In this document: piece by piece, positions 1-64,000 of the stretch | Position numbering within the stretch: the stretch's first letter is position 1 | How the letters are laid out: each line of letters begins with the position of its first letter | Assembly: GCF_054482595.1 (NCBI RefSeq) | Contig: NZ_CM137008.1 | Strand: one strand, 5' to 3' | Length of the DNA: 64,000 bases | The notes under the pieces: generated by a model | Databases searched by the model: none | Seen by the model: the letters and a program-made list of their open reading frames with translations, nothing else | Told to the model about the DNA's origin: nothing | Made by a program: the position numbers and the translations under genes

Positions 1-2781
1 AATGTCAAAAATTTCCATACGTTGGCGCTTCTGCTGCCGCTCCAGTAGCTTCAGCTTTTCCTGGTTTTGCTTTTGTTCTTCGATCGATTGTGCCAGTCTG
101 GCTTCTCGCTTCAACGACTTGATTTGCATTTTGGTATCGCGTAATGCTTCTTCCGCCGCAAAGATCATGTCTTCAGCCCATTTTTCCAGCTTATCTCTTT
201 CCGCTTCAAAAAGGACATTGTTCTGCTCCAAAACTTCCGCAAGCCTGGCGTCAATTTGCCTGTTCTTGAGTAAGATCAAGTCATCAGGTAATGCATCTAA
301 ACTTGCCGAATTATCCAGCTTTTCGTTGGTTATTGCAGACAAGTTGAACAGACGTTTACAAGCCTCACCATCTACCACACGGCCGCTGTCAGTTTTCGCG
401 GTAAAGACTAAAAATTGCTGCCGGTTAAACGCATCAACAGTAAGCAAATTTAGTGTTAACCACCCTGATAGCCCTTTCAGCTGCTCAGCCACCGAGACTT
501 TCGTTGTGTGGTTACTGTAATCGAAGATGACTTCAGCTGTTTTCGTCTCCTGGGCTTTGGCTCCCTCAATGACGTACTCACCCAGCGGATGATTGATCCG
601 ATATGCAAAACTGTGGTGATCCTGCATTTGTAACGCACTATTTTGCCTGCCATCTTTGCGCAACAGCTGATACTGCCCCACAGGCAGTTCATTGACTGAC
701 TCACGTAAAGTAAAACGATGATGCTCATGATCAAAATCAGCATATTGTTTGAGCTGCTGACAGGTAACGGCCCAAAACCAACGACCGACTTTATCCAGAC
801 GCTCCCGAGCTTCATCAAGCCTTATTTTAAGGATATCGTGAATATCTTCATCAAAATGCTCAAGCAACTGTTCCTGCGTCTTCTGCATCTTGAGATTGAT
901 TTCATCTTCCAGCTCTTTCTGCAACCTTTCAAAAGCCAGCTCTATCTCCTCGGGGGTACGGCATGACTCATAAATTGACTGGATCCTTTTTTCAAAATCC
1001 ACTCCATTTTCTATGCTGCCAAGCACACTATCCGATGCACCAAACACGCCATCAAACAGGCTGAACTTTTCAGTTAAGAGTTCAAGAACTCGTTGATCGG
1101 CCTGGTTTCGCTGATTGAGGAAGTTAATAACAACCACATCAAACTTTTGCCCGTATCGGTGACAACGCCCAATACGCTGTTCAATGCGTTGTGGATTCCA
1201 GGGTAAATCGTAATTGATCAGTAGCGAACAAAATTGCAGGTTCACCCCTTCAGCTGCAGCTTCTGTAGCTATCATGATTTCAGCATGATCTTTGAAGTGG
1301 TCGATCAAAGCCGAGCGTTTATCAATTTGCGCCGACCCGGTAATACGAGAAGATCCCTGATATTCCTCGCGCCATTGCTGGTAGATCTTGTTTGCCTGCG
1401 GTGTATTGTTTGTGCCACTAAAGGTTACTACTTTCCCCTGGTAGCCATTGTTTTCCAGAAAATGTGCAAGATACTGTTGAGTTCGCATTGACTCCGTGAA
1501 GATGATGACTTTTTTTGCAGCCCCCATTTCGGCAAGCTGTGCAAAACCTTGCTCCAGGCCAGAAAGCAACTCTTTTGATTTGGTATCAGTGCCAATCTGT
1601 TCTGCTTTGACAATGAGTGATTCCAGCTCATTGATTTCTGCCTGAAGCGCGTCTGAATCGACAACTTTGCACTCGGTATCTAAAGCCACTGATTCGGCAT
1701 CTTCCACGATGTCATCTTCAAGATCGTCATCCATTATGATCTGTTGGATGATGTTCATATCATCTTCAACGATACCTTCCAGCTTTAACCTTTCTAAACG
1801 ACTCTTAAGGATCTGCAAGTTATTCAATACAGCTTTCGTACTTGAGGAAAGTAGCTTTCTGAGAATAAGCCCCGTCAGATGCCGGTGTCGTTTTGGTAAG
1901 GCATAGCTATCCTCACGTTCAAGCAATTTTTGTACGCGTTCATAAAGATCCTGCTCCTGTTCGCTCGGATAGAAAGGAATAGTGATCGCTTTACGTTCTG
2001 TATACTTGATGTACTCCAGCACATTCTTGCGTAAAGTTCGTTTGATAAAACGCGACAATCGCCCCTTCAACTCCGCAATATCGCTATCTGCCTGCATATA
2101 TTGCTTTCTGAACGCTTTAACTTCGCCGAAGGTATGTTCATCTATAAGCGTCGACATGCCATACAGTTCCATTAACGAATTCTGTAAAGGCGTTGCGGTC
2201 AGTAGTAATTTTTTCCGCCCATCAAGCGCACGCTTTAACGCTTGCCCCATTTTGTTACTTTCTCGATGAGCATTACGCAGTTTATGGGCTTCGTCGATAA
2301 CAACCAGATCCCACATTTCAGCCACCAATTTTTCTTCTAACCGAGCAGCATAGTGGTATGACATGATAGTGATCGATTTATTATTTAAGGGATTATGGAT
2401 CCCTTCTTTTTGAAGCTGGCTATACGTTTTCGCGTCCAACACCTGAGAAGGTAGATTGAACTTTTCCTGTAACTCGCTCGCCCATTGGCGACGCAGTGAA
2501 GCAGGACAAATGATCAACAGTTTACGTTTTCTTTCAGCCCACAACTGGCAAAGCACTAACCCCGCTTCAATGGTTTTACCTAAACCAACTTCATCGGCAA
2601 GCACAACACCTTTGCTTAGCGGATTTTCAATAGCAAAAAGAGCCGCCTCAATTTGATGAGGATTTAGATCTACGCTTGCATCAAACAGCGATTGAGACAG
2701 ACGGTCCACCCCATTGTTTGAATGGAGAATGGAAAGTTCATGCGCAAAATATTTCGCATGATAAGGTGTTGTACCAATCAT
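1..2781 (-). CDS. SNF2-family helicase (N-terminal ~927 aa; gene runs off window start)
   Basis: Minus-strand ORF from ATG at 2781 with an in-frame TGA just upstream (2830-2832), read through to position 1 without a stop. Translated motifs: LADEVGLGKT (Walker A), VIDEAHKLRN (DEAH box), DLPWNPQRIEQRIGRCHRYGQ (motif VI); K/E/Q-rich coiled-coil-like C-terminal part. Absent from the ORF track because no stop lies inside the window. Confidence 0.8.
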   Translation of the reverse strand, partial: MIGTTPYHAKYFAHELSILHSNNGVDRLSQSLFDASVDLNPHQIEAALFAIENPLSKGVVLADEVGLGKTIEAGLVLCQLWAERKRKLLIICPASLRRQWASELQEKFNLPSQVLDAKTYSQLQKEGIHNPLNNKSITIMSYHYAARLEEKLVAEMWDLVVIDEAHKLRNAHRESNKMGQALKRALDGRKKLLLTATPLQNSLMELYGMSTLIDEHTFGEVKAFRKQYMQADSDIAELKGRLSRFIKRTLRKNVLEYIKYTERKAITIPFYPSEQEQDLYERVQKLLEREDSYALPKRHRHLTGLILRKLLSSSTKAVLNNLQILKSRLERLKLEGIVEDDMNIIQQIIMDDDLEDDIVEDAESVALDTECKVVDSDALQAEINELESLIVKAEQIGTDTKSKELLSGLEQGFAQLAEMGAAKKVIIFTESMRTQQYLAHFLENNGYQGKVVTFSGTNNTPQANKIYQQWREEYQGSSRITGSAQIDKRSALIDHFKDHAEIMIATEAAAEGVNLQFCSLLINYDLPWNPQRIEQRIGRCHRYGQKFDVVVINFLNQRNQADQRVLELLTEKFSLFDGVFGASDSVLGSIENGVDFEKRIQSIYESCRTPEEIELAFERLQKELEDEINLKMQKTQEQLLEHFDEDIHDILKIRLDEARERLDKVGRWFWAVTCQQLKQYADFDHEHHRFTLRESVNELPVGQYQLLRKDGRQNSALQMQDHHSFAYRINHPLGEYVIEGAKAQETKTAEVIFDYSNHTTKVSVAEQLKGLSGWLTLNLLTVDAFNRQQFLVFTAKTDSGRVVDGEACKRLFNLSAITNEKLDNSASLDALPDDLILLKNRQIDARLAEVLEQNNVLFEAERDKLEKWAEDMIFAAEEALRDTKMQIKSLKREARLAQSIEEQKQNQEKLKLLERQQKRQRMEIFDI

Positions 2782-3170
2782 CTTTTCTCTCTCTTCGCTG
2801 TACTTTTGACGATAACCTGCTGAATTGAATCAAGATAGTAAAAGGATACGCCAATAGTGGTTGATCCTTGAAGTAAGGACATCTCCGGTTGCGGGCCTTT
2901 GACACATAAAATCAGCAATTTTACGCATCGTTTCATGGCTAAACAATGGCACATTAAGAATGCCACTCGCTAAATGCAATCTATTTCCTGAGCCATTAGA
3001 CCAAGGCAATGAAGTTTTATATCTACTTAATTTTCAGGATGATGAATGAACATCATTGATGGGAATGGGGCTTCCGAAGTTCTTAGATTATCAGCGTTAC
3101 ATACAAACAAAGTAGTGAAAACACAGGCACAAAAAAAGCCGCCCTTGAGCGACTCGATTTGCATACGATG

Positions 3171-3193
3171 TGGTGCGAAGGCCGGACTCGAAC
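3171..3193 (-). repeat. tRNA 3'-end-derived repeat (acceptor/T-arm fragment ending CCA), probable island att remnant
   Basis: Reverse complement reads GTTCGAGTCCGGCCTTCGCACCA, as I recall a 1-nt-deleted match to the 3' end of tRNA-Leu (leuX); no cloverleaf upstream, so a partial copy rather than a gene. Confidence 0.5.
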
Positions 3194-3433
3194 ATGTGAC
3201 TTAACCTCATGATTTAAAATTGTTAATAATAAACAATATCATCTTATACCAACACAGATACCAACACGAAAAATCACTGGTTTTCGGCATCGAACCAGGA
3301 CAATCAGCTCCTGATTGAGATACCGAGCTCTGTTACTCGTCATCTTCCTCGACAGGCTTCATTGCATCAAGTAGTACTCGCACCATCGCGATAGAACCAA
3401 TCCGGATAAAAGCATCTTCTCCATCTATATCTG

Positions 3434-3580
3434 TTAACTGATATCGCTCACTTGATGCCGGATAAGTGTGTCGATTTGCAGCTGTGTACTCTTTTGTACA
3501 GCCAGAATGTGGCTGACTGAGGTGGAGCAGATAATGTCCCCGTTGACCACTTCCGGACGGGAGGCTGTGATTTCAGACAT
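3434..3580 (-). CDS. small hypothetical protein (48 aa)
   Basis: ATG at 3580 preceded by AAGGA; MSEITASRPEVVNGDII...; no recognisable family; below the ORF-track size cut-off. Confidence 0.2.
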   Translation of the reverse strand: MSEITASRPEVVNGDIICSTSVSHILAVQKSTQLQIDTLIRHQVSDIS

Positions 3581-3599
3581 AATTGATATTCCTTTTTGC

Positions 3600-3636
3600 A
3601 GATAAATGAAAACGCCAGCCCTGTTCAGGCTGGCGT
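3600..3636 (-). terminator. Rho-independent terminator-like hairpin
   Basis: GCCAGCC / GGCTGGC stem with 7-nt loop, followed on the minus strand by GTTTTCATTT. Confidence 0.45.
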
Positions 3637-3881
3637 CAGTGGAATGAAGTATGGTGAGTAATATTTATCGGTTCTGGTGCAGAAGCTGCAGTTGGCGCAG
3701 GGTACGGATACCCTCCCTGGCCTGTTCGATACAGGGCAACAGTGCTGCCGAATCCGTTTTATCCTCATCGTTGTCAAAGATAATTCCCGATTCGCAGTCG
3801 ATATTGTCCTGCAGCCACACAATCAGAATATCCAGCGCCGTTTCTGTGGTTAATGATTTCATCCTGTGTCTTTTGTCCTGG

Positions 3882-4370
3882 TTACCAGTTGAAAGTGGGT
3901 AAATCCTGCAGACATTCAGCACCGGCATCCAGATGAATGAGACTGACGCCATAACGCCGGATGAGTGTGACAACCAGACGGCGGAACGTTCTGGACAGCC
4001 CCAGGCGTTTAAGCCGCAGAACCGGGTATGACCACGCATCGGTACGTAACAGATATCCGCTACCTGTGAAATGAATCCATTCTGATTCGCCGGTGTCATT
4101 CGTCTGATTTGACAGCGAGTACAACCAGGCATTGTCCGTTTCCGTGATATGTGCGGTACTGCAGCGTATGCCGGTAAGGGCCGCAGATGGTGGCGTGCGC
4201 TCTGCTGATGTCCGGTCAGATTCATCAACAACACGAAGGGAGTAACCGTTATCGCAGACCACGTTAATCAGTTCAGCGAGAGTAACACCATCGACGTCAA
4301 CGACAATGCGCCCCATGTTCAGTGCCTGCACGTTAATGCTGTCGGCTTCCAGCGTCAGGGCCAGTTTCAT
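3882..4370 (-). CDS. YeeW-like protein of CP4-type prophage remnants
   Basis: ORF-track product ...[38 protein letters not shown]...; sits immediately after the CbtA-like toxin as in K-12 CP4-44 (recollection). Start taken at the MKLALT ATG. Confidence 0.55.
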
Positions 4371-4744
4371 TGTTTCGCCCACGGATGTTTACCCAGGGTA
4401 ATGTTATTTACCGTTCTGTAATTGTCGCGGGCCATCAGGCCGGTTGCCCGGCGGGCCCGGAGGATATCAATACTGTTTATTAACTGAGAACGAGTACAGA
4501 CGCTGAATCCCGGCTGGTCGGTACGCACCAGTGCGTATTTTTCAACGAGAAAGTTCACCGCATCACACAGTGAAATGCCTGCCTCAATATGCTGCTCAAT
4601 CACACGTTCATCAGCGAACGGTGTGTCATTCAGTGTGAGGCCGTAATGCTGGTCCAGCAGTCGGGTGAGCAGTGTCTGCCAGATGGTGACGGGAGACTGG
4701 CAATGCGATGCCTCCCGTACGTGTGTATCGGGTAATGTGTTCAT
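4367..4744 (-). CDS. cbtA: CbtA/YeeV-family type IV toxin (cytoskeleton-targeting)
   Basis: Start set at internal ATG 4744 ([14 protein letters not shown]...); near-identical over most of its length to K-12 CbtA as I recall it (...[52 protein letters not shown]...). The ORF-track N-extension is rejected. Confidence 0.85.
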
Positions 4745-4833
4745 ACTGAAGATTTTCCTGATATGCAGAGATGAAAAATGGAAAAGTGGCGTGGTGAAAG
4801 CACCAGGCCGGAGAAGAAGGTTATTCTGGAGAG

Positions 4834-5202
4834 TTACTTTTTCGTTTCGGGCGTCGGATAAACAGCCATATAAACGTAGCCACAACTGCCGAGGGTGTCG
4901 GCTTCGCAGGTCAGCCTTTTTGCATACAGCGTGACGGTATGCTGATGGCGGGGATTCAGTTCACCGCTGGTGAGCATGAGTTCCAGTTGTTTCATCAGCA
5001 GCGGAAAGGCCTGGTCCAGATGGTACGCATCCGCGTCGCTGAACCGGCCTCTGATACCGGCGCGGTCTGCAAGGTAATGCAACCGGTTACCCTCCTGCAC
5101 CAGACGTGCCCCAAAACAGGGCGTCACGGTGCAGGGCAGTCCCCACCAGGTGCGGTCGTTATTGTCGTCGGGAAGCGTTGTCCCGGGGAGTGTGTCTGAC
5201 AC
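4834..5202 (-). CDS. cbeA: CbeA/YeeU-family antitoxin
   Basis: 122-aa ORF immediately upstream of the toxin; [50 protein letters not shown]... matches the YeeU/YfjZ/YafW family. Confidence 0.85.
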
Positions 5203-5281
5203 GATAAAATCCTCACAGAAAATTGGTTAAGAATGGTCCGGTGGTGGCGATAATTCTGCTCTTCTGAATGCCCTTCCAGAC

Positions 5282-5503
5282 TCAGTTCAGGGTGACGCTC
5301 ATCAGCCGGACATACGGACCAAAACTGTCCTTACGGCGTTCTGCAAACACAGCCAGCACACCGGGAATATCCTGTACTTCACGGCCGGTATATGTATCCG
5401 TGCTACCGTGCCAGCGGTATTTACCGGTACAGAACGGAAAAAGACGGGATGCAGGATGCTGACGGTGAATACGCATGGCTTCACCACGGGTGATGATTTT
5501 CAT
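5282..5503 (-). CDS. YeeT/YpjJ-like DUF987 protein
   Basis: 73 aa; MKIITRGEAMRIHRQHPASRLFPFCTGKYRWHGSTDTYTGREVQDIPGVLAVFAERR; conserved partner upstream of cbeA. Confidence 0.75.
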   Translation of the reverse strand: MKIITRGEAMRIHRQHPASRLFPFCTGKYRWHGSTDTYTGREVQDIPGVLAVFAERRKDSFGPYVRLMSVTLN

Positions 5504-5589
5504 GAGAATAGTCCTCCTGAATGTGAAAGTAAGAAACAGCTGAGAAAGAGAAACTGAAGTGATATGAAGGTGATTGTGACGGTGACGGG

Positions 5590-6066
5590 TTAAAGCAGAC
5601 CGTGTTCGGCAAAGGAGAATACCTGGCTGCCACCGACTATCAGATGGTCCGGCACCCGGATATCCACCAGGGCCAGCGCCTGTACCAGACGTTCAGTGAT
5701 AAGCCGGTCTGCCTTACTGGGGGTGACTTCACCGGACGGGTGATTGTGCGCCAGCACCACGGCAGCGGCATTGTGGTACAGGGCACGTTTAATCACCTCC
5801 CGGGGATGGACTTCTGTGCGGTTGATGGTGCCTGTGAAGAGGGTTTCACCCGCAATCAGCTGATTCTGGTTGTTCAGATACAGCACCCGGAACTCTTCCC
5901 GCTCCAGTCCTGCCATGTTCAGAATCAGCCATTCCCGTGCCGCATGCGTGGAGGTGAAGGCCACGCCGGGTTCATGAAGATGGCGGTCCAGGGTTTTCAG
6001 GGCCCGCTGAATGAGGCTGCGCTCGCCGGGCGTCATCTCTCCGGGCAGAAAGGAAAGCTGTTGCAT
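5590..6066 (-). CDS. RadC-like JAB-domain protein (YeeS/YkfG/YfjY family)
   Basis: 158 aa with the JAMM-type motif ...VVLAHNHPSGEVTPSKADRLITERL... Confidence 0.85.
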   Translation of the reverse strand: MQQLSFLPGEMTPGERSLIQRALKTLDRHLHEPGVAFTSTHAAREWLILNMAGLEREEFRVLYLNNQNQLIAGETLFTGTINRTEVHPREVIKRALYHNAAAVVLAHNHPSGEVTPSKADRLITERLVQALALVDIRVPDHLIVGGSQVFSFAEHGLL

Positions 6067-6080
6067 TGTTCCGGCCCCTT

Positions 6081-6566
6081 TCAGTCAATGATGCGCATAA
6101 TGGCGTTGCATTCCGGATGTTGCAGGGCGTAATCCCGCAACCGATAATAATGGACCGTCATGGCATAACACTCCGTACGACAGGCATGATGACTGTACGT
6201 CATCAGACAGGCAGCAATGCCGGCGGCTTCCGGGCTCATTTCAGCGCGGTTACCGTTCATGGCATTGAACAGTACCCAGGTTTCTCCATCATCTTCATCC
6301 GGTTCGGGCGCCATAAATGCGCCGCCGTTATTCAGGGTGTACAGATTCCAGATACCACCGCAGTAGTCTTCACACAGACGGTCCATCCAGCCGAAGACAC
6401 GGGGCTCCAGGGTCACCCACTGTGGAATGAGGCCAAAGTGCTGCGGCCAGAAGCTGATGCGCTGTTCATCAGGGACGGGAGTGGCAACCAGTTGAGACTG
6501 GTTATTCCCTGATGCAGTAGTTACGGAAACAGAAGGTGTGGTGGAATTATGCGAAGAGGTTGTCAT
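6081..6566 (-). CDS. antirestriction protein (KlcA/ArdB-like; YfjX/YafX family)
   Basis: Start set at ATG 6566 (MTTSSHNSTTPS...); FWPQHFGLIPQWVTLEPRVFGWMDRLCEDYCGGIWNLYTLNNGGAFMAPE... is typical of CP4-type antirestriction proteins. Confidence 0.8.
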   Translation of the reverse strand: MTTSSHNSTTPSVSVTTASGNNQSQLVATPVPDEQRISFWPQHFGLIPQWVTLEPRVFGWMDRLCEDYCGGIWNLYTLNNGGAFMAPEPDEDDGETWVLFNAMNGNRAEMSPEAAGIAACLMTYSHHACRTECYAMTVHYYRLRDYALQHPECNAIMRIID

Positions 6567-6657
6567 GAGATTATTCCTTATAAAAAGCAAATGAATGGAA
6601 GAATGCCTGGGGACTGGTACAGACGTGAGTCAGGGCTGCACTTTCAGGGAAACAGCA

Positions 6658-7476
6658 TCAGCGCATGCTCTCCAGCAGCGTTTCTGCCATCACCCACAAT
6701 GCGCGGTTGAGCTTAATATCGGTGTCGATGCTGTGAATGGCACGGGTGTGGATACGTTTTCCTCTGGCACTGCGACCGGAAATTCCGCCTTTCAGCATAT
6801 TCTCCTGGATGGTCTGATAAGCACTCCACAGGTCCTTACCGTAATCCTCCCGGCGTCGTGGTGTCAGAATGTCGGCAGTGGTGACTGGCTGATGTTTGTC
6901 ACCATAACGGTAAGTCAGTGCCGCCTGTGCCAGCGCCTGGCGTGCCGGTGGCGGCAGGACCAGCGACTGCATGGCATCACGCTTCTCCTCTATCCGGTCA
7001 AAAACCCCCACCACCTCGTAAGCCCCTTCAATAACTTTCTCCACCACATTTCCCCGGTGCGGAACACGCACTTCCCCCAGAGACTGACCACAGACGCATC
7101 CGTTCTGGCAGACGAACCTGAAGTAACCCGGCAGCATCTGGTAGCTGGAGGTACCGTCATGAGAGTTGAGCAGAATAATTTCAGGGACATGTTCTCCGTT
7201 TATCTCTCCGGCCCGCCGCAGACGCAGCATATGTTTGGTGTATCCCCGGCGGCCCGGGTCGCGCACACGGGTCTGGCAGGCGAAGAACGGCTGAAAGCCT
7301 TCCCGCTGCAGACTTTCCAGCACGGTGATGGTGGGGATATACGTATAGCGTTCACTGCGGGAGGTATGCCGGTCTTCCCCAAAAATACCGGGTACATAGT
7401 GCATCAGTTCTTCGTGTGTCAGCGGACGGTCACGGCGTATCTGATTCGCATAACCAAAACGACTGGCTAATTGCAT
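6658..7476 (-). CDS. DUF932-family protein (YfjQ/YafZ-like)
   Basis: 272-aa ORF; family assigned by recollection of CP4-6/CP4-57 gene content. Confidence 0.75.
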   Translation of the reverse strand: MQLASRFGYANQIRRDRPLTHEELMHYVPGIFGEDRHTSRSERYTYIPTITVLESLQREGFQPFFACQTRVRDPGRRGYTKHMLRLRRAGEINGEHVPEIILLNSHDGTSSYQMLPGYFRFVCQNGCVCGQSLGEVRVPHRGNVVEKVIEGAYEVVGVFDRIEEKRDAMQSLVLPPPARQALAQAALTYRYGDKHQPVTTADILTPRRREDYGKDLWSAYQTIQENMLKGGISGRSARGKRIHTRAIHSIDTDIKLNRALWVMAETLLESMR

Positions 7477-7565
7477 ACTTTGCTCCTTATGAATGAATTA
7501 GCGGTATAAACGAAAAGGCCGCGTCTCCCGGAGAAGACGCGGCCTGATGGATGAAATGAAGACGT

Positions 7566-7775
7566 TTATTGCCTGAGAATTCCCTCACTGGCGAGATACG
7601 AATTTAGCTGTTTTCCGGCATCAGGTTCAAAATTCCAGCACCGCCAGCGTAGCTGCCCTTCGGCATTGCGGATAACCAGCCGGAAATGCGTTCCCTGGTC
7701 ATCTTCAATAAGCACATTGCGGTAAGCTGTTGTGACGGCAACCGCCTGTTCGCGTGAGAAAGGGCCTTCGGGCAA
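7566..7775 (-). CDS. DUF905 protein (YkfF/YfjT-like)
   Basis: 69 aa; [54 protein letters not shown] resembles K-12 YkfF. Confidence 0.7.
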
Positions 7776-7804
7776 TAAAACAGGGTGGCAGTCCTACATA
7801 CCGG

Positions 7805-8482
7805 CTATTTTCCGATAAATTCAACGCTGGCGCCGGTGGCATTACCGTCAGCACCAACCGTGACGGTCACTTTGTCGTACGCACGGTCTTCAGGATTGAA
7901 TACTTCAAACTCAACCTTATTGCCTTTTACTTCGTAAGAGCCAAAATCAGCGGTTTCTGTTGTTTCCTCGTCATATTCCCGGGCGTATGCCTGCCGGGCA
8001 GCCTGCAGGACGGAATCTTTATCAATAGTGGTCGTCTGTTTCGGGGAAAAACCGGCAAGTGATGTGACAAATTTCGGACAGACCTTCAGCATATCACCGC
8101 GGGTGAATTCCATTCGTACACCAAATGCCTGTAAAACGGACACATCACGCTCTGCTATGGAGTGAACGGCTTTTTTGACCATTTCCGGCGCCTGTCCGAT
8201 TTCCACCTCAACAGCCCTGAATCCCGTCTGCTGATTACACATTTGTGATGTGGGGATCAGGTTACCGTTAATACTGATACGGCTGCCCAGGAGCGTCTGT
8301 ACACCATTCGGGCATCCCTGCATCAGGCCGGTAATACCAATCGTGCCATTTTTCAGCATTACCAGCGCCTGACCATCTTCCGTCATGGTCTGACACCAGC
8401 CGTTTTTGACAGCCCAGTTGCCGGCGGAGGCGGAGAATGATGCCACAGTGAACAGCAGGGGAAAAAGAGCTCTGGTATTCAT
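7805..8482 (-). CDS. secreted protein of unknown function (signal-peptide bearing)
   Basis: Start set at ATG 8482 (MNTRALFPLLFTVASFSASA...), a typical Sec signal; the longer ORF-track N-extension is rejected. Confidence 0.5.
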   Translation of the reverse strand: MNTRALFPLLFTVASFSASAGNWAVKNGWCQTMTEDGQALVMLKNGTIGITGLMQGCPNGVQTLLGSRISINGNLIPTSQMCNQQTGFRAVEVEIGQAPEMVKKAVHSIAERDVSVLQAFGVRMEFTRGDMLKVCPKFVTSLAGFSPKQTTTIDKDSVLQAARQAYAREYDEETTETADFGSYEVKGNKVEFEVFNPEDRAYDKVTVTVGADGNATGASVEFIGK

Positions 8483-8629
8483 GACTGACCTCTGAAATGA
8501 ACGTACGGTGTTATTGATAATGATGGAAGGTATGCAGTGACTGTTCAGGGAATGACGTAGCCGTATATTTAGTTTTCTGTTCAACATATTGTCTCCATAC
8601 CTGTCGGGACGGCTTTGGCAGGCCGGCAA

Positions 8630-9310
8630 TCACAGGTTAAAGGTGTTGATAAGTTTATGGATGAAAGAGAAATGTGGCAGGGCGGAGATAAAACGCTCTT
8701 CAGCGACCAGACTGTGGATGTGGCCTCTCCGTTCAAACCGTTCTGATGTCAGGCTGACTGATTTGATATCTGCCAGAGGAAAGACCTGCAGTTTTCCCTT
8801 CTGTAACGCGATCAGATACCAGCTACCGCTGTAATAAATGAGCCGGCAGGGCTCCAGTGACGGATACCATCGCTCAGTCATCAGAGAGATGTGGATACAC
8901 TGTCTTATTGCCAGGATGAGTTGCGAGAAACACTCGGGGAACGTTGCAGTGATATCCGGCGCCGGTAGCCAGATAAGGCAGGGAGAGGGCTCCTGGTTGT
9001 CGGTAAGACAGGTTATCAGTCGTCCGTTCCGGAGCGGAAGTATCCGTGCGATCCCGGTATTCTGTATAAAAGAAAGCATTTCAGGGATCGCACCTGGGCT
9101 GCTCTGTCGTCTGAGGCTGTACCTGCCATTTCTGTACTCTAAATCCAGGTGAACCAGACGCTGATGAAAATCGCGCTGTAAAGTACGTTCTGTAACGCCA
9201 AATTCATCTGACAGTGTTTTTAGTGACAGAGATTCTCCGGCCATCAGTCGGCTGATAATGAGTGATAAGCGAACCGCCAGGCGATCATGCCGGGAACGAT
9301 TATCAGACAT
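8630..9310 (-). CDS. WYL-domain transcriptional regulator (YfjR-like, HTH N-terminus)
   Basis: 226 aa; N-terminal HTH (LKTLSDEFGVTERTLQRDF), C-terminal region with YYSGSWYLIA, consistent with a WYL domain. Confidence 0.7.
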   Translation of the reverse strand: MSDNRSRHDRLAVRLSLIISRLMAGESLSLKTLSDEFGVTERTLQRDFHQRLVHLDLEYRNGRYSLRRQSSPGAIPEMLSFIQNTGIARILPLRNGRLITCLTDNQEPSPCLIWLPAPDITATFPECFSQLILAIRQCIHISLMTERWYPSLEPCRLIYYSGSWYLIALQKGKLQVFPLADIKSVSLTSERFERRGHIHSLVAEERFISALPHFSFIHKLINTFNL

Positions 9311-9512
9311 AGATGTGCACTCCGTAAGAAAACATCTTTTATTTCATGATGTTATTATGCATCATGATGTTGAAAGGATGTGTCGCATCCGGATAATCAG
9401 GAATAAAATGCAGCAGAAAAAATATTCTTTTAATTATCTGATTTTTAAGCATGATTTCATAAAAAGAAGAATGCTCGTTAATCCAGCGACACATCCTGTC
9501 GGCGTGAGTGTG

Positions 9513-10397
9513 TCAGAACAGACGCTCCCACAGTGTGATCAGCAGGTGGATAATGCGGTCCCGGGCTTTACGCAGAAGCTGTAACATCCAGGCCGGAAAA
9601 CTGAAACGGGCAACGGCGACGTCAAAACTTTTCCCGATGGTTTCACCAAAAGTCTGTTGTGCGTGTTTCTGGGCCTGTTCAGAGCGGTTTTCTCCCCGGA
9701 TATGTGAATACACCGCGCTGGTTGCCTGTGGTGGCAGTGCGTGGATCATCAGCGACACAAACGCCGGAAGGTTCCAGCCGACAGGTGCAGCAACGGAGAG
9801 TACCGGAAATGATGAAGGGAACAGGGTTGCCACCCGGGCTGTCACCGTCGCCAGTGAGAGCGCCTGCTGACGGGACGGGCATTTTTCTGTGGCATTCCAT
9901 TCTTCAGCAGGAAACACGCGATCGGCATGGCTGAGAACAAACAGAAAACGCGAGGGATCTGCGCCTTCATTCAGTAAAAACTGATGCATGGTAATGTCGG
10001 CGGCATACGCGCGTTCATCTGCCCGCAGGATCCAGATAATCAAATCCACTTCCGGCAGTAACTGACGGTAAAGCGCCCGGTATTCCTGATCATGTTGCGG
10101 CGTCTCTCCAATGCCGGGCAGATCGACCAGCGTCATTCTGCGTTCACCGATCTGCAGGGTAAGACGATGAGCCTGGCGGGTGCAGCCGTTCAGGGGATGT
10201 GTGGCACAGATATGGGACTGAAAAATAGCATTACACAGGCTACTTTTGCCGGTGCCGGATTTACCCATAATGCCAATCACGGGTTCGTAATGAATAACGC
10301 TGTGGAGATGTTCAAGAATTTTCTGACGAATTTCTTCAGGAAGAAACGTCAGATATGATTTCACTTGTGCGGAGAGGGAAGAATGGCTGAATGACAT
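9513..10397 (-). CDS. GTPase of YfjP/YkfA family (50S-ribosome-binding GTPase-like)
   Basis: 294 aa with P-loop GIMGKSGTGKSS and G3 DLPGIGE. Confidence 0.8.
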   Translation of the reverse strand: MSFSHSSLSAQVKSYLTFLPEEIRQKILEHLHSVIHYEPVIGIMGKSGTGKSSLCNAIFQSHICATHPLNGCTRQAHRLTLQIGERRMTLVDLPGIGETPQHDQEYRALYRQLLPEVDLIIWILRADERAYAADITMHQFLLNEGADPSRFLFVLSHADRVFPAEEWNATEKCPSRQQALSLATVTARVATLFPSSFPVLSVAAPVGWNLPAFVSLMIHALPPQATSAVYSHIRGENRSEQAQKHAQQTFGETIGKSFDVAVARFSFPAWMLQLLRKARDRIIHLLITLWERLF

Positions 10398-10581
10398 ACC
10401 GGTATCCTGTTGATTTCACTGAACCGGATCACACTAATCCGGTTTATCATTCAGGTAATATGGACGTGAAAAATGATGGAATGTCTGAATTACGGATATT
10501 ATTGTTAAAGTGTAATGGAGTATGAAGTGAGTTTTTCAGAACGGGAACTAATGACATACTGCGGTTTCAGGAGATGAGAGG

Positions 10582-11712
10582 ATGACCGGACGTAAAAACA
10601 AATGCGTCAGAAAAAATTGTAACAATCAGGTTTTCTCAGTAAAAATGGCAGTGGAGAAAAGACTGTGCAGAAAACATTATGAGAGGTTTTGTGAGCTCAA
10701 AAAAAGAAGAGAGCAAAATCCTGTTCACAGATTAAATGAAGCATTGCCAAGAAAGATAAAAGGACCCAAAAGTAAGAAAAAATTAGTAAAAGAAAGAGAA
10801 ATCATTAACAGCAGGAAGAAACATAAACAGGAGCAGGGACCATCGCTGGTTGAACTTAATAAAAAAGTTCGTGAGATACTGAAAACTCCGGCATGGAGAA
10901 CGCTGGAAACGAGAATTCGAAGAAACGGTATCACATTTAAATCAAAAGCAGAGTTAGATGTACTTTCTGAACTTTATGCAATTTATTCATGGGTTTCATA
11001 TTGCAAACGGAGCGATAATTATTCTGTGTGGTTTTTGAATTGTCCGGATGTAAATATAAATCTTCATGTGTGCGAATGCAGGTCTTCTGAAAGCGATTGT
11101 TATCTACCATCCCGTTTTATTATTCTTCCAGCTCCATTAAGGCAAAAAGTAAAAAGAAAATACCCTGCTAATTCGTCTGGAGTGTCAGGATATAGTGATT
11201 CAAAAAGTCTTTATAAGACTGTTTTGTCTGTTTGTGGTGGGAAAAGAGAAACCGAATTGTTCTTTTATTCACTGCCAGTAAAGACTAATCATCATCCTTA
11301 CTGGATTAAAAGTGGTGTGGTTAAAAGATTTCCGCCTATTTTTGGCTTGTTGTTTTATGAACAGGAAAGGTTAACAGGAGGTGTTTTTCGTTATGTGTTG
11401 ATAAAGTTTTATAATGCTTTTAAGGAGAATTTGTTTTTTGTTGAGATTATCTCGTGCTGTTTTCTTGTTGAGTTTTTTCATGATATTGATTCATTTTTTA
11501 TAAATCAACGATTAAGTAAGTTGGAAATTTTTATAGATAAGTGGAGGGAGGGTAAAGAAATCTGGATAAAAGCATATCTACAACTGATACATAATGCATT
11601 GGGAATAACTGAAACAGAAAAACTCGTCAATCTATATAATTCATTTTTTACTGATAAAGTGGTTCTCTGGGATGAATCAGTAAAAAAAGTTAAGTGGATT
11701 TATGAGAAATAG
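10582..11712 (+). CDS. hypothetical protein, Cys-rich basic N-terminus, strongly AT-rich gene
   Basis: 376-aa ORF with GGA RBS-like purines upstream; N-terminal C-x5-C...C-x-K-H-x4-C cluster and K/R-rich stretch; no recognised domain; divergent from the GTPase gene. Confidence 0.5.
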   Translation: MTGRKNKCVRKNCNNQVFSVKMAVEKRLCRKHYERFCELKKRREQNPVHRLNEALPRKIKGPKSKKKLVKEREIINSRKKHKQEQGPSLVELNKKVREILKTPAWRTLETRIRRNGITFKSKAELDVLSELYAIYSWVSYCKRSDNYSVWFLNCPDVNINLHVCECRSSESDCYLPSRFIILPAPLRQKVKRKYPANSSGVSGYSDSKSLYKTVLSVCGGKRETELFFYSLPVKTNHHPYWIKSGVVKRFPPIFGLLFYEQERLTGGVFRYVLIKFYNAFKENLFFVEIISCCFLVEFFHDIDSFFINQRLSKLEIFIDKWREGKEIWIKAYLQLIHNALGITETEKLVNLYNSFFTDKVVLWDESVKKVKWIYEK

Positions 11713-12252
11713 CACCATTTAACTGAAAGCTACCATAACGTCTTTTTGATCACACGCATGATAATGCGTCTCATTTAAATTTCGTTTTTTGGGTCATGGA
11801 AATTTTCCGAACATCAGTGATAATGAGGGTTTTGTTGTTTTTGTTTCTGCAATGTTTGAGGGCTGTTCCTGGAGACGATTCGTTGCTTGTGAGCAAGTGG
11901 TGGTCCGCTTTACTGGACGAGTTTTGCATTTGTTGAGTGGTGAAATGGAAGTAAAAAGAGCCCCTTTCTGGCAATGACTGAAAAAGTCAGTAGCGTGTAA
12001 CAGTAAAAACTAACATAAAGTGATTATCGTATGATTATGACAATAACTTATAACTTTTATGAAAAGAACAACAGAAACTACGAAGCCATAACAGATTCCT
12101 GAGACCATGTTTTCTGAGGTAGAGAAAATAATTCAAGAGTAAACCAGTTTGTTTTTTGGTCAGTAAAGAACCATGCCTGATGTGAAAACGGGTAATCAAC
12201 ATTCAGTCTGCATGGATGTTTGGAAGAGTTGAGAATGTCGGTATGATACTAT

Positions 12253-12360
12253 ATACACGTATTTTTACTAAGCATTTCAGTAAGTGTTATACACGTATTT
12301 TTACTAAGCATTTCAGTAAGTGTTATACACGTATTTTCATAAACACTTCTACAAGTGTTT
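12253..12360. repeat. tandem direct repeats (2 perfect 36-bp units plus a degenerate third)
   Basis: ATACACGTATTTTTACTAAGCATTTCAGTAAGTGTT at 12253-12288 and 12289-12324, then a diverged copy beginning ATACACGTATTTTCATAAACACTT. Confidence 0.85.
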
Positions 12361-13228
12361 TCGTTAAGCATTGCTATACACATCCAGTTTAGTAAATCTT
12401 TACGTTAACTAAATCAGTTTAATGCTGCTGTAAAACCTTTCTGCTTCAGCAATCAATCTGCTATTCGATTTTACTGATGTTACGTTTAACCTTTCCTGAT
12501 ATTTCGAGTTTCGACGTTAGCATGAGAAAAGTATCTTTACGCTAAATCAACCCGAACTTTCCTGAAGTAATCTGACGTTCTTTTCGATGTGCTTACGACG
12601 ATTCTGTTAAACGACTTTCTGGATGTTTTGATAACAATCAGATTTAGGCATTAACGATTCCTGACGTTTTTCTTTTCCGTGTAAGGTCATTGTTTTCGTC
12701 ATGATGTGACTCTTCTTGCATTGCGAAAGTGTGATGAACGGTTTTGGTGTTTTGATTCAGATGAAGTTTACGTTATCGATGGTTAATCGTTTTTATGGTG
12801 CGTAGTGAAACGTAACGCTTTCAGGAAGGGAAAATCGATTCTGATGGGGATGATCGTGTAACGGCGTTATCTGTAAACAGGTTTTAAACATGTCATTCGC
12901 ATCCGTGATTAAGTTGTGTGATTAAGCTGTAGGTTTTGGCGTTGTTGTTGATTTGCATTACCAGGAAGCGTTCTGGTTGCGTTTCTGGTGTTTTGTTTGA
13001 ATGTTCTGTGGATCCTTTTCCCTTCTGACTTTTCTCGTTGTCCATGTCGTTTTTAAATCCATTCGCTGTTCTTGAGTGTTTTTACCCTGTGTGTAGGATT
13101 ATCTTTTTGTTCCGTTTCAATCACTCTTAATCAGAAAGTTGTAGCATTGCTCAATGCCGGATGCCGTAAAGTTTTACCGCGGTGATTAATGATGTGAAGT
13201 CAATCCAAATCAACGGAGATCTCTCATC

Positions 13229-13960
13229 ATGAATCAACCAATACACAATGCTTACTGGTTATCCCGTTTTGAAAGTATTCTCAACGGTGCCCTGGCGCAA
13301 CACCGTGCCGTCTCGTTAATCCGGGTGGATTTACGTTTCCCTGAGTATATGCCTGCCACCATCATGGATACCGATTTAGATTCAGCGGTGATTTCTCGTT
13401 TTTTTGCATCCCTGAAAGCAAAAATTCAGGCTTACCAGCGGAAAAAACGACGTGCCAACAAGCGTGTGCGTGCAACCACTCTGCGTTATTTCTGGTGTCG
13501 GGAGTTTGGCAAGGAAAAAGGCAGGAAACATTATCACGTGATATTACTGCTCAACAAAGATACCTGGTGCTCGCCAGGGGATTTCACCGTTCCTTCTTCG
13601 CTGGCGACGCTGATCCAACTGGCATGGTGCAGTGCTCTGCATCTTGAGCCCTGGCAGGGTAATGGACTGGTTCACTTTTCCAGGCGGACGCCTTTCCGTA
13701 AACCGACATCATCTGATGCTCGCCCTTCTTCCGATGATACGCCTGTGCCTGGTGGATGTTCTGATACCCGGAAGGATTCTGACAAAAAATCTGGTGGATC
13801 CGCTGTTCTCTGGGTCAAGCGTGGTGATGTGGAAGCGATGCAGAAAGCCATGGAGAGAGCCCGTTATCTCGTGAAGTATGAGACGAAGCAGCATGACGGT
13901 TCTGGTCAACGTAATTATGGTTGCAGTCGTGGGCTGGGGCGTCTACTGGATGGCAGGTGA
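13229..13960 (+). CDS. YagK/YfjJ-family protein (inovirus Gp2-like family of CP4 islands)
   Basis: 243 aa; MNQPIHNAYWLSRFESILNGAL...HYHVILLLNKD; paralogous to the ORF at 19172-19738. Confidence 0.7.
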   Translation: MNQPIHNAYWLSRFESILNGALAQHRAVSLIRVDLRFPEYMPATIMDTDLDSAVISRFFASLKAKIQAYQRKKRRANKRVRATTLRYFWCREFGKEKGRKHYHVILLLNKDTWCSPGDFTVPSSLATLIQLAWCSALHLEPWQGNGLVHFSRRTPFRKPTSSDARPSSDDTPVPGGCSDTRKDSDKKSGGSAVLWVKRGDVEAMQKAMERARYLVKYETKQHDGSGQRNYGCSRGLGRLLDGR

Positions 13961-14287
13961 ACCCTGTAAAACAGCATCCGATGCCTGAGTTTATGCCAAC
14001 GCCCTTAGCTCGCTTTCTGAAAAGTCGTCCTGAAGTAATGCAATGGATTGCCATCTACTTCCGTTCGTGACACATAAGTCGAAAAACCTTTGGTTGTTCT
14101 GGTTATTTGCATTTACTGCCATTCATAGAAATGAACAGATCGATTGGTAGGACTCAAATGTTATAGCGTCTCTCTTCTCATAGTCTGCTTTGTACCAGAC
14201 GCGGAATCCCCTAATGCTGGTGTACAGGTTCTGACTCATTTCCTCCCCCACTTTCATCCCGTTATACTGTGAAAAAAGGAGGTAGGC

Positions 14288-15166
14288 GTGAAACTGAAAA
14301 TGCAGGATTTGAGGCTGTTTAATATTGTGTTCGAGAGCGATCCTGGCTGGATACTGGATTTCTCTAACCGCACCTTGTCTGCTTTTTTCGATGAAGAATT
14401 GAACATTGATATTGATGATGAACGTTATCAGAAAGAGGGGACGTCAAAAGCCAAACGAGTTAGATGCTTGCTGAAACAGGTTGATCGTGAGACCGCTCTG
14501 CGGGTTCTTGGTGCGCTCTGGCAGTATAAAACGGAATCCATGCCTGAACAGGCTGAACAAAGCCGTAATGACTATCTTGCACTGATTTCCCGCTTAGAAA
14601 ACGCTGACACCGATGAAGCCAAAGGCGTTAAGCCTGTCCAGGCATGGCATGGTGTTGACTGGCATTCACTTATCGCTGAAATGAACGAGATGAAATCTCT
14701 GCCGCCACATCCACGTGGTTTTCGGTTTGAAGCCTGGCTTGCTGAACTGTTCAGTATCTTTAAGCTTGCTCCCCGTTCGTCTTTCCGAAATACAGGCGAA
14801 CAGATTGACGGAAGTTTCCGACTGAATGATGAATTTTACCTGATGGAGGCAAAGTGGCATCAGAAAAGAACGTCGGCTGCCGACCTCCATGTATTTGAAG
14901 GAAAGCTCAGTACCAAGGCAACCTGGACACGCGGTGTTTTTATCAGTTGGATGGGCTTTACGCCTGAAGGCCTGACGGCTTTTGGTAAAGGGAAGCGGGT
15001 TATCTGTGTCAGTGGTTATGATCTTTACCACTCACTGAATCATAGGATCCCTTTACCCGACCTTCTGGATGCTAAAACCCGGCACGCGGCTGAAACGGGA
15101 GAGCCCTATGCTGAGTTCGACCGACTATATGCACTGAAAGACAAACAGTTCGGCACGCTGAAATAA
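14288..15166 (+). CDS. Mrr-like (PD-(D/E)xK) restriction-endonuclease-domain protein with unrelated N-terminal domain
   Basis: GTG 14288 preceded by AGGAGG (alternative ATG 14300). C-terminal GEQIDGSF...[10 protein letters not shown]...[11 protein letters not shown] parallels the Mrr catalytic region (GDGGIDG...VQAKRW...RGVFITTSGFT) as I recall it. Confidence 0.6.
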
Positions 15167-15180
15167 CGGGTTGGGAAGCG

Positions 15181-15794
15181 ATGACCTGCTCCCCGTTGTT
15201 TCACACAGAATCGTGTACAGGGTCGAAGTTCTGGCTCAATGTGCTGACTGAACTGAAAAACCGCGGTCTGAACGATATCCTCATCACCTGTGTAGATAGC
15301 CTGAAAGGCTTTCCAGATGCCATCAACACAGTATATCCGGAGGCCAGCATCCAGTTATGCATCGTGCATATGGTGCGCAACAGCCTGCGCTTCGTGTCAT
15401 GGAAGGACTACAAAGCCGTCACTCGCGACCTGAAAGAGATTTAATCAGGCACCCACGGAAGAGACAGGCTAGCAAGCACTAGATAAGTCGGAGCTGGCAG
15501 GCTAACTGACCGAATCTTACCACGTTCTTCGCTTATCTGACGGACATTCGCAAAGTGCGCTATACGACGAATGCCATCGAGTCACTAAACAGTGTGATCC
15601 GCCATGCGATCAAAAAGCGTAAAGTGTTCCCGACAGACGACTCGGTGAAAAAAGTGGTGTGGCTGGCAATCCAGTCTGCGTCCCAGAAATGGACGGTGTC
15701 GTTGAAGGACAGGTGTATGGCAATGAGCCGCTTTATTATCGAGTTCGGTGACTGCCTGTCACTTCTGAAAAAAGGCATTTACACAGAATCCTAA
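15181..15794 (+). pseudogene. IS256-family (mutator-type) transposase, fragmented
   Basis: Two ORF pieces (15181-15444, 15555-15794) with [18 protein letters not shown] and TTNAIESLNSVIR; N-terminal part missing. Confidence 0.65.
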
Positions 15795-15914
15795 ACAGGT
15801 TCCGACATTCCCCACTCATACTAAACACCTTGTCACTTGACGCAGGGCTGAACATTTTACAACAACGGTATACCAATATGATATTGGTTTACTAAATTTT
15901 TTGGGAATCCCTCA

Positions 15915-16794
15915 GGGAATTTCTCCCTATACTTCCAGACATCTGTTATCATTTAACCCATTACTGATCCGCTGCCGCATATATACCTGCGGCGAGCGAT
16001 AACTTAGAACTATGCTGCATTGTAATGTTCGATTGCTACTGCATGGTTATGCAATGCCGTCATTAACATCTGGCTTGGGCATGAACACGATGTAGTCACG
16101 CTTTATCGTTTTCACGAAGCTCTCTGCTATTCTGTTACTCTCCGGACTCCGCACCGCCGTGTTCTTCGATTCAAGTCCCAACATCCGAGCGAACTGGCGT
16201 GTTTCATTAGCCCGGTAGCATGAACCATTATCTGTCAGCCACTCCACTGGAGACGCCGGAAGCTCGTTGCCGAAGCGGCGTTCCACCGCTCCTGGCATGA
16301 CGTCCTGTACTGTTTCACTGTTGAAGCCGCCGGTAGTGACCGCCCAGTGCATCACCCCGGCAATAAGGGAGCGTGCGCTATCCACTTTTTGCACGTCCAT
16401 ATTCAACGGCTTCTTTAATGAGTTCATTTTCCATCGTTTTGTTCCGGGCAGGCGCTGGCGTTCTTTAATCTGCCTTATGGCAGCAGCAAGTTCAGAGGCA
16501 GGAACGATCTGTTCCCCAGCAGTCACCGCAGTAAGACTTCCCTCCTGGTATTGCTTGCGCCAGAGAAGTAACTGGCTGCTACACCATGTTGCCGGGCAAC
16601 GAGGGAGACCGTCATTCCTGGTTCAAAGCTCTTCTGAACATTAGCGATCTTTTCCTGTGCAGTATGCCGTCTGAGTTTCTCCGGTCCTGAGGCATCAATC
16701 ATCTGTTTTCCAATGACCAGTCTAAAAACTAATATTAAGATTATCACTTATTTAAGTGATATTGGTTGACTGGAGATTCAGGGGGCTAGCCTAT
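15915..16794 (-). mobile_element. IS2 remnant with internal deletion (~880 bp vs 1331 bp)
   Basis: IRR-like end ...CCCTATACTTCCAGACATCTGTTATCATTTAACCC near 15915 and IRL GGAGATTCAGGGGGCTAGCCTA at 16773-16794; InsC-like N-terminus (16523-16747) and truncated InsD-like ORF (16047-16526). Confidence 0.75.
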
Positions 16795-16922
16795 CCGGGA
16801 AAGTTCACTCACTTTGAATGAAGTAAATATTAAGTATCACATTTTGTGATGTAGCCATTATTTTTATAAAAAATCACCTGATAGGATTTATCATAAGTTA
16901 ATGATAAGCAGAGTATTGATAG

Positions 16923-17363
16923 ATGAGCAAGAAGAAGTTTTCTGTTGAGAATGAAGATCTCTCTACTGTTCGTACATCACTTCTTAATTCCAACCTTGTC
17001 CGGAAGTTGATCATGGAAATGTCTGATGAAGACTTCAATCAAGTTAAGGATAACCTTGAAAAGGCCATTGAGCAGCGTAATGAGTTGAAGGATTCTTTGG
17101 CAATTATCAAAAAGTACATGGATGACGCAGGTGTAACGGCGGAAGATGTGTATCGTGAATTTGGCAAAAAATTACAGACGGGCAGAAAAAACGATTCAGG
17201 AGAGTCTAATAAGTACAGGTATGAGTATAACGGTCAAATAATGTACTGGAGTGGACAAGGTCGTCGGCCTTCTGTTATTGCAGAAGCAATAAAAGCCGGA
17301 GGTTCTCTTGATGATTTTCTTATATCTCAGGGCACATCATCATCTTGTTCTGATTATGAGTGA
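16923..17363 (+). CDS. H-NS-family nucleoid-associated protein (xenogeneic-silencer paralog)
   Basis: 146 aa; C-terminal YRYEYNGQIMYWSGQGRRPSVIAEAIKAGGSLDDFLI matches the H-NS DNA-binding domain signature; coiled-coil N-terminus. Confidence 0.85.
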   Translation: MSKKKFSVENEDLSTVRTSLLNSNLVRKLIMEMSDEDFNQVKDNLEKAIEQRNELKDSLAIIKKYMDDAGVTAEDVYREFGKKLQTGRKNDSGESNKYRYEYNGQIMYWSGQGRRPSVIAEAIKAGGSLDDFLISQGTSSSCSDYE

Positions 17364-17631
17364 TACATCTAATCGGTTGAATGTTGCTGTAATGCTCGCT
17401 TTTGATGCTTATATGGCAGCGTTACCGTTTATTGTTTTAGTTACAAATTGGTCGTCATGGACATAACCTGAAATTATAACTATCATCGGGTCTTTCAAGT
17501 TGCTTATGCATATAACGCCAGGGAGGAAAACGAGAGTTAAAAAATTGAACTGTTCTCATAGAGACTGTAATTTAAATTGTGTAATTGCCGGTTTTTGATA
17601 TGTTCACTCCAACAACGTAGACAAGTAGATT

Positions 17632-18139
17632 GTGGACGAAAAGACGCTTAAAGTCCTTGCGGCTGAACTGGCTAAAGGCCTCAAAACCGGGGCCGATCTC
17701 AATCAGTTTTCCCGTATGCTGACGAAATTAACTGTCGAAACGGCGCTTAATGCGGAACTCGGTAACGGCTGCAGATGTTCCTGCTCTGGTGTATGCTCAG
17801 CATCCTGTTTTGGTGCGGCGAAGACATGGAAGCGGCGGGAGAACCCCAGCGTATTAACCGCAAAGTTAACTTTGCACCGTTGCCCGGCAACCTCCACCTC
17901 AACTTCGCCCTAGTCGTGCTGGAGCTGGTATCCAGGCTGAGTTTCGAAGCGAACTGTTCTTTTTGACGGACGCATTTTACGTTTGGGCTGGATGTAGTAA
18001 CGCAGCATGGAACGTCCGCCCGTATAACCCATTGCCTGACCGTTCGTTCAGAGCAACCAATCTGAGTCGCAATATCGACAATGTACGCGCCCTGCTGGCG
18101 CATTTGCTTTATCATGTAAAAGTCCTCTCTGCTCAGCAT
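17632..18139. pseudogene. transposase gene fragments (IS256-family N-terminus on +, IS21-like HTH N-terminus on -)
   Basis: + strand ...KTLKVLAAELAKGLKTGADLNQFSRMLTKLTVETALNAEL...; - strand MLSREDFYMIKQMRQQGAYIVDIATQIGCSERTVRQW. Neither is full length. Confidence 0.45.
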
Positions 18140-19171
18140 GTTGATGTCATTTCTGGTGTGAGAACCTTAAGGAAACAACATGTTGGGTGGAGCGGAAAAT
18201 CCAAATGGTGACCGTCTTATTATCGCTGGCGCTGACACCTGAGCGATCACCTTTAATATGGTAGCAATTACACTGAATTACTTACAGATTCGTTATAACG
18301 AACCTCTGTACATAATTATGAAACAGATTTGTATTTACATAAAACATGGATATTTTTAATTTAGGTTTATTACTATTATTATACTCACTCCCTTTTTGAT
18401 ATAATCTCTATTGTTATTTACTTCCTGTCTTTACTCACTCTCTGTTCCTGTTTTCAGTGAAATAATAATTTATTTTAATTTTATCCATCATGAGCTGTAT
18501 TTGCTTAACAATGATTGTTTGCCTGATATGTTTTAACTATTCTGGTGAACATCAATTCTCTGTCATCACTGATTAACTGAATGCTTACGCTTTGATAAGG
18601 TATCCATGATTCCGTCATGTTTAACAGCGCAGAATAAACAATGAAATTAACAGAGTGAATTCCTGATTATGTTTGTTTCGGGTTGTATTGTTTAAGATGC
18701 AGAGTAAAAATCATGCCAGTGGTATTTTTTACTCTGGTAATGTGTGCGGTTAACGTTCATGTCCTTAAGAACAGATTGGATGAGGGCGTATAAGTTTATT
18801 GCGTTGGCCTTGTTCACGTTTTTTTAGAACCACTGAGAGCAAGTTTGTAGTTTATGATTGATTGGTCGAAATATATTTCTTAACCTTCTGGTTGTGGGTT
18901 TTTATCGCGTGTTTTGCAGTATTTCGTGATGTTTATTGATTCTGTATTTTATTCGCTCCTCGTTTATCTCATCTCTTTAGCTAATACCATCAGATAATCC
19001 ATTTATTTCTGCACAACGCTACGTGTCGTTAATAACCGACGTATCCATTCTGTTACAGCATGCCTGATAAATACCGTCTGTAAGTTATTACCGTTTTAGA
19101 TCTGATTATGAGCGAAAGCATTAATTCGTTTACAGCACTTAAAACGTCATTAACTTTCAGGAGTCATCAGC

Positions 19172-19738
19172 ATGCCTAAATCTTACACACCAAACTGGTT
19201 TTTTACCGCTTTACTTGACAATCACATCAATCAAATGATGGCACGCTATTCCTGCCTGCGGGCCTTACGCATGGATTTCTTCTACAGGAAAGATACGCCT
19301 GATTTCTTACAACCTGATCATCGCTGGCTTGAATTGCAGTTGCGTATGCTGCTGGAGCAGGTGGAACAATTTGAAAATATCGTTGGCTTCTTCTGGGTGA
19401 TTGAATGGACGGCTGATCATGGTTTTCATGCGCATGCGGTTTTCTGGATCGATCGTCAGAGGGTTAAAAAAATATATCCCTTTGCGGAGCGGATTACGGA
19501 ATGCTGGCGGTCTATTACGCATAACAGTGGTTCGGCACACCGCTGTACATATCAGCCGCATTATACATACAACATCAACATTCCTGTGCGCCACAACGAT
19601 CCTGAAAGCATCGATAATATTCGCGGTGCCCTGCATTATCTGGCGAAAGAAGAACAAAAAGACGGGCTGTGTGCCTACGGCTGCAATGAAGTTCCTGAAC
19701 GTCCTGCTGCAGGGCGTCCTCGTAAGCCTCACTTCTGA
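19172..19738 (+). CDS. YagK/YfjJ-family protein (second paralog)
   Basis: 188 aa; MPKSYTPNWFFTALLDNHINQMMARYSCLRALRMDFFYRKD...HAHAVFWIDRQ; AT-rich upstream region 18200-19170. Confidence 0.7.
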   Translation: MPKSYTPNWFFTALLDNHINQMMARYSCLRALRMDFFYRKDTPDFLQPDHRWLELQLRMLLEQVEQFENIVGFFWVIEWTADHGFHAHAVFWIDRQRVKKIYPFAERITECWRSITHNSGSAHRCTYQPHYTYNINIPVRHNDPESIDNIRGALHYLAKEEQKDGLCAYGCNEVPERPAAGRPRKPHF

Positions 19739-19985
19739 AAGTTTGAATCATGAGTTTCCTGGCCCGGAAACACTTAGTCGGTAAAAACTTACCTCGATGA
19801 TTAATGATGTGAACTGAAGTCAACGGAGATCATTCACCCTGAACCTGCATCCGGTGTTCTGTCCCTTATCTTCCCGTTCTGCTTCAGTTCTTCACTTATT
19901 CCATCAATCTCATCCGCAAGCCATAACACGTCAGCTCATTCACGGGCAGGACGCATTGTGGGCTGCGCATAACGGAACATATCTT

Positions 19986-20558
19986 ATGAATGCTATTCCT
20001 TATTTCGACTATAGCCTGGCCCCCTTCTGGCCATCTTATCAGAACAAAGTCATCGGCGTCCTTGAGCGTGCGCTGCGTGAACAGTCCTGCTCCCGGGTAC
20101 GGCGGATCCTGCTTCGTCTGCCGTGGGAACATGACAACGCCTTCAGTTGCAGAAAGACCTGGTTAGGCATGGATTTTATCGAAACCGTCAGTGCGCTGAT
20201 GAATGCAACCCCCGGACGCGACCTTTGCTGGATCCTAACCCGTCATCCTGAAAAGCCGGAATACCACGTGGTGCTGTGCGTCAGACAGGAGTATTTCGAT
20301 GGCCCTGAACTGGACCGGCTGATTCTGGATGCCTGGAGCAACGTACTGGGCTTCGCGTCACCGGGTGAAGCGGCACCGTACCAGAAACAGATAACACGGG
20401 ATGTGGTGCTGGACAGTCGTTCACCGGACTGCGAAGACATCCTCAAAGAGTTGATATGGGCGTTCAGTGATTTCGCCCGCGATCGTCGTGGTGTGCGCGA
20501 TCCGGAAGCCCGTTACCTCGCCGGTAACCCCTGGTATCCCGTAGCAGGCCAGTTCTGA
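19986..20558 (+). CDS. hypothetical island protein
   Basis: Start set at ATG 19986 (MNAIPYFDYSLAPFWPSY...); the ORF-track upstream extension has no RBS support. Confidence 0.45.
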   Translation: MNAIPYFDYSLAPFWPSYQNKVIGVLERALREQSCSRVRRILLRLPWEHDNAFSCRKTWLGMDFIETVSALMNATPGRDLCWILTRHPEKPEYHVVLCVRQEYFDGPELDRLILDAWSNVLGFASPGEAAPYQKQITRDVVLDSRSPDCEDILKELIWAFSDFARDRRGVRDPEARYLAGNPWYPVAGQF

Positions 20559-20626
20559 AAGCTCAGTTCAGCAGATTCACCCGCATTTGCCCAACATTCA
20601 TAAATCTCACAAAGGACATTCTGACC

Positions 20627-20860
20627 ATGTTGACCACAACAAGCCACGACAGCGTATTGCTGCGTGCCGACGATCCCCTGATCGACATGAACTACATCAC
20701 CAGTTTCACCGGTATGACCGATAAATGGTTTTACAAGCTGATCAGTGAAGGTCATTTCCCTAAACCCATCAAACTGGGGCGTAGCAGCCGCTGGTACAAA
20801 AGTGAAGTGGAGCAGTGGATGCAGCAGCGAATTGAGGAATCACGAGGAGCAGCAGCATGA
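20627..20860 (+). CDS. AlpA-family phage/island transcriptional regulator (HTH)
   Basis: ...ITSFTGMTDKWFYKLISEGHFPKPIKLGRSSRWYKSEVEQWM fits the AlpA pattern; alternative start at ATG 20687. Confidence 0.75.
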   Translation: MLTTTSHDSVLLRADDPLIDMNYITSFTGMTDKWFYKLISEGHFPKPIKLGRSSRWYKSEVEQWMQQRIEESRGAAA

Positions 20861-21052
20861 AACGTGTTGTAATGCCAGTACGCTGGCAATGTGCGAAATG
20901 CCGGCGCTGGTATTGTGGAAATCAGCCCTGTCCCTGGTGCTGGCGCTGACAACTCCCGCTCATCTTTCTGCTGGCACCCTCTGGCCAGCCAACTGTTTGT
21001 CATCATTTCCTGACTGATTCGTCATTCCCTTCGTCCCGCCAGTCACTGGTGT

Positions 21053-21691
21053 TTGTATCGTATCGTGCCGGTGTCGATGTGCGCTTTCCGTGTGTCTGCA
21101 CCGGCTGAACAAAATTCAACAGGGTTTGAAAAGGAACATTTCGTGCAAATAACCGAAGCATTAATTTCAGAGCCGGGAGACATCCGGCGTTTTATTCAGC
21201 AGGCGGTGGACCACTGGCCGCATTTGCTGGCATTTTACTTCACACTCCATTCGGCAGAAGGAAATATCAACGGGCAACAGATTCATGCATTCTGTACTTC
21301 CTTTTACCGACAGGTGCACGAACGTATTACTGAGCGTAATCACACGGCCAGTCCATCCTCGCCGGTGGTATTACGCTGGTTGCGGGAACAACATGGAGGA
21401 GCAACAATACGATGCCTGTTGCTGTTCAGCCAGGAGCTTTTCTGCCATCCGCGAGCCAGTGTGACAGTTGATGAAGAATGTTCGCAAGTGGTGGATTTAC
21501 TGCAACAGAGCTGGCAGGTGATAAGTGCTGGCGGACAATGCCGGGTGGAAAAGCGTTTTCAGGTCGCCCGGGGTGATACATCTGGCCAGTATGTTGCGTT
21601 AAAAACAGTCGCATTGTCTCTGGGGTTACCGGTTGTGACCGCCATTATCTATCGTCCGGTACAGCGCTGTACATTGATTACAGCTCAGTGA
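21053..21691 (+). CDS. hypothetical protein
   Basis: 212-aa ORF downstream of the AlpA-like gene; no recognisable motifs; start uncertain. Confidence 0.35.
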   Translation: MYRIVPVSMCAFRVSAPAEQNSTGFEKEHFVQITEALISEPGDIRRFIQQAVDHWPHLLAFYFTLHSAEGNINGQQIHAFCTSFYRQVHERITERNHTASPSSPVVLRWLREQHGGATIRCLLLFSQELFCHPRASVTVDEECSQVVDLLQQSWQVISAGGQCRVEKRFQVARGDTSGQYVALKTVALSLGLPVVTAIIYRPVQRCTLITAQ

Positions 21692-21709
21692 ATCAGCGCA
21701 GTTGTGCAG

Positions 21710-22055
21710 TCAACGATATTTTCTGGCTTTTCGTCGGTCATTCAGCATCATTAAACGGGTCTCTGCCTCTTTCTGTTCCTGTGGTGTCACTTCCCCGCAC
21801 GGCTGACCGTTCAGGTTGTAACGGGCGCCACCTGCTATTAACGCACGGTAATAGCGCGGAGACTGCACATAAGACGCCACTGCTGCATGTAATGTACCAG
21901 CGCCAAACGCCAGTTCTCGGATGGCGATATCCTGTATCAGGTCGTCAGGTATCCCCACTTTAAGTGGTTTTGTTTTTTTCCCGGTTGAATGACTCAGGCC
22001 AGAGTTCCACAAGACGAATAATGCGCTTACGGTTTTTGCTCTGGCGTTTTGTCAT
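21710..22055 (-). pseudogene. ProQ/FinO-domain protein gene, frameshifted in an A-run
   Basis: From ATG 22055 the frame reads MTKRQSKNRKRIIRLVELWPESFNREKNKTT-stop; the remainder (...PLKVGIPDDLIQDIAIRELAFGAG...) continues in another frame (ORF 21710-22012). The intact N-terminus is seen in the copy at 58862-59092. Confidence 0.5.
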
Positions 22056-22069
22056 GTCGCCACGGTGTT

Positions 22070-23252
22070 TGGATTTGCCCCTATATTTCCAGACACCTGT
22101 TATCACTTAACCCATTACTGGCTTGCTGCCGTAGATATTCCCGTGGCGAGCGATAACCCAGTGCACTATGCGGATGCCATTCGTTATAATGCTCGAACGC
22201 CTCTGCAAGGTTCTTTGCTGCCGTTAACCCGTCTGGTTTGGGCATGATACTGATGTAGTCACGCTTTATCGTTTTCACGAAGCTCTCTGCTATTCCGTTA
22301 CTCTCCGGACTCCGCACCGCCGTGTTCTTCGGTTCAAGTCCCAACATCCGGGCGAACTGGCGTGTTTCATTAGCCCGGTAGCATGAACCATTATCCGTCA
22401 GCCACTCCACTGGAGACGACGGAAGATCGTTGCCGAAGCGGCGTTCCACCGCTCCCAGCATGACGTCCTGTACTGTTTCACTGTTGAAGCCGCCGGTAGT
22501 CACCGCCCAGTGCAGTGCCTCACGATCACAGCAGTCCAGCGCGAACGTGACACGCAGTCTCTCTCCGTTATCACAGCAGAACTCGAACCCGTCAGAGCAC
22601 CATCGCTGATTGCTTTCTTTCACGGCCACTCTGCCTGTATGTGCCCGTTTCGATGGCGGTACAGTAGGTTTTCGCTCAAGCAACAGCGCATTCTGGCGCA
22701 TGATCCGGTAAACACGTTTGGCATTCACTAACGGTAGTCCTTCATTTAGGGACTGCCGCCTGAGTATCGCCCAGAACACGGCTTACCGGGGCTATTCCTT
22801 GTCCGAAGGTAACAAGGGCACATGCGCTATCCATTTTCGCGATTGCGCATACTCCACCACTTCTTTGAGGATCTAAACTTCCATGGTTTTTTACCCAGCA
22901 AGAGCTGTAACTCTTTTATTTGTTTTATAGCGGCAGGCAGTTCTGAGGCAGGAACGACACCCTCTCCTGAAGCAACAGCAGTGAGACTTCCTTCCAGAGA
23001 TTGTTTTTCCACTTAAACAACAGGCAGGGCTGAATACAACGCAAACGCGCCACATGTGACACCGCCATGCCAGGCTCCATTGTCTGCTGAATAATGCCAA
23101 TTTTTTCCTGAGGAGTTTTACGTTTACGAAGCTCCAGCCCCGGCAAAGTTCCAGTCATCTCAAAATTAGAACCAGTGTCAGACATATATCCAAGCCTGTC
23201 TCTTATTTTAAGATACATCCACTATCTGGCGTTTCAAGGGGCTGGTCCAGCT
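22070..23252 (-). mobile_element. IS2-like (IS3-family) element, degenerate
   Basis: IS2 IRR TGGATTTGCCCCTATATTTCCAGACACCTGTTATCACTTAACCC at 22070; InsD-like ORF 22081-22779 (...[47 protein letters not shown]...); orfA-like fragments to ~23218; degenerate IRL-like sequence near 23236-23252. Confidence 0.7.
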
Positions 23253-24291
23253 ACAAATATTATTGAAAGAGATTTTTATGAAAACGAAGCTTTTTACGAT
23301 TTCTATCGGCATTGATGTAATATAGAAGAGTTATATAAATTATTCAAATCAAATTTTCTATTGAAGATTTTCATTCACAGAGTGAGAAAGATGTAAAATA
23401 AAAATACAGGCTCATATATTATTACTTAACCTTACATGGATATCCTGAAATGACATTAATTATTAAGATAATAACGTTTTCATCGGTAGTAGTAGAAATA
23501 AACAAAATTTTAATTTCAAAAACTGCTTGTTTCTCGTAGTGAGGTACTTGTCTTTACTGATTCGGATAACAGGAAAACATTTAAAATCATTCTGTTGCGC
23601 TCTTTCTGAGAGGCTGATTGCAAAATGGCATCTGAATCGATCGCAGTTGTATGACTCAGCGAGTAAGGCCAGGGAGGTGTTACCCACGAAAATATGTACG
23701 GCCCAGAACGCGCTGGAACTCTTTTGATGCTCCAGCAAGAACTTAACCGAATGCCATTGGTACGCTGCCCCACAGAAAATTCCGTCACTAATGGCGGTAG
23801 CCGACAGATTCACATGGCGTCACCGCAGTAAACCAAGATGGATCTTGATTGCGTCCTCAACAGACAACATATCTGCTTTGGACAACGAGCCAATATGTGT
23901 TTTGAGACAGGACTTATCCGCCGCCATAATCTGCTCTACAATCGCTTTGCTGCTCTGACACCTACGGTCACAACAGCCTCACTTGGATACACTCGCTCTG
24001 TGTTACTGGTCAGAGGAACGACGACTACTCGAGCGAGGTTCCTGTTTGCTGCGTCATTGCTCACGATCACTGCCGGACATGTCTTGCGGATTTCACTGTC
24101 AACAGCAGGATCAAATTCAATCCACCACGTCTCACCTGTGCCGTCACTGCTCTGTCATCTTTCTAACACTTTACTGTCTAACACATGTAATAAAAAAGTT
24201 ATTTTTCTGCAATTCGGGCATGATATTTAATCCCACGAGCATGAAACGTGTGAATTCGCTCATCAGGTACAACAAGCAAGAGAGATAAACG

Positions 24292-25608
24292 ATGAAACCG
24301 TTACATTATACAGCTTCAGCACTGGTGCTCGGACTGACGTTAATGGGGAATGCACAGGCAGTGACGACCATTCCGTTCTGGCACTCTATGGAAGGGGAAC
24401 TGGGTAAAGAGGTGAATTCTCTGGTCCAACGTTTTAACGCCGAAAACCCGGATTACAAAATTATACCGACTTATAAAGGCAACTACGAAGAGAGTTTAAG
24501 TGCGGGGATCGCAGCATTTCGTACCGGTAACGCTCCGGCTATTTTGCAGGTTTATGAAGTTGGCACCGCCACCATGATGGCGTCGAAAGCCATTAAACCG
24601 GTGTATGACGTGTTTAAAGAGGCGGGGATTAACTTTGATGAGTCGCAGTTTGTGCCGACGGTTTCAGGCTACTACTCCGACAGTAAAACCGGACACTTAC
24701 TCTCCCAGCCGTTCAACAGCTCGACTCCTGTTCTCTATTACAACAAAGATGCTTTCAAGAAAGCAGGATTAGACCCGGAACAGCCGCCGAAAACCTGGCA
24801 GGATCTGGCGGACTATGCCGCGAAACTGAAAGCCTCCGGTATGAAGTGCGGCTACTCCAGCGGCTGGCAGGGCTGGATCCAACTGGAAAACTTTAGCGCC
24901 TGGAACGGTCTGCCGTTTGCCAGCAAAAACAACGGCTTTGACGGCACAGATGCGGTGCTGGAGTTCAACAAGCCGGAGCAGGTGAAACACATCGCCATGC
25001 TCGAAGAGATGAACAAGAAAGGCGATTTCAGCTACGTCGGGCGTAAGGATGAATCCACCGAGAAGTTCTATAACGGTGATTGCGCAATGACGACTGCCTC
25101 TTCTGGTTCTCTTGCCAGCATTCGCGAGTACGCCAAATTCAACTACGGCGTAGGCATGATGCCTTACGACGCTGACGCGAAAGATGCACCACAAAACGCC
25201 ATTATCGGCGGAGCCAGCCTGTGGGTGATGCAGGGCAAAGATAAAGAAACGTATACCGGCGTGGCGAAGTTCCTCGACTTCCTCGCGAAGCCAGAAAATG
25301 CTGCCGAGTGGCACCAGAAAACCGGTTATCTGCCAATCACCAAAGCGGCGTATGACCTGACCCGTGAGCAGGGCTTTTACGAGAAAAACCCAGGGGCGGA
25401 TATCGCGACACGTCAGATGCTGAACAAACCGTCGTTACCGTTCACCAAAGGACTACGTCTGGGCAACATGCCGCAGATCAGAGCGATTGTGGATGAAGAG
25501 CTTGAGAGCGTGTGGACCGGTAAGAAGACGCCACAGCAGGCGCTGGATACCGCCGTTGAGCGTGGGAATCAGTTACTACGCCGCTTTGAGAAATCGACGA
25601 AGTCTTAA
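24292..25608 (+). CDS. ugpB: sn-glycerol-3-phosphate ABC transporter periplasmic binding protein
   Basis: 438 aa, near-identical over its length to E. coli UgpB as I recall it ([11 protein letters not shown]...GNAQA signal, ...[10 protein letters not shown]-terminus). Confidence 0.9.
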
Positions 25609-25742
25609 CCAGTGTAATGTCGGATACGTTTCGCCTATCTGAGCTAACATCGCGTGTAGGCCGATGTGATTGACATCTTCCTCCTTACGGCATCAACGTT
25701 CCAGACTGAGATGTACCCAGTTCCCTGGTGGAGAAGTCAGTC

Positions 25743-26650
25743 ATGAATATTAATCGTATTGGTTTCGATCTTGCCGAAAAATGTTTTTCAAATCCACGGC
25801 GTTGATCACAATGAATAGTGGTACGGAGAAAAACGCTGAGCCCTCCCCACATGATGACGTTTTTCTCCGGGCTTTCTCCCTGCCTCATCAGCATCGAAGT
25901 CTGTGGCTCTTCCCATTCTGGGCACGGGAACTCATTCCGTATGGGGCCTACCGTGCGCATTATTCCGTAGAAACTTGTCAAATCTTATCTCAAAGGTAAC
26001 AAAAACGACGCTAATAATGCAGCTGCCATCTGTGAGGCCGTCAGCAGGCCCGGCATGCGATTTGTTGTTTTCATATCGGAATCCCAGCAGACGTTACAGG
26101 AAGAATACCGGGTCCGGGCCAGAATCATCCGCGAGCGAACGGCGTTGCGTAATGAAATCCGGGGGCTGTTGAGTGAATTTGGTCTGCTGCTGCCTGTGGG
26201 GATAAGGCACGTGCGTAAAATCCAGCAGGGAATACTGCCCAGGGGCAGTGGAATGACCCTTCATCCGTTTGTTGTGCGAACTGTCAGAGTAAAATGAACT
26301 CATATCGTCTCATGACCACCGTCTTCATGAGGCTGCAAGGGATGATATCCGTATTAAACAGCTGATGGAGCTAAAAGGAGTTGGTCCCACAACAGCCTGT
26401 GCGCTGGTTGCCTGTATCGGTAATGCACATGATTTTAAAAAGGGACGGCAACTGGCAGCCTGGCTGGGCTGACGCTATCACAATACAGCAGCGGCTGAAT
26501 GTCGAAGCTGGGCAGGATAACAAAAGCCGGTGATTCGTATCTGCGAATGCTTCTGGTTCAGGGGGCTCGTTCAGTACTGATTGGTGCTGAGAAAAGGACT
26601 GACTCATTCAGTCGTTGGGTCTGTTCACTGGTTGAACGCAGAGAATACTG
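25743..26650 (+). pseudogene. IS110-family transposase, multiply frameshifted
   Basis: Starts MNINRIGFDLAEK then shifts frame; later pieces ...EYRVRARIIRERTALRNEIRGLLSEFG... and ...LMELKGVGPTTACALVACIGNAHDFKKGRQLAAWLG... in different frames. Confidence 0.6.
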
Positions 26651-27102
26651 ACGCGCTGTTGTGGCCATCGCCGCCAGAAAGGTAAGGCTGTGCTGGGCAT
26701 CATGTCATTACGGTGATGATTTCAGGCTGTATTCAGCCAGCTAAAGCACGCAGCAACCGTATGACTATCTGATCTGCAACTCGTTGATGATAAAGTGTTA
26801 GACCCTGTGAGGTATATCTGATTATTGTACAGGATATACGTATCCGCTTAACGAACAAGAGCCTCACGCGCGTCTTTCATCTGGGCCGAATAGATGAGAT
26901 TCATCATGGTTGTTTATAGTACCGTCGTCTCTCCCCTTTATTTTTACAGAAAAGCAAACAGAAACCATAAATACCGGCGTTGACATGGCGGGGAAGCCGG
27001 CAACGGCTATCCCTACCGTAATCATAATATTTCTGTCATTTCTGCTCCCTACAATGACGTTAGTTTTACTTCTGGGCGATAACAACGAAAGGAGAGTATG
27101 AC

Positions 27103-28446
27103 ATGCACAACTCCAAAATCCGGCTGGCTATACTGGTTGGCTGCATGGCTCTGAGCGCCAACCTGTGGGCCAAAGCGCAGCCGGTGCAGGCAACGCTGGC
27201 CGGGCATGCAATTCTGCCGGCAAAATCCGCTGTTTCAACACCGAAGGATGCGCCGGGCGATTTGCAACAGAGCGGCAAATACACCAGCGGCAAACGCGTC
27301 ACCGAGCTGGGCAGCGTGGCGGGCAAATCCGCAGAACGCCTGACAGGACTCAGCCTGCCGATCAATGGTCAGCCGTTGCAGGGCCACTCAGGTATCAAAC
27401 ACATGCCCGACGGTACCTATTGGGTGCTGACTGACAATGGCTTCGGCAGCAAAGCCAACTCCCCGGATGCCATGCTGTACCTCAACCAATACAAGATAGA
27501 TTTCAAAGACGGCTCGGTAGTACCGCTGAAGACGCTGTTCCTGCATGATCCGGATAAAAAGGTGCCGTTCCACATCATCAACGAGAGCACCGAACTACGC
27601 TATCTGACCGGCAGCGATTTTGATCCGGAAAGCTTCCAGTTTTCCGACGATGCCTTATGGATCGGTGATGAGTTCGGTCCTTACCTGATCAAGACCGACC
27701 TGAACGGCAAGGTGCTGGCGGTGTTCGACACAGAAGTGGACGGTAAGGTGGTTAAATCGCCGGACAACCCGACGCTGACTCTACCTAGCGCTCCGGACGG
27801 TAAGCTGAACTTCCAGGTGGCGCGTTCCAAAGGCTTTGAAGGCATGGCCATCTCGCCGGACGGCAGTAAGCTGTATCCGCTGCTGGAAGGGGCATTGTGG
27901 GACGGTGAGCAGTTCGAGAACGTTGACGGAAAACGCTACCTGCGTGTGCTGGAGTTCGATACCAAACAGCAGGCCTGGACTGGTCGCAGCTGGCAGTACG
28001 TGCTGGAAGACAACCAGAACGCCATCGGCGACTTCAATATGATAGATGATACCCACGGACTGGTGATCGAGCGTGATAACGGCGAAGGCACGGCGGATAA
28101 AGCCTGCGTCGCCGGCGCGCCGACCAACAACTGCTTCAGTCAAGTAGCCAGGTTCAAACGGGTGTATAAAATTGCTTTCTCGGACACTAACGTCGGAAAA
28201 CCTGTCGAAAAACTGGGCTATATTGACCTGATGAAGATTCAGGATCCGAACAAGCTGGCACGCAAGCCGCTGAACGACGGTGTGCTGACCTTCCCGTTCT
28301 TCACCATCGAGAACGTGGATGTGGTTGACACTAACCACATCATCGTAGGCAACGATAATAACTTCCCGTTTTCCTCCAGCCGCTGGCCTAATATGGCGGA
28401 TGACAACGAGTTTATTCTACTGGATGTGAAGGATTTTCTGAAGTAG
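27103..28446 (+). CDS. secreted phytase-like esterase-family protein
   Basis: 447 aa with signal peptide (MHNSKIRLAILVGCMALSANLWA); family call is by recollection only. Confidence 0.5.
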   Translation: MHNSKIRLAILVGCMALSANLWAKAQPVQATLAGHAILPAKSAVSTPKDAPGDLQQSGKYTSGKRVTELGSVAGKSAERLTGLSLPINGQPLQGHSGIKHMPDGTYWVLTDNGFGSKANSPDAMLYLNQYKIDFKDGSVVPLKTLFLHDPDKKVPFHIINESTELRYLTGSDFDPESFQFSDDALWIGDEFGPYLIKTDLNGKVLAVFDTEVDGKVVKSPDNPTLTLPSAPDGKLNFQVARSKGFEGMAISPDGSKLYPLLEGALWDGEQFENVDGKRYLRVLEFDTKQQAWTGRSWQYVLEDNQNAIGDFNMIDDTHGLVIERDNGEGTADKACVAGAPTNNCFSQVARFKRVYKIAFSDTNVGKPVEKLGYIDLMKIQDPNKLARKPLNDGVLTFPFFTIENVDVVDTNHIIVGNDNNFPFSSSRWPNMADDNEFILLDVKDFLK

Positions 28447-28485
28447 GGGGAAGAGCATCTTACGATACTCCTCGCTAATTTAAAA

Positions 28486-28512
28486 ACGAACGGTGCTGAG
28501 CACCGTTTTTAA
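28486..28512 (+). terminator. Rho-independent terminator
   Basis: AACGGTGCT-GA-AGCACCGTT hairpin followed by TTTT, about 40 bp after the stop of the 27103-28446 gene. Confidence 0.6.
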
Positions 28513-28563
28513 TCACCTCGCCAGAACCTACCAGAATATGATGTTGGTGGTAATGACTCCAAC

Positions 28564-29067
28564 TTATTGATAGTGTTTTATGTTCAGATAATGCCCGATG
28601 ACTTTGTCATGCAGCTCCACCGATTTTGAGAACGACAGCGACTTCCGTCCCAGCCGTGCCAGGTGCTGCCTCAGATTCAGGTTATGCCGCTCAATTCGCT
28701 GCGTATATCGCTTGCTGATTACGTGCAGCTTTCCCTTCAGGCGGGATTCATACAGCGGCCAGCCATCCGTCATCCATATCACCACGTCAAAGGGTGACAG
28801 CAGGCTCATAAGACGCCCCAGCGTCGCCATAGTGCGTTCACCGAATACGTGCGCAACAACCGTCTTCCGGAGACTGTCATACGCGTAAAACAGCCAGCGC
28901 TGGCGCGATTTAGCCCCGACATAGCCCCACTGTTCGTCCATTTCCGCGCAGACGATGACGTCACTGCCCGGTTGTATGCGCGAGGTTACCGACTGCGGCC
29001 TGAGTTTTTTAAGTGACGTAAAATCGTGTTGAGGCCAACGCCCATAATGCGGGCTGTTGCCCGGCAT
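28564..29067 (-). CDS. insB: IS1 InsB
   Basis: 167-aa ORF; the functional transposase would be the InsAB' frameshift fusion. Confidence 0.9.
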
Positions 29068-29261
29068 CCAACGCCATTCATGGCCATATCAATGATTTTC
29101 TGGTGCGTACCGGGTTGAGAAGCGGTGTAAGTGAACTGCAGTTGCCATGTTTTACGGCAGTGAGAGCAGAGATAGCGCTGATGTCCGGCGGTGCTTTTGC
29201 CGTTACGCACCACCCCGTCAGTAGCTGAACAGGAGGGACAGCTGATAGAAACAGAAGCCAC
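28986..29261 (-). CDS. insA: IS1 InsA
   Basis: 91 aa; [40 protein letters not shown]... Confidence 0.9.
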
Positions 29262-29396
29262 TGGAGCACCTCAAAAACACCATCATACACTAAATCAGTA
29301 AGTTGGCAGCATCACCCGCAGGACTTAGGTGCCGTAGCCTTAGTACCAAAAGGCGATACCTCTGGCGCTGACCGTAAAGGTCTTTTCAATCGTTCA

Positions 29397-29843
29397 TTGT
29401 TCAAATATGACCAGGAAAAAGATATTTATATTTGCCCGATGGGTGAAGAACTTCAGAACCGATTTACGATGGTTGAGGATGGTTTAGAACAGCAAATGTA
29501 CTTTAACAATATTGCCTGTCGCGATTGCAGTCAGCGGTCAAGGTGCACCACATCAAAACGCGATCCGAGGCGTATAAAGCGCTGGGTTCATGAAGCAGAA
29601 ATGGAAGACATGCAAGCCAGGCTTAATGCATCGCCACAAACAGCTGTCGTGCGAAAGCAAACGGTAGAGCATCCGTTCGGGACAATTAAGATGTGGATGG
29701 GAGCGACTCACTTCCTGACGCAACGGTTTAAAAACGTCAGCACAGAAATCAGTCTGCATGTACTGGCTTATAACCTGAAGAGGATGATGTCCATCTGGGG
29801 GGCCGAAGGATTGGCCATTAAGCTGCGAGAACGATGCAGCTAG
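29397..29843 (+). pseudogene. DDE transposase C-terminal fragment (IS5/IS1182-like), truncated at the IS1 junction
   Basis: ...HPFGTIKMWMGATHFLTQRFKNVSTEISLHVLAYNLKRMMSI is a typical DDE transposase C-terminus; the N-terminal half is absent. Confidence 0.5.
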
Positions 29844-30167
29844 CGGCAGTGGCCGCTTTAACTCCTAATAACTGGCCATTAGTACTCCATATCAAGCCAC
29901 AAAGTCTCGTTTTGCCTCAACATACAAATCACTGCGAATACAGCCCATATCAGGAATATCTTGCATCCCTGCTGGTGTTAGTCCTCAGATACTGAAAAAA
30001 CCGAGTTTTTACACAGCCTGGGCACGAAGCGGACCGCCTGAAGCGCAGCAAGGTCTGCTTTGAACTCACAGCGAAGAGCAGAATATACCGGGAGATATCC
30101 TCTTTCATGAGTTGGCAGCCTCTCTCGCATAATATCGAAAACACGGGAGAGGCCGTTACAGCCGCCG

Positions 30168-30932
30168 TTAGTTAGCACGGAATTCCTGGACGGTATCCCA
30201 TGCCACCTGCTGCAGCGCTTTGGCGGTTTGCTCGGTCATATCGCTGTCGGCAGGCAGTGCGCCGCCTATCGGTGACTGGTCATACAGCGTGGCGAACAGC
30301 ACGCTGGCAGCCAGATAGGTTCCCGCCAGCGAGGGGTGATTTCCATCGCTATGATACAGATTGATTTCAGGATGCGTCTTAATTGCGTTACTGAAGGCCA
30401 GCCCGACCGGCGCGACGTATCCCCCGGTTTTACTGGCTATATTCAGATAGGCTTTCTCCAGTTTTTCAGTTTGCTCGGGTTTATCCTTGCTGGCCCAGGT
30501 CATAAAATAAACCACACGCGAGCCCTCTTTGTGAGCCATATCTGCCATCTTGACGGCGGACTCCGTGAAATAGTGACGCGAATCTTTTTTAGCGGAAAAA
30601 GGCTCTGTTGAATTCCCCTGAAATATCACCACGTCCCATTTTTGCAGCGTATTCTGGAATTCAAGATTCGGAAGGTGCCAGCCTAAACGTCCAGAAGAAA
30701 TGGTGATTCCCCGGAACATATAGTCTTTAGCGCCATTCGGTAACAGCGAACGGCTGAGATCGCGCAGTCGGGTATTTATATTATTGTTATAATGTGTATA
30801 TGAATTTCCGTAGAGCGCAATGGATTTATTGACTCCGCTCAGTTTATCCTGCGGTTTGGCTGCAATAATCGTATCGGCCTGCGCGTCGACCATCAGCGCC
30901 AGTCCTGCCAGCAACAACATGATTTTTTTCAT
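30168..30932 (-). CDS. secreted SGNH/GDSL-type hydrolase (esterase-like)
   Basis: Start set at ATG 30932 (MKKIMLLLAGLALMVDAQA signal); family assignment tentative. Confidence 0.5.
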   Translation of the reverse strand: MKKIMLLLAGLALMVDAQADTIIAAKPQDKLSGVNKSIALYGNSYTHYNNNINTRLRDLSRSLLPNGAKDYMFRGITISSGRLGWHLPNLEFQNTLQKWDVVIFQGNSTEPFSAKKDSRHYFTESAVKMADMAHKEGSRVVYFMTWASKDKPEQTEKLEKAYLNIASKTGGYVAPVGLAFSNAIKTHPEINLYHSDGNHPSLAGTYLAASVLFATLYDQSPIGGALPADSDMTEQTAKALQQVAWDTVQEFRAN

Positions 30933-30942
30933 TATTCTTTCC

Positions 30943-31992
30943 TCAGAAGTCGTAGCGCAACCCGACGATAATGGCGTCATCGTTGACCTTCTCGTTTTTA
31001 CTGGCCAGCGTATTAAGGTAAGTTGCTGATAAATACACATTCTTAGCTAAGGTTAGCTGCGATTCAATTCGCCAGCCCTCGTGTTCGTACACATCCTCGT
31101 CGGCTTCATCCAGGATGCTGTACCCGCCAAGCACTTTGAATTCTTTGGTGAATTGATAGGAGGCAACGGAATCGAAACTCGTATAGTCATTGTCAGATTT
31201 ATTGTCTCTTTCTATGGAGACCTTACCCGCCGTTACGGCTAATGACAAATCGCTATAATCGAACTGCAGCCCGCCCATTACCTGGCTGTGCTTCTTGCGG
31301 CCGTCGGTGGTTTTTACGCCGTCCTGACGGTTATATTGACTGACGGCAATCGCCGGTGTGATTTTTACGTCGCCGAATTTAATCATCTTGCGATAACTGG
31401 CCATCATGCCGTTATCAAGTGCATCGTTGTCGCTATTGCCATTTCCAAAAACGTAAGCCAGTTGCACCTGATGCCCGCTAAAATCACCGTTCCATTGCAG
31501 GGTGCCATCCTGACGGTTAAATTGGTAAGAATCGTCAATAGTGGTAATACCGTAGTTATATACGTTTGGCGTAAAGTTTTTATATTTGTCCGTCATGCGC
31601 ATGACCTGATATAACGGGTTTTTAGTACGACCGGCAATCAGCTCGCCATATTTAGCATGAGAAAGCCCCAGATAGGCGTAACGGGCGTCGAGATCTTTAT
31701 CTTTGGTTTTATTATCATCTTTTTCAGTACGAACCTGCCACTCCAGGCGACCGACAAGTTTAGTATCTTCCAGTAAAGGGAGGTCGCGGGTTAAATAAAT
31801 CCCTAAGCGCCCCCCTATTTGGCTACGGGAGTCATCATTTGCGAATGATGCTTCTCCATTCGCTAACTGCCACTCAATACGCCCGTAAATATCCAGCGTG
31901 GTGGCTTTATCCTCATAAACGCTAATCGCCAGCGCTGACGTGCTAGCCCCAGATAAGGCAATGAATAATAATGTTTTGGCTTTAATGCTCAT
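30943..31992 (-). CDS. outer-membrane beta-barrel porin
   Basis: 349 aa, signal peptide (MSIKAKTLLFIALSGASTSALA), alternating hydrophobic pattern, C-terminal ...GLRYDF with terminal Phe. Confidence 0.6.
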   Translation of the reverse strand: MSIKAKTLLFIALSGASTSALAISVYEDKATTLDIYGRIEWQLANGEASFANDDSRSQIGGRLGIYLTRDLPLLEDTKLVGRLEWQVRTEKDDNKTKDKDLDARYAYLGLSHAKYGELIAGRTKNPLYQVMRMTDKYKNFTPNVYNYGITTIDDSYQFNRQDGTLQWNGDFSGHQVQLAYVFGNGNSDNDALDNGMMASYRKMIKFGDVKITPAIAVSQYNRQDGVKTTDGRKKHSQVMGGLQFDYSDLSLAVTAGKVSIERDNKSDNDYTSFDSVASYQFTKEFKVLGGYSILDEADEDVYEHEGWRIESQLTLAKNVYLSATYLNTLASKNEKVNDDAIIVGLRYDF

Positions 31993-32410
31993 GCTGTTCT
32001 TCCCCTTTAAAAAATAAATATGTTCGCCCTTGATGCAGGATTAAATAGTTGTTATCAGGCGCCATTAATTTTTAGTTACATTAATGCAGAGCGAATACGG
32101 GAATTGCGTTTTCTCATAATAAAATGTGATTTTACGCACATAAAATAGGGCTTAATGGCTGGCGTTGTTATTTGTGAAGATTTCATTGAAAATAAATAAT
32201 AGCGATTTAATTGATTCTCTCCGAACTGAGATATAAATGGCGAATTTATGTTAATCTCATCACGTTTTTCATATTGTGATCCCCGGAACATATGGGAAAT
32301 GCATATTCCCCTGTTTACGCAGTGAGAATTGCTCCAGAATACTCGTTACGCAGTTAAATTTGATTTGAATGATATGCTGTTATCAGCGACGTACGTCACA
32401 GGAGTTTATA

Positions 32411-33781
32411 ATGCCAGGCAGTCAAAGTTCGGTATTTGATTCAGAATTGTATTCCTCTCTCTTCACGCAGCCGGAGATGAAATCAATCTGGTCCGATGAT
32501 AATCTTCTTCGCTGTTGGCTGACCTTTGAAGCAACCATCGCGCATGTGCAGACTGAGTTAGGTATTATTCCCCCTGAAGCCGCCGCGGAAATTTCCGCCG
32601 CCTGCCAGACGCTGAAAATAGACTGGCCGCGCCTCGCCAGGGAAACGCGTTCCGTCGGTATGGCGATTAAGCCTCTGGTTGATCAAATTGCCGATGCGGG
32701 TTCCCCTTTGGTCAAAAAATACCTTCACTGGGGCTGCACGACTCAGGATCTGCTGGATACCGCCCTGGCCATGCGCATGAAGCAAACCCTGCAATTACTG
32801 CGCAGACAGTTGGTGCAGTTGGGCGAAACGTTGAAAGCTATGGCGCTTGAGCACCGACATACGGTGATGGTCGCCAGAACGAATTCCGTCGATGCTTCCG
32901 CCACGACGTGGGGGCTACACGTCAGCAGCTATCTGTCCGAGCTAACCCGCCACCTTCAGCGCCTGGATCGCCTCTACCCGGCAGCGACTACCGGCCTGTT
33001 TGGTGGCGCGGTCGGCAACCTGGCCTCCGTCGGCAGCCAGGGAATGGCGATACGTAAGCAATTAATGGGCGCGTTAGGGTTGTCATGCCCTGTCGGTATG
33101 AGCAATGCCAGTCAGGATCATGTAGTCGAAGTGGTGCAGTTTTTTGCCCTGGTGCATGGCACGCTGTGTCGCATGGCCAACGACGTTGAAACGCAGGGCC
33201 GCACGTCCGTGGGCGAGTTGCGTGAAGGCGAAGGCGGTGGAGGATCCAGTACGATGCCACACAAGACGAATCCCCGCGCGAGCAATATGATCCAGACGCT
33301 TTCCCGCATGGGCTGGAACTATGCCTCTGGTGCAACCAGCCTTCTCGATCAGTGTGACGTGCGTGCTGCCTCCGCCCGCGTACTCAACTGGACGCTGGTA
33401 CCGGAGTCGGCGCTGGCCTTGTCGGCCAGCCTTGAACGTGCTGTCCGGTTAATTACGCATCTGGTGGTGGACAAAGAGAAGATGCGCAGCAACTTCGCCG
33501 CTTCAAAGAACTTCATTATGTCGGAATCCGTCACCATGGTATTGGCTGAGAAAATCGGGCGTGGTGCCGCTTACGATCTGATGAAAGCGTTATTAAAAGA
33601 CGCAGACGGCTCTAAAGACCTGTTGCAGTGCATGCTGGAAAATCAGACCGTTATTGACGCGCTAACTGAGTCGGAGATTGTTGCTGCTTGCGATCCATTG
33701 TCTTATCTGGGCTGCAATGACGCGCTGATCGAAGAAACCGTCATAGCCTTCGACGATTACATTCATGTCCGGACGGCGTAG
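32411..33781 (+). CDS. fumarate-lyase-superfamily enzyme (adenylosuccinate-lyase / 3-carboxymuconate-cycloisomerase-like)
   Basis: ATG 32411 preceded by AGGAG; signature GSSTMPHKTNP (GSSxMPxKxN); substrate not inferable from sequence. Confidence 0.75.
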   Translation: MPGSQSSVFDSELYSSLFTQPEMKSIWSDDNLLRCWLTFEATIAHVQTELGIIPPEAAAEISAACQTLKIDWPRLARETRSVGMAIKPLVDQIADAGSPLVKKYLHWGCTTQDLLDTALAMRMKQTLQLLRRQLVQLGETLKAMALEHRHTVMVARTNSVDASATTWGLHVSSYLSELTRHLQRLDRLYPAATTGLFGGAVGNLASVGSQGMAIRKQLMGALGLSCPVGMSNASQDHVVEVVQFFALVHGTLCRMANDVETQGRTSVGELREGEGGGGSSTMPHKTNPRASNMIQTLSRMGWNYASGATSLLDQCDVRAASARVLNWTLVPESALALSASLERAVRLITHLVVDKEKMRSNFAASKNFIMSESVTMVLAEKIGRGAAYDLMKALLKDADGSKDLLQCMLENQTVIDALTESEIVAACDPLSYLGCNDALIEETVIAFDDYIHVRTA

Positions 33782-33834
33782 TCCAGAGCCATTCGCTTCC
33801 TGCCGAAAGCAGGTGTGCCGACAGGAAGCGGTCA

Positions 33835-34722
33835 TTATCCAGGAAGAGGTGAAAAGGTTTCAAAAAAGACAAACAGTTCCTCCAGTTGCTCGAAATTGCC
33901 CTCGCCTTCGCCTTTTTCATAGGCCAGATGCAACACCAGCTCAATAAAAAAGAAACCTACGATGCGGCTTTTGAATACGGATTGCGTATCGCTCGGCAAC
34001 ACAAACTGCAGATTACAAAATTTGCCGTACGGGTTGGACTCCGAGTTAGTAATCAGCACTACCGTCGCGCCTTTTTTACAACACCATTCGGTAACGCGAA
34101 TCACTACCCGGTTAAAACGGTAGTAGGAGAAAACGATCAGCACGTCCTGATCCGTAACGGTCAGCAATGACTTCGGCAACTCCCCAACGTCCATAGAAAG
34201 CAATGTAACCCGATCGCGGAAATATTTAATCAGCGTAGTAAAATGTTTCGCCATCGCATAGGAAGACGCGGGACCGATTACGTATATATGTCGGTTGGTA
34301 TTCAAAATAATGTCGATAAATTTATCCAGACTGTCAATATTGATATTATCTTTAAAATTCTCGAACAAGGTCGTAACATTCTTATTAAATTCGGAAACAA
34401 TTTGTTCCGTGGTAATCTTTTCTTTTACCTGAATGCGTGATGCCAGCTCAAACGGCGGCACCATTTTTTGCAGTGTCAGCGTATTTTCCAATGCCCGACG
34501 GAAGTCAGCGTAGCCGATAAATCCCAGCTTATTTAAAAAACGCCCAACCGTTGCTTTACTCACCATTGCATTGCGGGCAATGTCGATGATGCCGTGAAAA
34601 GGGAGTTCATTAAAATGTTCACGCATATACGCGTCAAGACGGTGTTCTGACTCGGTTAGTGAACATAACAGCACGGTTTTTGAAATATAGTCCTCTAATG
34701 TTAAAGGGGTATTTTTTTTCAT
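33835..34722 (-). CDS. RpiR/MurR-family transcriptional regulator (HTH + SIS domain)
   Basis: 295 aa; N-terminal HTH (...IIDIARNAMVSKATVGRFLNKLGFIGY...), C-terminal SIS-like region; divergent from the transporter gene. Confidence 0.7.
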   Translation of the reverse strand: MKKNTPLTLEDYISKTVLLCSLTESEHRLDAYMREHFNELPFHGIIDIARNAMVSKATVGRFLNKLGFIGYADFRRALENTLTLQKMVPPFELASRIQVKEKITTEQIVSEFNKNVTTLFENFKDNINIDSLDKFIDIILNTNRHIYVIGPASSYAMAKHFTTLIKYFRDRVTLLSMDVGELPKSLLTVTDQDVLIVFSYYRFNRVVIRVTEWCCKKGATVVLITNSESNPYGKFCNLQFVLPSDTQSVFKSRIVGFFFIELVLHLAYEKGEGEGNFEQLEELFVFFETFSPLPG

Positions 34723-35005
34723 AATTGTCGTCCTTACACACTACGGATAAAAAGATACTATATTCAGTATAGAGAATAACCTTATCACATAATAATGCTA
34801 TGCTATAGCCTTCCGTAAAGTGATTGACATATTTCCTGTTATGAGATCATGCGCACAAACCCCAGCGGGAAAAGCAATTTCTCATAGCTCACATTACCCT
34901 GATTCGATCATGATTTCATTACGGCATCAGTCTCTGAATTTATAGAGAATTAGGCGATCTAAATATAACTAGCCGTCATATATAGGAAAACAAAAGGACG
35001 ATCTC

Positions 35006-36382
35006 ATGACCGCATTTGTAATCGCAATCGTGATCACTATCATTGCAGCATGGTTAATCATCAAGAACTTCCAACCTCAGACGGTATTGCTGCTGGCTGG
35101 TTTGTCTTTACTGACCATTACTGCTGTCTTCTATCCTGATAATAGCATTCTCTACGGTAAGGCTAAATCAACCGGTTCCACCTGGCTGGATATCTTTACG
35201 TTTGCCAAAAATTCACTCTCCACACAGATCGCCGGTATCGGTTTGATCATCATGGCCGCGGGCGGCTTTGCCAGTTATATGGATCATATCAAAGCCTCCA
35301 ATGCAATGGTGAACGTCTGCATTCGTCCCCTGCAAATCATCAAGGCGCCCTACGTGATCCTGGCTGTGGGGTATATTTGCGCACAGTTGCTGCACGTCGC
35401 GATTTCCAGCGCCGCCGGGCTGGCGATGATGTTATTAGTGACGTTCTTCCCGGTGTTGGTACGACTGGGTGTCAGTAAAGCAGCGGCGGCGGCGATGATC
35501 GGTCTGTGCGCCTTTATGGACTTAGGCCCGGCGGTCGGCACGGCCAACCTGGCGGCTAAACATGCCGGTATGGAAGCCGCCGTTTACTTTGCGCACTATC
35601 AGATGCCGGTGGCTGTTGCCGTTATGTTGGTAGTGTCGGTGCTGATTTTCTTTACCGCCAAATATTATGACAAGAAAGATGGTCACGTGATGACCAGCCA
35701 GGTGGCGGACGACACGACGCCTCAGAGTGAGGATAGCGAAAAAGTGCCGGGGCTGTATGCTTTCCTGCCTGTATTCCCTGTGATTCTGGTGCTGGTCTTT
35801 AGCCCGTTGGTCATCTCCACCATTAAAATCGACGTAGTTACCGCCATGATTGTCGGCACAATACTGGCGTTCGTCTGCGAACTGTTCGTTAAACGCGACT
35901 TCCGTGCCTGCTGTAAAGGTGTACAGGTATTTTTTAAAGGAATGGGCGGGATGTTTACCAGCGTGGTTTCATTGTTAGTGTGTGCGGATATCTACGCGCA
36001 GGGAATGCAAAAAATCGGCGCGGTGGATTACCTGTTGGAGATGGTGCAGAACGCGGGCTTTGGCTTTGCCAGCATGACCGTGGTGATGACGCTGCTGGTA
36101 GGTATAACCGCTGTACTGACGGGCTCCGGGGTTGCGGCATTTTTCTCTTTCTCCGGCATGGCGCCTGCTATCGCCACTAAATTTGGCGAAAGCGCTGTAC
36201 ATATGATTCTGCCGATGCAACTGATGGCTGGAATGGGACGTTCCATTTCTCCCGTCGCAGGGATCATCATTGCGGTCAGCAAAGCCGGTGAATGTTCACC
36301 GTTCATGATAGTGCGCAGGACCTTAATTCCGGCGCTCGGCGGCATGCTTACCATGTTGCTGGCTAACTACCTGTTGTTCTGA
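35006..36382 (+). CDS. DcuC-family (C4-dicarboxylate-type) membrane transporter
   Basis: 458-aa polytopic membrane protein; size and composition resemble DcuC as I recall it. Confidence 0.55.
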   Translation: MTAFVIAIVITIIAAWLIIKNFQPQTVLLLAGLSLLTITAVFYPDNSILYGKAKSTGSTWLDIFTFAKNSLSTQIAGIGLIIMAAGGFASYMDHIKASNAMVNVCIRPLQIIKAPYVILAVGYICAQLLHVAISSAAGLAMMLLVTFFPVLVRLGVSKAAAAAMIGLCAFMDLGPAVGTANLAAKHAGMEAAVYFAHYQMPVAVAVMLVVSVLIFFTAKYYDKKDGHVMTSQVADDTTPQSEDSEKVPGLYAFLPVFPVILVLVFSPLVISTIKIDVVTAMIVGTILAFVCELFVKRDFRACCKGVQVFFKGMGGMFTSVVSLLVCADIYAQGMQKIGAVDYLLEMVQNAGFGFASMTVVMTLLVGITAVLTGSGVAAFFSFSGMAPAIATKFGESAVHMILPMQLMAGMGRSISPVAGIIIAVSKAGECSPFMIVRRTLIPALGGMLTMLLANYLLF

Positions 36383-36469
36383 AGGACGTGTCGTCAGTGC
36401 GATGCCATTAAATCCAGAGAGCCAGGCGAGAGTACTTTGTTGTCAACATCAGTTAGCCGGACGTAAGTT

Positions 36470-38164
36470 ATGACCCACGAAATCACAGACAATTTACTTT
36501 ATATCCCTTATGCAGGCCCGGTATTACTGGAATCCCCGCTGCTGAACAAAGGCAGCGGGTTTACTGAAACAGAACGCGCAATGTTTAACCTGAGCGGGCT
36601 GTTGCCCGCAGCGGTTGAGACGATTGAAGAGCAGTCGCTGCGGGCCTATCAGCAATTCCTGGATATCAAGTCGGATATTGCCCGTCATATCTTTCTGCGC
36701 AATATTCAGGATACCAACGAGACGCTGTTTTATCACCTTGTGAGCAAGCACCTGGTGGAAATGATGCCGATTATTTATACCCCGGTAGTCGGACATGCGT
36801 GTGAACACTTTTCCGACATCTATCGCCGCGCCAGGGGATTATTCATCGCCTGGCCGGACCGGCATATGATCGACGAAATATTGCATAACGCCACAAAGCA
36901 GAATATTTCGGTGATTGTCGTCACTGACGGGGAGCGGATCCTCGGCCTGGGCGATCAGGGAATTGGCGGCATGGGGATTCCTATCGGCAAACTTTCGTTG
37001 TACACCGCCTGCGGTGGTATTAAGCCGTCGCATACGCTGCCAATCTTATTGGATGCGGGAACGAACAATTCCCAATTGCTCAATGACCCTTTGTATATGG
37101 GTTGGCGTCATCCGCGCATCACCGGCGACGCATATTTTGAGTTCGTCGAGATGTTTATCCGCGCGGTTAAGCGCCGTTGGCCGGACGTGCTATTACAGTT
37201 CGAAGATTTTGCCCAACAGACGGCGATGCCGCTGCTGACCCGCTATCGTGATGAGATCTGCTGTTTTAATGATGATATCCAGGGTACCGCAGCGGTGACT
37301 TTGGGATGCCTGATGGCGGCAAGCCAGGCCTCCCAACGTCGGTTATGTGACCAAACGGTAGTCTTCCTGGGCGCGGGATCGGCCGGATGTGGCATTGCCG
37401 AACATATCGTCACGCAGATGGTGGCTGAAGGGTTGACCGATGAGCAGGCCCGTTCACGCATTTTCATGGTGGATCGCTTTGGCCTGCTTACGGACGATCA
37501 AACTAATCAGGCTCCTTTCCAGTCACCGCTGGCGCAGCCGCGGTCGCGTTTGGCGAGCTGGGGCGGTCAGCAGGAGGCGTACTCGCTGATGGACGTGGTA
37601 AGCCAGGCTAAACCGTCCGTTCTGATTGGCGTCAGCGGGCAGCCAGGACTATTCAGCGAAGCGGTGATCGGGGAAATGTATCGTCACTGTTCGCAACCGA
37701 TAGTTATGCCACTTTCCAACCCAACCTCGCGCGCAGAGGCACGGCCGGAAGATATTCTGCGCTGGACCGATGGTAACGCGTTAATCGCCACCGGCAGCCC
37801 GTTCGAGCCGGTAAGCCACGGGGGAAAATTGTATCCTGTTGCACAATGCAATAATGTTTATGTCTTCCCTGGTGTGGGTCTCGGCGTGATGGTTAGCCGT
37901 GCCACACGCGTCACGGATAACATGATGATGGCGGCCAGCCGCACGCTGGCAAGTTGTTCGCCGCTGGTGCGCGACGGGCGTGGTCCGCTGTTGCCCAGTA
38001 TTAATGACATCCGGCAGGTGACGCAGGCCATCGCCCTTGATGTTGCTCTGGCTGCTCAACGTGATGGCGTCGCCGTAAATATCCCGCAGGAAACCTTGCA
38101 ACATAACATTTCGAGCGGATTCTGGGAGCCGCAGTATCTTCAGTACAAGCGCACCTCATTCTGA
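36470..38164 (+). CDS. NAD-dependent malic enzyme (MaeA/SfcA paralog)
   Basis: 564 aa; ...[22 protein letters not shown]...[34 protein letters not shown]...[13 protein letters not shown]... tracks E. coli MaeA closely but is clearly diverged. Confidence 0.85.
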
Positions 38165-38280
38165 TAAGCAGTCTGTAGCGGGAAGATCTTGATACCGTTG
38201 GTAACGGCGGTATCAATTCCGTAAAAGCCGCATGGCCCGTATCTGTTCCGAGTGTATCCGGTGTTATGGTAGCGCAATCG

Positions 38281-38700
38281 TCACCGGGCATAGCGACCCG
38301 GCAGATTCATACACAGTTTCGTCTCCTCGGCATAGAAATGCGGCAGGTTCCGCTGATAGTCAGACGGCGTTACACCACAAAGCATTTTGAAATCTTTGCT
38401 GAAATGGGCCTGATCATGGAAATCGAGGTCACAAGCAAGGGTGCGCAAATCGACCACGCCGTGATGGATGCGCCGGCACGCTTCATTTACTCTGAGAATA
38501 CGGACAAACGATTTCCAGGAAACGCCAATCCTCTCCTGGCAGAAGCGGTTAATGTGCCGGGCGCTGTATGACGTCATCTCGGACAAGCTATTAAGACGAA
38601 TGCCCCCGTTCAGCGGGGAAGCATGCGTCAGTACCTGACGCAGCAGCGGTTTTTCCTCCAACACAGCGAAGGTGGAAGTTGAGAATAACTCCTTAAGCAA
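38281..38700 (-). pseudogene. AraC-family regulator, HTH domain only (sensor domain cut off by IS1 copy B)
   Basis: 139-aa ORF with an AraC-type HTH; an in-frame stop lies between it and the IS1 end at 38821. Confidence 0.55.
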
Positions 38701-38820
38701 AGGTAGCCCGCAGAAGTATACTGAACGCTATAAAGAATGTAGTGGAGATGCTGGTTGTGAACAGCAGATCCGTAAGGATATGGCGAAAGAATCGGCGGAA
38801 AATGTTCTTAAGTTGAAGTC

Positions 38821-39588
38821 GGTGATGCTGCCAACTTACTGATTTAGTGTATGATGGTGTTTTTGAGGTGCTCCAGTGGCTTCTGTTTCTATCAGCTGTC
38901 CCTCCTGTTCAGCTACTGACGGGGTGGTGCGTAACGGCAAAAGCACCGCCGGACATCAGCGCTATCTCTGCTCTCACTGCCGTAAAACATGGCAACTGCA
39001 GTTCACTTACACCGCTTCTCAACCCGGTACGCACCAGAAAATCATTGATATGGCCATGAATGGCGTTGGATGCCGGGCAACAGCCCGCATTATGGGCGTT
39101 GGCCTCAACACGATTTTACGTCACTTAAAAAACTCAGGCCGCAGTCGGTAACCTCGCGCATACAACCGGGCAGTGACGTCATCGTCTGCGCGGAAATGGA
39201 CGAACAGTGGGGCTATGTCGGGGCTAAATCGCGCCAGCGCTGGCTGTTTTACGCGTATGACAGGCTCCGGAAGACGGTTGTTGCGCACGTATTCGGTGAA
39301 CGCACTATGGCGACGCTGGGGCGTCTTATGAGGCTGCTGTCACCCTTTGACGTGGTGATATGGATGACGGATGGCTGGCCGCTGTATGAATCCCGCCTGA
39401 AGGGAAAGCTGCACGTAATCAGCAAGCGATATACGCAGCGAATTGAGCGGCATAACCTGAATCTGAGGCAGCACCTGGCACGGCTGGGACGGAAGTCGCT
39501 GTCGTTCTCAAAATCGGTGGAGCTGCATGACAAAGTCATCGGGCATTATCTGAACATAAAACACTATCAATAAGTTGGAGTCATTACC
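38821..39588 (+). mobile_element. IS1 (complete, 768 bp), copy B, inverted relative to copy A
   Basis: Starts GGTGATGCTGCCAACTTACTGAT at 38821 and ends ...ATCAATAAGTTGGAGTCATTACC at 39588; insA 38876-39151, insB 39070-39573. InsB differs from copy A at two residues (S65R, S88R), so the copies are not identical. Confidence 0.95.
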
Positions 39589-39594
39589 GACACA

Positions 39595-42500
39595 TCAGAA
39601 ACGATATTCCACACTCAACATGGCAGATGTATTATGGTATCCATGTTCTCCAAGTTGAATGCCTGCATCAGCCCGGAATGCTACTTCTGGTGTTATCATT
39701 CCCACAACACCACCATTTATTTCTCCGATATCACGCGCACCATCCTGGTATATACTTACACCATTCATACTGGTGCCGAAAACACGACTATTGTGCAACC
39801 AGTGTGCCTCCACAAATGGTCTGAACGGAACCGCATACCGCGTATTTTTACCGTTTTTGCTGGTAAGCCATGTTCTTGCTCCCAGGCGGGTGAGAATATT
39901 TCCGTTACCGGTATTTTCAATACTGGTTCCGTTACTTTCATGATATTTGTCTGATTTTACATTCATCCGGACAACCTGAAGCTGCGGCTGAACATACCAT
40001 TCATGACTTCCCTTGTAATTGTCGGTAAACTCTCCAGCCTTCCATGAATATCCTGCTTCCAGAGATACCGTAAACCCTTTTGACTTCCATGACTCAGCAG
40101 GCAGCCGTTCTCCATTTATATGATTATCAAACCAGCTGTATTGCAGCCAGCTATCAAGATAAGAACCATTGTGTGTTTCATCATTGGCATACCATGTTGC
40201 ATAAAGACCCGCTGTGTATCCATTCATTCTTCCTTCCGAATGGTATCCGGTGCTCAGGGCATTCGTACTGTTATTATTATGACCATAGCCAGCCATCATA
40301 CCTGTATGCCAGCGATCGGTACCATTCAGGCTCCACTGAGCTATATCTCCCCCTATTAACACAACGTAGCTATTCCCCCGGGTTCTCAGCTGACTACTGT
40401 TGTCACGCCAGCGATTATGTTTTCCTTTATTATACATCCAGATACCTGCTTCATTTTCTTCTCCTGTCATGTGGCTGATATACAACTCCTGTCCCTGTCG
40501 TTCATACAGATTCGTTACAAACAGATTATTTGCAGCAGCAATACTGGCAACATAGCTACCTGCCTCAGGACGCAAATTATTATCATGGCTTTCCGGTACA
40601 GCTTCAGGTTGTGGTACAGGAATGTCTTTTCTGCTAATCAGATACCAGTTAGTGCTGTTAATCCCCTGACCACGTTTCAGTATGTAATCATAAGCTCCGG
40701 CTGTAATACGTTCCGTCTGAATGAATTCAGCATTATCAGCATTGCCACTGACGTGAATCACTTCAATCCCATTAAGTGTCTCTGCACCAGTACCACCGGC
40801 CTGAGTAACAGCGACACGGGTACGGCCACTGGCATTACCTTTAATCACCAGACGATCTGTTTTCGAATTGTCACCACCTGTTTCTGTCTGGAGGAGAATA
40901 AGTCCATTTCTGCCAGTGTAATTCCCTCCGACAGTCAGTATATTACCCGGCATATATGTAGTGAGATCGACTATACCACTATTGCTCAGATTTCCTGCAA
41001 CGCCCCCAAACCCGGAGAGTTTGCCCTGCTCTTCAACAATGACCTGGTTACTGCCGAGCATCACCGGTGAATCTGCGTTCCCCAGTATCACTGTCCCCTG
41101 AATAATATCTGTCATCCCGGTCCATTTTGCGTTATCGCTAATGTTCAGTGCACCTGCTCCCGTCTTGCGAACATTACCATAACCACTGATATTGTTGGTA
41201 AGCTGCCATGCTGATGTACTGTTCAGAGTTAATGTGCCATAGTTATCAACAAAGGCTGTCCCCAGATTATCAGCCGTGGATACAGCCAAATGAGCCCCCT
41301 TATTCACGGTAAAAACACCGGAAAAATTACGATTATTACCCGTTATATCAAGCATTCCCCCATTTATGTTCAGAGAACCATCCCCTGCAATAGTACCTGC
41401 AGATTCTCCTCCATTATTCAGTATCAGACTTCCGCCATGAATGTTCAGCACAGAGCCTGCAGCCGTCAGTAGTTTGCTTATTGTCTGAGGATACCCATTC
41501 ATATCCAGTTCTGCGCCACGGGATAAATATAAATACTCAGTCCGACCAAGAGCATCAGGTGCAGCAAGAATTAATACGCCAGATTTAACCTCTGTATTTC
41601 CTGTATAATTGTTTGTTGCAGAAAGTATAAGAGTACCATTACCTGATTTTGTCAGACTTTTGCCGTCCCAGCCATCATATAATAAAGGTGAAAGATTATC
41701 GGAAAGAGAAACGCCTATGTTCAGAGTGGCATCTTTTTCTATATTAAAGGTTCCATATCCCATCCCTTTTGTATTATTCCATCTCAGCATGGATATCAGT
41801 TTGTTATCGTCGTCATTTAAAGACGTATAAACATAACTTTCAGCACCTTCTGTCAGTAATACATTGTATTGTACAATGTGACTATTATCAGCGATCGAGA
41901 TACCTGTGTCTGACGACAATAATGTGTAATAGTCCTGAGTCCAGTTCTTAATTGATGTGTCTATATTAAGCCATGAATCACTTTTTAATGTAATAGTATT
42001 TGCGTGAACATTAGCATTTCCTACAGACAGGTTCATAGATGCGTCTTCATCAATACTTATATTTCCGTTAAAAATGGAGTTCTTGCCTGACAGATAAACA
42101 GATGAGCCATTCCCAATCATTAGCCCACCATTAATTGCTGTTGCGTTATTGATGTTTTTAATAATTAATTCATTTGTACCATTAACAGGTATACTAGCTA
42201 GTTTAATATCACCATTAATCACAGAATCTGAATAAATATCTAATGAATTATACCCGCCAGAAAAAATTATTGATGTATTATAAGCATCTTTTTGGCTATT
42301 ATATAATCCTGAAAGATTACCATGATTATTAATATGGATATCTTCTCCATAAACAGAGCAACCACCGTCGGGGCCATATCCCCCCTGAACAATACCGTTA
42401 TTATTCAAAGTGATTTGATTTCCAGAAATAGCATCTCCCCCTTGTTTTATTCCATATCCTCCAGATATCATGTTGTCGTTAGTAATGAAAAGATTACTAC

Positions 42501-43092
42501 CATTAATACCATCACCACCGTTTACGCCATTACCGCCCAATATTCCTCCGGAATTATGCACTGTAATATTGCTACCGGTTACACCGGAACCACCTGTCCC
42601 ACCTACATCATCACCTCCGTATATACTTCTGTAATTATCAACTATAATATCATCCCCGCTTAACCCTGCACCTCCGCTACTTCCTGAGCCACCAAGACCA
42701 TTACCCCCATATACATTTCTGTAATTGTTTATAGATATTTTGTTGCCACTAACAGCAATTCCACCATTATATCCATCTCCTCCCCAAACACTACCATTAT
42801 TATTTAGCGTAAAGTTTTCACCGTAGACACCTGCACCACCGATTGATGTATTGCTTGTTCCTCCTTTGATGTTAATACTGCTTTCAACAGATAGTATATT
42901 TTGAGTATAACTTGTTTTATACGGCACGCTGATATTAAGCGCCGCGTTTCCATCAACACCTGTAATACTCCTGGTTATACTTTCAGGTATACCATTACCA
43001 TTCAGTTGTATTGTTTGCGCACCAGAAAAATGAGACTGCACAGAATAAAGTATACTGACCAGAAATTGTAAAATTCGTATATTCTTATTCAT
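39595..43092 (-). CDS. autotransporter adhesin (type Va), AIDA/pertactin-like Gly-rich passenger
   Basis: 1165 aa; signal peptide; repeated GG-x-G and NxS/T passenger repeats; C-terminal beta-barrel ending ...SAMLSVEYRF; AT-rich gene. Confidence 0.8.
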   Translation of the reverse strand: MNKNIRILQFLVSILYSVQSHFSGAQTIQLNGNGIPESITRSITGVDGNAALNISVPYKTSYTQNILSVESSINIKGGTSNTSIGGAGVYGENFTLNNNGSVWGGDGYNGGIAVSGNKISINNYRNVYGGNGLGGSGSSGGAGLSGDDIIVDNYRSIYGGDDVGGTGGSGVTGSNITVHNSGGILGGNGVNGGDGINGSNLFITNDNMISGGYGIKQGGDAISGNQITLNNNGIVQGGYGPDGGCSVYGEDIHINNHGNLSGLYNSQKDAYNTSIIFSGGYNSLDIYSDSVINGDIKLASIPVNGTNELIIKNINNATAINGGLMIGNGSSVYLSGKNSIFNGNISIDEDASMNLSVGNANVHANTITLKSDSWLNIDTSIKNWTQDYYTLLSSDTGISIADNSHIVQYNVLLTEGAESYVYTSLNDDDNKLISMLRWNNTKGMGYGTFNIEKDATLNIGVSLSDNLSPLLYDGWDGKSLTKSGNGTLILSATNNYTGNTEVKSGVLILAAPDALGRTEYLYLSRGAELDMNGYPQTISKLLTAAGSVLNIHGGSLILNNGGESAGTIAGDGSLNINGGMLDITGNNRNFSGVFTVNKGAHLAVSTADNLGTAFVDNYGTLTLNSTSAWQLTNNISGYGNVRKTGAGALNISDNAKWTGMTDIIQGTVILGNADSPVMLGSNQVIVEEQGKLSGFGGVAGNLSNSGIVDLTTYMPGNILTVGGNYTGRNGLILLQTETGGDNSKTDRLVIKGNASGRTRVAVTQAGGTGAETLNGIEVIHVSGNADNAEFIQTERITAGAYDYILKRGQGINSTNWYLISRKDIPVPQPEAVPESHDNNLRPEAGSYVASIAAANNLFVTNLYERQGQELYISHMTGEENEAGIWMYNKGKHNRWRDNSSQLRTRGNSYVVLIGGDIAQWSLNGTDRWHTGMMAGYGHNNNSTNALSTGYHSEGRMNGYTAGLYATWYANDETHNGSYLDSWLQYSWFDNHINGERLPAESWKSKGFTVSLEAGYSWKAGEFTDNYKGSHEWYVQPQLQVVRMNVKSDKYHESNGTSIENTGNGNILTRLGARTWLTSKNGKNTRYAVPFRPFVEAHWLHNSRVFGTSMNGVSIYQDGARDIGEINGGVVGMITPEVAFRADAGIQLGEHGYHNTSAMLSVEYRF

Positions 43093-43676
43093 ACTGTTTT
43101 TTCTTTAGTGATGCATTTTTTATCAACCATACAAGCACATTATTTCATTGATACTAATCACATCAGGATGAATGTTTTTTCTCAATAGAAATAAGTGTCT
43201 TTATTCCTTACCAATTTATTCTGGTTATTCCTCTTATCCAGACGTCTCGTGATACTCCCTGTATTTATTATAGAGTATATATATGTACTGCGTTTAAATC
43301 ATGAAGACGACAACCTGTTTTACATAAATTATTCCTAAGTATTTTTCCAGAGAAGACCTAGGTATAATGATGTGCACTGTCTGGTTTTCTTACAACTGAC
43401 TTAGCGATCTGCATATCCGTGATAACGCCTGAATAAATAGGACGAGAGAACTCTTAACCAAATAATCTAACACTTTTAATCGACAGGAATTAAAAACCCG
43501 GGGAGGTTAAAAAAACACAAAAAAATGGATGTTTATTCAACTCTGGTTACGTACCATGAGGACTGCATCCACAATGCACCGGCAATTAAATGGCTTTCAT
43601 TGATTGATTTTTTATATCTGTGATGATTTTTTGCTCCATTCCTCAAAAAATGGACGCAACTTCCCCTCTGCGGCTC

Positions 43677-44030
43677 TCAGCTGTATACCCGCTGTCGTGC
43701 CAGTGGCTCATGCATCATGACCAGCTCTGCCAGACGGTAGCCCCGCTTCAGCCCCGTAAACCGCATCTGACCTCCGCACAGGATGCACTTCAGCGGGTCA
43801 ACCTTCAGTAACCGCTGATACACCCTTCTCCGCCTGATTTGCATCGCCGTTTTTCTCTCCGTTTCTGTTATGACGTACACAACATTTTCCAGTAACCGGC
43901 GCTTCACCGGACTCAGGAACCCGTTGTCAACGCCACGATGTTTGACCGTTCTGGGGATGCGGACGATTTCCTGGACTGCTTTATCATTCCAGCCCGCATT
44001 GTTGGCGGTACATTTTGGGGCTGACTGCAC
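43677..44030 (-). pseudogene. transposase C-terminal fragment with Cys-x2-Cys zinc-ribbon-like motif (possibly IS91-like)
   Basis: ...KVDPLKCILCGGQMRFTGL...; family uncertain; overlaps the end of the adjacent IS3-family ORF. Confidence 0.3.
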
Positions 44031-45135
44031 CCGGCGATAATTTTATACGCCGCTCGTTATACCATCTGATGTAAGTATCCACTTGCTGCATGAACTTTTC
44101 TGGCGTGATGCCCGACCATTTACGCCCATGATACATTTCCGTTTTCAGTCTGCCGAAAAAGCCTTCGCATGCCGCATTATCAGGTGAACATCCTTTGCGG
44201 GACATTGAGCGAATAAGACCTTCTGCATTCACTCTTTCCAGCCAGCCTGACCAGCGATAATGCCCACCTCTGTCACTGTGTATCACCGGTCGTTCGCCAG
44301 CATTTAACGTTTCGACAGCGCTATCCAGCATAGTGTTGACCAGTTCAGCATCGGGGCGTGTACTGAGAGACCAGCTCACAACTTTTCCATCGAAGCAGTC
44401 CACCACCGATGATAGCCAGACTTTACCTGCAGGGAGGTGGAACTCCGTGATATCTGTCAGCCATTTCTGATTAGGTTGCTCCGCCTTAAAATCTCTGGCG
44501 ATAAGGTTATCCGGAGCCGGTCCGATTTCTCCGCAATATGAGCTGTAGCGGCGACGACGGTTACGGCTGACGACAAGCTGTTCTTCCACCATAAGTCTGC
44601 GTACAACCTTTTCTGATAGCCGCCCCCCCTCATGCCTGAGCATCGCATGCAGGCGACGATAGCCATAACACTGGTAATTACTGTTAAATATATCTGTCAG
44701 CATCGTACGTATCGTGGCGTATTTATCACCGGCTTTCAGTGCAGCCCGGTGATAAAAATAACTGCTACGGGCAAGGCCCAGAACATGCAGTAATTCTGTC
44801 AGGGGATATGTTTGTCTCTGGGCATCAGCGATCTTCGTTTTCTCTCTGTTGTTCAGGTGACTGATACTGATGCCCGGGTCTTTTTTTATGATTTCCTCCG
44901 CCTTTTTCAGAATATCCAGCTCCATCTGCCGGCGGCGTATTTCCTGATTCAGTCGGGCGACTTCCTCCCGCAACGCATCGCGTTCTGCCTCCAGGGAAGG
45001 TTCGTTATGTTTACGCATAGTCTGGTAAGCACTGTTGCCGATAATTTTATCTTTCCATTTATACAATACCGCACGACTGACACCAATACGCCTGGCGATT
45101 TCACTGGCTGATACTTGTCGTGTACAGAGTGCCAT
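43984..45135 (-). CDS. IS3-family transposase (single fused HTH + DDE ORF)
   Basis: 383 aa; N-terminal HTH and leucine-zipper-like region, DDE region ...HSDRGGHY...SPDNAACEGFFGRLKTE... Confidence 0.7.
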   Translation of the reverse strand: MALCTRQVSASEIARRIGVSRAVLYKWKDKIIGNSAYQTMRKHNEPSLEAERDALREEVARLNQEIRRRQMELDILKKAEEIIKKDPGISISHLNNREKTKIADAQRQTYPLTELLHVLGLARSSYFYHRAALKAGDKYATIRTMLTDIFNSNYQCYGYRRLHAMLRHEGGRLSEKVVRRLMVEEQLVVSRNRRRRYSSYCGEIGPAPDNLIARDFKAEQPNQKWLTDITEFHLPAGKVWLSSVVDCFDGKVVSWSLSTRPDAELVNTMLDSAVETLNAGERPVIHSDRGGHYRWSGWLERVNAEGLIRSMSRKGCSPDNAACEGFFGRLKTEMYHGRKWSGITPEKFMQQVDTYIRWYNERRIKLSPGAVSPKMYRQQCGLE

Positions 45136-45594
45136 GACAGCCTGACGTTTGACTTCTGGTTCAAAGGGCGCAACCGGGTTGGCCTTACTGGTAAATATAC
45201 GTCGTCTGTCGGGATAAAGGTAAGCGTAAACTGACCGCCGTATGTAGCCATCAGACGAGAATTGGTAACTTAGACGCCCATCTGATATAGACGGACATCT
45301 AAGTATGGAATTACAGGACTGGCGAAAAGAACCTCGTAAAAACTATTCGAATGAATTCAAACTTCGTATGGTGGAACTGGCATCACAACCTGGAGCTTGT
45401 GTTGCACAGATTGCACGTGAAAATGGCGTCAATGATAATGTTATTTTCAAATGGCTCAGGCTCTGGCAGAACGAAGGGCGTGTTTCGCGGCGTCTTCCGG
45501 TAACGACCTCTTCTGACACTGGCGTTGAATTATTACGGGTATACGGATTTAATGGTTGATGGGGCACCTTTACCCCACCAACCTGATACCATTA

Positions 45595-46872
45595 TCAGAT
45601 GGTTGATAGATCGACCCCGTAGTTGAGTTCCTCTGCGAAGTCCGGCAGTCCGTAACCGATGGTTTTCTTGTAGAACGGAGAGACCTTCGCGGTCGGGGCC
45701 TTCTTCTTGTGCTTCGTGGTGTAGAGCATTCGTGCCCGCATCACCTCGAAGGAGTAACCACGTCCTTCACGGTTCTTGTCCTTGGCCAGTCGGTTGATGG
45801 ACTCCGTGTAAGCGTTGGTGACGGGCATGTCCGTCTCGAAGTAGGTCATGATCTCTTCGCGCCAGTTGCCTACAGCCCTGACCAGATCGCTCCAGACTTC
45901 CTTCTGGCCCTTCGGGATGGTGGCTATCCACTCGTCCAGGGCGGCTTCTGCCTGGGGCCGTGTGGTAGCGTCCCAGATGCCGTAGAAACGTTCCTTGTGC
46001 TCGTAGGCGGCCAGCAGTTGTGGGAATGCGCCGGTCCAGGTCTCCATGATGAGGCGTTCCCGGTTTGAGACTTCGTGAGCGCGTTTCAGCAGGATTTTCC
46101 GGTCACCCTTGAGGGTTCGGCTCTGGGAGGGCATCAGCTCCTTCCTGAGGCCCTTGCGCACCTTCTCCAGGGCATCGTTGGCCATGCGCACCACATGGAA
46201 CTTATCGACCACGATGCGGGCCTGTGGCAGCACCGCCTTGACCGCTGCTCGGTAGGGATTCCACATGTCCATGCTGACGATCTTGACCTTCTGCCGGTCT
46301 TTCATCTTCATCAGGTAGTTGGTCACCACGTCCTGACGGCGGGTGGCCAGCAGGTCGAGCAGGGTCCTCTCCTCGATGTTGGTCAGGATGCAGCGGTAGC
46401 GCTTGTTCAGGTACAACTCGTCAATGCCGAGAATGCGGGGCGTCTCGAAGCGGTGCCAGCGCCCCAGGAATTCGGCGCGGGCGTTGAAAATGTCGCGTAC
46501 CGTCTTCTCGTCCAGGCCCGTGGTATCAGCCACGTAGGCGTAGGGGTGATTGAAGGCTTCCTTCTCCACGTACTCATGCAACCGCAGCGTCATGCGGAAG
46601 CCGTCCACCATCTCCGGTAGCTGGGGCCTGAAGGTGGTCTTGCAGGCCCGGCAGGTGTACCGGCGACGAACTACCCAGAGGGTGACCCGCTTGCCGTGGA
46701 TGGGCAGGTCACGATAGGGAACATCACGCTTGCCGAACCGCACGAACTCACCCTGCACGCAGCACCCCTCGCAGGCTACTGGTGTAGGTGCTTCAAGCCG
46801 AAAATGTATGTCTTCATTCTGCTCATCAGAATCCACCAACTGGTAACCAGGAAGGCTTAACGAATTAATCAT
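45595..46872 (-). CDS. ISL3-family transposase
   Basis: 425-aa ORF; N-terminal Cys cluster (CEGCC...CRAC) and DDE-type core; family by recollection. Confidence 0.7.
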   Translation of the reverse strand: MINSLSLPGYQLVDSDEQNEDIHFRLEAPTPVACEGCCVQGEFVRFGKRDVPYRDLPIHGKRVTLWVVRRRYTCRACKTTFRPQLPEMVDGFRMTLRLHEYVEKEAFNHPYAYVADTTGLDEKTVRDIFNARAEFLGRWHRFETPRILGIDELYLNKRYRCILTNIEERTLLDLLATRRQDVVTNYLMKMKDRQKVKIVSMDMWNPYRAAVKAVLPQARIVVDKFHVVRMANDALEKVRKGLRKELMPSQSRTLKGDRKILLKRAHEVSNRERLIMETWTGAFPQLLAAYEHKERFYGIWDATTRPQAEAALDEWIATIPKGQKEVWSDLVRAVGNWREEIMTYFETDMPVTNAYTESINRLAKDKNREGRGYSFEVMRARMLYTTKHKKKAPTAKVSPFYKKTIGYGLPDFAEELNYGVDLSTI

Positions 46873-46884
46873 CTCCCGCCTTGA

Positions 46885-47919
46885 TCAGAAAAACAGGTAG
46901 GTGGCGTAACCGGCAATCATCGCCATAGCAAAAATGACTGCTAAAAACGCCGCTAAAAGCTTCAGCGTGAACAAAGAGCGCAACAGAATGAGCTCAGTCA
47001 GGCTGGCTCCGGCACTGCCGATGATCAACGCAAGCACCGTCCCGGCACCCACGCCTTTGGCCATCAGAGCCGCTGCCAGAGGTATGACGGCTTCAGCGCG
47101 AATATACAACGGCACGCCGATGACAGCGGCAACTGGAATGGCAAAGGGATTATCTGGGCCTGCATACTGCTCCAATAAGTCAGTGGGCATGAAACCATAG
47201 ATCACGCTGCCAATCGCAATAGCGATGAGCAGGTAAGGCAACACATCGATAAAGTCCGACCAAGCTTCCCGCCACACACCATTGTACTTCCCTTCTTTCT
47301 TAACCGTGACAGTGGGTTGACTGTCACAGCATTCGCTAGACGTAGAGACTGTTGTCTTCCTATCAGCCCCGCAAGAAGCCGTCTTCGGAGTGGTGTCGCA
47401 GCTGTTGGTGCCGCAACTCGATGCGGTCGATGTAGCACTGCACGGGCTTGCTGATGAACTACATCCACTGCTCTCTTGTGTCGCCGTCCGGCGCACATAA
47501 CGCTCGAAGCCAAGCGTGTGAAGCAGCCATCCGGCACCTACCGCGACCACCAAAGCGGCGAGCACATAGATAGCAGTAAGTGTCCATCCAAACGTGGCAA
47601 CCAGCAGGCCGACGACGATAGGATTCAGCAACGGAGATGTGAAAAGAAACACCATCATCGGCCCAAAACCGGCCCGTGCCTGAATCAACCCTTTCAACAT
47701 GGGGATAGTCGAGCAACTACAGAAGGGCGTTATAGCTCCTAAACCAGCAGCAAGAAAATAGCCTCGCTTCCCACTGGAAGTCAGTAACGCTTCCACCTTG
47801 GATGGTGGGATGTGACGTTGAAGAACTCCGACCAGCAAGCTAATGCCAATGAATAAAACCGATAGCTCGATAGCGAGAAAGGCGAACATGCCTAGAGCGT
47901 CTTGGAGTTGAGGTGACAT
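46885..47919 (-). CDS. ArsP-like / DUF318-type permease with Cys/Ser/Thr-rich central loop
   Basis: 344-aa polytopic membrane protein with a low-complexity Cys-rich loop (...SSGCSSSASPCSATSTASSCGTNSCD...). Confidence 0.5.
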   Translation of the reverse strand: MSPQLQDALGMFAFLAIELSVLFIGISLLVGVLQRHIPPSKVEALLTSSGKRGYFLAAGLGAITPFCSCSTIPMLKGLIQARAGFGPMMVFLFTSPLLNPIVVGLLVATFGWTLTAIYVLAALVVAVGAGWLLHTLGFERYVRRTATQESSGCSSSASPCSATSTASSCGTNSCDTTPKTASCGADRKTTVSTSSECCDSQPTVTVKKEGKYNGVWREAWSDFIDVLPYLLIAIAIGSVIYGFMPTDLLEQYAGPDNPFAIPVAAVIGVPLYIRAEAVIPLAAALMAKGVGAGTVLALIIGSAGASLTELILLRSLFTLKLLAAFLAVIFAMAMIAGYATYLFF

Positions 47920-48018
47920 TCAATATTACTCCTATATTTCTAGTTTTATCGAAATGATGTACGCAGTCTACTTGCGTTTATCCGACCTGTCAACTATAAT
48001 TCTAGAAACATCGAATTA

Positions 48019-48345
48019 TTGGGGCGTGCTATGGATCACGAAAAGGTTGCAGCCAGCTTAGCTGAGCTAGGGAATAGTCACCGACTGTCCGTGTTCCGCT
48101 TTCTGGTCAAAGCTGGCCATGATGGGGCTTCGGTCGGAGATATCCAGAAGGGGCTGGGTATTCCTGCTTCGACGCTATCACATCACCTTGCGCGCATGGC
48201 CAAGGTAGGGCTGATCCGGCAGGAGAAACATAGCCGCACGATTGTCTGTATACCCGAGTATGGGCACCTAGAGAATTTGATCGGTTTCTTACAAGAGGAA
48301 TGTTGTGCAGGTGTCCGGATTGCGCATGAACCAGAACCGCTTTGA
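48019..48345 (+). CDS. ArsR/SmtB-family metalloregulator
   Basis: 108 aa; HTH ...VGDIQKGLGIPASTLSHHLARMAKVGLIRQEK...; divergent from the permease gene. Confidence 0.7.
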   Translation: MGRAMDHEKVAASLAELGNSHRLSVFRFLVKAGHDGASVGDIQKGLGIPASTLSHHLARMAKVGLIRQEKHSRTIVCIPEYGHLENLIGFLQEECCAGVRIAHEPEPL

Positions 48346-48719
48346 CGCTTGCCCAGCTCTCGCTGTCCTCCCTAGTCAGCATCGCTATGAAGACTCAGGC
48401 GAAGGTGGAAACAGAAAATTGGCAGTAGAGTAGGCTGAAGAGGATCAATCAGATAATCCGCTGAGAAAGATTTTCTTCTTTACATCTTTGACATTTTATC
48501 AACCAGAAATTCCGGATACCCATTATTACCTGTAGAAATAACGCCGGATGAGCAGAAAGAACCTGTGGCGGCCATTGCGCCGTCTTTATCCACTTCCACT
48601 CAGACCAGAGTCAGTGCCAGTTCCTGCAAGGTGGAATTCCGTCACGGTAACATGACGCTGGAAAATCCATCGCCAGAGCTGCTCACGGTGTTGATCCGTG
48701 AACTGACCGGGAGGGGAAG

Positions 48720-49070
48720 ATGATCTCACTCCCATCAGGTACCCGTATCTGGCTCGTTGCCGGCGTTACCGATATGCGTAAATCCTTCAACGGACTGGGA
48801 GAACAGGTACAACATGTGCTGAATGATAATCCCTTCTCCGGTCACCTGTTTATCTTCCGTGGCCGACGGGGTGACACCGTTAAAATTCTTTGGGCTGATG
48901 CTGATGGTCTGTGCCTGTTCACCAAACGCCTGGAGGAAGGCCAGTTTATCTGGCCTGCGGTACGTGACGGCAAGGTATCCATTACCCGCTCGCAACTGGC
49001 AATGCTCCTCGATAAGCTGGACTGGCGTCAGCCAAAAACATTCCGCCTTAACGCACTGACAATGTTGTAA
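48720..49070 (+). CDS. IS66-family TnpB (orf2)
   Basis: 116 aa; MISLPSGTRIWLVAGVTDMRKSFNGLGEQVQHVLNDNPFSGHLFIFRGRRGD...; start overlaps tnpA stop (ATGA). Confidence 0.85.
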   Translation: MISLPSGTRIWLVAGVTDMRKSFNGLGEQVQHVLNDNPFSGHLFIFRGRRGDTVKILWADADGLCLFTKRLEEGQFIWPAVRDGKVSITRSQLAMLLDKLDWRQPKTFRLNALTML

Positions 49071-49100
49071 AAAACGCCTGGCCGCATTATAAAAACGGCC

Positions 49101-50486
49101 ATGAGTCAGAAATACCTCATTCGCATTGCAGAACTGGAAAGCCAGCTCCGTCAGAAAGACCAGCAACTGAGTCTGGTTGAAGAGACGGAGGCCTTCCTGC
49201 GCTCTGCACTGGCACGTGCCGAAGAAAAGATCGAAGAAGATGAACGGGAAATAGAACATCTGCGGGCTCAGATAGAAAAACTGCACCGGATGCTGTTCGG
49301 TACCCGTTCTGAAAAACTGCGTCGTGAAGTTGAACTGGCTGAGGCTCTGCTGAAACAACGTGAACAGGACAGCGATCGTTACAGTGGGCGGGAAGACGAT
49401 CCTCAGGTTCCCCGCCAGTTGCGACAGTCGCGCCATCGTCGTCCGTTACCGGCACACCTTCCCCGTGAAATACACCGCCTGGAGCCAGAAGAAAGCTGTT
49501 GCCCGGAGTGTGGCGGTGAGCTGGATTATCTGGGGGAAGTCAGCGCTGAACAGCTGGAACTGGTGAGCAGTGCCCTGAAAGTGATCCGCACAGAACGGGT
49601 AAAAAAAGCCTGTACAAAATGTGACTGTATTGTTGAAGCACCGGCGCCGTCCCGCCCGATAGAGCGTGGTATCGCGGGCCCCGGATTACTTGCCCGCGTG
49701 TTAACGGGAAAATACTGCGAACATCTGCCACTGTATCGTCAGAGTGAAATCTTTGCCCGCCAGGGTGTCGAACTGAGCCGGGCCTTACTCTCCAACTGGG
49801 TTGACGCGTGCTGCCAGTTAATGACACCGGTGAATGATGCCCTGTACCGTTATGTAATGAATACCCGCAAGGTTCACACTGATGACACACCGGTAAAGGT
49901 ACTGGCACCGGGTCAGAAAAAGGCGAAAACAGGGTGTATCTGGACGTATGTCCGGGATGATCGCAATGTGGGTTCGTCATCTCCTCCAGCGGTCTGGTTC
50001 GCGTACTCGCCGAACCGGCAGGGGAAACACCCGGAGCAACACCTTCGCCCCTTCCGGGGTATCCTGCAGGCGGATGCGTTCACAGGTTACGACAGGTTGT
50101 TCAGTGCAGAACGTGAAGGTGGTGCACTGACAGAAGTTGCGTGCTGGGCCCATGCCCGGCGAAAAATCCACGATGTATACATCAGCAGCAAAAGTGCGAC
50201 GGCAGAAGAAGCCCTGAAGCGAATCAGTGAACTGTACGCCATCGAGGATGAAATACGGGGGTTACCAGAGTCAGAGCGTCTTGCAGCCAGGCAGCAGCGA
50301 AGCAAAGCGTTACTGACGTCGCTGCATGAATGGATGGTGGAGAAGAATGGCACGCTGTCGAAAAAATCCAGACTGGGCGAAGCGTTCAGCTATGTACTGA
50401 ATCAGTGGGACGCCCTCTGTTATTACAGTGATGATGGTTTGGCAGAAGCGGACAATAACACAGCTCAAAAAAGATTTCGTTCGTGA
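49101..50486 (+). CDS. IS66-family transposase TnpC (orf3), C-terminally truncated
   Basis: 461 aa with leucine-zipper-like N-terminus, CPECGG zinc motif and DDE core; ends ...ADNNTAQKRFRS, short of the usual length. Confidence 0.8.
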   Translation: MSQKYLIRIAELESQLRQKDQQLSLVEETEAFLRSALARAEEKIEEDEREIEHLRAQIEKLHRMLFGTRSEKLRREVELAEALLKQREQDSDRYSGREDDPQVPRQLRQSRHRRPLPAHLPREIHRLEPEESCCPECGGELDYLGEVSAEQLELVSSALKVIRTERVKKACTKCDCIVEAPAPSRPIERGIAGPGLLARVLTGKYCEHLPLYRQSEIFARQGVELSRALLSNWVDACCQLMTPVNDALYRYVMNTRKVHTDDTPVKVLAPGQKKAKTGCIWTYVRDDRNVGSSSPPAVWFAYSPNRQGKHPEQHLRPFRGILQADAFTGYDRLFSAEREGGALTEVACWAHARRKIHDVYISSKSATAEEALKRISELYAIEDEIRGLPESERLAARQQRSKALLTSLHEWMVEKNGTLSKKSRLGEAFSYVLNQWDALCYYSDDGLAEADNNTAQKRFRS

Positions 50487-50597
50487 GGTCATGATGCAGT
50501 AAGCTTCATTTCGCGCACAGCCATCCCCCTGAAATCTGGCTGACTGTTATTTCGCAACAGTTATTGAGTAAATCTTTAACCTGTTAACAGAGGGTTT

Positions 50598-51122
50598 ATG
50601 AAACGTAAACTTATTGCCTTTGTGATTCTGGCTACATCATCCTGTGGATATGCAGCCACCAAAGATGTAACAATGAATCTTGTTGATAGTGACGGAAAAG
50701 AGCGAAATATTGGTAAAATAACCATCCAGAAGACACCCTACGGGCTGCTGTTCACCCCTGATCTTCACTCCTTACCCGCCGGCATTCATGGTTTTCATGT
50801 ACATGAAAACGCAAGTTGTGCTCCTGCCCTGAAAGATGGAAAAACTGTCGCTGCTTTATCTGCAGGTGGTCACTTTGACCCGGAAAAAACAGGGAAGCAT
50901 CTCGGTCCATGGTCTCCTGATGGCCACCTAGGTGATCTCCCTGCGCTTTATGTCACTCATGACGGAAAAGCAACCTACCCGGTGCTTGCGCCAAGACTAT
51001 CTGAATTAAAGGAGCTCGATGGCCGTTCGCTAATGCTCCACGCAGGAGGTGATAATCATGATGACCATCCTGAACCTCTAGGTGGCGGTGGTGCAAGAAT
51101 TGCCTGTGGTATCATCCCATAA
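50598..51122 (+). CDS. sodC: periplasmic Cu,Zn superoxide dismutase
   Basis: 174 aa with signal peptide; [10 protein letters not shown]...[17 protein letters not shown]...[11 protein letters not shown]...[12 protein letters not shown] matches the SodC metal-ligand pattern; diverged from chromosomal E. coli SodC as I recall it. Confidence 0.9.
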
Positions 51123-52412
51123 TCAATCAGGTAAGGGATATCCTCCCTTACCCTTAATCTTCCCTGGCTGCATGTGCATATCTTTCAGTTACTGTGAGAT
51201 ACCTGTATTACGGTGTCTTTTTAGCTCACAGAAATATCAGACAGCCCGTTTCAGTGTTTTATTACCTTAATCTTTTTACGGCATTCTTCAGCTCTTGCGC
51301 ATGCTATTTTTTCACCTGTTTCATAACATTGCTGGCAGCCTAATCCAAATTTCATCGCCATATCATAACCTTCCCGAAAACCTCGGAACCACGCGTTACG
51401 AAGGTATTCATCATATTCCCCGCAGTCAATAATAACCATTTTATTTTCATGGGATTTTCCGGTATTCTCACTCATTTTCGATACCTCAATGCTTACAACA
51501 GAAAAGTATACTTTTACGAAGTTCGCCTTTGCAGGACTATATAAAGTTATCACTGGATGCAAGAGCCGGAAATCCTGTATATCAGGATCAACTTTGTAAT
51601 TCAATAACATATTATCCAGTGAAAAATTAAGTATATTTAAGCTGGGGAAGGAGAAGGGGGACTTGATTTGATAGTTTCATCAATAATATTATTTTACCTC
51701 CTCCATTATTCATTCAGGCCTGGTTCCGGGCGTAATTCCGATTTCTCTGTTGAAGCGATGCATTTATATTTAAATATTCACCTGTCATTGAATTTTATTT
51801 GAAATAGGAGAAAATCTCCTCCTGTACTACAGATAACCCGGAATGTTCCTCGAAAGAAAATTCTGGCGCAGAATTCACGCCCGGTTCTGTTCAACATCAT
51901 GCAGGATAACGATACCGAAACGTTAAACTCTGGCAATTCTCGTGTTATACACAGGCAGGAGTGATTACTACGGTAAGAATTGCTGAAAAGGGGAGAACAC
52001 TGAAGGCCTTATTCGCGAAGAATAAAGGAGACATTTCATGTAAATTATTATCAGAGATAACCTTCTCCAGGCGCTTTTGTTCGCTTCCTGAATTGCTACC
52101 TGATACATATTTACGGGATGCCAGCCTAGCGACTATAACTCCGAAAAGACCGATTATTGTATTGCGTGCATCCGGCATGTTTACAATGTACGCTGGTATC
52201 TAACGGAGTCTGACACAGATGCACGCAGGTGTGTATTTTAACGTAATTATCCGGAAAGAACAGTATATTTTAATGCGGGAGTTGCATGAGCGGTATACGG
52301 GAGAAACTATCAGACCATGGGAGCTACAGAGGTGCTTAAGTCTCGTAACATTATAATCTGCTCACCTGACTGGTGCTATTCTCACCTCAACACCAATGCA
52401 CAAATAGCCTAG

Positions 52413-53107
<695 letters not shown>

Positions 53108-64000: not shown

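Follow-up and report, generated by a model that had tools for sequence, protein, structure and literature searches.

Two loci in the 64,000-nucleotide stretch of DNA analysed here (referred to as the window) are very probably the independently inactivated remnants of one island-borne family of FinO-domain RNA-binding genes, lying in a mosaic, IS-riddled island region of E. coli. Copy 1 belongs to a YagK/YfjJ-AlpA-UCP030791 module and has suffered at least three lesions. In this copy a 2-nt deletion would have uncoupled the N-terminal extension, slippage from a run of six A residues (A6) to seven (A7) would have put codons 1-27 out of frame with the remaining domain, and a later IS2 insertion inside the ancestral ORF would have removed the extension together with the native promoter region. 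Copy 2 lies at the end of a dnd island and probably derives from an allele that already had an out-of-frame extension and a Gly-to-Glu change. A joint across 11 nt of microhomology would then have cut it after codon 59 and linked it to a polysaccharide-lyase gene's 3' end, which lies immediately upstream of an autotransporter gene. Neither locus appears able to encode a complete FinO domain, and both copies are probably non-functional. This reading is built on the observed anatomy of the loci, on allele frequencies, on an order of events in which A7 came before IS2, and on the microhomology joint itself. Both remnants are already flagged as pseudogenes by RefSeq/PGAP, and in that respect they are known. 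The features are collected in the table.

Table. Features of the two ProQ/FinO-family loci and their surroundings (positions in the window)
Feature	Position	Strand	Evidence
Island-backbone gene, 182 aa, UCP030791-type, WP_001167422.1, convergent, directly downstream of copy 1	21143..21691	(+)	annotations
Copy 1, ProQ/FinO-family pseudogene (A7 allele)	21710..22055	(-)	ORFs, translations, Pfam PF04352, PGAP
A7 homopolymer, T7 on the + strand	21973..21979	(-)	sequence, alignments, 84-mer/83-mer matches, exact-pattern checks in fetched loci
Remnant of the N-terminal extension, 14 nt (..TPWRH codons)	22056..22069	(-)	alignments to AR_0089, copy 2 and long-form proteins; translations
IS2 right half, IRR terminus at 22070	22070..22725	(-)	blastn vs K-12 IS2A, PGAP
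Autotransporter gene, 895 aa, now adjoining copy 2	56187..58874	(-)	ORF
Foreign tail of the copy-2 ORF (..VILLNYLKINRMQPWIK*), made up of the 3' end of the lyase-8 gene and its spacer to the autotransporter gene	58862..58914	(-)	
11-nt microhomology CGCGGCAGTAG at the illegitimate joint, ProQ codons ~56-59 / polysaccharide lyase 8 3' end	58915..58925	(-)	three-way alignment
Copy 2, first 59 codons of the ProQ/FinO domain (P0019-type allele)	58915..59092	(-)	ORF, Pfam, alignments, PGAP
57-aa ORF, detached N-terminal extension	59089..59262	(-)	ORF list, translations, long-form alignment
dndB, start of the dndBCDE phosphorothioation island	59725..60810	(+)	PGAP

Both copies are on the minus strand. 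In a local alignment copy 1 (21879-22069) and copy 2 (58917-59108) are identical in 172 of 193 columns (89.1%), with 3 gap columns, and the differences amount to 18 substitutions and 2 indels. When copy 1 was compared with the window by blastn, 58917-59108 was found at E=3.9e-68 and the next-ranked matches had E values of about 1, so that the similarity between the copies is far above chance level. A repeat search reported two abutting direct-repeat families, 21879-21981 / 58917-59019 (87%) and 21975-22055 / 59012-59092 (94%). The spacings, 37038 and 37037, differ by one and place a 1-nt indel between the families; copy 1 has an extra A relative to copy 2 within the A-run. A preliminary description of this DNA had noted about 180 bp in common, in the same orientation and 37 kb apart. 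The repeat search, the alignment and blastn all bear this out, and the repeat is real, with a true span slightly wider than the 21890-22066 and 58925-59105 given there.

On the minus strand copy 1 reads ATG(22055)...AAC CGG GAA AAA AAC AAA ACC ACT TAA. Translation from this ATG gives MTKRQSKNRKRIIRLVELWPESFNREKNKTT*, that is 31 codons and a TAA at 21960-21962, right after GGGAAAAAAACAAAACCACTTAA (frame A, from 22055 to 21960). What remains of the domain, with Gly34, Tyr68 and Arg78, is encoded in frame B (21710..21972, part of the ORF 21710..22012(-)), whose protein ..KKTKPLKVGIPDD...RKARKYR* ends at 21710. At the position of the A-run copy 2 has GGGAAAAACCCCAACC and the frame is kept. The run in copy 1 is one A longer than in the in-frame A6 allele, and copy 1 is therefore frameshifted, as had been proposed from the letters alone; the sequence, the ORFs and the alignment agree on the additional nucleotide. 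With one A removed, copy 1 encodes 114 aa and matches Pfam PF04352 over profile positions 5-107 of 109 (E=2e-21, 76.5 bits, gathering cut-off 27 bits). The 100-codon C-terminal ORF is free of further lesions and reaches 62.9 bits by itself. As it stands, copy 1 has no uninterrupted ORF for the whole domain, owing to the stop that A7 brings about after 31 codons. In strain EC11 RefSeq/PGAP annotates exactly the coordinates of window 21710..22055 as 'ProQ/FINO family protein, frameshifted'.

A search of a protein collection returned 214 relatives in two classes, a 114-aa class that consists of the domain only and a class of 165-180 aa from E. coli, Salmonella and Citrobacter. The 114-aa class includes P0001, 99% identical to copy 1 once repaired, and P0019, which represents the copy-2 allele in intact form. 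The long forms have a conserved N-terminal extension, M..LTINRKP..QDKT..QKP..TPWRH, that runs directly into MTKRQRKNRKR. Since the extension continues into this motif, the ATG at 22055, which had been taken as the start of the gene, is an internal Met of a longer ancestral gene with homologues of about 168-180 aa. The same point indicates that it is IS2 that cut off the N-terminal extension of copy 1. Of the extension's coding sequence copy 1 keeps the last 14 nt alone, and a 2-nt deletion is found just before its ATG, relative to copy 2. P0016 is an intact 168-aa protein, 90% identical, and is encoded in a backbone of the copy-1 type with ProQ, the convergent 182-aa UCP030791 protein, AlpA and H-NS. 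For this reason the long form (~168-180 aa) is the ancestral state for the copy-1 island type. Judged by the homologues, the ancestral protein would have had a basic N-terminal extension, a FinO domain and a Lys/Arg-rich tail in a total of ~168-180 aa. The domain-only forms of 114 aa are annotated as intact, and thus loss of the extension alone may not inactivate the protein. Family members are present in 865 of 5,426 complete E. coli genomes (~16%), with up to 5 copies per genome. More distant long forms, at about 70% identity, are found in an integrase-AlpA-DUF4222-DUF927/D5 primase-SSB-ProQ-PerC module.

Profile searches against the PDB matched the N-terminal domain of ProQ (1e-13), FinO, RocC and NMB1681. 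In RocC the pocket residues Gly52, Tyr87 and Arg97 recognise the RNA 3' end, and Y87F or R97M largely abolishes function (PMC9674577). Alignments to RocC and to the ProQ N-terminal domain map these residues to Gly34, Tyr68 and Arg78 of the repaired copy 1. All three are kept in copy 1, in a frame other than that of helix 1 and of the first 27 residues, which include the conserved RLVELWPESF. Copy 2 is without the equivalents of Tyr68 and Arg78 as a result of its truncation, and it has Glu at the near-invariant turn Gly34, as does P0019. By these sequence comparisons the protein is a bona fide FinO-domain protein, yet neither FinO nor ProQ by the curated NCBI models; assignment to either was rejected, both curated NCBIfam cut-offs being widely missed. 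A search of the whole window with Rfam for a partner sRNA or antisense RNA gave an ALIL pseudoknot in an IS3-family element (54663-54779) as the sole match and none at either copy.

The element next to copy 1 is IS2 by its terminal inverted repeat and its near-identity to the reference. Window 22070-22725 is 98.6% identical to positions 676-1331 of K-12 IS2A (blastn), and 14 nt (22056-22069) separate its right terminus from the ATG of copy 1. An IS2-like inverted repeat 14 bp upstream of the start codon had been described before. The terminus and the distance are as stated; IS2 is not merely upstream of the gene, however, it interrupts the ancestral ORF. Beyond 22725 the element is fused to divergent IS2-like sequence, of which 22808-23110 is just 70% identical to IS2. 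A complete IS2 of 1331 bp is not present: the left part is 70% identical, the IRL is absent and PGAP labels 22081..23158 as 'IS3 family transposase, frameshifted'. An inverted-repeat search for a complete IS2 gave no terminal IR pair, and blastn gave no IS2 IRL. The element is thus a chimeric, frameshifted IS3-family remnant that reaches to about 23160. In AR_0089, E371 and SMS-3-5 A7 is present while the upstream sequence is native and IS2 is missing, therefore A7 arose earlier than the IS2 insertion. The insertion itself is limited to a small lineage that contains the window.

The truncation of copy 2 at its 3' end, also noted in the preliminary description, is evident from its ORF and from Pfam. 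The ORF 58862..59092 reads MTKRQRKNRKRINRLVELWPELFNREKPQPLKVEIPDDLIQDIAIRELAFGAGALRAAV and then unrelated sequence, and it matches PF04352 at profile positions 4-54 of 109 alone (27.5 bits), the first half of the profile. As far as 58915 copy 2 is 100% identical to the intact allele of E. coli 55989, O157:H7 86-24 and others; after codon 59 it diverges from the family, and an ORF for the whole domain is not present. PGAP describes 58916..59262 as 'frameshifted; missing C-terminus'. The 57-aa ORF and the domain are in different frames, the stop of the former overlapping the ATG of the latter (ATATGA); in 55989 the 57-aa ORF is annotated as a separate hypothetical protein. Both the 57-aa ORF and copy 2 belong to the end of the dnd island. 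Over window 58915-64000 the identity to the 55989 dnd island is 99.96%, with the match ending at 58915. Between dndB and WP_001167422.1, 55989 has the 57-aa ORF together with an intact ProQ/FinO gene for 114 aa.

The sequence on the other side of the joint has a different origin. The autotransporter gene is natively preceded by a polysaccharide-lyase-8 / GH88 cluster. The sequence of 58300-58914 is found in 62 genomes; it follows the polysaccharide lyase 8 gene in 48 of them and the ProQ remnant in the other 14. When the window junction, the intact 55989 gene and the lyase-autotransporter locus of SLK172 were aligned, CGCGGCAGTAG was present in both parental sequences exactly at the switch point. 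The truncation of copy 2 is therefore an illegitimate, microhomology-mediated joint to the 3' end of the lyase gene. The native island of O157:H16 Santai (YagK-hyp-AlpA-RpiB...GH88-DUF2264-lyase8-autotransporter-...-sodC-IS66-ArsR-...-large autotransporter) is collinear with the window from 58914 down to ~39595, so that all that natively precedes the final lyase codons was lost or replaced. The precursor of the joint could have been a deletion within one chromosome or composite island, or the joint could have formed on acquiring foreign DNA; the precursor arrangement was not found.

The two copies thus lie in unlike surroundings. To the left the region has a CP4-like module (cbtA/yeeU, antirestriction, DUF932, GTPase), followed by several YagK/YfjJ-AlpA backbone units. 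The middle consists of ~37 kb of cargo broken by IS1, IS2-like, IS3, IS66, IS91, IS110 and ISL3 elements, and to the right is the dndBCDE/dptFGH phosphorothioation system. No tRNA genes were found in the window. Strain EC11 matches the copy-to-copy spacing of the window exactly. The gene directly downstream of copy 1, WP_001167422.1, also flanks the intact ProQ/FinO gene in 55989.

How did one stretch of chromosome come to hold two copies? The preliminary description spoke of a duplicated gene, and two ProQ/FinO-domain copies are indeed present. Had one gene been duplicated recently within this genome and diverged in place, the shared orientation and the ~190 bp in common would be expected. 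The copies are just 89% identical, however, and each has its own exact counterpart among the alleles widespread in other E. coli, with 100% identity over 370 bp for copy 1 and over 386 bp for copy 2. The matching alleles sit at separate loci and in different island contexts, and the flanks are different modules, the YagK/AlpA backbone in one case and the dnd island in the other. On the identity and the matching alleles a recent duplication was ruled out and is given hardly any credence; the copies are instead two diverged paralogous alleles from different island modules of the E. coli chromosome. A second alternative, rather unlikely, is that the copies are halves of one resident gene. Homology-facilitated illegitimate recombination would have brought in a foreign block of ~37 kb with its own ProQ allele, by way of a homologous crossover close to the gene's 3' end and the microhomology joint at codon 59. 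That 55989 has one intact gene between dndB and WP_001167422.1, flanks that the window divides between the copies, fits this proposal, as does the 11-nt microhomology at the other end. The proposal also draws on a switch in identity: 21170-21700 is 100% identical to 55989 and the ProQ part of copy 1 is ~90% identical, the change falling between 21718 and 21752. The same mosaic, an A7-type ProQ gene with the 55989-type downstream gene, is already found in E371 without IS2 or the 37-kb block, and so the crossover need not belong to the event that inserted the block; as proof of a one-step homology-facilitated insertion the switch is weakened. The rest of the copy-1 backbone is mosaic as well, just 92.7% identical to that of 55989 overall, and a simple microhomology deletion in a composite island accounts for the joint equally well.

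The state of the A-run raises two further alternatives to inactivation by an inherited mutation. Homopolymer indels are a frequent assembly artefact, and an in-frame A6 allele exists, so a sequencing or assembly error in a gene that is intact in the organism has to be weighed; the preliminary description itself named such an error as what would undo its frameshift. Exact queries centred on the run, 84 nt for A7 and 83 nt for A6, were compared with 5,426 complete E. coli genomes. The A7 84-mer was the best match in 347 of them, from many laboratories and hosts, and the A6 83-mer was found in 2. The 370-bp copy-1 locus including A7 is 100% identical in 15 other complete assemblies, A7 was confirmed base by base in six fetched loci (W2-5, AR_0089, EC11, E371, EC052 and SMS-3-5, the last a finished genome of 2008), and PGAP calls the locus frameshifted in every genome examined. 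A6 was confirmed in APEC IMT5155, where PGAP annotates an intact 114-aa protein. The allele counts and the six verified loci exclude a sequencing error, which has next to no chance of being correct. A7 is an inherited, real mutation, and the annotation as a pseudogene should stand and not be 'corrected'. Its probable origin can be read from the other alleles, which have ...GAA AAA CCC AAA CC.. (REKPKP) where the copy-1 lineage has ACA (Thr) in place of CCC. With this lineage-specific change the stretch of A residues grew to A6 and became likelier to slip, and A6 would then have become A7 by replication slippage.

A real A7 might still be of use to the cell. A programmed +1 frameshift, transcriptional slippage or a phase-variable tract could make expression of the FinO-domain protein low or switchable, possibly with transcription from IS2; slippage, a +1 shift or switching from A7 to A6 would restore the 114-aa protein at low frequency. 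The tract is prone to slippage, the 100-codon ORF downstream is otherwise intact, the allele is frequent (347 genomes), A6 and A7 occur on near-identical backgrounds and even together in CP033635.1, and the IS2 transposase points towards the gene. The comparative evidence argues against such a function. No diverged homologue is out of frame: the long forms of E. coli, Salmonella and Citrobacter all read through ...REKPKPLKV... in frame with a run of A5 or shorter, and A7 is restricted to one allele lineage, in which the A-run stems from the CCC to ACA change. A +1 shift would be required at a site without any recognised +1 stimulatory context. The same allele is damaged elsewhere too, by the 2-nt deletion and by the truncation through IS2, and a ratio of A6 to A7 of 2:347 is unlike that of a rapidly switching tract. 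Promoter and terminator scans around both copies gave counts not above shuffled expectation, and no promoter-like site was found at the IS2 junction. That the A7 allele is alive is thus very improbable. If it were, its prevalence in 347 genomes would mean that selection keeps the expression of an island-encoded RNA chaperone within tight limits, and copy 1 would here be transcribed from the adjacent IS2. The commonness of A7 and the lesion-free C-terminal ORF fit a recent spread of the allele and are also compatible with residual function, for example low-level slippage. Independent decay of both copies remains the preferred reading.

It had also been suggested that the repeat pair could mediate recombination between modules. 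This is possible in principle, the longest exact blocks common to the copies being 34, 26 and 19 bp. RecA-dependent recombination in E. coli has a minimal processing segment not far from 34 bp, and with 11% divergence the frequency would be lower still. The predicted deletion chimera, with the 5' part of copy 2 and the 3' part of copy 1 joined across the 34-bp block (that crossover position only), had no match of at least 99% in the 5,426 complete E. coli genomes. E371 and EC052, which have copy 1 and no copy-2 junction, were considered as deletion products and rejected: E371 has another island context, and EC052 is of the same lineage with copy 1 intact. The window also has two inverted IS1 copies of 768 bp with 100% identity, and these are far better substrates for recombination than the ProQ/FinO copies. 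In comparison with EC11 the 9.5 kb that the IS1 copies enclose is inverted, so IS-mediated rearrangement is a demonstrably active process in this region.

The two loci provide a clean and well-resolved example of the decay of an island accessory gene by homopolymer slippage, IS insertion and a microhomology joint. As remnants they represent ordinary gene decay and are of little importance in themselves. The only forward lead is the intact, uncharacterised subfamily, and it is independent of the two remnants in the window. An intact gene for a FinO-domain protein of 168-180 aa recurs in the backbone of enterobacterial islands and in the int-AlpA-primase-SSB-ProQ-PerC module, and no description of this island-borne subfamily was found in the literature searched. 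The examples of FinO, FopA and PcnR suggest that the intact protein may act as an RNA chaperone and govern the replication or induction of the element that encodes it.

Among the known systems, FinO, the fertility inhibition protein of F-like plasmids (PDB 1DVO), is the closest in architecture. It likewise has a FinO domain after a basic N-terminal extension, its size is 186 aa as compared with 168-180 aa here, and both are products of mobile elements. Among the NCBIfam models FinO gives the best match (PDB match 2.4e-12), and the extension of the family aligns to its N-terminal region. However, P0016 and P0019 score 62.1 and 63.8 bits against the FinO model NF010317, whose curated cut-off is 136, and they fall outside that subfamily. 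Unlike FinO, which is encoded in the tra operon, the family is chromosomal and island-borne, and the window copies are broken; no FinP-like antisense RNA was found by Rfam at either locus. ProQ, the global RNA chaperone of enterobacteria (PDB 5NB9), belongs to the same FinO-domain fold family and is the best PDB match, with the Gly/Tyr/Arg pocket conserved. The intact relatives reach 50.6 and 42 bits against the ProQ model NF003434 (cut-off 127) over profile positions 4-114 of 205, so that they are not ProQ by this model either. Unlike ProQ, the family has no linker and no C-terminal Tudor-like domain, and it is accessory and horizontally spread.

NMB1681 of N. meningitidis, RocC/Lpp1663 of Legionella, and FopA and PcnR of IncI plasmids are also small FinO-domain proteins with short extensions. 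Their relationship to the family is distant, and the context here is an island backbone or the integrase-AlpA-primase-SSB-ProQ-PerC module. The family resembles FopA and PcnR in being encoded on mobile elements, and several small FinO-domain proteins of mobile elements control replication or transfer of their own element (PMC9977716). Erosion of chromosomally integrated FinO/ProQ copies was described in the same 2023 review of the family (PMC9977716), with examples that are plasmid-derived in Salmonella or come from Rickettsia; the E. coli island subfamily is not among them. With a frameshift, an IS insertion and a truncation between them, the two loci of the window are textbook cases of such eroded chromosomal copies.

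The allele behind copy 2, the 3'-truncated ProQ/FinO remnant at 58915-59092, is P0019 (WP_000166952.1), which lies in the E. coli strain 55989 at 7209-7553 of locus L007. In its 114-aa "intact" form P0019 is widespread, being found on 408 contigs. In the LKVEI motif of P0019 a Glu occupies the position of a near-invariant turn Gly (Gly52 of Legionella RocC), whereas Gly is found there in all other family members, in ProQ and in RocC. The N-terminal extension of P0019 is also detached as an ORF of its own of 57 aa. P0019 carries the annotation of a normal gene, yet its function may already be impaired.

The A7-type allele represented by copy 1, the frameshifted pseudogene, has at least one extra chromosomal copy outside the window in genomes of the window's lineage. 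In these genomes it occurs at two to three places per record, one of those outside the window being 882,971-883,054 of the chromosome of strain W2-5, and the ProQ/FinO family reaches up to five copies per genome. A terminator-like hairpin antisense to copy 1 overlaps the A/T run, on the same strand as the UCP030791 gene that converges on copy 1. This hairpin is probably fortuitous, because terminator-like hairpins are no more numerous than shuffling predicts and copy 2 does not conserve it.

Features of the window (nt, window coordinates)
Feature	Position	Strand	Remarks
Gene annotated "phosphorothioated DNA-binding restriction endonuclease"	950-1822	+	annotation
YagK/YfjJ ("inovirus Gp2"-type) backbone genes, with associated AlpA and UCP030791 genes	13229-13960, 19172-19738, 19986-20558, 21143-21691		several
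Second IS2-like remnant	15919-16793		87-89% identical to K-12 IS2
H-NS paralogue	17013-17363		
Terminator-like hairpin	21955-21979	+	CCACTTTAAGTGG then TTTTGTTTTTTT; antisense to copy 1
IS1 copies	28549-29316 and 38821-39588	inverted	768 bp each, 100% identical
Segment bracketed by the IS1 pair	29317-38820		9.5 kb
ALIL pseudoknot	54663-54779	+	Rfam, 116 bits; inside an IS3-family transposase gene with programmed frameshift
dndBCDE phosphorothioate-modification cluster	59725-64000	+	dptH beyond the window

The clustering in 9 kb of several YagK/YfjJ backbone genes and the AlpA and UCP030791 genes associated with them, together with an H-NS paralogue, suggests that related islands accreted serially at one site. 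The second IS2-like remnant has lost IS2 positions ~450-886, and its two remaining parts meet at 16350/16351. The ALIL pseudoknot is the expected frameshift stimulator of its transposase gene, and ordinary. The segment between the IS1 copies carries genes for a porin, a fumarase/aspartase-family enzyme, a MurR/RpiR regulator, DcuC and NAD-malic enzyme. Its orientation in the window is opposite to that in strain EC11, so two near-identical genomes are polymorphic for an IS1-mediated inversion of this segment.

The annotated phosphorothioate (PT)-dependent nuclease gene lies ~58 kb from dndBCDE in the same island region. Having a PT-writing system and such a nuclease side by side raises the question of compatibility or sequence specificity.

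Outside the window, long-form relatives of the ProQ/FinO gene, which carry the N-terminal extension, are intact (175-178 aa, ~70% identical) on Salmonella, Citrobacter and E. coli contigs (L011-L017). They sit in a conserved module of integrase, AlpA, (Phage_ASH), DUF4222, DUF927 or a D5-type primase/helicase, SSB, ProQ/FinO and PerC. Nothing in the literature searched describes what the FinO-domain gene does. The module resembles the core that handles replication and regulation in a satellite-like integrative element.

Follow-up and report, generated by a model that had tools for sequence, protein, structure and literature searches.

An orphan ugpB joined to a dead hybrid IS110-family element and a phytase-like gene in a probable mobile block of an Escherichia coli genomic island

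In Escherichia coli, the ugpBAECQ operon encodes the Pho-regulated sn-glycerol-3-phosphate (G3P) ABC transporter and lies between livF and ggt. REP sequences, one of which lies in the spacer between ugpB and ugpA, are targeted by IS621 of E. coli and by ISPpu9, ISPpu10 and ISPa11 of Pseudomonas, members of the IS110 family whose recombinases are guided by bridge or seek RNAs. More generally, REPs are recognized targets of IS110-family elements, and within this family the elements of the IS1111 group combine a short left end with a long right end and carry subterminal repeats (PMC11208160, PMC1525189). UgpB, in turn, has been described to act as a chaperone independently of its transporter, and its overexpression leads to bile resistance (PMC8144458). 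The locus reported here touches on each of these systems. Like other orphan or surplus substrate-binding proteins, its ugpB is a solitary gene whose product could serve a transporter encoded elsewhere, or none at all, and its surroundings resemble the IS-mediated mosaics of tRNA-associated islands, in which pieces of plasmid and chromosomal DNA and remnants of IS meet at IS ends, and of which the DNA analysed here is a typical case with no notable difference.

The window, a stretch of 64,000 nucleotides of contig NZ_CM137008.1 (assembly GCF_054482595.1), contains at 24131-28548 a block made of an orphan ugpB with a putative Pho-box promoter, an IS110-family element that is both dead and hybrid, and a gene for a phytase-like protein. 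We favour, with a probability of roughly 80%, the view that this is a fixed mobile mosaic block residing in a leuX-associated E. coli island such as that of W2-5. The features of the block and of its edges are the following.

23936-24121, minus strand: remnant of a PemK/MazF-type toxin gene, N-terminal half only (Pfam PF02452, positions 6-59 of 109)
24131-24291, plus strand: retained part of the ugpB promoter with the native ribosome-binding site; homology to the native locus begins at 24131
24152-24191, plus strand: four Pho-box heptads with 11-bp spacing, CTGTCAT-CTTT-CTAACAC-TTTA-CTGTCTA-ACAC-ATGTAAT
24292-25608, plus strand: ugpB, intact and orphan; complete ORF of 438 amino acids without stops
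25609-25663, plus strand: first 55 bp of the ugpB-ugpA spacer (REP/BIME), ending in ...GTAGGCCG at the break (alignment to K-12)
25664-26364, plus strand: left part of the IS remnant, "type A", with the tip ATGTGAT, a subterminal repeat, the 79-bp left end and the N-terminal half of the transposase
25743-26744, plus strand: IS110-family transposase pseudogene, both hybrid halves (RefSeq annotation of identical sequence; tblastn; PF02371)
26361-26998, plus strand: right part of the IS remnant, "type B", with the C-terminal half of the transposase and most of the long right end
26999-27102, plus strand: 10 nt of unassigned origin, then, from about 27009, the upstream region of the phytase-like gene (plasmid homology)
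27103-28446, plus strand: gene for a phytase-like (PF13449) secreted protein (Pfam, 209 bits)
28564-29261, minus strand: IS1 copy, the right boundary of the module in the window (ORFs InsA/InsB; annotation)

The initial annotation had recognized a near-canonical ugpB with its own upstream region, and this is confirmed by a complete ORF preceded by about 161 bp of Pho-box promoter. The protein matches the UgpB equivalog NF008211 (NCBIfam) with 931.9 bits against a cut-off of 411, over profile positions 4-439 of 439, and is 97% identical to UgpB of K-12, from which it differs by 13 amino acids (11 of them substitutions in the mature protein) and the gene by 69 nucleotides. Its alignment to the solved structures of E. 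coli UgpB, 4AQ4 and 6X84, runs from end to end (E = 1e-281 to 4AQ4), and its signal peptide is intact, ending at AQA/V before the mature N-terminus of 4AQ4. In addition to a full-length UgpB equivalog, ribosome-binding site and signal peptide, the locus shares with native ugpBAECQ the proximal Pho-box promoter and, in the downstream spacer, the first REP. It differs, however, in that ugpB stands without ugpA, E, C and Q, lies in a genomic island instead of between livF and ggt, and lacks the distal part of the promoter that native ugpB keeps, as the distal ~230 bp of the native livF-ugpB spacer are absent upstream of the orphan. When the upstream regions of K-12, W2-5, E. albertii and EC6563 were aligned, the four predicted Pho heptads were found at the 11-bp phase of the native promoter, some being nearer to CTGTCAT. 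Overall, the orphan promoter is 82% identical to the native one, compared to 92.5% between E. coli and E. albertii, and a scan for promoters and terminators returned nothing above shuffle expectation.

To the left, the ugp-derived DNA is abutted by the pemK remnant, which is also annotated in the identical sequence of W2-5, and the junction between the two is fixed in 196 genomes. Capture of ugpB between two flanking IS110 copies was considered, given that the ugp DNA of the EC6563 variant begins at ^GATAA of the upstream REP. This idea is unsupported, as the left flank resembles neither IS type, its local alignment score being below the shuffle mean.

DNA homology to the native ugp locus is limited to 24131-25663, and neither tblastn nor blastn detected ugpA, ugpE, ugpC or ugpQ in the 64-kb window. 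On the right, homology stops inside the spacer REP, 55 bp past the ugpB stop codon and exactly at the left tip of the IS110-family element, while the native K-12 spacer continues GATAAGCGAAGCGCATCCGGCA past the break point (REP consensus from PMC11208160). The initial annotation was thus correct in stating that the ugp operon is cut after its first gene by an IS110-family element, and that a gene of this family, rather than ugpA, comes next. Its extent needs to be revised, however, in that the element was taken to reach 26650 and IS-derived DNA actually runs from 25664, 79 bp before the transposase ATG, to 26998. The IS remnant followed ugpB in 10 of the 10 contexts sampled.

The transposase gene is recognizable but dead. 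Inactivation by frameshifts had been proposed, and RefSeq in fact labels the identical sequence "frameshifted; internal stop"; at least two frameshifts and at least six in-frame stops are present. Against an intact IS110-family transposase, tblastn aligned amino acids 1-340 in three reading-frame segments crossing at least six stop codons. Pfam PF02371 (Transposase_20) matches the C-terminal fragment, and for the DEDD N-terminal domain (PF01548) the only evidence comes from tblastn and the RefSeq annotation. The remnant is also a hybrid. Its type-A part is 82-88% identical to pseudogene copies located in the kgtP-rrfG REP of E2348/69 and DCE7, and its type-B part shares 91% identity with intact elements of the IS110 family carried by ETEC and Salmonella plasmids. 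The switch between the two is sharp and falls at the shared GCTGATGGA, with the type-A match extending to about 26369 and the type-B match starting at 26361. The whole remnant measures 1,335 bp, types A and B being 1,476 and ~1,409 bp long, respectively. Among 5,426 E. coli genomes, type-A DNA occurs only in the block or in the kgtP-rrfG REP, and in 72,556 plasmids the left half of the IS has no relatives other than distant ones (66%).

Several properties place the element close to the IS1111 group as defined in PMC11208160, namely a short left end (79 bp), a long right end (254 bp of non-coding DNA retained) and subterminal inverted repeats. The subterminal repeat on the left, ATTGACATCTTCC, corresponds to ATGGACACCTCCC in the copy of EPEC E2348/69, whose right end carries the complement, and the type-B subterminal repeat, GGGGAAGCC, lies at 26990-26998. 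With REP-targeting IS110-family elements in general the locus shares remnants of a DEDD/IS110-type transposase, subterminal repeats in the place of terminal inverted repeats, and a left tip located at a fixed point of a REP, which matches that of an independent related copy. The E2348/69 copy, in fact, has the same tip, ATGTGAT, at the same REP position, GTAGGCCG^GATAAG, in another REP, and this shared position fits REP-targeted insertion. The element of the window differs from those systems in being dead, hybrid and right-truncated, with unrelated DNA on its two sides; only the left tip is a genuine terminus abutting a REP half, and the right flank is unrelated DNA and not the other REP half. 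It also differs from IS621 in its IS1111-like architecture of a 79-bp left end and a long right end, and, based on our own reading of the target quoted in PMC11208160, the IS621 core and the break at GTAGGCCG^GATAAG fall at different points of the REP. Regarding a bridge RNA, Rfam 15 gave no match at E <= 1, and folding gave no signal (z-scores: window, -0.04; intact type B, -0.98).

The type-B part ends at 26998 without the last ~41 bp of the element. A right end at ~27052 was rejected, as 27009-27102 is upstream DNA belonging to the phytase-like gene itself: homology to plasmids pRM14721 and p2011C-4180-2, both without the IS, begins at 27009. Together with its upstream region, this gene shows 92.8% identity to IncF and IncI plasmids without the IS. 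All E. coli copies of the phytase-like gene are at least 99% identical to that of the module, the gene is always linked to the orphan ugpB, and its genome count is approximately that of the IS remnant. Only one good CTGTCAT heptad could be recognized by eye upstream of the phytase-like gene, and therefore no Pho box is claimed for it. Module homology ends at 28548, beside the IS1.

At the level of the genome, the window matches with 99-100% identity an island of W2-5 located between fim/nan and tRNA-Leu. The matching region of W2-5 spans 78 kb, from the nan/fim side to an integrase beside tRNA-Leu (leuX), the tRNA itself being outside the window; the integrase, the tRNA neighbour, the mosaic content and the absence from reference strains are those of a tRNA-associated genomic island. 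Of 5,426 complete E. coli genomes, 205 carry the 3.3-kb region with 100% identity, and because it recurs unchanged in about 200 independent complete genomes, it is not an artefact. The ugpB/IS110/phytase-like block is near-identical among its carriers, which make up only ~4% of complete E. coli genomes.

Within the window alone, where an IS follows ugpB and no other ugp gene is found, one could conclude that an IS110-family element inserted into the only ugp operon of the strain at its native site, that ugpAECQ was then deleted, and that the strain is Ugp-negative; a non-functional Ugp transporter had indeed been one of the two readings offered initially. We consider this extremely improbable. 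The flanks are not livF and ggt but the pemK remnant, an IS3, ProQ/FinO remnants and the phytase-like gene, and in W2-5 the block sits in the leuX island ~0.9 Mb away from a native ugpBAECQ that is intact (297792-302747), which is the very finding that had been named as speaking against a disabled operon. Furthermore, among the matches listed every carrier has ugpB in two places, ugpAECQ is present in 5,421 of the 5,426 complete E. coli genomes, and the orphan allele differs by at least 6% from every native E. coli allele. An intact native ugpBAECQ in the window's own genome is, on these numbers, a strong statistical expectation, and the broken transporter is very probably a wrong reading. With an intact native operon expected elsewhere, the Ugp transporter of the host would be unaffected, and what the window displays is ordinary island mosaicism and ordinary biology. 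A lone ugpB beside an IS should not be taken as loss of Ugp transport.

The other reading offered, a translocated second copy of ugpB, is correct as to a second, island-borne copy but not as to its source, which is a diverged allele and not a duplicate of the resident gene. Over 24131-25663, the best identity to a native E. coli locus among 5,426 genomes was 93.6%, and none of these native loci holds the orphan allele. Since no native E. coli allele exceeds 93.6%, the orphan is a distinct Escherichia-type allele. Its coding sequence is 94.2-94.8% identical to E. coli alleles and 93.9% to that of E. albertii, its divergence is even along the gene, and, judged by this divergence, recent duplication does not account for the island ugpB. 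In a scan of species representatives for UgpB as to the donor lineage, the only Escherichia among the matches listed were E. coli and E. albertii, with 92-93% identity over the region, and a look-up of the exact protein returned only island contexts. A literature search found no published description of a second, island ugpB.

How the block was assembled can be proposed from its junctions. An IS1111-like element would have inserted site-specifically into the ugpB-ugpA REP of an Escherichia-type donor chromosome, at GTAGGCCG^GATAAG, as the junction and the identical REP position in the relative suggest. This type-A element may then have recombined with a type-B element over the 9-10 bp stretch they share, at equivalent positions of their transposase genes; such an event, to which the sharp hybrid junction points, would have joined ugpB to plasmid-type DNA with the phytase-like gene and left ugpAECQ behind. 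Later deletion of the type-B right tip and of the distal ugp promoter, together with decay of the transposase gene, is visible in the present DNA. Subsequently the block spread through islands, mostly of poultry-associated and extraintestinal E. coli, and part of it was copied by IS1 onto phage-plasmids. The true right tip of the type-B part is absent, and the scheme therefore requires a minimum of one additional break that it does not explain. Among E. coli genomes, we did not find a type-A IS followed on the right by ugpA, nor, among E. coli genomes and plasmids, a type-B IS adjoining the phytase-like gene. Alternatively, a single, naturally mosaic IS might have inserted between a ugpB and a phytase-like gene that were already neighbours, as the remnant is near full IS length and prior linkage of two genes both related to phosphate scavenging is conceivable. 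We nonetheless find this quite unlikely, given that the right flank is not the second half of the REP (GATAAG...) but the upstream DNA of the phytase-like gene, that on IS-less plasmids this upstream DNA is contiguous with unrelated sequence, that the type-B right tip is missing, and that neither the 5,426 E. coli genomes nor the 72,556 plasmids yielded, outside the block, another copy combining an A left with a B right.

Whether the orphan gene has been of use to its carriers is a separate matter. It probably still works, and it would most likely be expressed from its retained Pho boxes under phosphate starvation and exported to the periplasm. The dN/dS is 0.069 relative to K-12 and 0.06-0.07 relative to native alleles. 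Two variants of the module share the IS junction, and both keep the Pho heptads, the ribosome-binding site and the signal peptide; outside a 5' tract, all five ugpB changes between them, which postdate its stranding, are synonymous (P ~0.0005-0.002 under neutrality, a signal that rests on five sites), and the IS remnant and phytase-like gene diverge by the same 0.4%. These observations, and the fact that ugpB has no stops or frameshifts in a block whose IS gene has several of both, argue against the view that ugpB is a neutral passenger, an undecayed dead-end fragment without expression or benefit. Some support for that view comes, however, from the surrounding IS remnants and pseudogenes, from the unusual divergence of the promoter, and from the raised nonsynonymous change on the orphan lineage (~11 more changes than native alleles, relative to the outgroup). 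Likewise, an IS66 truncates and destroys ugpB in some genomes, in one other genome an IS1 31 bp upstream of the gene separates it from its promoter, and most copies are near-identical, so that intactness could reflect recent spread. We therefore see the neutral passenger as a possible but rather doubtful explanation.

Equally tentative is the suggestion that the orphan UgpB belongs to a Pho-type phosphate-scavenging accessory module, mobile between plasmids and islands of Escherichia, that selection maintains in poultry-associated and extraintestinal E. coli, and of which the secreted phytase-like phosphodiesterase and, in an older variant and on plasmids, a PhoX phosphatase may be the other parts. 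The orphan might act in the periplasm as an extra G3P-binding protein feeding the resident UgpAEC; alternatively, it might play a transporter-independent role as a bile-responsive chaperone, as UgpB does. For the window copy, G3P binding, docking to UgpAE and bile protection would all be presumed by likeness to UgpB. If the module suggestion were true, the orphan would pass on to UgpAEC the G3P that the neighbouring enzymes release, or raise periplasmic bile tolerance; if expressed and useful, it would represent a horizontally acquired accessory substrate-binding protein, or chaperone dose, travelling with phosphate-scavenging genes.

Independently of function, the island ugpB allele, carried by ~4% of complete E. 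coli genomes, may be mistaken for the native one in pangenome, MLST-like and expression analyses. The locus also provides a clean natural case of a REP-targeting IS110-family element, of the bridge-RNA type, at the edge of a captured chromosomal gene, and the fusion of two members of this family at a short shared stretch illustrates how such elements could seed rearrangements that strand single genes and move them. Among the plasmid-derived fragments of the island are pemK, ProQ/FinO and the phytase-like/PhoX pair. As in IS1 composite transposons, pairs of IS1 carry a sub-block onto phage-plasmids, where the same IS1 that bounds the module in the window forms composite transposons.

The lead that emerges from this analysis is the clustering of genes for UgpB, a phytase-like protein and a PhoX-family phosphatase within one mobile block, together with signs that the orphan ugpB is under constraint. 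The observation made in the initial annotation is confirmed as a whole: a near-canonical ugpB is present, it is not followed by ugpA, and it abuts an inactivated IS110-family gene. The two genes concerned are:

24292-25608, + strand: ugpB, an uninterrupted 438-codon open reading frame
25743-26744: IS110-family transposase pseudogene, labelled "frameshifted; internal stop" in the RefSeq annotation of an identical sequence

Against the NCBIfam UgpB equivalog profile the ugpB product reaches 931.9 bits (cut-off 411), and its entire mature length aligns with the solved structures 4AQ4 and 6X84 of E. coli UgpB; 13 residues in the protein and 69 nucleotides in the gene distinguish it from K-12. When the entire window was searched by blastn, the K-12 ugp locus gave a single match, 24131-25663, and tblastn with UgpA, UgpE, UgpC and UgpQ gave none in the 64 kb. 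The gene has retained about 161 bp of native promoter region on its 5' side, including four heptads in 11-bp phase (24152-24191) that are counterparts of the native Pho-box block, and the ribosome-binding site is identical to the native one. Beyond the stop codon, ugp homology continues for 55 bp, entering the REP element in the ugpB-ugpA spacer, and ends at ...GTAGGCCG; the K-12 REP goes on with GATAAGCGAAGCGCATCCGGCA, with the ugpA start 42 bp beyond, while in the window IS110-family DNA starts at 25664.

The transposase gene is dead, as an intact plasmid-borne IS110-family transposase used as tblastn query was covered over residues 1-340 in three frame segments, crossing at least six stops; its C-terminal fragment matches PF02371. 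Sequence comparison shows that the element is a hybrid of two IS110-family elements, here called type A and type B, between which no nucleotide similarity was detectable. The type A part (25664 to about 26369) shares 82-88% identity with pseudogene copies that EPEC E2348/69 and seven other genomes carry between kgtP and rrfG. The type B part (26361-26998) has its counterparts, at 91% identity, in intact elements of ETEC and Salmonella plasmids, and the switch falls inside a common GCTGATGGA. As delimited by comparing E2348/69 with K-12, type A is 1,476 bp long, carries a subterminal repeat, ATGGACAcCTCCCG, five nucleotides from either tip, and in E2348/69 lies within a REP at GTAGGCCG^GATAAG. 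This pseudogene element occupies the kgtP-rrfG REP in eight complete genomes including E2348/69 (locus L007, 2501-3976) and DCE7 (locus L008), and no intact copy was seen in E. coli. Because the window element shares with type A both the left tip, ATGTGAT..., and its position in the REP, this junction is a genuine and site-specific end of the IS; REP targeting is documented for IS110-family elements (PMC11208160, PMC1525189). With its 79-bp left end and long right end, the window element has the layout of the IS1111-like group, in which a short left end is paired with a long right end (PMC11208160). The right side of the remnant is no genuine end: the type B part stops about 41 bp before type B's tip, and 10 nt separate it from the upstream region of the phytase-like gene, a region with 92.8% identity to IncF and IncI plasmids without an IS at that place. 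The earlier proposal that the operon was cut by an IS110-family element holds, in that ugp homology stops in the REP exactly where the genuine IS tip begins, and can be stated more precisely as REP-targeted insertion with subsequent IS-IS fusion.

The junctions of the block can be read directly, and from them we infer the order and nature of the events. A type A element would most likely have inserted into the REP 3' of ugpB in a donor chromosome and then recombined with a type B element at the short common stretch, at equivalent positions of the transposase genes, joining ugpB to plasmid-type DNA and leaving ugpAECQ behind; later deletions would have trimmed both outer edges, and the transposase would have decayed. 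Among complete E. coli genomes and plasmids, no pre-fusion state and no reciprocal product was found.

Such an arrangement had been taken to mean either that the Ugp transporter is non-functional or that this ugpB is a translocated second copy. Except for an IS1-bounded inversion, the window is 99-100% identical to the part of E. coli W2-5 that runs from the nan/fim genes to an integrase beside tRNA-Leu (leuX). This is a mosaic genomic island with a dnd/dpt system, autotransporters, toxin-antitoxin genes and many IS remnants. Among 5,426 complete E. coli genomes, 205 have the 3.3 kb around ugpB at 100% identity, chromosomal in every case, and each listed carrier has two ugpB places without exception. 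The genome-wide look for ugpAECQ and a second ugpB suggested in the initial annotation found both in the carriers that could be examined. In W2-5 the native ugpB-ugpA-ugpE-ugpC-ugpQ operon (297792-302747, between livF and ggt) is intact and unflagged, and at least 80% of ugpAECQ is contained in 5,421 of the 5,426 genomes; the operon is therefore not disabled in those carriers. We strongly expect it to be intact in the window's own strain as well, and a non-functional transporter is very unlikely. The second copy stands, yet not as a recent duplicate of the resident gene, since 24131-25663 is at most 93.6% identical in every genome without the block. The identity of the island coding sequence is 94.2-94.8% with three E. 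coli alleles and 93.9% with E. albertii, compared with 94.6% between these two species, and its differences are spread evenly over the gene; it is a distinct Escherichia-type allele. No donor was found by exact-protein look-up or among species representatives, where E. coli and E. albertii were the Escherichia matches listed. Because the native operon (loci L004, L014 and L015) itself falls into deep allelic classes in E. coli, an origin in another species is not proven; 681 genomes are only 90-95% identical to K-12 ugpAECQ, dS in native ugpB is 0.205 between K-12 and the GTDB representative, and these classes suggest old recombination at the native locus. The ugpB/IS110 arrangement is a typical product of IS-driven island mosaicism, representing anew known kinds: an orphan SBP gene, a REP-targeting IS110-family element and an IS1 composite transposon.

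The exact island UgpB protein is widespread, and in ten of ten sampled contexts its gene forms one block with the IS remnant and the phytase-like gene, with variable outer flanks; on the left, 196 genomes have a fixed junction with a PemK-toxin remnant. EC6563 (locus L106) and about 16 other genomes carry a second variant, with 99.16% identity across 24131-28548 and the IS junctions in common; it keeps about 258 bp of ugp upstream DNA, from ^GATAA of the upstream REP (L106 4895-5160, where ugp DNA in the window begins at 24131). In this older variant the ugp DNA runs to GTAGGCCG^ of the downstream REP, both edges being the same point of two directly oriented REPs, and the left flank shows no relation to type A or type B. 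ABC-transporter pseudogenes and a PhoX-family phosphatase (L106 1243-3222) lie 5' of its ugpB. Homologues of the phytase-like gene (window 27103-28446) at 92-93% occur on E. coli IncF and E. albertii IncI plasmids, convergent with that PhoX gene (plasmid loci L107 5001-8598 and L108 5001-8601), and this pair lies, at 93% identity, on plasmids of both species; one mobile block therefore unites three phosphate-scavenging genes. The IS tail and phytase-like gene were copied by IS1 pairs to IncHI1B phage-plasmids of E. coli and E. fergusonii, and the IS1-flanked piece (loci L006, L012 and L013), 100% identical to 26187-28548 or 26375-28548 with the left IS1 at either of two positions, is evidence that IS1 composite transposition carried it out of the island. 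Block carriers come mostly from poultry (chicken, duck, goose, turkey), with some human isolates, according to the genome match tables, and include the named APEC strains IMT5155, O2-211 and E12049.

As for whether the orphan ugpB still works, both variants keep its reading frame, signal peptide, ribosome-binding site and Pho heptads intact, dN/dS against native alleles is 0.06-0.07, and it has no stop codons beside an IS gene that has many. The variants diverge by 0.4%, evenly over IS remnant, ugpB and phytase-like gene, and outside a 5' tract all five ugpB differences are synonymous (P about 0.0005-0.002 under neutrality), a signal of five sites. These points count for function; that five-site basis counts as a caveat, as do about 11 more nonsynonymous changes than in native alleles with an outgroup as reference, an unusually diverged promoter, IS66 truncation of the gene in some genomes and, in one, an IS1 31 bp 5' of it. 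Within 24137-24260 the variants differ at 18 of 124 promoter positions, versus 19 of about 4,290 elsewhere; identity to the native promoter is about 82% for both island promoters, against 92.5% between those of E. coli and E. albertii. Either fast regulatory evolution or a recombination tract would account for this divergence. On its own, UgpB acts as a bile-responsive periplasmic chaperone and confers resistance to bile when overexpressed (PMC8144458), and a transporter-independent role for the orphan protein is plausible.

Elsewhere in the island, the segment between two IS1 copies at 28539-39597 (malic enzyme, dcuC, RpiR regulator, fumarase-like and porin genes) is inverted relative to W2-5, with an extra 1.4 kb at 29317-30737 that includes a 148-aa reading frame (29397-29843). 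To the left, 3760-12324 holds a CP4-type module with cbtA/yeeU toxin-antitoxin, antirestriction protein, DUF932, DUF905 and DUF987 genes, and the right end (48434-64000) has sodC, an autotransporter gene and the DNA-phosphorothioation genes dndBCD, after which the dptFGH restriction partner comes in W2-5.

Follow-up and report, generated by a model that had tools for sequence, protein, structure and literature searches.

The open reading frame at 27103-28446 of the window, a 64,000-nucleotide stretch of contig NZ_CM137008.1 (RefSeq assembly GCF_054482595.1), is a real gene. We read its 447-aa product as a periplasmic beta-propeller of the PF13449 family, which would act as a metal-dependent (probably Ca2+-dependent) organophosphate esterase made from its own PhoB-activated promoter at low phosphate; we put the probability of this reading at roughly 0.6. 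The gene itself is ordinary, already known and catalogued, part of the accessory gene set of certain E. coli strains: it is in RefSeq as WP_029397907.1 (best-matching genome) and is listed as orf34 of the SRL island of Shigella (SRL PAI; PMC6980539). Among 5,426 complete E. coli genomes 228 have it, with identical or near-identical proteins annotated. The features of the locus, in window positions, are as follows.

24292-25608, + strand: ugpB, a neighbour outside the unit with its own Pho boxes at 24141-24169 (UgpB equivalog match, 932 bits).
25664-26996, + strand: decayed IS110-family element, a boundary outside the unit (frameshifted PGAP pseudogene and homology to intact IS110).
27009-28460, + strand: native cassette of promoter and gene, the block common to other copies (local blastn).
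27022-27039, + strand: Pho box, a putative PhoB site, TCATAAT ATTT CTGTCAT, at -81 from the ATG.
27050-27055, + strand: -10 hexamer TACAAT, exactly 10 bp past the Pho box and without a -35 element.
27089-27095, + strand: strong ribosome-binding site AAGGAGA, 8 nt 5' of the ATG (direct reading).
27103-27174, + strand: predicted signal peptide for Sec export, about 24 aa long and cut after AKA (inspection and AlphaFold2 model).
27103-28446, + strand: coding sequence, 447 aa, ATG start (ORF listing), for the PF13449 'Phytase-like' beta-propeller protein.
28450-28548, no strand assigned: IS4-family remnant of 99 bp that gives the gene its 3' flank (94% identity to an IS4-family transposase pseudogene region of another E. 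coli chromosome).
About 28488-28512, + strand: terminator-like hairpin GAACGGUGC-UGA-GCACCGUUU with a 9-bp, G+C-rich stem (-12.5 kcal/mol), overlapping a U-run.
28549-29316, - strand: IS1A, a boundary outside the unit.

The preliminary description had reported a 447-aa protein with a signal peptide, and the reading frame, the ribosome-binding site and the signal peptide (by inspection) are all present. The N-terminus, MHNSKIRLAILVGCMALSANLWAKA followed after the predicted cut by QP, has the basic n-region, hydrophobic core and A-x-A site of a Sec-exported periplasmic protein, as judged by inspection, and the same layout recurs in the 85 orthologues inspected. In the AlphaFold2 model residues 4-17 form an N-terminal helix of low confidence, and the 447-aa protein is all-beta (pLDDT 95.1, pTM 0.92). 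The invariance of the Cys335/Cys344 pair among orthologues fits an oxidising compartment, and residues 11-14, a lipobox-like LVGC, lack conservation in Yersinia and Providencia. Export to the periplasm is a better description than 'secreted', the word used previously, as there is no sign of extracellular release in E. coli. Two antisense reading frames on the minus strand (27781-28338 and 27066-27365) were rejected as shadow ORFs of the gene, with nothing to support them.

A search for a Pho box in the 26900-27100 interval had been proposed, and the box is there, with an architecture like those of phoA and phoB. In such a box two 7-bp direct repeats resembling CTGTCAT stand 4 A/T base pairs apart, in place of the -35 element and about 10 bp 5' of the -10 element, and the site at 27022-27039 has this arrangement of a PhoB-regulon promoter. 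Its downstream half is perfect, its spacer is all A/T and its upstream half is weak (3/7), giving a total of 10/14. In K-12, the phoA box stands at -80, 10 bp from TATAGT, and the phoB box at -81, 10 bp from CATAAT. The score of 10/14 is at the bottom of the range of the K-12 controls (10-14), equals that of phoE, the weakest control, and as a raw score is also reached by two of eight non-Pho K-12 upstream regions. When the composite architecture was scored, with a criterion set after the site had been seen, this was the only site on either strand of the 64-kb window, where shuffled sequence would be expected to yield 0.09 per 128 kb. A simple sigma-70 promoter scan found nothing 5' of the gene, and we do not count this against PhoB control because it is expected of a PhoB-dependent promoter lacking a -35 element; the lack of a -35 is typical of this class. 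The end of IS110 lies about 26 bp 5' of the box; further upstream PhoB sites or UP elements, if there were any, have therefore been lost.

The site is conserved in orthologous promoters. Among 85 of them, drawn from Gamma-, Beta- and Alphaproteobacteria with flanks that are otherwise unrelated, 63.5% carry a tandem half-site scoring at least 10/14 and 34% one scoring at least 11/14, compared with 5.9% and 0.5% in shuffled sequences and 1.2% and 0% in coding regions, that is about 10-fold to about 70-fold the shuffle rate at the two thresholds. These boxes cluster 150-200 nt 5' of an invariant LxGH motif and are followed, at the same spacing, by TATAGT, TATTAT or TATGAT. Since the Pho box is present and conserved across orthologues, a role in phosphate scavenging is the best reading of the gene. 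This part of the preliminary description stands on the Pho box and on the phosphoesterase fusions described below, and not on the ugpB neighbour from which it had been drawn.

The family assignment made earlier is right as a label. The PF13449 'Phytase-like' HMM matches residues 90-421 over its full length (profile positions 1-284 of 284) with 209 bits against a cutoff of 27.6, and the protein shows the repeated motifs of the family's blades, with their conserved Asp and Glu. The homologues number roughly 7,700. The motifs DNG, NSxD, RxLTGxDxDxE, GDEFGP, SxGFEG, ERD, TIE and NDNN are invariant or nearly so in 62 sequences, down to 33% identity, and the same acidic and basic motif residues are kept in 26 multidomain relatives as in the standalone forms. 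The names that the distant and multidomain relatives bear in their source records are all homology-derived. PF13449 was the sole family reported by Pfam at E≤10, and an NCBIfam scan returned no family covering the 447-aa protein. Searches of PDB sequences, with the single sequence and with the 62-sequence profile, gave noise only and no relative, and Foldseek against the PDB gave only generic propellers with TM of about 0.3. We found no solved structure of a PF13449 member.

The literature also yielded no PF13449 protein that had been characterised biochemically, so catalysis and metal use are inferred, as are PhoB binding, induction and the substrate. Under phosphate limitation, phosphorylated PhoB would occupy the Pho box at 27022-27039 in place of a -35 element and bring RNA polymerase to the TACAAT hexamer. 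The monocistronic mRNA would end at the hairpin near 28488-28512, the protein would be exported by Sec and its signal peptide cleaved, and a set of invariant residues (Asp, Glu, Asn, Arg and Lys), placed on inner strands and loops of the blades, may bind a metal and a phosphoester, so that phosphate would be freed in the periplasm. The company that the domain keeps, that of secreted phosphoesterases, points the same way. Of 36 multidomain relatives, 29 carry a GDPD domain, which is apparently inserted within the propeller; the other partners are PhoX (5), PhoA-type alkaline phosphatase (4), PhoD (4), Exo_endo_phos (3), 5'-nucleotidase, NPP and Metallophos, and 12 of the relatives have RTX Ca2+ repeats. 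Protein identity stays at about 70% between the Gamma-, Beta- and Alphaproteobacteria, which speaks for an enzyme under constraint. As with phoA and phoX, the gene is monocistronic and without a conserved neighbour.

Published expression studies bear on proteins of the same name. In Nodularia, a protein with the same annotation is strongly induced by P limitation (log2 about 5.5; PMC9846622), and in the exoproteome of Synechococcus WH8102 a 'phytase-like' protein co-varies with alkaline phosphatases (PMC4949707). In three strains of Pseudomonas, Lidbury et al. detected no control by PhoBR over the phytases, known or predicted, which may or may not be PF13449 proteins (PMC5082522).

The domain could instead be a non-catalytic propeller, which would help by binding Ca2+ or a substrate and would either capture organophosphates or team up with the true phosphatases GDPD, PhoX, PhoA or PhoD, the standalone form acting in trans. 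The multidomain proteins nearly always pair it with a bona fide phosphoesterase, GDPD seems to sit inside the propeller, PhoX lies next to the gene in plasmid L002, and YjiK, for which to our knowledge no enzymatic activity has been described, appears to be the nearest relative by profile and by fold. The fusions could equally mean a non-catalytic helper domain as an enzyme. Neither glutaminyl cyclase nor YjiK, which have the nearest folds, is known to be a phosphatase. Yet no partner gene is conserved beside the standalone orthologues (85 loci), the E. coli hosts of the cassette have no adjacent partner, and the invariant Asp, Glu, Asn and Arg positions number in the dozens, a degree of conservation more typical of an active site than of a binding surface. 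We consider a pure helper unlikely.

The name 'phytase', taken literally, would make the protein a Ca2+-dependent beta-propeller hydrolysing myo-inositol hexakisphosphate, with which gut and poultry E. coli would mine dietary phytate. The Pfam name and the propeller fold invite this, many carrier strains come from grain-fed poultry, and Pho-box control would be compatible with a phytase. However, the protein has no match to PF02333, the beta-propeller phytase family of the Bacillus PhyC type, and its fold is not specifically nearest to the six-bladed propeller of phytases: the fold search ranks the propellers of glutaminyl cyclase and YjiK on top, and Bacillus phytase appears only within the generic background. 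The name 'phytase' is accordingly unsupported, and a genuine phytase is quite improbable. This matters for annotation, since the name 'esterase-like activity of phytase' is borne by thousands of proteins and studies of phosphate-solubilising bacteria count such proteins as phytases (for example PMC9777792 and PMC12697123), while the present evidence reveals no specific kinship of PF13449 proteins to real phytases.

The gene does follow a ugpB/IS110 junction, as described before: ugpB comes first upstream and then a frameshifted IS110. We examined the idea that ugpB and the phytase-like gene are a selected two-gene phosphate-scavenging cargo, co-transcribed or co-selected, in which UgpB captures the product of the enzyme. 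Both genes are on the plus strand and have Pho boxes, and a search of the interval between them detected no terminator on that strand. GDPD is the strongest fusion partner of the family, and its substrates and products (glycerophosphodiesters and G3P) are ligands of UgpB; a set of genomes bearing the island also preserves the trio of ugpB, IS110 and the gene. Against this, the two genes have between them about 1.3 kb of IS110 that is frameshifted and dead (the PGAP pseudogene spans approximately 25743-26744, and homology to intact IS110 reaches 26996), breaking any contiguous linkage. The ugpB copy is a fragment of a ugp operon: homology to the chromosomal ugpB stops at 25663, 55 bp past its stop codon, whereas K-12 has ugpA 97 bp downstream, and ugpAEC are absent beside the orphan gene. 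Plasmid copies hold the gene and part of IS110 without ugpB. An all-versus-all clustering of neighbours in 85 orthologue loci found neither ugpB nor any other conserved neighbour (0/85 with ugpB nearby); its large clusters were only shadow ORFs overlapping the gene, and real neighbours were common only within genera. The arrangement in the island genomes, at identities of at least 99%, is explained by common descent. As a designed unit the two-gene cargo is largely refuted, and we hold it to be very unlikely; the place of the gene beside ugpB is an accident of insertion sequences and gives no evidence of function.

The cassette is wedged between the dead IS110 and the IS4 remnant with IS1A, inside a mosaic chromosomal island. 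By blastn it is 92.6% identical to the copy on the E. coli plasmid L002 over 27009-28460 and 90.0% identical to a Serratia bockelmannii chromosome (L012) over 27024-28446, with 93% identity between the proteins, and it probably came from a Serratia-like chromosome. An IS1 composite transposon on another plasmid, L001, was rejected as a unit, as it has no target-site duplication and its outer flanks, ...ACATGCCTG and CATTAAAGG..., differ.

The terminator attributed to the gene is present. The hairpin at about 28488-28512 is stable (RNA fold z = -4.07, with none of 200 shuffles folding as well) and, flanked by an A-tract and a U-tract, is possibly bidirectional. It lies inside the IS4-family remnant and not in a native flank, homology with the Serratia gene ending at the stop codon.

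A function unrelated to phosphate, for example that of a cyclase, a lactonase or a lectin-like propeller, with a fortuitous Pho-box-like sequence, is highly improbable, given that the Pho-box signal recurs at a conserved position across 85 orthologues, that every enzymatic fusion partner seen is a phosphoesterase, that proteins with the same annotation are induced by P limitation (PMC9846622), and that identity to glutaminyl cyclases is only 10-12%, with no Pfam cyclase match.

More tentatively, the standalone PF13449 propellers may be a distinct class of PhoB-regulated, Zn-independent periplasmic phosphoesterases with a chemistry tied to the turnover of glycerophosphodiesters or phospholipid head groups; some lineages of E. 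coli and Shigella would have acquired one of them, in the form of a self-contained cassette under Pho control, from a donor like Serratia. This chemistry is proposed because GDPD is fused to PF13449, and apparently inserted in it, in most of the multidomain relatives. The class as proposed is neither phytase, PhoA, PhoD nor PhoX, and its members range from Enterobacterales to Burkholderiales and Rhizobiales at about 70% identity. For the window the result is of little import, the suggestive ugpB neighbour being a by-product of insertion-sequence activity. For the family it means more: conserved Pho boxes, phosphoesterase fusions and extreme conservation make it a good place to look for a phosphate-starvation enzyme not yet described, whose activity could bear on the phosphate supply of poultry-associated and extraintestinal E. 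coli.

Taken against known systems, the 447-aa protein is a plain member of Pfam PF13449, with no difference from it. Its promoter resembles the canonical E. coli Pho promoters (phoA, phoB, pstS, phoE and ugpB) in having a box instead of the -35, spaced 10 bp from the -10 and about 80 nt 5' of the ATG, but the predicted PhoB site has only one strong half. With the beta-propeller phytases (BPP; PF02333; Bacillus TS-Phy/PhyC, PDB 1poo) it shares an exported beta-propeller rich in acidic residues; the further likenesses, Ca2+ dependence and phosphate scavenging, are only plausible for the 447-aa protein. Compared with E. coli YjiK (PF06977, PDB 3qqz) and the bacterial glutaminyl cyclases (PDB 3mbr and 3nok), to which it is 10-12% identical, it is about 200 residues larger and has an N-terminal beta extension; we know of no YjiK or glutaminyl cyclase that is a phosphatase or Pho-regulated. 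PhoA-aty of cyanobacteria and marine phytoplankton is described as a phosphomonoesterase induced by P limitation and activated by Ca2+, Mg2+ or Mn2+ but not Zn2+, with conserved D/E-rich and 'PD' motifs (PMC6723241 and PMC4548154). The 'atypical alkaline phosphatase' of Nodularia shares its RefSeq family name with the 447-aa protein (PMC9846622). This link to PhoA-aty, taken only from the annotation string of a single paper, is a lead and no more, and the PhoA-aty papers themselves make no mention of the domain by name. The alkaline phosphatase PhoX (PF05787) carries a twin-arginine signal, and the 447-aa protein has neither that signal nor a PF05787 match. PhoX is Ca2+-dependent. It adjoins the gene as a Tat-signal phosphatase in the L002 plasmid lineage of E. 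coli, the only lineage in which it recurs as a neighbour, it is the partner in the five fusions counted above, and it shares with the PF13449 gene a monocistronic layout, Pho-box control, which is predicted for the latter, and an exported product of the propeller type.

The open reading frame, the signal-peptide protein it encodes, the hairpin terminator and the ugpB and IS110 sequences upstream were all found on sequence inspection as the preliminary description had reported them. The features of this region are:

24292-25608, ugpB coding sequence, upstream of the PF13449 gene (932 bits, UgpB equivalog)
27022-27039, + strand, Pho-box-like TCATAAT-ATTT-CTGTCAT, within the 94-bp native stretch that precedes the ATG
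27089-27095, + strand, ribosome-binding site AAGGAGA, read from the sequence
27103-28446, + strand, coding sequence of the PF13449 protein, ATG start, 447 aa (ORF listing)
28450-28548, IS4-family remnant of 99 bp, with 94% identity to DNA underlying an IS4 transposase pseudogene in another E. coli chromosome
28488-28512 (approximate), + strand, terminator-like hairpin and U-run, folding at -12.5 kcal/mol (z = -4.07 versus shuffles)
28549-29316, IS1A, directly after the IS4 remnant

A frameshifted IS110-family element separates ugpB from the gene. Homology to intact IS110 reaches 26996, that to the copy on E. coli plasmid NZ_CP141865 covers 27009-28460, and that to the Serratia bockelmannii chromosome covers 27024-28446 (90% nucleotide and 93% amino acid identity), stopping at the stop codon. 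Together with the IS4 remnant, these flank homologies indicate that the native DNA is promoter and gene alone. The hairpin sits inside the IS4 remnant, not in a native 3' flank, and the terminator is second-hand. On E. coli plasmid NZ_CP104510 (11233-15130), the unit of IS110 fragment, gene and IS4 remnant lies between two directly repeated IS1A copies, surrounded by tail, ParB and antirepressor genes as in a phage-plasmid; no target-site duplication flanks this IS1A pair, which leaves composite-element transposition unsupported.

The N-terminus of the protein, MHNSKIRLAILVGCMALSANLWAKA followed by QP, resembles by inspection a Sec signal peptide, in a layout common to the orthologs. A lipobox-like L-V-G-C (residues 11-14, 27133-27144) occurs within it in the E. 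coli and Serratia clade, with LAGC or LASC at this position in some Serratia. Since the Yersinia and Providencia orthologs lack this Cys and the hydrophobic region of the signal peptide extends beyond it, cleavage by signal peptidase I between AKA and Q seems more likely than lipidation.

The Pho box sought upstream of the gene is present at 27022-27039. TACAAT, a -10 hexamer, follows exactly 10 bp past it, and the 94 bp of native upstream DNA contains no -35 element. Genuine Pho promoters of K-12 were scored identically.

Pho-box scores (of 14) and box positions relative to the ATG.
pstS (K-12): 14, -106, three overlapping boxes from -106 to -84
phoA (K-12): 12, -80, 10 bp, then TATAGT
phoB (K-12): 12, -81, 10 bp, then CATAAT
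ugpB (K-12): 11, -136, multiple boxes
phoE (K-12): 10, -99
PF13449 gene (window): 10, -81, 10 bp, then TACAAT

The box geometry closely matches that of phoA and phoB. Best scores in eight non-Pho upstream regions were 8-10, so that the raw score of 10 is weak when taken alone. A composite criterion, framed post hoc with the site already seen, asked for a perfect match in one half-site, 10/14 or more overall, a spacer of A/T only and a correctly spaced TAnnnT; across both strands of the window it picked out this promoter and no other site, versus 0.09 sites per 128 kb in shuffles. Unlike that criterion, a comparison of orthologs provides an independent test. Across Serratia, Yersinia, Providencia, Pectobacterium and Entomohabitans there is no relationship in the flanking genes or in the sequence upstream, yet a Pho-box-like 18-mer, 10 bp and a -10-like hexamer recur at the same distance from the ortholog. 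Among 85 ortholog promoters, including those of Beta- and Alphaproteobacteria, 63.5% scored at least 10 (dinucleotide shuffles 5.9%, coding controls 1.2%) and 34% at least 11 (0.5% and 0%, respectively); typical sites are CTGTCAT-GCGA-GCGTCAC and ATGTCAC-GGCG-CCGTCAC. By this evidence, the orthologous group is a conserved putative member of the PhoB regulon. As a caveat, Lidbury et al. (PMC5082522) observed no PhoBR control for the phytases, known or predicted, of three Pseudomonas strains; these proteins may or may not belong to PF13449.

The anatomy, the family membership, the conservation of the promoter, the class of fold and the domain fusions are directly supported; building on them, we propose, with a probability of about 0.6 for the whole mechanism, a PhoB-activated, Sec-exported periplasmic propeller that hydrolyses a phosphoester under phosphate limitation. 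PhoB~P would bind 27022-27039 and activate the promoter with the TACAAT -10 hexamer, the resulting monocistronic mRNA would end at the borrowed hairpin, and the protein, once exported via Sec, would hydrolyse a periplasmic phosphoester at a putative metal-binding acidic site in the propeller.

Domain fusions give the best hint of function. A GDPD glycerophosphodiesterase domain is present in 29 of 36 multidomain relatives; other partners are PhoX (5), PhoA-type alkaline phosphatase (4), PhoD (4), Exo_endo_phos (3), 5'-nucleotidase, NPP, Metallophos and RTX Ca2+ repeats (12). In most long relatives (26 aligned), GDPD is apparently inserted in the propeller between the 'GDEFGP' and 'SKGFEGMA' blades, not appended, at a site corresponding to residues about 209-241 of the window protein, and the invariant propeller residues are kept. 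The insertion position suggests that both domains act on the same substrate, and the fusions hint at a substrate in the area of glycerophosphodiesters or phospholipid head groups. That the propeller is a non-catalytic helper domain would be compatible with fusions to phosphoesterases, but is unlikely given standalone forms without any partner gene and active-site-like conservation: dozens of Asp, Glu, Asn, Arg and Lys residues and a Cys pair are invariant in the orthologs, and the Enterobacterales proteins share about 70% identity with those of Burkholderiales or Rhizobiales, an unusually high level. The compared ortholog loci share no recurrent neighbour beyond single genera; the gene is autonomous everywhere. 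In one E. coli plasmid lineage it adjoins a Tat-signal PhoX: on NZ_CP141865 (10094-13694), an IncF plasmid also carrying astA (EAST1) and a large autotransporter, a 92.6%-identical copy is convergent with a 659-aa PhoX-family phosphatase bearing a twin-arginine signal. These two genes, both of phosphate-starvation type, are paired in this lineage only.

We found no biochemical study of any PF13449 member in the literature. Indirect support for a phosphate role comes from Nodularia, where a protein of the same annotation is strongly induced by P limitation (PMC9846622), and Synechococcus WH8102, where a 'phytase-like' exoprotein tracks alkaline phosphatases (PMC4949707). PhoA-aty, the Ca/Mg/Mn-dependent 'atypical alkaline phosphatase' of cyanobacteria and algae (PMC6723241), may be related, judging from the annotation string alone.

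The family call itself stands, with one full-length Pfam match (PF13449 'Phytase-like', 209 bits), but the word 'phytase' is unsupported. Up to E<=10 Pfam returned nothing else, the true beta-propeller phytase PF02333 included, no NCBIfam model matched, and even a 62-sequence profile found no related PDB chain. A highly confident AlphaFold2 model from the 62-sequence alignment (pLDDT 95.1, pTM 0.92) is all-beta, with an N-terminal beta extension and 20 strands across residues 95 to 441, a count that fits five four-stranded blades; Foldseek returned generic propellers alone (TM about 0.3). Profile comparison with E. coli YjiK gave a match that is weak though sensible (probability 68%, E 5e-5), in which the blade motifs DxE[ST], GDE and GFEG[ML]A align. 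With no PF02333 or PDB sequence match and generic fold matches only, 'Phytase-like' is a historical label rather than a demonstrated relationship. PF02333 occurs as a separate unit in two of the 36 multidomain relatives. A true phytase, lacking any specific sequence or fold support, is quite improbable here.

Phosphate scavenging, as proposed in the preliminary description, is plausibly right in view of the putative Pho box, but the argument from the ugpB neighbour was wrong. The ugpB in the window shares 93% identity with its chromosomal counterpart over 24131-25663 only, and IS110 truncates it 55 bp past the stop codon, whereas K-12 ugpA begins 97 bp downstream of ugpB; it is therefore without ugpAEC partners, an orphan second copy. 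It retains tandem Pho boxes (about 24141-24169). Expression when phosphate is limiting could still occur, and the product could compete with the chromosomal Ugp transporter or work alongside it. With the IS110 spacer, the orphan state and no such pairing elsewhere, a designed cargo pair is very unlikely. A function unrelated to phosphate is scarcely credible.

This is a known gene that already carries an annotation, and it corresponds to orf34 of the Shigella flexneri SRL pathogenicity island (PMC6980539, Table 2). The family, still uncharacterised, makes a reasonable target for simple enzymology. Of 5,426 complete E. coli genomes, 228 have the 1.5-kb cassette, which is at least 99% identical in 224 of these and nearly always chromosomal (251 places versus 7 on plasmids). 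Over 20 kb, the window is 99.7% identical to a mosaic island in the chromosomes of avian, canine and human strains of E. coli. In the annotation of a matching genome, 1-20000 is a CP4-57-like backbone with CbtA/YeeU toxin-antitoxin, antirestriction protein, DUF932, YfjJ/YagK-like and inovirus Gp2-family proteins, an H-NS paralogue, a restriction endonuclease and several decayed IS elements; this content would fit an integrative island resembling the SRL PAI. Directly after the second of two inverted IS1 copies (28549-29316 and 38821-39588) lies an autotransporter of 1,165 aa (39595-43092, - strand), to which PGAP assigns an outer-membrane beta-barrel domain in the matching genome. The roughly 9.5 kb between these copies (29317-38820) carries an SGNH hydrolase, a class-II fumarase/aspartase-family protein, a MurR/RpiR regulator, DcuC, NAD-malic enzyme and a divergent porin with just 35 bits to PhoE; this gene content resembles a module for the catabolism of C4-dicarboxylates or aspartate and calls to mind the SRL island's D-aspartate module (orf8-orf9).

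What the first reader, a model, noticed from the sequence alone, without database searches (positions are those of the whole stretch)
28549..39588. Two inverted IS1 copies bracket a 9.5-kb catabolic module, without flanking target duplications
The IS1 copies at 28549-29316 (minus) and 38821-39588 (plus) are each full length and enclose six intact genes. The 9-bp flanks (GATGTTGGT / GACACATCA outside; none matching inside) do not form target-site duplications, and both inner junctions truncate genes (a DDE transposase at 29397, an AraC regulator at 38700). This looks like an IS1-mediated composite that moved or was remodelled by IS1-IS1 recombination.
Basis: seen in the sequence. Interest (0 to 1): 0.55.

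Follow-up and report, generated by a model that had tools for sequence, protein, structure and literature searches.

The report
IS1-bounded invertible metabolic gene cassette
Two copies of the common E. coli jumping gene IS1 enclose a 9.5-kb block of acid-utilisation genes that flips and swaps neighbours by recombination between the IS1 copies; this is a clear but ordinary case of insertion sequences reshuffling a genomic island.

Summary
Two full-length 768-bp IS1 copies lie in inverted orientation and differ at 2 bases. They enclose 9,504 bp with six intact genes, and no 9-bp target duplication fits a direct, composite or inversion pattern.

The window is an E. coli genomic island. In complete genomes the same locus occurs with the module in both orientations, with breakpoints exactly at the IS1 ends. 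EC17CM6 carries the inverted form and differs from the window by 3 substitutions in 28.5 kb of non-IS1 DNA. A second pair of flanks also shows both states.

About 15 genomes carry the same module with no IS1. There it runs on into DNA that the window lacks, so the cassette was carved out of a longer island. Each outer junction also exists on its own in genomes where that IS1 does not touch the module. Other strains show IS1-adjacent deletions.

No target duplication was found in 10 contexts, so transposition as a compound transposon is not supported. One detail is wrong: IS1 copy 2 cuts a hypothetical ORF, not the AraC-type remnant.

This is a known kind of event, so interest is low. The six-gene core is 95% identical to Trabulsiella DNA and its substrate is unknown.

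The parts
27103..28446 (+). Outer left neighbour: a 447-aa gene annotated 'esterase-like activity of phytase family protein'. Its terminator is followed by the IS1 insertion point, with GATGTTGGT at 28540-28548.
   Evidence: In empty-site genomes the DNA continues GATGTTGGT|TTATTATCAC... into a MurR/RpiR gene. That sequence is absent from the window.
28549..29316 (-). IS1 copy 1. It is 768 bp, with IRR facing the phytase-like gene and IRL facing the module. insA and insB' are intact.
   Evidence: RefSeq annotates the same element in 118C_1_fosA3 and EC17CM6 as an IS1A-family transposase with programmed frameshift. CS6L has an IS1 at the same site and in the same orientation, but there its IRL side abuts an IS66 fragment, not the module.
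29317..30033 (+). 3' remnant of an IS1182-family insertion sequence (ORF fragment 29319-29843), cut by IS1 copy 1.
   Evidence: NCBIfam IS1182 transposase, profile positions 333-487 of 488. It is 99.4% identical over module positions 1-717 to an intact IS1182-family element on a Citrobacter freundii plasmid. It is absent from the IS1-free forms, whose homology to the window starts at 30018.
30099..38236 (.). Six-gene core. DUF4886/SGNH hydrolase 30168-30932 (-). Porin 30943-31992 (-). Class-II fumarase/aspartase-family lyase 32411-33781 (+). MurR/RpiR regulator 33835-34722 (-). DcuC transporter 35006-36382 (+). NAD-dependent malic enzyme 36470-38164 (+).
   Evidence: The core is 95% nt identical and colinear with a Trabulsiella odontotermitis contig, 84% with Enterobacillus and 82% with Lelliottia. 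All or part of the cluster is syntenic in Yersinia, Serratia, Providencia, Budvicia, Raoultella, Leminorella and others. The closest solved structure to the lyase is trans-aconitate decarboxylase Tad1, E = 2e-72.
38281..38700 (-). AraC-type HTH-only remnant. It was already truncated before IS1 arrived.
   Evidence: Only C-terminal HTH-domain matches. There is a stop codon in frame before the IS1 junction. The same short ORF is present in IS1-free CS6L, LH85-a and Z1323CEC0016. It is not homologous to the genes next to the cluster in Trabulsiella or Enterobacillus.
38672..38820 (+). 5' fragment of a hypothetical ORF, annotated as 197-233 aa in IS1-free relatives. This is the ORF that IS1 copy 2 interrupts.
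   Evidence: Annotation in 118C_1_fosA3. The IS1-free continuation ...GTTGAAGTC|TTGCTGGGAGTC... is seen in Z1323CEC0016 and CS6L. There is no Pfam or NCBIfam match.
38821..39588 (+). IS1 copy 2. It is 768 bp, with IRL facing the module and IRR facing the autotransporter.
   Evidence: The junction IRR|GACACATCA + autotransporter also exists in module-free genomes such as DG342-2.
39595..43092 (-). Outer right neighbour: a 1165-aa AIDA-type autotransporter. Its stop codon lies 6 bp from IS1. It is probably aatA.
   Evidence: Its 3,498-bp length, the IS91/IS3-family elements on its 5' side and IS1 on its 3' side match the published description of aatA (PMC2944236). Sequence identity to published aatA was not tested.

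Best explanation
The structure is a cassette bounded by IS1 copies in an E. coli genomic island. It was produced and is still being rearranged by IS1-driven events. It did not arrive by transposition of a compound transposon.

Shown:
1. The six-gene core entered E. coli from a Trabulsiella-like enterobacterium. About 15 genomes still carry it without IS1, inside a longer segment: MFS - UxaA-like - LysE - six genes - AraC remnant - hypothetical ORF - DUF7878 - ISKpn26. In CS6L and Z1323CEC0016 this segment lies downstream of the phytase-like gene, in the window's orientation.
2. In every IS1-bounded copy examined, the two inner junctions are identical: ...AAGTCCTGCG|IRL inside an IS1182 remnant, and ...GTTGAAGTC|IRL inside a hypothetical ORF. 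The cassette was therefore formed once.
3. Each outer junction also exists where that IS1 does not adjoin the module. phytase|IRR occurs in CS6L, where the module lies 10 kb away. IRR|autotransporter occurs in DG342-2, which has no module.
4. The segment between the inverted IS1 copies is found in both orientations, with exchange inside the IS1 copies. This holds for two different flank pairs and for loci that are otherwise almost identical.
5. Other strains show one-sided IS1-adjacent deletions into the module or outward.

Inferred:
- Each inner junction arose from an IS1 already sitting at the outer site. Either the IS1 made an adjacent deletion from its IRL end by intramolecular transposition, or a new IS1 inserted and then recombined with the resident copy. 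Either route removes the target duplication.
- The flips are homologous, RecA-type crossovers between the 768-bp inverted repeats.
- The inversion should have no effect on expression in cis. The IS1-to-module junctions do not change, and both outer genes point their 3' ends at the IS1 copies.
- The cargo probably imports an organic di- or tricarboxylate (porin, DcuC), converts it with the lyase and feeds malate to pyruvate through the malic enzyme, under RpiR control. The substrate is unknown.
For: Orientation polymorphism.
- EC17CM6 spans the same 24,001 bp, with both flanks on one strand and the module on the other.
- Junction sequences show exact swapping of the inner half-sites at the IS1 ends.
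- The window differs from EC17CM6 by 0, 0 and 3 substitutions in 9,548, 9,504 and 9,412 bp.
- Census at the phytase side: 3 genomes have phytase-IS1-IS1182 end and 13 have phytase-IS1-AraC end.
- Census at the autotransporter side: 24 genomes have IS1182 end-IS1-autotransporter and 10 have AraC end-IS1-autotransporter.
- Second flank pair: Br_167_kylling versus M21170 have identical outer junctions, CACTTTTTGAAAGCA and GACACATCAG, paired the opposite way.

IS1-free forms.
- 15 genomes have an uninterrupted right junction.
- CS6L matches window 30018-38820 continuously at 99.92%. LH85-a is similar.
- Z1323CEC0016 has a microhomology deletion joining MurR' to DUF4886'.

Outer junctions apart from the module.

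Adjacent deletions.
- 4FM: from the IRL end into the porin gene.
- HCM-21C-2: loss of window 17575-28548 from the IRR end.
- EC052 versus HCM-21C-2: a 50-bp difference at the right flank.

No target duplication in 10 contexts, although the control IS1 has a perfect one.

The reciprocal half-junctions are absent from all 5,426 genomes.

IS1-mediated inversions and deletions by recombination between copies are documented experimentally in E. coli (PMC4173774).
Against: - No intermediate was found with an intact IS1182 next to the module, or with a simple IS1 insertion plus duplication at either site. The order and mechanism of the junction-forming steps are therefore inferred.
- The IS1 at the phytase site in CS6L is only about 95% identical to the window's copies. 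Gene conversion or replacement of IS1 sequence must be assumed.
- SNP patterns in the IS1 copies are mosaic and do not map a single crossover.
- RecA dependence cannot be tested here.
- Some orientation calls in public assemblies could reflect mixed populations or assembler choice across a 768-bp inverted repeat.
- Orientation differences could also come from cassette replacement during horizontal transfer rather than inversion in place.
Confidence: 0.8

Rival explanations
1. It is a true compound transposon with inverted IS1 arms, like Tn1681. It transposed as a unit into the site between the phytase-like gene and the autotransporter, using its two outer IRR ends.
For: Two intact IS1 copies with intact ends and transposase ORFs flank the cargo. 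The same unit, with invariant inner junctions, lies next to at least 12 different outer sequences, including two related plasmids.
Against: No 9-bp duplication flanks the unit in the window or in any of 9 other contexts examined. A simple IS1 insertion in the same island has a perfect one. Both outer junctions exist separately from the module. The two outer flanks are not contiguous in empty-site genomes, where the phytase flank runs into MurR.
Confidence: 0.05
2. The two orientations arise by cassette replacement rather than inversion in place. Incoming DNA carrying IS1-module-IS1 recombines by double crossover with two resident inverted IS1 copies. Because the arms are inverted repeats, it can land either way round.
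For: The module occurs on plasmids as well as chromosomes. Both outer IS1 junctions exist without an adjacent module. The IS1 copies show mosaic SNP patterns.
Against: The window and EC17CM6 differ by only 3 substitutions across 28.5 kb of flanks and module, so a single intramolecular crossover is the simpler event. No genome was found with the two resident IS1 copies at these sites enclosing other DNA.
Confidence: 0.12
3. These are two independent, simple IS1 insertions into an otherwise contiguous locus, and their target duplications have decayed. Alternatively, the structure is an assembly artefact.
For: IS1 is abundant in E. coli: IS1 sequence matched in about 4,970 of 5,426 genomes. A 768-bp inverted repeat can mislead assemblers.
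Against: In IS1-free relatives the DNA beyond both inner junctions (LysE side, rest of the hypothetical ORF) is absent from the window, and so is the DNA beyond the outer-left site. The flanking 9-mers share no decayed similarity. The same junctions recur at 100% identity in dozens of independent complete assemblies.
Confidence: 0.03

Closest known systems
IS-mediated chromosomal inversions and deletions by recombination between IS copies in E. coli (long-term evolution experiment, PMC4173774; mutation-accumulation lines, PMC5009759)
   Same: Recombination between IS1 copies produces inversions when the copies are inverted and deletions when they are direct or by adjacent deletion. The breakpoints lie inside the IS, and no new target duplication forms.
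   Different: This segment is small (9.5 kb) and lies within a horizontally acquired island. It is seen as a standing polymorphism in natural isolates in two flank contexts, not in laboratory lines.
IS1-flanked compound structures: Tn9 (direct IS1), Tn1681 heat-stable enterotoxin transposon and the pColV-K30 aerobactin region (inverted IS1). This comparison rests on my own knowledge and was not checked here.
   Same: Full-length IS1 copies bracket a block of accessory genes. The arms are inverted, as in Tn1681 and the aerobactin region.
   Different: No target duplication was found in any of 10 contexts, and the outer junctions exist apart from the cargo. Transposition as a unit is not shown. 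The cargo is a metabolic cluster, not a toxin, resistance or siderophore locus.
IS1-mediated adjacent deletion by intramolecular transposition (classical IS1 genetics; from my own knowledge)
   Same: The IS1 keeps one junction while the other junction moves to a nearby site. This is seen in 4FM, in HCM-21C-2, and in EC052 versus HCM-21C-2. It would explain why both IS1 copies in the window lack target duplications.
   Different: The events are inferred from comparing genomes, not observed. They cannot be told apart from insertion followed by IS1-IS1 recombination.
The aatA locus of avian pathogenic E. coli (PMC2944236)
   Same: A 3,498-bp autotransporter ORF with IS91 and IS2-like (IS3-family) elements on its 5' side and IS1 on its 3' side. 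The regions further out vary between strains.
   Different: The paper does not describe the IS1-bounded metabolic module next to the gene. Sequence identity of the window's ORF to published aatA was not tested here.

Membership tests
IS1 insertion sequence | An element of about 768 bp with imperfect terminal inverted repeats of about 23 bp, and insA plus insB' ORFs joined by a programmed frameshift | tested here: met
   Both copies are 768 bp. Their ends are GGTGATGCTGCCAACTTACTGAT and GGTAATGACTCCAACTTATTGAT, and the 91-aa and 167-aa ORFs are intact. RefSeq annotates identical copies as IS1A-family transposase with programmed frameshift.
IS1 insertion sequence | A 9-bp target-site duplication flanking each simple insertion | tested here: not met
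   Copy 1 has GATGTTGGT and CGCAGGACT. Copy 2 has GTTGAAGTC and GACACATCA. A control IS1 in the same island of 118C_1_fosA3 has a perfect AGAGAACAG duplication. The window's copies are therefore not in their original insertion context.
Compound (composite) transposon | Two copies of the same IS flanking the cargo | tested here: met
Compound (composite) transposon | A direct target duplication flanking the whole unit | tested here: not met
   There is no match in the window or in 9 other contexts: L001 (right arm truncated), L006-L011, L039 and L040.
Compound (composite) transposon | Outer flanks contiguous in an empty-site relative, showing insertion of the whole unit at one target | tested here: not met
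   In DG342-2 and Br_167_kylling the phytase flank continues into MurR. The IS1-autotransporter junction exists without the module, and the phytase-IS1 junction exists without an adjoining module.
Inversion by homologous recombination between inverted repeats | Both orientations occur between the same outer flanks, with breakpoints inside the repeats and reciprocal exchange of the inner junctions | tested here: met
   Window and 118C_1_fosA3 versus EC17CM6 and 10 other genomes. Br_167_kylling versus M21170.
Inversion by homologous recombination between inverted repeats | Dependence on RecA and independence from the transposase | not testable with these tools
   This needs recA and insAB mutants with junction PCR or long reads.
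IS1-mediated adjacent deletion | The IS is retained, one junction is unchanged, and the other junction moves to a nearby site with loss of the DNA between | tested here: met
   4FM: the phytase|IRR junction is kept and the IRL end now lies inside the porin gene. HCM-21C-2: the IRL junction is kept and the IRR junction has moved to window 17574. This is met in relatives; for the window's own junctions it is only inferred.

The most novel reading that the evidence does not exclude
The cargo may be the interesting part. It is a six-gene cluster, conserved in whole or in part across Enterobacterales: an exported DUF4886/SGNH esterase, a dedicated porin, a Tad1/CMLE-like lyase, DcuC, an NAD-malic enzyme and an RpiR regulator. 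It could encode an uncharacterised pathway for an organic-acid conjugate or a tricarboxylate. E. coli appears to have acquired it recently from a Trabulsiella-like donor. It may now be spreading, mostly among poultry-associated E. coli, between IS1-marked sites on chromosomes and plasmids. The route would be homology-driven cassette exchange in either orientation, with no transposition step.
Probability: 0.3. Interest if true: 0.45.

Novelty: new member of a known kind. Interest (0 to 1): 0.25.

Why it matters
This is a well-documented natural example of how IS1 copies, once present in an island, trim genes away by deletion, flip segments and swap neighbours, all without leaving transposition footprints.

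It has three practical consequences.
- The orientation and neighbours of this module cannot be trusted in short-read assemblies. Draft contigs that carry it are typically 9.4-10.1 kb.
- A missing target duplication should not by itself be read as evidence that a composite element moved.
- aatA-linked islands in avian and extraintestinal E. coli differ structurally even between nearly identical strains.

The biological effect of the inversion itself is probably nil. The unknown function of the cargo is the only part with real discovery potential.

Tried and rejected
1. Target duplications. I tested direct, composite and inversion or duplicative-inversion patterns in the window and in 9 other contexts. 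None matched.
2. Partner of the left duplication. I searched for IS1-IRL|GATGTTGGT followed by MurR. The window has no such sequence. The five best genomes, such as SCU-387, have a different and more diverged IS1 that ends about 115 bp away, with a different left flank.
3. Partner of the right duplication. I searched for IS1-IRR|GTTGAAGTC followed by the rest of the hypothetical ORF. None of the 5,426 genomes has it.
4. Native neighbour of the AraC remnant. The genes next to the cluster in Trabulsiella and Enterobacillus are not homologous to it.
5. Crossover mapping. The IS1 SNPs at positions 103, 127, 345, 444 and 513 form mosaic patterns that suggest gene conversion. They did not resolve a crossover point.
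6. Plasmids pMRE162 and 2273-PO3. They carry the module in opposite orientations relative to a shared RepB backbone, but their outer junctions differ. This is not a clean third inversion pair.
7. LH85-a as a possible intermediate. It simply carries two IS1-free copies.
8. The interrupted hypothetical ORF has no Pfam or NCBIfam match.
9. Literature. The search for DUF4886 found only a general review of SGNH hydrolases. The link to S-(2-succino) lyase is only a lead from memory and was not tested.
10. The window contains no tRNA gene, so the island's integration site is not in view.


Full report
**1. Observation**

The repeat finder reports one inverted pair, 28549-29316 and 38821-39588. Each arm is 768 nt and they lie 9,504 nt apart. 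A direct comparison finds two mismatches, at IS1 positions 444 and 513.

The ends read GGTGATGCTGCCAACTTACTGAT... and ...GGTAATGAC (reverse complement), as expected for IS1. Both copies keep the 91-aa insA and 167-aa insB' ORFs. Both IRL ends face inward and both IRR ends face outward. The window contains no other IS1 sequence.

The four 9-bp flanks are GATGTTGGT, CGCAGGACT, GTTGAAGTC and GACACATCA. They match in no direct or reverse-complement pairing. This excludes two simple insertions, one composite transposition, and an inversion of two simple insertions.

The test has power. Strain 118C_1_fosA3 is otherwise colinear with the window. It carries a third IS1 with a perfect AGAGAACAG duplication, and the window shows the empty site at 53140-53148.

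**2. What lies between the IS1 copies**

From left to right:
- 29317-30033: the last 717 bp of an IS1182-family element. It matches NCBIfam profile positions 333-487 of 488. It is 99.4% identical to an intact copy on a Citrobacter freundii plasmid.
- 30099-38236: an 8.1-kb core of six intact genes. These are a DUF4886/SGNH hydrolase, a porin, a class-II fumarase/aspartase-family lyase, a MurR/RpiR regulator, DcuC and an NAD-dependent malic enzyme.
- 38281-38700: an AraC-type remnant that contains only the HTH domain.
- About 38672-38820: the first 41-149 nt of a hypothetical ORF.

The core is 95% identical at the DNA level and colinear with a Trabulsiella odontotermitis contig. It is 84% identical to Enterobacillus and 82% to Lelliottia. 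All or part of the cluster is syntenic in Yersinia, Serratia, Providencia, Budvicia, Raoultella and Leminorella, among others.

The lyase falls below every curated NCBIfam cut-off. Its closest solved relative is trans-aconitate decarboxylase Tad1, E = 2e-72. DcuC and the malic enzyme pass their cut-offs.

**3. Where the window comes from**

The window is an E. coli genomic island. The 9.5-kb segment matches 161 of 5,426 complete genomes, and 65 of them match at 99% identity or better.

The left neighbour is a phytase-like esterase gene in a ugpB - IS110 - esterase block. The right neighbour is a 1165-aa AIDA-type autotransporter. Its 3,498-bp length and its IS91/IS3-family (5') and IS1 (3') neighbours match the published description of aatA from avian pathogenic E. 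coli. I did not align the sequences.

**4. Both orientations exist**

In EC17CM6 the 24-kb query spans exactly 24,001 bp. Both flanks lie on one strand and the module on the other. In 118C_1_fosA3 the arrangement equals the window.

The junction sequences show that the outer half-sites are unchanged and the inner half-sites are swapped exactly at the IS1 ends. Outside IS1, the window differs from EC17CM6 by 0, 0 and 3 substitutions in the 9,548-bp left flank, the 9,504-bp module and the 9,412-bp right flank. It differs from 118C_1_fosA3 by about the same amount. The flip is therefore very recent.

I ran a census with synthetic junction queries.

| Junction | Window-type | Inverted-type |
|---|---|---|
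| Phytase side | 3 genomes (IS1182 end next to IS1) | 13 genomes (AraC end next to IS1) |
| Autotransporter side | 10 genomes (AraC end next to IS1), 7 from one dog-hospital clone | 24 genomes (IS1182 end next to IS1) |

A second flank pair shows the same thing. Br_167_kylling and M21170 share the outer junctions CACTTTTTGAAAGCA (a PD-(D/E)XK nuclease gene) and GACACATCAG (the autotransporter), but pair them with opposite module ends.

**5. IS1-free relatives and the origin of the cassette**

Fifteen genomes have the right junction uninterrupted. There ...GTTGAAGTC|TTGCTGGGAG... continues through the hypothetical ORF into a DUF7878 gene and ISKpn26.

In CS6L the match to the window runs without a break from 30018 to 38820 at 99.92% identity. 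On the left it continues into LysE, a UxaA-like dehydratase and an MFS transporter, with no IS1182 and no IS1. LH85-a has two such copies.

CS6L also shows the wider order: tRNA-Phe - integrase - IS1 - ugpB - IS110 - phytase-like gene - IS1 - IS66' - hsdR'M' - ISEc35 - MFS - UxaA - LysE - module. The IS1 after the phytase-like gene sits at the same GATGTTGGT site and in the same orientation as in the window. The module has the window's orientation.

Z1323CEC0016 joins a MurR remnant directly to the start of DUF4886 through a microhomology deletion, again in the window's orientation.

Three conclusions follow:
- The window's orientation relative to the phytase-like gene is the ancestral one, and the more common opposite orientation is derived.
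- The window lacks the DNA that flanks the module in IS1-free relatives.
- The phytase|IS1 junction does not depend on the module.

The IS1|autotransporter junction is likewise present in the module-free genome DG342-2. There the other side of that IS1 abuts an integrase gene, again with no duplication. In empty-site genomes the phytase flank continues into a MurR gene, which the window lacks.

**6. Other IS1 footprints**

The inner junctions are identical in every IS1-bounded copy examined, on 11 chromosomes and 2 plasmids. At least 12 different outer IRR flanks occur. None of the 10 contexts gives a 9-bp duplication.

Several strains show one-sided deletions that start at an IS1 end:
- 4FM: from the IRL end into the porin gene.
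- HCM-21C-2: from the IRR end outward, removing window 17575-28548.
- EC052 versus HCM-21C-2: a 50-bp difference at the right flank.
- W2-5 and ECSD228: coverage patterns suggest further truncations. I did not inspect these.

The reciprocal half-junctions expected from simple insertions are absent from all 5,426 genomes.

**7. Mechanism**

Shown: the cassette formed once, it flips between its IS1 arms, and IS1-adjacent deletions occur around it.

Inferred:
- Each inner junction was made from an IS1 already at the outer site. This happened either by adjacent deletion from the IRL end or by a new insertion followed by IS1-IS1 recombination. Both routes remove the target duplication.
- The flips are homologous crossovers. 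This process is documented experimentally for IS1 in E. coli (PMC4173774).
- No regulatory effect is expected. The IS1-module junctions do not change, and both outer genes point their 3' ends at the IS1 copies.

Cassette replacement by double crossover during horizontal transfer remains a possible alternative source of the orientation polymorphism.

**8. Comparison with known elements and verdict**

In structure this resembles compound transposons with inverted IS1 arms. It fails the defining tests for having transposed, namely a duplication around the unit and a contiguous empty site. It meets the criteria for inversion by recombination between inverted repeats, and relatives show IS1-adjacent deletion.

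It is a new instance of a well-known kind of event. Interest is low, about 0.25. The uncharacterised cargo pathway, and its apparent concentration in poultry-associated isolates (no statistics were done), is the only lead with more potential.

Noticed in passing
window 53140-53148: This is the empty target site AGAGAACAG. Strain 118C_1_fosA3 has a third IS1 here with a perfect 9-bp duplication. The same strain also has an extra IS3-family insertion near window 49000.
   Followed up: yes
window 32411-33781 (lyase) and the whole core 30099-38236: The lyase falls below all curated family cut-offs. Its closest solved structure is trans-aconitate decarboxylase Tad1 (E = 2e-72). Its cluster with DcuC, malic enzyme, porin, DUF4886 esterase and RpiR is syntenic, in whole or in part, across many Enterobacterales (Yersinia, Serratia, Providencia, Budvicia and others). 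Vibrionaceae and Mannheimia loci mostly match only around the lyase. The substrate is unknown.
   Followed up: partly
L031 (E. coli YJ3, NZ_AP023226.1 3729528-3737537): A second allele of the same six-gene cluster, 85% identical, sits beside the lsr operon (lsrF, lsrG) with IS100 and other IS elements nearby. Several genomes carry it. This looks like an independent acquisition.
   Followed up: partly
L006 and L007 (plasmids of 2273-PO3 and MRE162): Related RepB plasmids of 77-96 kb carry the IS1-bounded module in opposite orientations relative to the backbone. Their outer junctions differ. The 2273-PO3 copy also has an IS66 inserted in the IS1182 remnant.
   Followed up: partly
window 59725-64000: DNA phosphorothioation genes dndB, dndC and the start of dndD, 100% identical to 118C_1_fosA3.
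   Followed up: no
window 56187-58874 (-): A second autotransporter gene (895 aa) lies next to a ProQ/FinO pseudogene, about 13 kb from the aatA-like gene.
   Followed up: no
window about 3600-10400: A CP4-like island backbone: CbtA/YeeU type IV toxin-antitoxin, a JAB/RadC-like gene, an antirestriction gene, DUF932, DUF905 and a GTPase. The first 3.1 kb of the window does not match 118C_1_fosA3.
   Followed up: no
draft assemblies: Contigs that carry the exact module proteins are often 9.4-10.1 kb long. This is the expected result when short-read assemblers break at the two IS1 copies. The exact lyase sequence was seen on about 1,000 contigs, so the module is much more widespread than the complete-genome census suggests.
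   Followed up: no
L034 (CS6L) 4982-5749 and 10023-10790: The IS1 copies at conserved island sites in CS6L are only 93-95% identical to the window's IS1, yet one of them occupies exactly the same insertion site as IS1 copy 1. This suggests replacement or gene conversion of IS1 sequence at a fixed site.
   Followed up: partly
Klebsiella pneumoniae plasmids: Many large conjugative Klebsiella plasmids carry a dcuC plus DUF4886 pair that is about 75% identical to part of the module.
   Followed up: no

Follow-up and report, generated by a model that had tools for sequence, protein, structure and literature searches.

A horizontally mobile six-gene module of Escherichia coli as a candidate route for consuming an esterified C4-dicarboxylate

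The window analyzed here, a 64-kb (64,000-nucleotide) stretch of DNA, contains a group of metabolic genes and operator-like sites between two copies of IS1:

28549-29316, minus strand: left-hand IS1 copy, bounding the mobile unit
30168-30932, minus strand: DUF4886/SGNH hydrolase gene (254 aa), core component
30943-31992, minus strand: porin gene (RefSeq 'porin'), accessory
32099-32115: GGGAATTGCGTTTTCTC, operator-like site 107 bp ahead of the porin start codon
32294-32310: GGGAAATGCATATTCCC, operator-like palindrome 101 bp ahead of the lyase start codon
32411-33781, plus strand: lyase gene (456 aa; open reading frame and RefSeq annotation agree)
33835-34722, minus strand: RpiR/MurR-family regulator gene (RefSeq naming), core component
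34867-34883: operator-like site GGGAAAAGCAATTTCTC, in the divergent region between rpiR and dcuC
35006-36382, plus strand: DcuC-family transporter gene, core component
36470-38164, plus strand: NAD-dependent malic enzyme gene, accessory, 87 bp downstream of dcuC
38821-39588, plus strand: IS1 copy, right boundary, inverted relative to the left copy

The gene positions given by a first-pass annotation of this DNA match the open reading frames and the RefSeq annotation. The start codon of the lyase, the ATG at 32411, is preceded by AGGAG, and the porin gene precedes the esterase gene by 10 bp, so placed that the two would form one operon. No target-site duplication was found flanking the unit bounded by IS1, and promoter and terminator consensus scans gave scores no better than those of shuffled sequence.

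In E. coli, the module is rare (80–81 of 5426 genomes), lies between IS elements, and has been acquired at least two times, the two independent acquisitions each comprising exactly the same six genes; most of the carriers listed are isolates from poultry, dogs or sheep. The module is also co-conserved, with shuffled gene order, in Enterobacterales, Vibrionaceae, Plesiomonas, and Pasteurellaceae. Specifically, the Citrobacter and Yersinia loci have the E. coli gene order, in Rodentibacter all five genes run in the same direction, and in V. mimicus tightly packed dcuC, lyase, and malic enzyme genes (a 10-bp gap between the first two and a 1-bp overlap between the last two) are divergent from the porin, esterase, and rpiR genes. 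The Plesiomonas locus consists of rpiR, esterase, dcuC, and lyase genes only; Serratia and V. xiamenensis likewise lack the porin and the malic enzyme, and one Yersinia has a truncated malic enzyme. In a scan that took one genome per species, lyase, RpiR, and DcuC genes were found within 6 kb at 12 of the 18 close DUF4886 loci (those with ≥52% identity), and a porin was present in 11 of 13 module loci. Because the set recurs in many genera, in differing orders and with a shared conserved operator, the co-location of these genes is not due to chance, and we conclude that the six genes are a real unit that moves between bacteria. The genome-context comparison thus bears out the proposed co-conservation and defines the core as the RpiR regulator, the DUF4886 esterase, a distinct clade of DcuC, and the lyase. 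That the malic enzyme and porin are parts of the pathway, as had also been suggested, stands in so far as both are frequent add-ons, but they are accessory and some lineages do without them. Matches on Klebsiella plasmids were considered as an alternative context and rejected as IS-truncated remnants of DUF4886 and dcuC.

The shared operator is a 17-bp palindrome, GGGAA-N7-TTCCC, with 6 matches in the window versus 0.74 expected. The control regions of every RpiR-type locus contain two to four such sites, and none was found in LysR-type or solitary loci. Pfam HTH_6 and SIS domains on the Citrobacter, Yersinia, and Rodentibacter orthologues place the regulator in the RpiR/MurR family, within which it reaches no named equivalog model. 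With these domains and a motif tied to RpiR-type loci, the assignment of an RpiR regulator to the unit holds, and this protein is presumed to be the binder of GGGAA-N7-TTCCC.

[quoted passage not shown] The GSSxMPxKxN signature is present as GSSTMPHKTN in the SS loop (GGGGSSTMPHKTNPR) and is invariant throughout the lyase family, which also keeps TTQD and the catalytic Arg. The lyase reaches no curated family cut-off: it scored 85 versus a cut-off of 446 (PRK09285) and 228 versus 326 (TIGR00928) on PurB models, 68 versus 279.5 on the ArgH model TIGR00838, 297 versus 595 and 259 versus 355.75 on PcaB models, 195 versus 650 on the nitrosuccinate lyase (CreD) model, 302 versus 600 on the XcbD model, and 39 and 49 bits versus 665 and 510 on the fumarase and aspartase models. 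Identity is 23% to K-12 PurB and 30% to the host ArgH, in partial alignments of 220 and 213 aa, respectively. Given these low partial identities, the sub-cut-off scores, and a position outside the PurB clade in the tree, we rejected a housekeeping PurB and ArgH, tight clustering with either of which would have counted against the first-pass annotation. PcaB was rejected on its scores and because there are no pca genes in any locus, and nitrosuccinate lyase and XcbD were rejected on their scores. The orthogroup is sharply bounded and its closest relatives are uncharacterized; to judge from its sequence, the lyase represents an uncharacterized clade of the branch that includes PurB of the B. subtilis type, CMLE, and Tad1. 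A relative with 43% identity is encoded directly downstream of another DcuC gene, and the contexts of the relatives P0124 and P0126 held nothing informative.

CMLE/PurB-like representatives have an RTH motif, the His of which is usually taken as the catalytic acid in PurB/ArgH-type lyases, where the lyase has ARTN. This His-to-Asn change is common to all three DUF4886-linked lyase lineages; however, as evidence it is weak because Asn occupies this position in ~25 of the nearest 150 representatives. The GSSxMPxKxN loop had been read as a sign of fumarate release, but on its own it does not imply this because the closest characterized relatives, the decarboxylase Tad1 and the cycloisomerase CMLE, release no fumarate; fumarate release by the lyase is, therefore, not guaranteed.

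The transporter scores above the cut-offs of the general DcuC-family models (420 versus 100 for NF037994; 312 versus 187 for TIGR00771) but falls short of those for the DcuC and DcuD equivalogs (328 versus 513 and 302 versus 623). It is just 33% identical to K-12 DcuC and 37% to DcuD, and in the tree forms a separate clade with 33–39% identity to these E. coli proteins that tracks DUF4886 and not the malic enzyme. The malic enzyme aligns without gaps to K-12 MaeA at 65% identity, scored 852 versus a cut-off of 326 on the NAD-malic enzyme model NF010052, and remained below the cut-off of the malolactic-enzyme model (560 versus 850). Instead of the 'diverged' MaeA paralog described previously, it is predicted to be an ordinary MaeA-like enzyme.

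The esterase matches DUF4886 (Pfam E=1.3e-8) and begins with a signal peptide (MKKIMLLLAGLALMVDAQA). Residues G42-N43-S44, S108, D196, and H199 are invariant across 18 homologues, leaving the catalytic triad Ser44/Asp196/His199 intact, and the AF2 model (pLDDT 90) has a fold that matches 4I8I and 4S1P, the nearest characterized folds being acetyl esterases and TesA. Based on this fold and the Ser-Asp-His triad, the DUF4886 protein is a predicted periplasmic SGNH hydrolase at the core of the module. The neighboring gene product is a porin, with Porin_4/Porin_1 domains on its orthologues. Around ~60 distant DUF4886 homologues (33–43% identity), we found no recurrent informative neighbor besides one 999-aa protein and housekeeping synteny. 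This 999-aa protein is encoded at 10 loci and, by eye, has an N-terminus resembling a TonB-dependent receptor, a feature that is unannotated.

In other lineages, the place of the lyase beside the same esterase and transporter is taken by a non-orthologous lyase or, as it appears, by a cytoplasmic alpha/beta-hydrolase, which we assume to be functionally equivalent to the lyase. Sutterella (n=1) combines an ArgH-like lyase with DcuC, a LysR regulator, a porin, and DUF4886; Radicibacter (n=1) combines an ABC importer with a 30%-identical lyase and a DUF4886 protein lacking a signal peptide; and Cohaesibacter and Consotaella (n=2) combine the alpha/beta-hydrolase with DcuC and DUF4886. The DcuC proteins of all alternative contexts group as one clade apart from K-12 DcuC and DcuD. 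Of note, the ABC system of Radicibacter is of the polar-amino-acid type and Cohaesibacter has an M20 peptidase, which hint at an amino-acid-like conjugate and run against our main explanation. In one MAG, tauABCD adjoin the module; because these neighbors are not conserved elsewhere, sulfosuccinate-type substrates are without support and were rejected.

Building on the gene content, co-conservation, shared operator, intact catalytic residues, distinct lyase and DcuC clades, and mobility established here, we infer all chemical steps, the direction in which flux runs through them, and the effector as follows. The compound would cross the outer membrane through the dedicated porin, and the periplasmic DUF4886 SGNH esterase would strip an acyl or alkyl ester group from it. 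The resulting dicarboxylate conjugate would be imported by the specialized DcuC-clade carrier and split in the cytoplasm by the lyase, either by beta-elimination or by a CMLE-like ring opening, yielding fumarate or a closely related C4-dicarboxylate together with a co-product without need of a dedicated enzyme. Housekeeping fumarase and the co-encoded NAD-malic enzyme would then take the carbon to pyruvate, and RpiR would presumably leave the GGGAA-N7-TTCCC operators in response to the conjugate or its precursor. The overall logic of an esterase followed by uptake, cleavage, and conversion of malate to pyruvate, already put forward in the first-pass annotation, fits all contexts observed. We consider it about an even chance that the six genes serve the catabolism of a small, anionic, ester-bearing compound as one horizontally mobile module under RpiR control, and most likely the module lets gut and marine bacteria consume an esterified C4-dicarboxylate compound. 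Counting against this explanation, sugar phosphates are the usual ligands of RpiR/SIS regulators, and a dicarboxylate is not an obvious match for such sensing.

For the bond that is cleaved, we tentatively favor an ester or lactone linkage at the C2 oxygen of a malate-like unit, as in an O-acyl-malate, an oligo-malate or an O-acyl-tartrate, because such a bond is cleavable by both a CMLE-type lyase and the alpha-proteobacterial alpha/beta-hydrolase. PcaB (CMLE) and CreD belong to the same Arg-using branch as the lyase and carry out beta-elimination/addition of a good leaving group (carboxylate oxygen and nitrite, respectively) on a succinate-like skeleton, and their chemistry serves as the model for the proposed cleavage; they differ in that the lyase scores far below their cut-offs and has no pca or cre genes nearby. 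Similarly tentative is the fuller proposal of a new pathway degrading a naturally occurring ester of the malate or tartrate type (oligo-malate, O-acyl-malate or carboxylated lactone), in which DUF4886 would gain its first functional context, an enzyme of the CMLE/Tad1 clade would cleave an intermolecular ester by beta-elimination, and lineages would differ in their non-orthologous lyase or hydrolase. To our knowledge, intermolecular ester cleavage by beta-elimination is not described for the aspartase/fumarase superfamily. Poly(beta-L-malate) was weighed as a specific candidate for the substrate and set aside as speculation, given that the sole bacterial PMLA hydrolase described in PMC9210645 is an outer-membrane enzyme and not a serine esterase.

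Among the alternatives, we weighed the import of a conjugate with an N- or S-linked 2-succino group (for example an N-succino amino acid, or S-(2-succino)cysteine or the N-acetyl mercapturate of the latter), which the SGNH enzyme would deacetylate before a PurB/ArgH/2SL-like lyase yields fumarate and an amino acid or thiol. In Enterococcus italicus and Dickeya dadantii, the 2SL pathway frees fumarate from a conjugate; 2SL, which occurs in Enterobacterales such as Dickeya, is of the same superfamily, acts on 2SNAC and 2SC, and is likewise a recent catabolic superfamily member in a transporter-plus-deacylase locus (PMC9706529). The freed amino acid would require no dedicated enzyme, the Radicibacter lyase is paired with a polar-amino-acid or cystine-type ABC system, and the M20 deacylase of Cohaesibacter is of the family of the NAC deacetylase YxeP. 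However, the gamma-proteobacterial module, including that of E. coli, has none of the acetyltransferase, M20 deacetylase, and ABC transporter genes of the 2SL (yxe-type) locus, and in a comparison of primer-derived N-termini only, 2SL was unlike the lyase, representatives with 2SL-like N-termini being just 30–32% identical to it. Moreover, the Asn in place of the RTH His and the placement in the Arg-using CMLE/CreD/Tad1 branch do not favor this chemistry, and a thioether or amine bond is not cleavable by the alpha/beta-hydrolase that apparently replaces the lyase in alpha-proteobacteria; we regard this explanation as unlikely. Less likely again is a bacterial counterpart of Tad1, acting as decarboxylase or isomerase on an unsaturated tricarboxylate such as trans-aconitate that would be delivered as a methyl or other ester and opened by the esterase in the periplasm; such an enzyme would not be a lyase that frees fumarate. 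Grasses and grains are rich in trans-aconitate, and most of the E. coli carriers listed are poultry, dog or sheep isolates. Tad1, the trans-aconitate decarboxylase of Ustilago maydis (PDB 9H4E; PMC11880804), is the best solved-structure match to the lyase (E=2e-72, 36% identity over 421 residues), and the two share the SS loop, TTQD, the Tad1 residues Q152, S320, and S321, the catalytic Arg360, Trp369, and the Asn in the RTx motif. Yet, while these Ser, Arg, and Gln residues are kept, the substrate-contacting Thr362 is Ala and the gatekeeper Trp365 is Arg in the lyase, the lyase family has an extra Lys in MAIKPL, and it never joins Tad1 as a sister group (0/60 bootstraps). Nor does the context of esterase, DcuC, and malic enzyme link to itaconate: no itaconate-degradation genes lie beside the module, a malic enzyme downstream of itaconate would be senseless, and the substitute ArgH-like lyase and alpha/beta-hydrolase are out of keeping with a decarboxylation.

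We consider it improbable that the locus is a plain operon for uptake of malate, fumarate or aspartate with a malic enzyme, which would reduce the lyase to a spare fumarase or aspartase and leave the esterase without a functional link. DcuC and the malic enzyme would suffice for malate use, and aspA-dcuA sets a precedent for pairing a lyase with a Dcu carrier; however, it is the malic enzyme that is dispensable and the esterase that is core and shares the operator, the fumarase and aspartase scores of the lyase are negligible, and the DcuC clade follows DUF4886. Finally, the genes could form a biosynthetic and secretory module in which the lyase runs in reverse (fumarate + X to X-succinate), DcuC exports, the SGNH enzyme decorates the product in the periplasm as an acyltransferase, and the porin releases it, for example as an aminopolycarboxylate metallophore. 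A role in succinate efflux is attributed to DcuC of E. coli, and metal-uptake ABC genes adjoin the module in Citrobacter. SGNH families include O-acyltransferases (PMC9487903). Nevertheless, the metal-transport neighbors are lineage-specific synteny and not conserved, divergent promoters under a substrate-type repressor, together with a malic enzyme, typify catabolic loci, and the lyase of Radicibacter is accompanied by an ABC importer and its binding protein, making secretion very improbable.

The preferred reading, ester removal in the periplasm followed by uptake and cleavage, joins two principles known from E. coli. In nanCMS, the porin NanC and the periplasmic sialate O-acetylesterase NanS provide a dedicated porin and an SGNH-type esterase that pre-process an esterified acid before uptake, and aspA-dcuA couples a fumarate-forming lyase to a Dcu-type carrier; both differ from the module in their protein families and regulators. 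We know of no single system that combines these principles. In line with the earlier suggestion of an undescribed pathway, the literature searched on DUF4886, the gene combinations, the RefSeq protein accessions, and the superfamily held no account of the cluster.

Finding the substrate would give a function to the whole orphan Pfam family DUF4886, a substrate to a third DcuC clade, and a characterized role to an uncharacterized clade of the fumarate-lyase superfamily, and would define a new pair of RpiR operator and effector. It would also reveal which nutrient the mobile element makes available to a minority of E. coli, with many of the listed isolates coming from poultry and dogs, and to the many fish-, insect-, and gut-associated Gammaproteobacteria that carry the module. 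The identity of this nutrient bears on niche adaptation and on the plasmid spread of metabolic islands.

The window consists of E. coli accessory DNA and matches the chromosome of O157:H16 strain Santai at 100% identity over 9 kb. The gene content reported in the first-pass annotation was right in every detail: open reading frames and RefSeq agree, and the lyase contains the loop GGGGSSTMPHKTNPR.

Features of the module and its surroundings (entries marked "both" are from the ORF listing and RefSeq)
28549-29316, left IS1 copy, inverted relative to the right copy
29397-29843, + strand, C-terminal part of an IS1182-family transposase gene product, located between left IS1 copy and esterase gene
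30168-30932, - strand, DUF4886 protein (both)
30943-31992, - strand, porin, 10 bp from the DUF4886 gene (both)
32411-33781, + strand, class-II fumarase/aspartase family protein, the lyase (both)
33835-34722, - strand, MurR/RpiR regulator (both)
35006-36382, + strand, DcuC (both)
36470-38164, + strand, NAD-malic enzyme, 87 bp 3' of dcuC (both)
37057-37073, perfect operator-like palindrome GGGAACGAACAATTCCC, inside the malic-enzyme coding sequence
38281-38700, - strand, truncated AraC-type HTH fragment (both)
38821-39588, right IS1 copy, inverted relative to the left copy

The start codon of the lyase gene at 32411 follows an AGGAG ribosome-binding site at a distance of 8 nt, and the protein contains Lyase_1 and ADSL_C domains. 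It scored below the cut-off of every NCBIfam equivalog, the highest scores being those for XcbD (302 vs 600), a PurB subfamily (301 vs 626) and PcaB (297 vs 595). Scores against the E. coli-type PurB model (85 against a cut-off of 446) and the ArgH model (68 against 279.5) were far lower; identity to K-12 PurB is 23% across 220 aa and to K-12 ArgH 30% across 213 aa. In a neighbour-joining tree, the lyase family was monophyletic in 60/60 bootstraps and joined the uncharacterised library clusters P0122, P0126 and P0123-P0125, also in 60/60, while a grouping with Tad1, the fungal trans-aconitate decarboxylase, occurred in 0/60 and K-12 PurB and ArgH were remote. These scores, identities and tree positions show that the lyase is not a housekeeping PurB or ArgH, an identity that the first-pass annotation had named as incompatible with its proposal. 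In a library of 1.8 billion proteins clustered at 50% identity, the family has a single representative at 59% identity, followed by one at 43% and then others at 39% or less, so that the orthogroup has a sharp boundary. The nearest clusters all stay below the cut-off of their closest full-length equivalog models; P0127 alone barely passes the shorter PcaB model TIGR02426 (361 vs 355.75). The sister-clade relative P0123, 39% identical to the lyase, has an N-terminal signal peptide, suggesting a periplasmic fumarate-lyase-family enzyme, which is unusual for the superfamily.

Among solved structures, the top match of the lyase is Ustilago Tad1 (E=2e-72, 36% identity), followed by the structural-genomics 'fumarate lyase' 3C8T and then PcaB. 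Of the Tad1 residues that have been mapped (PMC11880804), the family keeps Gln152 (HWGCTTQD), Ser320, Ser321, the catalytic Arg360 and Trp369, while Thr362 is changed to Ala and the gatekeeper Trp365 to Arg; compared with Tad1, the Lys in MAIKPL is specific to the family. In addition, Asn replaces the His of PurB- and CMLE-type representatives (ARTN vs RTH), as it does in Tad1. Based on this residue comparison, we place the lyase in the Arg-using CMLE/CreD/Tad1 branch, whose characterised members eject carboxylate oxygen, nitrite or CO2, all of them good leaving groups. Its substrate appears to be more anionic or differently shaped. The GSSxMPxKxN loop had been taken as a sign of fumarate release; the signature loop alone does not imply this. 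Asn at the conserved-His position is found in only ~1/6 of the nearest library representatives. DUF4886-linked lyases have it in 3/3 lineages: the family and Radicibacter both have ARTN, and the Sutterella lyase (from a MAG; L086 4676-10807) has YTN where ArgH has YTH.

The malic enzyme, 65% identical to MaeA without gaps and scoring 852 bits with its family model, is an ordinary NAD-malic enzyme. The transporter passes the general DcuC models and falls below the DcuC and DcuD equivalog models. The DUF4886 protein, from a Pfam family in which function is known for no member (PMC9487903), has a Sec signal peptide, and G42-N43-S44, S108, D196 and H199 are invariant in 18 homologues, down to 38% identity. 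The closest characterised structural neighbours of its confident AF2 model (pLDDT 90) are acetyl-xylan, isoamyl-acetate and rhamnogalacturonan acetyl esterases and TesA.

Lyase homologues sharing 60-90% identity are found in Enterobacterales, Vibrio, Photobacterium, Aliivibrio, Plesiomonas and Shewanella-labelled MAGs. Gene order in Citrobacter and Yersinia aleksiciae is that of E. coli; V. mimicus has rpiR, esterase and porin genes on one strand and dcuC-lyase-malic enzyme on the opposite strand (dcuC/lyase gap 10 bp, lyase/malic enzyme overlap 1 bp); Rodentibacter has dcuC-lyase-rpiR-esterase-porin all on one strand; and Plesiomonas and a related MAG have rpiR, esterase, dcuC and lyase genes only. 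In a census of GTDB r220 (one genome per species, esterase-alignment scan followed by tblastn), lyase, RpiR and DcuC lay inside 6 kb at 12/18 loci with a close esterase (at least 52% identity), and the presence of porin and malic enzyme varied. We therefore distinguish a core of regulator, esterase, transporter and lyase from porin and malic enzyme as add-ons. Natural evidence for dispensability of the malic enzyme comes from one Y. aleksiciae strain (L012 12064-12406), in which its gene is truncated to 101 codons and the other module genes are intact. The pathway originally proposed is partly supported: its logic stands, as do co-conservation of the genes and a lyase outside the housekeeping enzymes, and malic enzyme and porin are accessory. 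Because the neighbourhood scan revealed no further recurrent gene at module loci, the second cleavage product apparently requires no dedicated enzyme. The 38281-38700 reading frame encodes 139 aa, no more than the C-terminal HTH portion of an AraC-type regulator, and is probably a truncated passenger; the malic enzyme gene is followed by another gene in Citrobacter and Yersinia.

The motif GGGAA-N7-TTC(C/T)C, at 32099, 32294 and 34867, is common to the window's two divergent control regions. Across the window it matches 6 times vs 0.74 expected from shuffles, the matches being these three sites and the palindrome in the malic-enzyme gene, with the two perfect palindromes counted on both strands. 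Each of the RpiR-type loci inspected, namely those of Vibrio, Citrobacter, Plesiomonas, Yersinia, Enterobacillus, Serratia, Enterobacter and Rodentibacter and that of the second E. coli allele, has 2-4 copies of the 17-bp palindrome in its matching intergenic regions; LysR-regulated and solitary-esterase loci have none. This distribution links the porin-esterase, lyase and dcuC(-malic enzyme) units into one regulon and marks the palindrome as the likely RpiR operator, to which we infer that RpiR binds. Counterparts of the palindrome at 37057-37073 lie at the corresponding point in the second E. coli allele (L106 12891) and in Yersinia (L011 12651, with TTCTC as one relaxed half-site). The site may act in regulation from within the gene or may simply reflect conservation of the coding sequence.

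The inverted IS1 pair encloses an 11-kb unit with the whole module, around which no target-site duplication was found, and E. coli plasmid pMRE162 carries this IS1-bounded unit too. Of 5426 complete E. coli genomes, 81 or 80 (depending on the query span) have the module, 65 or 64 of them at 99% identity or more, and in five places it is on plasmids. A second allele in 16 E. coli genomes, with 85% nucleotide identity and IS100 and IS2 flanks, has exactly the same six genes. Because an identical gene set was thus acquired twice independently, these data support that the module is one functional unit. Among 67 matching plasmids, most of them conjugative, 52 are Klebsiella plasmids with truncated, abutting DUF4886 and dcuC remnants at ~75% nucleotide identity (e.g. 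L006, K. pneumoniae plasmid NZ_CP041094.1, 7400-8995), which are a decayed module copy. Just outside the IS1 unit, and unrelated to the module, markedly AT-rich DNA (35-45% GC) encodes a 447-aa secreted protein that matches no NCBIfam model (27103-28446, + strand) and a 1165-aa autotransporter (39595-43092, - strand).

Close esterase homologues (60-69% identity) are also found in other gene arrangements. Cohaesibacter and Consotaella combine LysR, DcuC and esterase with an alpha/beta-hydrolase (GHSMGG, without signal peptide, cytoplasmic), and Cohaesibacter has an extra M20 peptidase gene. Radicibacter combines LysR, a polar-amino-acid-type ABC importer and esterase with a lyase only 30% identical to that of the window; there is no room for a signal peptide on the esterase, whose reaction thus seems to take place in the cytoplasm here. 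This esterase (Radicibacter/Hyphomicrobiales UR115, L031 10013-10717) is 60% identical, and its first start codon lies 22 bp after the lyase stop. In Sutterella, a more distant esterase (35%) and a porin are divergent from DcuC and an ArgH-like lyase that scores 195 bits, under the ArgH cut-off, and is 25% identical to K-12 ArgH. The DcuCs of all these contexts, 40-56% identical to one another, belong to a single clade separate from K-12 DcuC (33-34%) and DcuD (34-39%), and the gene for the 43%-identical lyase relative lies directly 3' of a DcuC gene. The strongest case for beta-elimination as the probable central reaction, with a dicarboxylate conjugate imported as its substrate, is that esterase, dicarboxylate carrier and fumarate-lyase-superfamily enzyme recur together although the lyases are non-orthologous. 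Because a serine hydrolase apparently replaces the lyase in Cohaesibacter and Consotaella, the scissile bond may also be hydrolysable, i.e. an ester or lactone, assuming that lyase and hydrolase are equivalent and with n = 1-2 for each variant.

In our working model, the compound would pass the porin, lose an ester group to the periplasmic esterase and be imported by the DcuC-clade carrier; the lyase would then split it into a common metabolite and fumarate, or a C4-dicarboxylate close to fumarate, and carbon would reach pyruvate via fumarase and malic enzyme, with the conjugate as the effector releasing RpiR. Our guess for the bond, offered tentatively and with considerable doubt, is an O-acyl or lactone bond through the oxygen on C2 of a unit resembling malate or tartrate; candidates are malates or tartrates bearing a hydroxycinnamoyl or acetyl group, beta-malate oligomers and carboxylated lactones. 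A rival substrate is an N- or S-succino conjugate, as in the S-(2-succino) lyase (2SL) pathway (PMC9706529). In a second rival reading, the lyase would be a Tad1-like decarboxylase acting on aconitate esters. Plain use of malate, fumarate or aspartate is a further rival, as is a biosynthetic or export role.

All protein families of the module are already known and its design resembles familiar catabolic operons; no mention of the cluster, its RefSeq proteins or DUF4886 function was found in the searchable literature. We conclude that the module, for which catabolism by way of a beta-elimination is predicted, is a well-supported lead for enzyme discovery.

What the first reader, a model, noticed from the sequence alone, without database searches (positions are those of the whole stretch)
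38281..38700. Transcription factors decapitated at IS junctions
An AraC-family HTH domain (38281-38700) and a LysR-family substrate-binding domain (53717-54298) each lack their other half exactly where an IS element begins (IS1 copy B and IS3 respectively). This documents IS-driven erosion and may leave dominant-negative or constitutive fragments.
Basis: seen in the sequence. Interest (0 to 1): 0.25.

Follow-up and report, generated by a model that had tools for sequence, protein, structure and literature searches.

The report
Two truncated regulator genes, ordinary decay
Two regulator genes in this E. coli genomic island are dead remnants; one was cut exactly by an insertion sequence, while the other lost its front half earlier, at a junction with a leftover toxin-gene fragment, so this is ordinary gene decay.

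Summary
Both fragments are real. ORF 38281-38700 (-) carries a complete AraC-type DNA-binding domain. ORF 53717-54298 (-) carries a LysR substrate-binding domain. Close full-length relatives have two domains: 290 aa in Trabulsiella, and 309 aa (AllS-like) on E. coli ColV plasmids.

The AraC claim is wrong in detail. AraC-derived DNA ends at 38656, which is 164 bp short of IS1 (38821). The 164 bp between them is the 5' remnant of an orphan cdiA-CT toxin module on the opposite strand, with its VENN motif at 38678-38689. IS1 cuts that remnant, not the AraC gene. At least 15 E. coli genomes have no IS1 at this site. There the cdiA-CT continues to 233 aa and a DUF7878 ORF follows, yet the AraC gene is truncated at the same base. 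So the truncation came before IS1.

Neither IS has a target-site duplication, and the missing halves are not in the window, so rearrangements followed. Neither remnant has a recognisable promoter or ribosome-binding site upstream. RefSeq already marks the LysR piece as a pseudogene.

This is ordinary IS-driven and deletion-driven erosion of a mosaic island, of low interest.

The parts
38281..38656 (-). Remnant of an AraC/XylS-family regulator gene: codons 167-290 of a 290-aa orthologue plus the stop codon. This is the complete two-HTH DNA-binding domain. The N-terminal DUF6597 regulatory domain is missing.
   Evidence: Pfam HTH_18/HTH_AraC. 92%/88% aa identity to the C-terminal part of the 290-aa Trabulsiella proteins. 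DNA homology starts sharply at 38656 and ends about 4-12 nt after the stop. It aligns to stand-alone DBD structures and to MarA over their whole length.
38657..38820 (+). 5' remnant of an orphan cdiA-CT toxin module: 6 codons, the VENN motif (38678-38689), and the first ~44 codons of the CT. IS1 cuts its 3' end. Its antisense supplies the first 15 codons (TTG 38700 or GTG 38664) of the annotated AraC-fragment ORF.
   Evidence: tblastn gives 76% identity to an orphan CT downstream of an 11.7-kb hemagglutinin-repeat (CdiA-type) gene on Salmonella Rubislaw pATCC10717, and 34-38% to Cronobacter 'VENN motif pre-toxin domain' proteins. The sequence continues as a 233-aa ORF in E. coli AH25 and WP2-S18-ESBL-08, which have no IS1 there.
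38821..39588 (+). IS1 copy B (768 bp), with its left inverted repeat abutting the cdiA-CT remnant.
   Evidence: InsA/InsB Pfam hits. IRL pattern. Ends located, 2 mismatches to copy A, and no matching 9-bp flanks.
28549..29316 (-). IS1 copy A, inverted relative to copy B. Together the two bracket the 9.5-kb module 29317-38820.
   Evidence: PGAP annotation of the near-identical record.
53717..54327 (-). Remnant of an AllS-like LysR-type regulator gene: codons 108-309 of 309 plus the stop. The winged-HTH domain and the linker are missing.
   Evidence: Pfam LysR_substrate. 99.5% DNA identity to the intact 309-aa gene (P0005; L010, L014), ending at 54327/54328. NCBIfam's best match for the intact protein is AllS, below the cutoff. 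PGAP labels it 'incomplete; missing N-terminus'.
54328..55637 (+). IS3-family insertion sequence, 1,310 bp. From memory of its terminal repeats and length it is IS629-like. Its left end abuts the LysR break, and its transposase reads away from the remnant.
   Evidence: Terminal repeats TGAACCGCCCCGGG at both ends; flanks GGG versus GTC, so no 3-bp duplication. OrfA/OrfB Pfam and NCBIfam transpos_IS3.
52114..54328 (.). Segment 99.6% identical to pAPEC-O2-211A-ColV (an IS3-family remnant plus the 3' two-thirds of the LysR gene). On the plasmid the gene is intact.
   Evidence: blastn of L014 against the window; annotation.

Best explanation
Both ORFs are non-functional remnants of two-domain transcription factors, left by successive rearrangements in a mosaic E. 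coli genomic island on the nanS/fimB side of the chromosome. (1) LysR remnant: a 1,310-bp IS3-family element entered an AllS-like regulator gene between codons 107 and 108. A later IS-associated deletion or recombination removed the 5' third of the gene and its divergent ankyrin/allH/fdrA/allG-like operon. A transposase remnant now lies on the far side of the IS. (2) AraC remnant: an earlier event joined codon 167 of a 290-aa AraC-family gene to a point 6 codons upstream of the VENN motif of a cdiA gene. It was most simply a single deletion running from inside the AraC gene to near the 3' end of a neighbouring cdiA. That left a DBD-only AraC stub back to back with a solitary 'orphan' cdiA-CT/immunity module. 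Only afterwards, in a subset of lineages, did IS1 land in the cdiA-CT 50 codons after its GTG start. IS1-mediated deletion or inversion then removed the rest of the toxin/immunity pair. Shown: the break points, the order of events (AraC truncation before IS1), and the absence of the missing halves. Inferred: that the first event was a deletion rather than a cassette insertion, and that neither remnant is expressed.
For: AraC: the closest relatives are 290-aa two-domain proteins in Trabulsiella. The DNA alignment shows ~93% identity from the stop codon up to 38656 and no similarity beyond. tblastn finds residues 1-161 nowhere in the window or within 7 kb in AH25 or WP2-S18-ESBL-08. No E. coli complete genome has DNA like the N-terminal half. 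Positions 38657-38820 encode ...AKVEVENNSLSKGSPQKYTERYKECSGDAGCEQQIRKDMAKESAENVLKLKS, which is 76% identical to a Salmonella orphan CT lying downstream of a giant CdiA-type gene. Of 63 E. coli genomes with this junction, at least 45 run into IS1 at 38821. At least 15 instead continue as a 233-aa ORF plus a DUF7878 ORF, with 100% identity up to 38820 and the same truncated AraC. The IS1 far flank differs among the window, W2-5 and a plasmid, and no 9-bp duplication exists. LysR: the intact 309-aa allele is known (P0005, 352 member sequences) and lies next to an ankyrin/AllH/AllF/AllG operon on contigs and on a ColV plasmid. Identity (4 mismatches in 763 nt) ends at 54327/54328, where the IS repeat starts. 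In a sample of 60 of the 198 records holding this stretch, 16 carry the IS junction and 44 continue past it. There is no 3-bp duplication and no other part of the gene or operon in the window. Expression: no promoter-like site upstream of either remnant on its strand, and PGAP calls the LysR piece a pseudogene.
Against: PGAP annotates the AraC stub as an ordinary CDS of 127 or 139 aa. It retains a complete MarA-sized DNA-binding domain, so function cannot be excluded from sequence alone. The consensus promoter scan is crude and would miss weak or read-through transcription, for example antisense to the cdiA-CT or outward from IS1. The deletion scenario for the AraC/cdiA junction is not demonstrated, because no genome with an intact AraC gene next to a cdiBAI locus was found.
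Confidence: 0.85

Rival explanations
1. One reading: IS1 copy B itself inserted into the AraC-family gene and removed its N-terminal half.
For: IS1 lies only 121 bp from the ORF start, and at least 45 of 63 genomes carry the AraC stub next to IS1.
Against: 164 bp of unrelated cdiA-CT coding sequence separates AraC-derived DNA from IS1. At least 15 genomes lack IS1 at this site yet have the identical truncation.
Confidence: 0.02
2. The AraC gene was interrupted by insertion or recombination of a mobile orphan cdiA-CT/cdiI cassette rather than by a deletion. Its N-terminal half once lay beyond the cassette and was later lost.
For: Orphan CT/immunity modules are known to move and to occur in arrays (PMC3150448; the Rubislaw plasmid array). 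In AH25 an ISKpn26 pseudogene directly follows the DUF7878 ORF and could have removed what lay beyond it.
Against: The N-terminal half is not within 7 kb downstream in AH25 or WP2-S18-ESBL-08, nor anywhere in E. coli complete genomes. No cassette boundary or repeat was seen at the junction. This route needs two events where a deletion needs one.
Confidence: 0.2
3. The fragments are expressed and active. The DBD-only AraC stub acts as a ligand-independent regulator, as isolated AraC-family DNA-binding domains and MarA/SoxS do. The HTH-less LysR stub poisons oligomers of the intact plasmid-borne copy.
For: The AraC stub keeps the entire DNA-binding domain, starting at the interdomain boundary, and is annotated as a CDS. 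Strain GPEC673 carries both the truncated chromosomal LysR copy and a plasmid copy of the same stretch, which I did not inspect for intactness.
Against: No promoter-like site upstream on the coding strand. The start codons are TTG/GTG supplied by foreign antisense DNA, without a correctly spaced Shine-Dalgarno (my reading). The LysR stub abuts an IS end whose transposase reads the other way. All copies are ~100% identical, so there is no evidence of purifying selection since truncation.
Confidence: 0.06
4. They are natural short single-domain proteins (MarA-like, or a stand-alone effector-binding protein).
For: Natural DBD-only AraC-family proteins exist (MarA, SoxS), and the stub aligns to MarA end to end.
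Against: Orthologues at 88-92% identity are 290 aa, the identical LysR allele exists at 309 aa, and nucleotide identity breaks inside both genes.
Confidence: 0.01

Closest known systems
IS-mediated pseudogenes in E. coli/Shigella genomic islands (IS1, IS3-family/IS629-type insertions followed by adjacent deletion or inter-IS recombination)
   Same: A gene is cut to the base at an IS terminal repeat. There is no target-site duplication, the other half of the gene is missing, and the junction is inherited by many strains and replicons.
   Different: Nothing unusual for the LysR remnant. For the AraC remnant the IS is not the cutting agent.
Orphan cdiA-CT/cdiI modules of contact-dependent growth inhibition systems (Poole et al. 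2011, PMC3150448)
   Same: A VENN motif is followed by a CT region. There is a small downstream ORF in the position of an immunity gene in the IS1-free genomes. The CT is modular: its N-terminal ~130 aa are shared with a Salmonella orphan, but the C-terminal toxin part differs.
   Different: It is solitary, with no cdiBAI locus upstream. It is fused back to back with half an AraC gene. In the window it is reduced to 164 bp by IS1, with no toxin domain and no immunity gene.
AraC/XylS-family regulators with an N-terminal DUF6597 domain (Trabulsiella 290-aa orthologues); isolated AraC-family DNA-binding domains and MarA/SoxS
   Same: The stub holds the complete ~100-aa two-HTH domain.
   Different: It lacks the regulatory domain and its native start and promoter. 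It is a truncation product, not a natural single-domain member.
AllS (LysR-type activator of the allantoin allD operon) and its paralogue on ColV plasmids next to an ankyrin/allH/fdrA(allF)/allG-like operon
   Same: The remnant is 99.5% identical in DNA to codons 108-309 of that paralogue. NCBIfam's best hit for the intact protein is AllS (268 bits).
   Different: The score is below the AllS equivalog cutoff (372), so it is a paralogue and not AllS. The window copy has no HTH and no target operon.

Membership tests
AraC/XylS family transcription factor | C-terminal ~100-aa DNA-binding domain with two helix-turn-helix motifs | tested here: met
   Pfam HTH_18 64.5 bits (cutoff 33.6) and HTH_AraC 29.7 bits (cutoff 26.6). 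It aligns over the full length of stand-alone DBD structures 3oou and 2k9s and of MarA.
AraC/XylS family transcription factor | N-terminal regulatory/dimerisation domain, as in its own orthologues (DUF6597) | tested here: not met
   Orthologues carry DUF6597 at residues 24-122 (24.6 bits, E=2.8e-5, just under Pfam's 27-bit cutoff; also recorded for P0003). No trace of residues 1-161 in the window in any frame.
LysR-type transcriptional regulator | C-terminal substrate-binding (periplasmic-binding-protein-like) domain | tested here: met
   PF03466 79.6 bits (cutoff 28).
LysR-type transcriptional regulator | N-terminal winged helix-turn-helix (PF00126) | tested here: not met
   No PF00126 hit in the remnant. 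The intact allele P0005 has it. The remnant starts at codon 108.
Orphan cdiA-CT/cdiI module | VENN (pre-toxin) motif marking the start of the variable CT | tested here: met
   VEVENN is encoded at 38672-38689. tblastn hits proteins annotated as VENN motif pre-toxin domain and an orphan downstream of a CdiA-type gene.
Orphan cdiA-CT/cdiI module | Toxin domain and cognate immunity gene immediately downstream | tested here: not met
   In the window IS1 replaces everything after codon 50 and the remainder is absent. In AH25 a 233-aa CT and a 140-aa DUF7878 ORF are present, but toxin and immunity activity are untested.
IS1 | 768-bp element with terminal inverted repeats, insA and insB | tested here: met
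IS1 | 9-bp target-site duplication of a simple insertion | tested here: not met
   The four flanks are GATGTTGGT, CGCAGGACT, GTTGAAGTC and GACACATCA. None match in either orientation.
IS3 family (IS629-like) | Terminal inverted repeats starting TGA, and two overlapping ORFs (HTH_Tnp_1; rve/DDE) joined by a frameshift | tested here: met
   Repeats. Pfam and NCBIfam transpos_IS3 298 bits. PGAP notes a 'programmed frameshift'. The name IS629 is from memory only.
IS3 family (IS629-like) | 3-bp target-site duplication | tested here: not met
   Flanks are GGG versus GTC.

The most novel reading that the evidence does not exclude
The MarA-sized, DBD-only AraC stub is transcribed, either by read-through antisense to the cdiA-CT remnant or from a hybrid promoter at the IS1 end. 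It then acts as a ligand-independent regulator, for instance of the adjacent dicarboxylate/malic-enzyme module that travels with it between chromosomes and plasmids.
Probability: 0.04. Interest if true: 0.35.

Novelty: already known. Interest (0 to 1): 0.1.

Why it matters
It matters little beyond annotation hygiene. RefSeq labels the AraC stub as an ordinary 'helix-turn-helix domain-containing protein', and labels the antisense cdiA-CT stub running into IS1 as a 'hypothetical protein'. Both are better marked as remnants. The locus is also a clean worked example of event ordering. IS-free 'empty-site' genomes show that proximity to an IS does not prove the IS made the cut. It also records traffic of the same segments between ColV-type plasmids and a chromosomal island.

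Tried and rejected
1. I looked for the AraC N-terminal half in other frames of 38657-38820 and elsewhere in the window, using tblastn with word size 2 and E up to 10. Nothing turned up.
2. The word-indexed protein search with the AraC stub gave only three hits. The two informative ones are metagenomic proteins cut by contig ends and lie in an unrelated gene context. The genome-contig scan was what found the Trabulsiella orthologues.
3. I searched for target-site duplications pairing any of the four IS1 flanks, in either orientation, to decide which orientation of the IS1-bracketed module is ancestral. No pair matched.
4. I looked for the remainder of the cdiA-CT/immunity pair beyond IS1 in W2-5 and in plasmid NZ_CP061751.1. 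It is absent.
5. Pfam and NCBIfam give no family for the 233-aa AH25 CT, so its toxin type is unknown.
6. Consensus promoter scans found nothing upstream of either remnant. This is weak negative evidence.
7. I did not run structure prediction or metagenome scans, because they would not change the verdict.

Full report
**Context.** The window is E. coli. It is 100% identical over 24 kb to the chromosome of strain 118C_1_fosA3, apart from two extra IS copies in that record. It lies in a mosaic island next to nanC/nanM and a truncated sialate O-acetylesterase gene near fimB. The island is full of IS1, IS3-family, IS66, ISL3, IS110, IS91 and IS256 elements or remnants, and PGAP flags many partial genes there.

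- ORF 38281-38700 (-), 139 aa, matches Pfam HTH_18 (E=1.1e-17) and HTH_AraC.
- ORF 53717-54298 (-), 193 aa, matches LysR_substrate (E=2.7e-22), starting at profile position 28.
- IS1 occupies 38821-39588. It is 768 bp, with InsA/InsB, and its left repeat GGTGATGCTGCC starts at 38821.
- A 1,310-bp IS3-family element occupies 54328-55637, with TGAACCGCCCCGGG repeats at both ends. NCBIfam scores it at transpos_IS3 298 bits. From memory it resembles IS629; I did not test that name.

**The LysR remnant.** A search with the remnant, extended to the IS junction, found a 309-aa E. coli protein with HTH_1 and LysR_substrate domains. This is P0005, with 352 member sequences, and it differs from the remnant at one residue.
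- The gene for P0005 sits divergently from an ankyrin/AllH/AllF(FdrA)/AllG operon, both on contigs and on pAPEC-O2-211A-ColV. NCBIfam's best match is AllS, at 268 bits against a cutoff of 372, so it is an AllS-like paralogue.
- Base-by-base comparison shows 4 mismatches in 763 nt. Identity ends at window 54327/54328, with one ambiguous base, which is codon 107/108.
- The window shares 2,215 bp (52114-54328, 99.6%) with the ColV plasmid. Nothing of the gene's 5' third or of the operon is in the window.
- The 3-bp flanks of the IS differ (GGG versus GTC), and a transposase remnant lies on its far side. So the insertion was followed by a deletion or by inter-IS recombination.
- In a spread sample of 60 of the 198 E. 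coli records holding this stretch, 16 carry the IS junction and 44 continue past it. The one I inspected is intact.
- PGAP already annotates the window-type copy as 'incomplete; missing N-terminus'.

**The AraC remnant.** The word-indexed protein search gave only two distant, contig-cut relatives. The scan of species-representative genomes found 290-aa orthologues in Trabulsiella guamensis and T. odontotermitis. They are 92% and 88% identical over the shared part and have DUF6597 (E=2.8e-5, just under Pfam's cutoff) plus HTH_18.
- The DNA alignment shows high identity from just past the stop codon up to window 38656 (...GGAAAAACCG, codon 167, 'EKPLL'). Beyond that there is none.
- AraC-derived DNA therefore ends 164 bp before IS1.
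- The annotated start codons (TTG 38700, or GTG 38664 in another PGAP call) lie in foreign sequence.
- The retained 124 residues are a complete DNA-binding domain. They align end to end with stand-alone DBD structures (3oou, 2k9s) and with MarA.

**What the 164 bp is.** On the + strand, 38657-38820 is open and encodes SNTAKVEVENNSLSKGSPQKYTERYKECSGDAGCEQQIRKDMAKESAENVLKLKS.
- tblastn against plasmids hits Cronobacter proteins annotated 'VENN motif pre-toxin domain-containing' (34-38% identity).
- At 76% identity it also hits a 304-aa ORF on Salmonella Rubislaw pATCC10717. That ORF lies in an array of toxin/immunity pairs downstream of an 11.7-kb hemagglutinin-repeat (CdiA-type) gene.
- DNA similarity to that orphan begins at the VENN codons and runs to the IS1 junction.

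This is the 5' end of an orphan cdiA-CT module, as described by Poole et al. 2011 (PMC3150448).

**Order of events.** A junction-spanning query with a strict E-value found 63 E. coli genomes (of 5,426) carrying the AraC/cdiA-CT junction.
- At least 45 continue into IS1 at 38821. At least 15 stop matching exactly there.
- In two of the latter, AH25 and WP2-S18-ESBL-08, there is no IS1. The sequence is identical up to 38820 and continues (...KLKS|CWESGDTAC...) as a 233-aa ORF. A 140-aa DUF7878 ORF follows in the position of an immunity gene, and then an ISKpn26 pseudogene.
- In those genomes the AraC gene is truncated at the same base. Residues 1-161 are not found within 7 kb.
- No E. coli complete genome has DNA resembling the N-terminal half of the orthologue, and plasmids hold only the same stub.

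Hence the AraC truncation predates IS1, and IS1 truncated the toxin remnant. The rest of the cdiA-CT and the DUF7878 ORF are absent from the window and from beyond IS1 in W2-5 and in a plasmid. The far flank of this IS1 differs among the window, W2-5 and the plasmid. None of the four 9-bp IS1 flanks in the window pair up. So IS1-mediated deletion and rearrangement followed the insertion.

**How the AraC/cdiA junction arose.** This is inferred, not shown. The simplest route is one deletion with one end in the AraC gene and the other 6 codons upstream of VENN in a neighbouring cdiA. It would remove the AraC 5' half, cdiB and most of cdiA. The alternative is insertion of a mobile orphan cassette followed by loss of the AraC 5' half. 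That needs more events, but I cannot exclude it.

**Function.** Isolated AraC-family DNA-binding domains can be active (established knowledge; MarA and SoxS are natural examples).
- The consensus scan finds no promoter-like site on the coding strand upstream of either remnant.
- The candidate starts are TTG/GTG without a properly spaced Shine-Dalgarno (my reading).
- The IS transposase next to the LysR stub reads away from it.
- All copies are essentially identical, so selection cannot be assessed.

I rate expression and function as unlikely (about 5%) but untested.

**Verdict.** The finding is real but ordinary: gene decay in an IS-rich island. The LysR half of the claim is confirmed to the base and is already annotated as a pseudogene. 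The AraC half is corrected, because the cut was made at a junction with an orphan cdiA-CT remnant before IS1 arrived, and IS1 cut the toxin remnant instead. Interest is low.

Noticed in passing
window 28549-39588: Two inverted IS1 copies, 2 mismatches apart, bracket a 9.5-kb module: transposase remnant, SGNH hydrolase, porin, fumarase/aspartase-like, MurR/RpiR, DcuC, NAD-malic enzyme, AraC stub and cdiA-CT stub. In W2-5 and most other matching genomes the module lies in the opposite orientation between the same outer flanks (ugpB/esterase side and autotransporter side). That indicates inversion by recombination between the IS1 copies. The module also occurs on plasmids.
   Followed up: partly
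L012:7113-8310 (E. coli AH25); L008:4923-6137 (Salmonella Rubislaw pATCC10717): The intact form of the orphan cdiA-CT (233 aa) shares its first ~130 residues with the Salmonella orphan. It has a different C-terminal part with no Pfam or NCBIfam match, whereas the Salmonella one ends in a TreTu_C toxin domain. It is followed by a DUF7878 ORF, a candidate immunity protein. It is solitary, with no cdiBAI locus upstream.
   Followed up: partly
window 52114-54328: This stretch is 99.6% identical to a segment of pAPEC-O2-211A-ColV, where an IS1 abuts its left end. That implies exchange between ColV-type plasmids and this chromosomal island. Of the 205 matching places in E. coli, 108 are on plasmids.
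   Followed up: partly
window 59725-64000 and about 4400-5300: A dndBCDE DNA-phosphorothioation cluster lies at the right end of the window. A gene annotated as a phosphorothioated-DNA-binding restriction endonuclease lies near the left end, according to PGAP annotation of the near-identical record.
   Followed up: no
window 39595-43092 (-) and 56187-58874 (-): There are two large autotransporter genes, of 1,165 and 895 aa. The stop codon of the first lies 6 bp from the right end of IS1 copy B.
   Followed up: no
window 38672-38842 (+): RefSeq carries a 56-aa 'hypothetical protein' (WP_001470107.1) here. It is a chimera of the cdiA-CT remnant and the first 22 bp of IS1. The AraC stub is given two different start codons in different records (127 and 139 aa).
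   Followed up: yes
L003 (NZ_AP045737.1) versus the window: The otherwise identical dog isolate has two extra IS copies relative to the window. One is an IS1 between the IS3-family remnant and the LysR stub, and the other is an IS3-family element inside the IS66 tnpB. This shows ongoing IS activity in the island.
   Followed up: no
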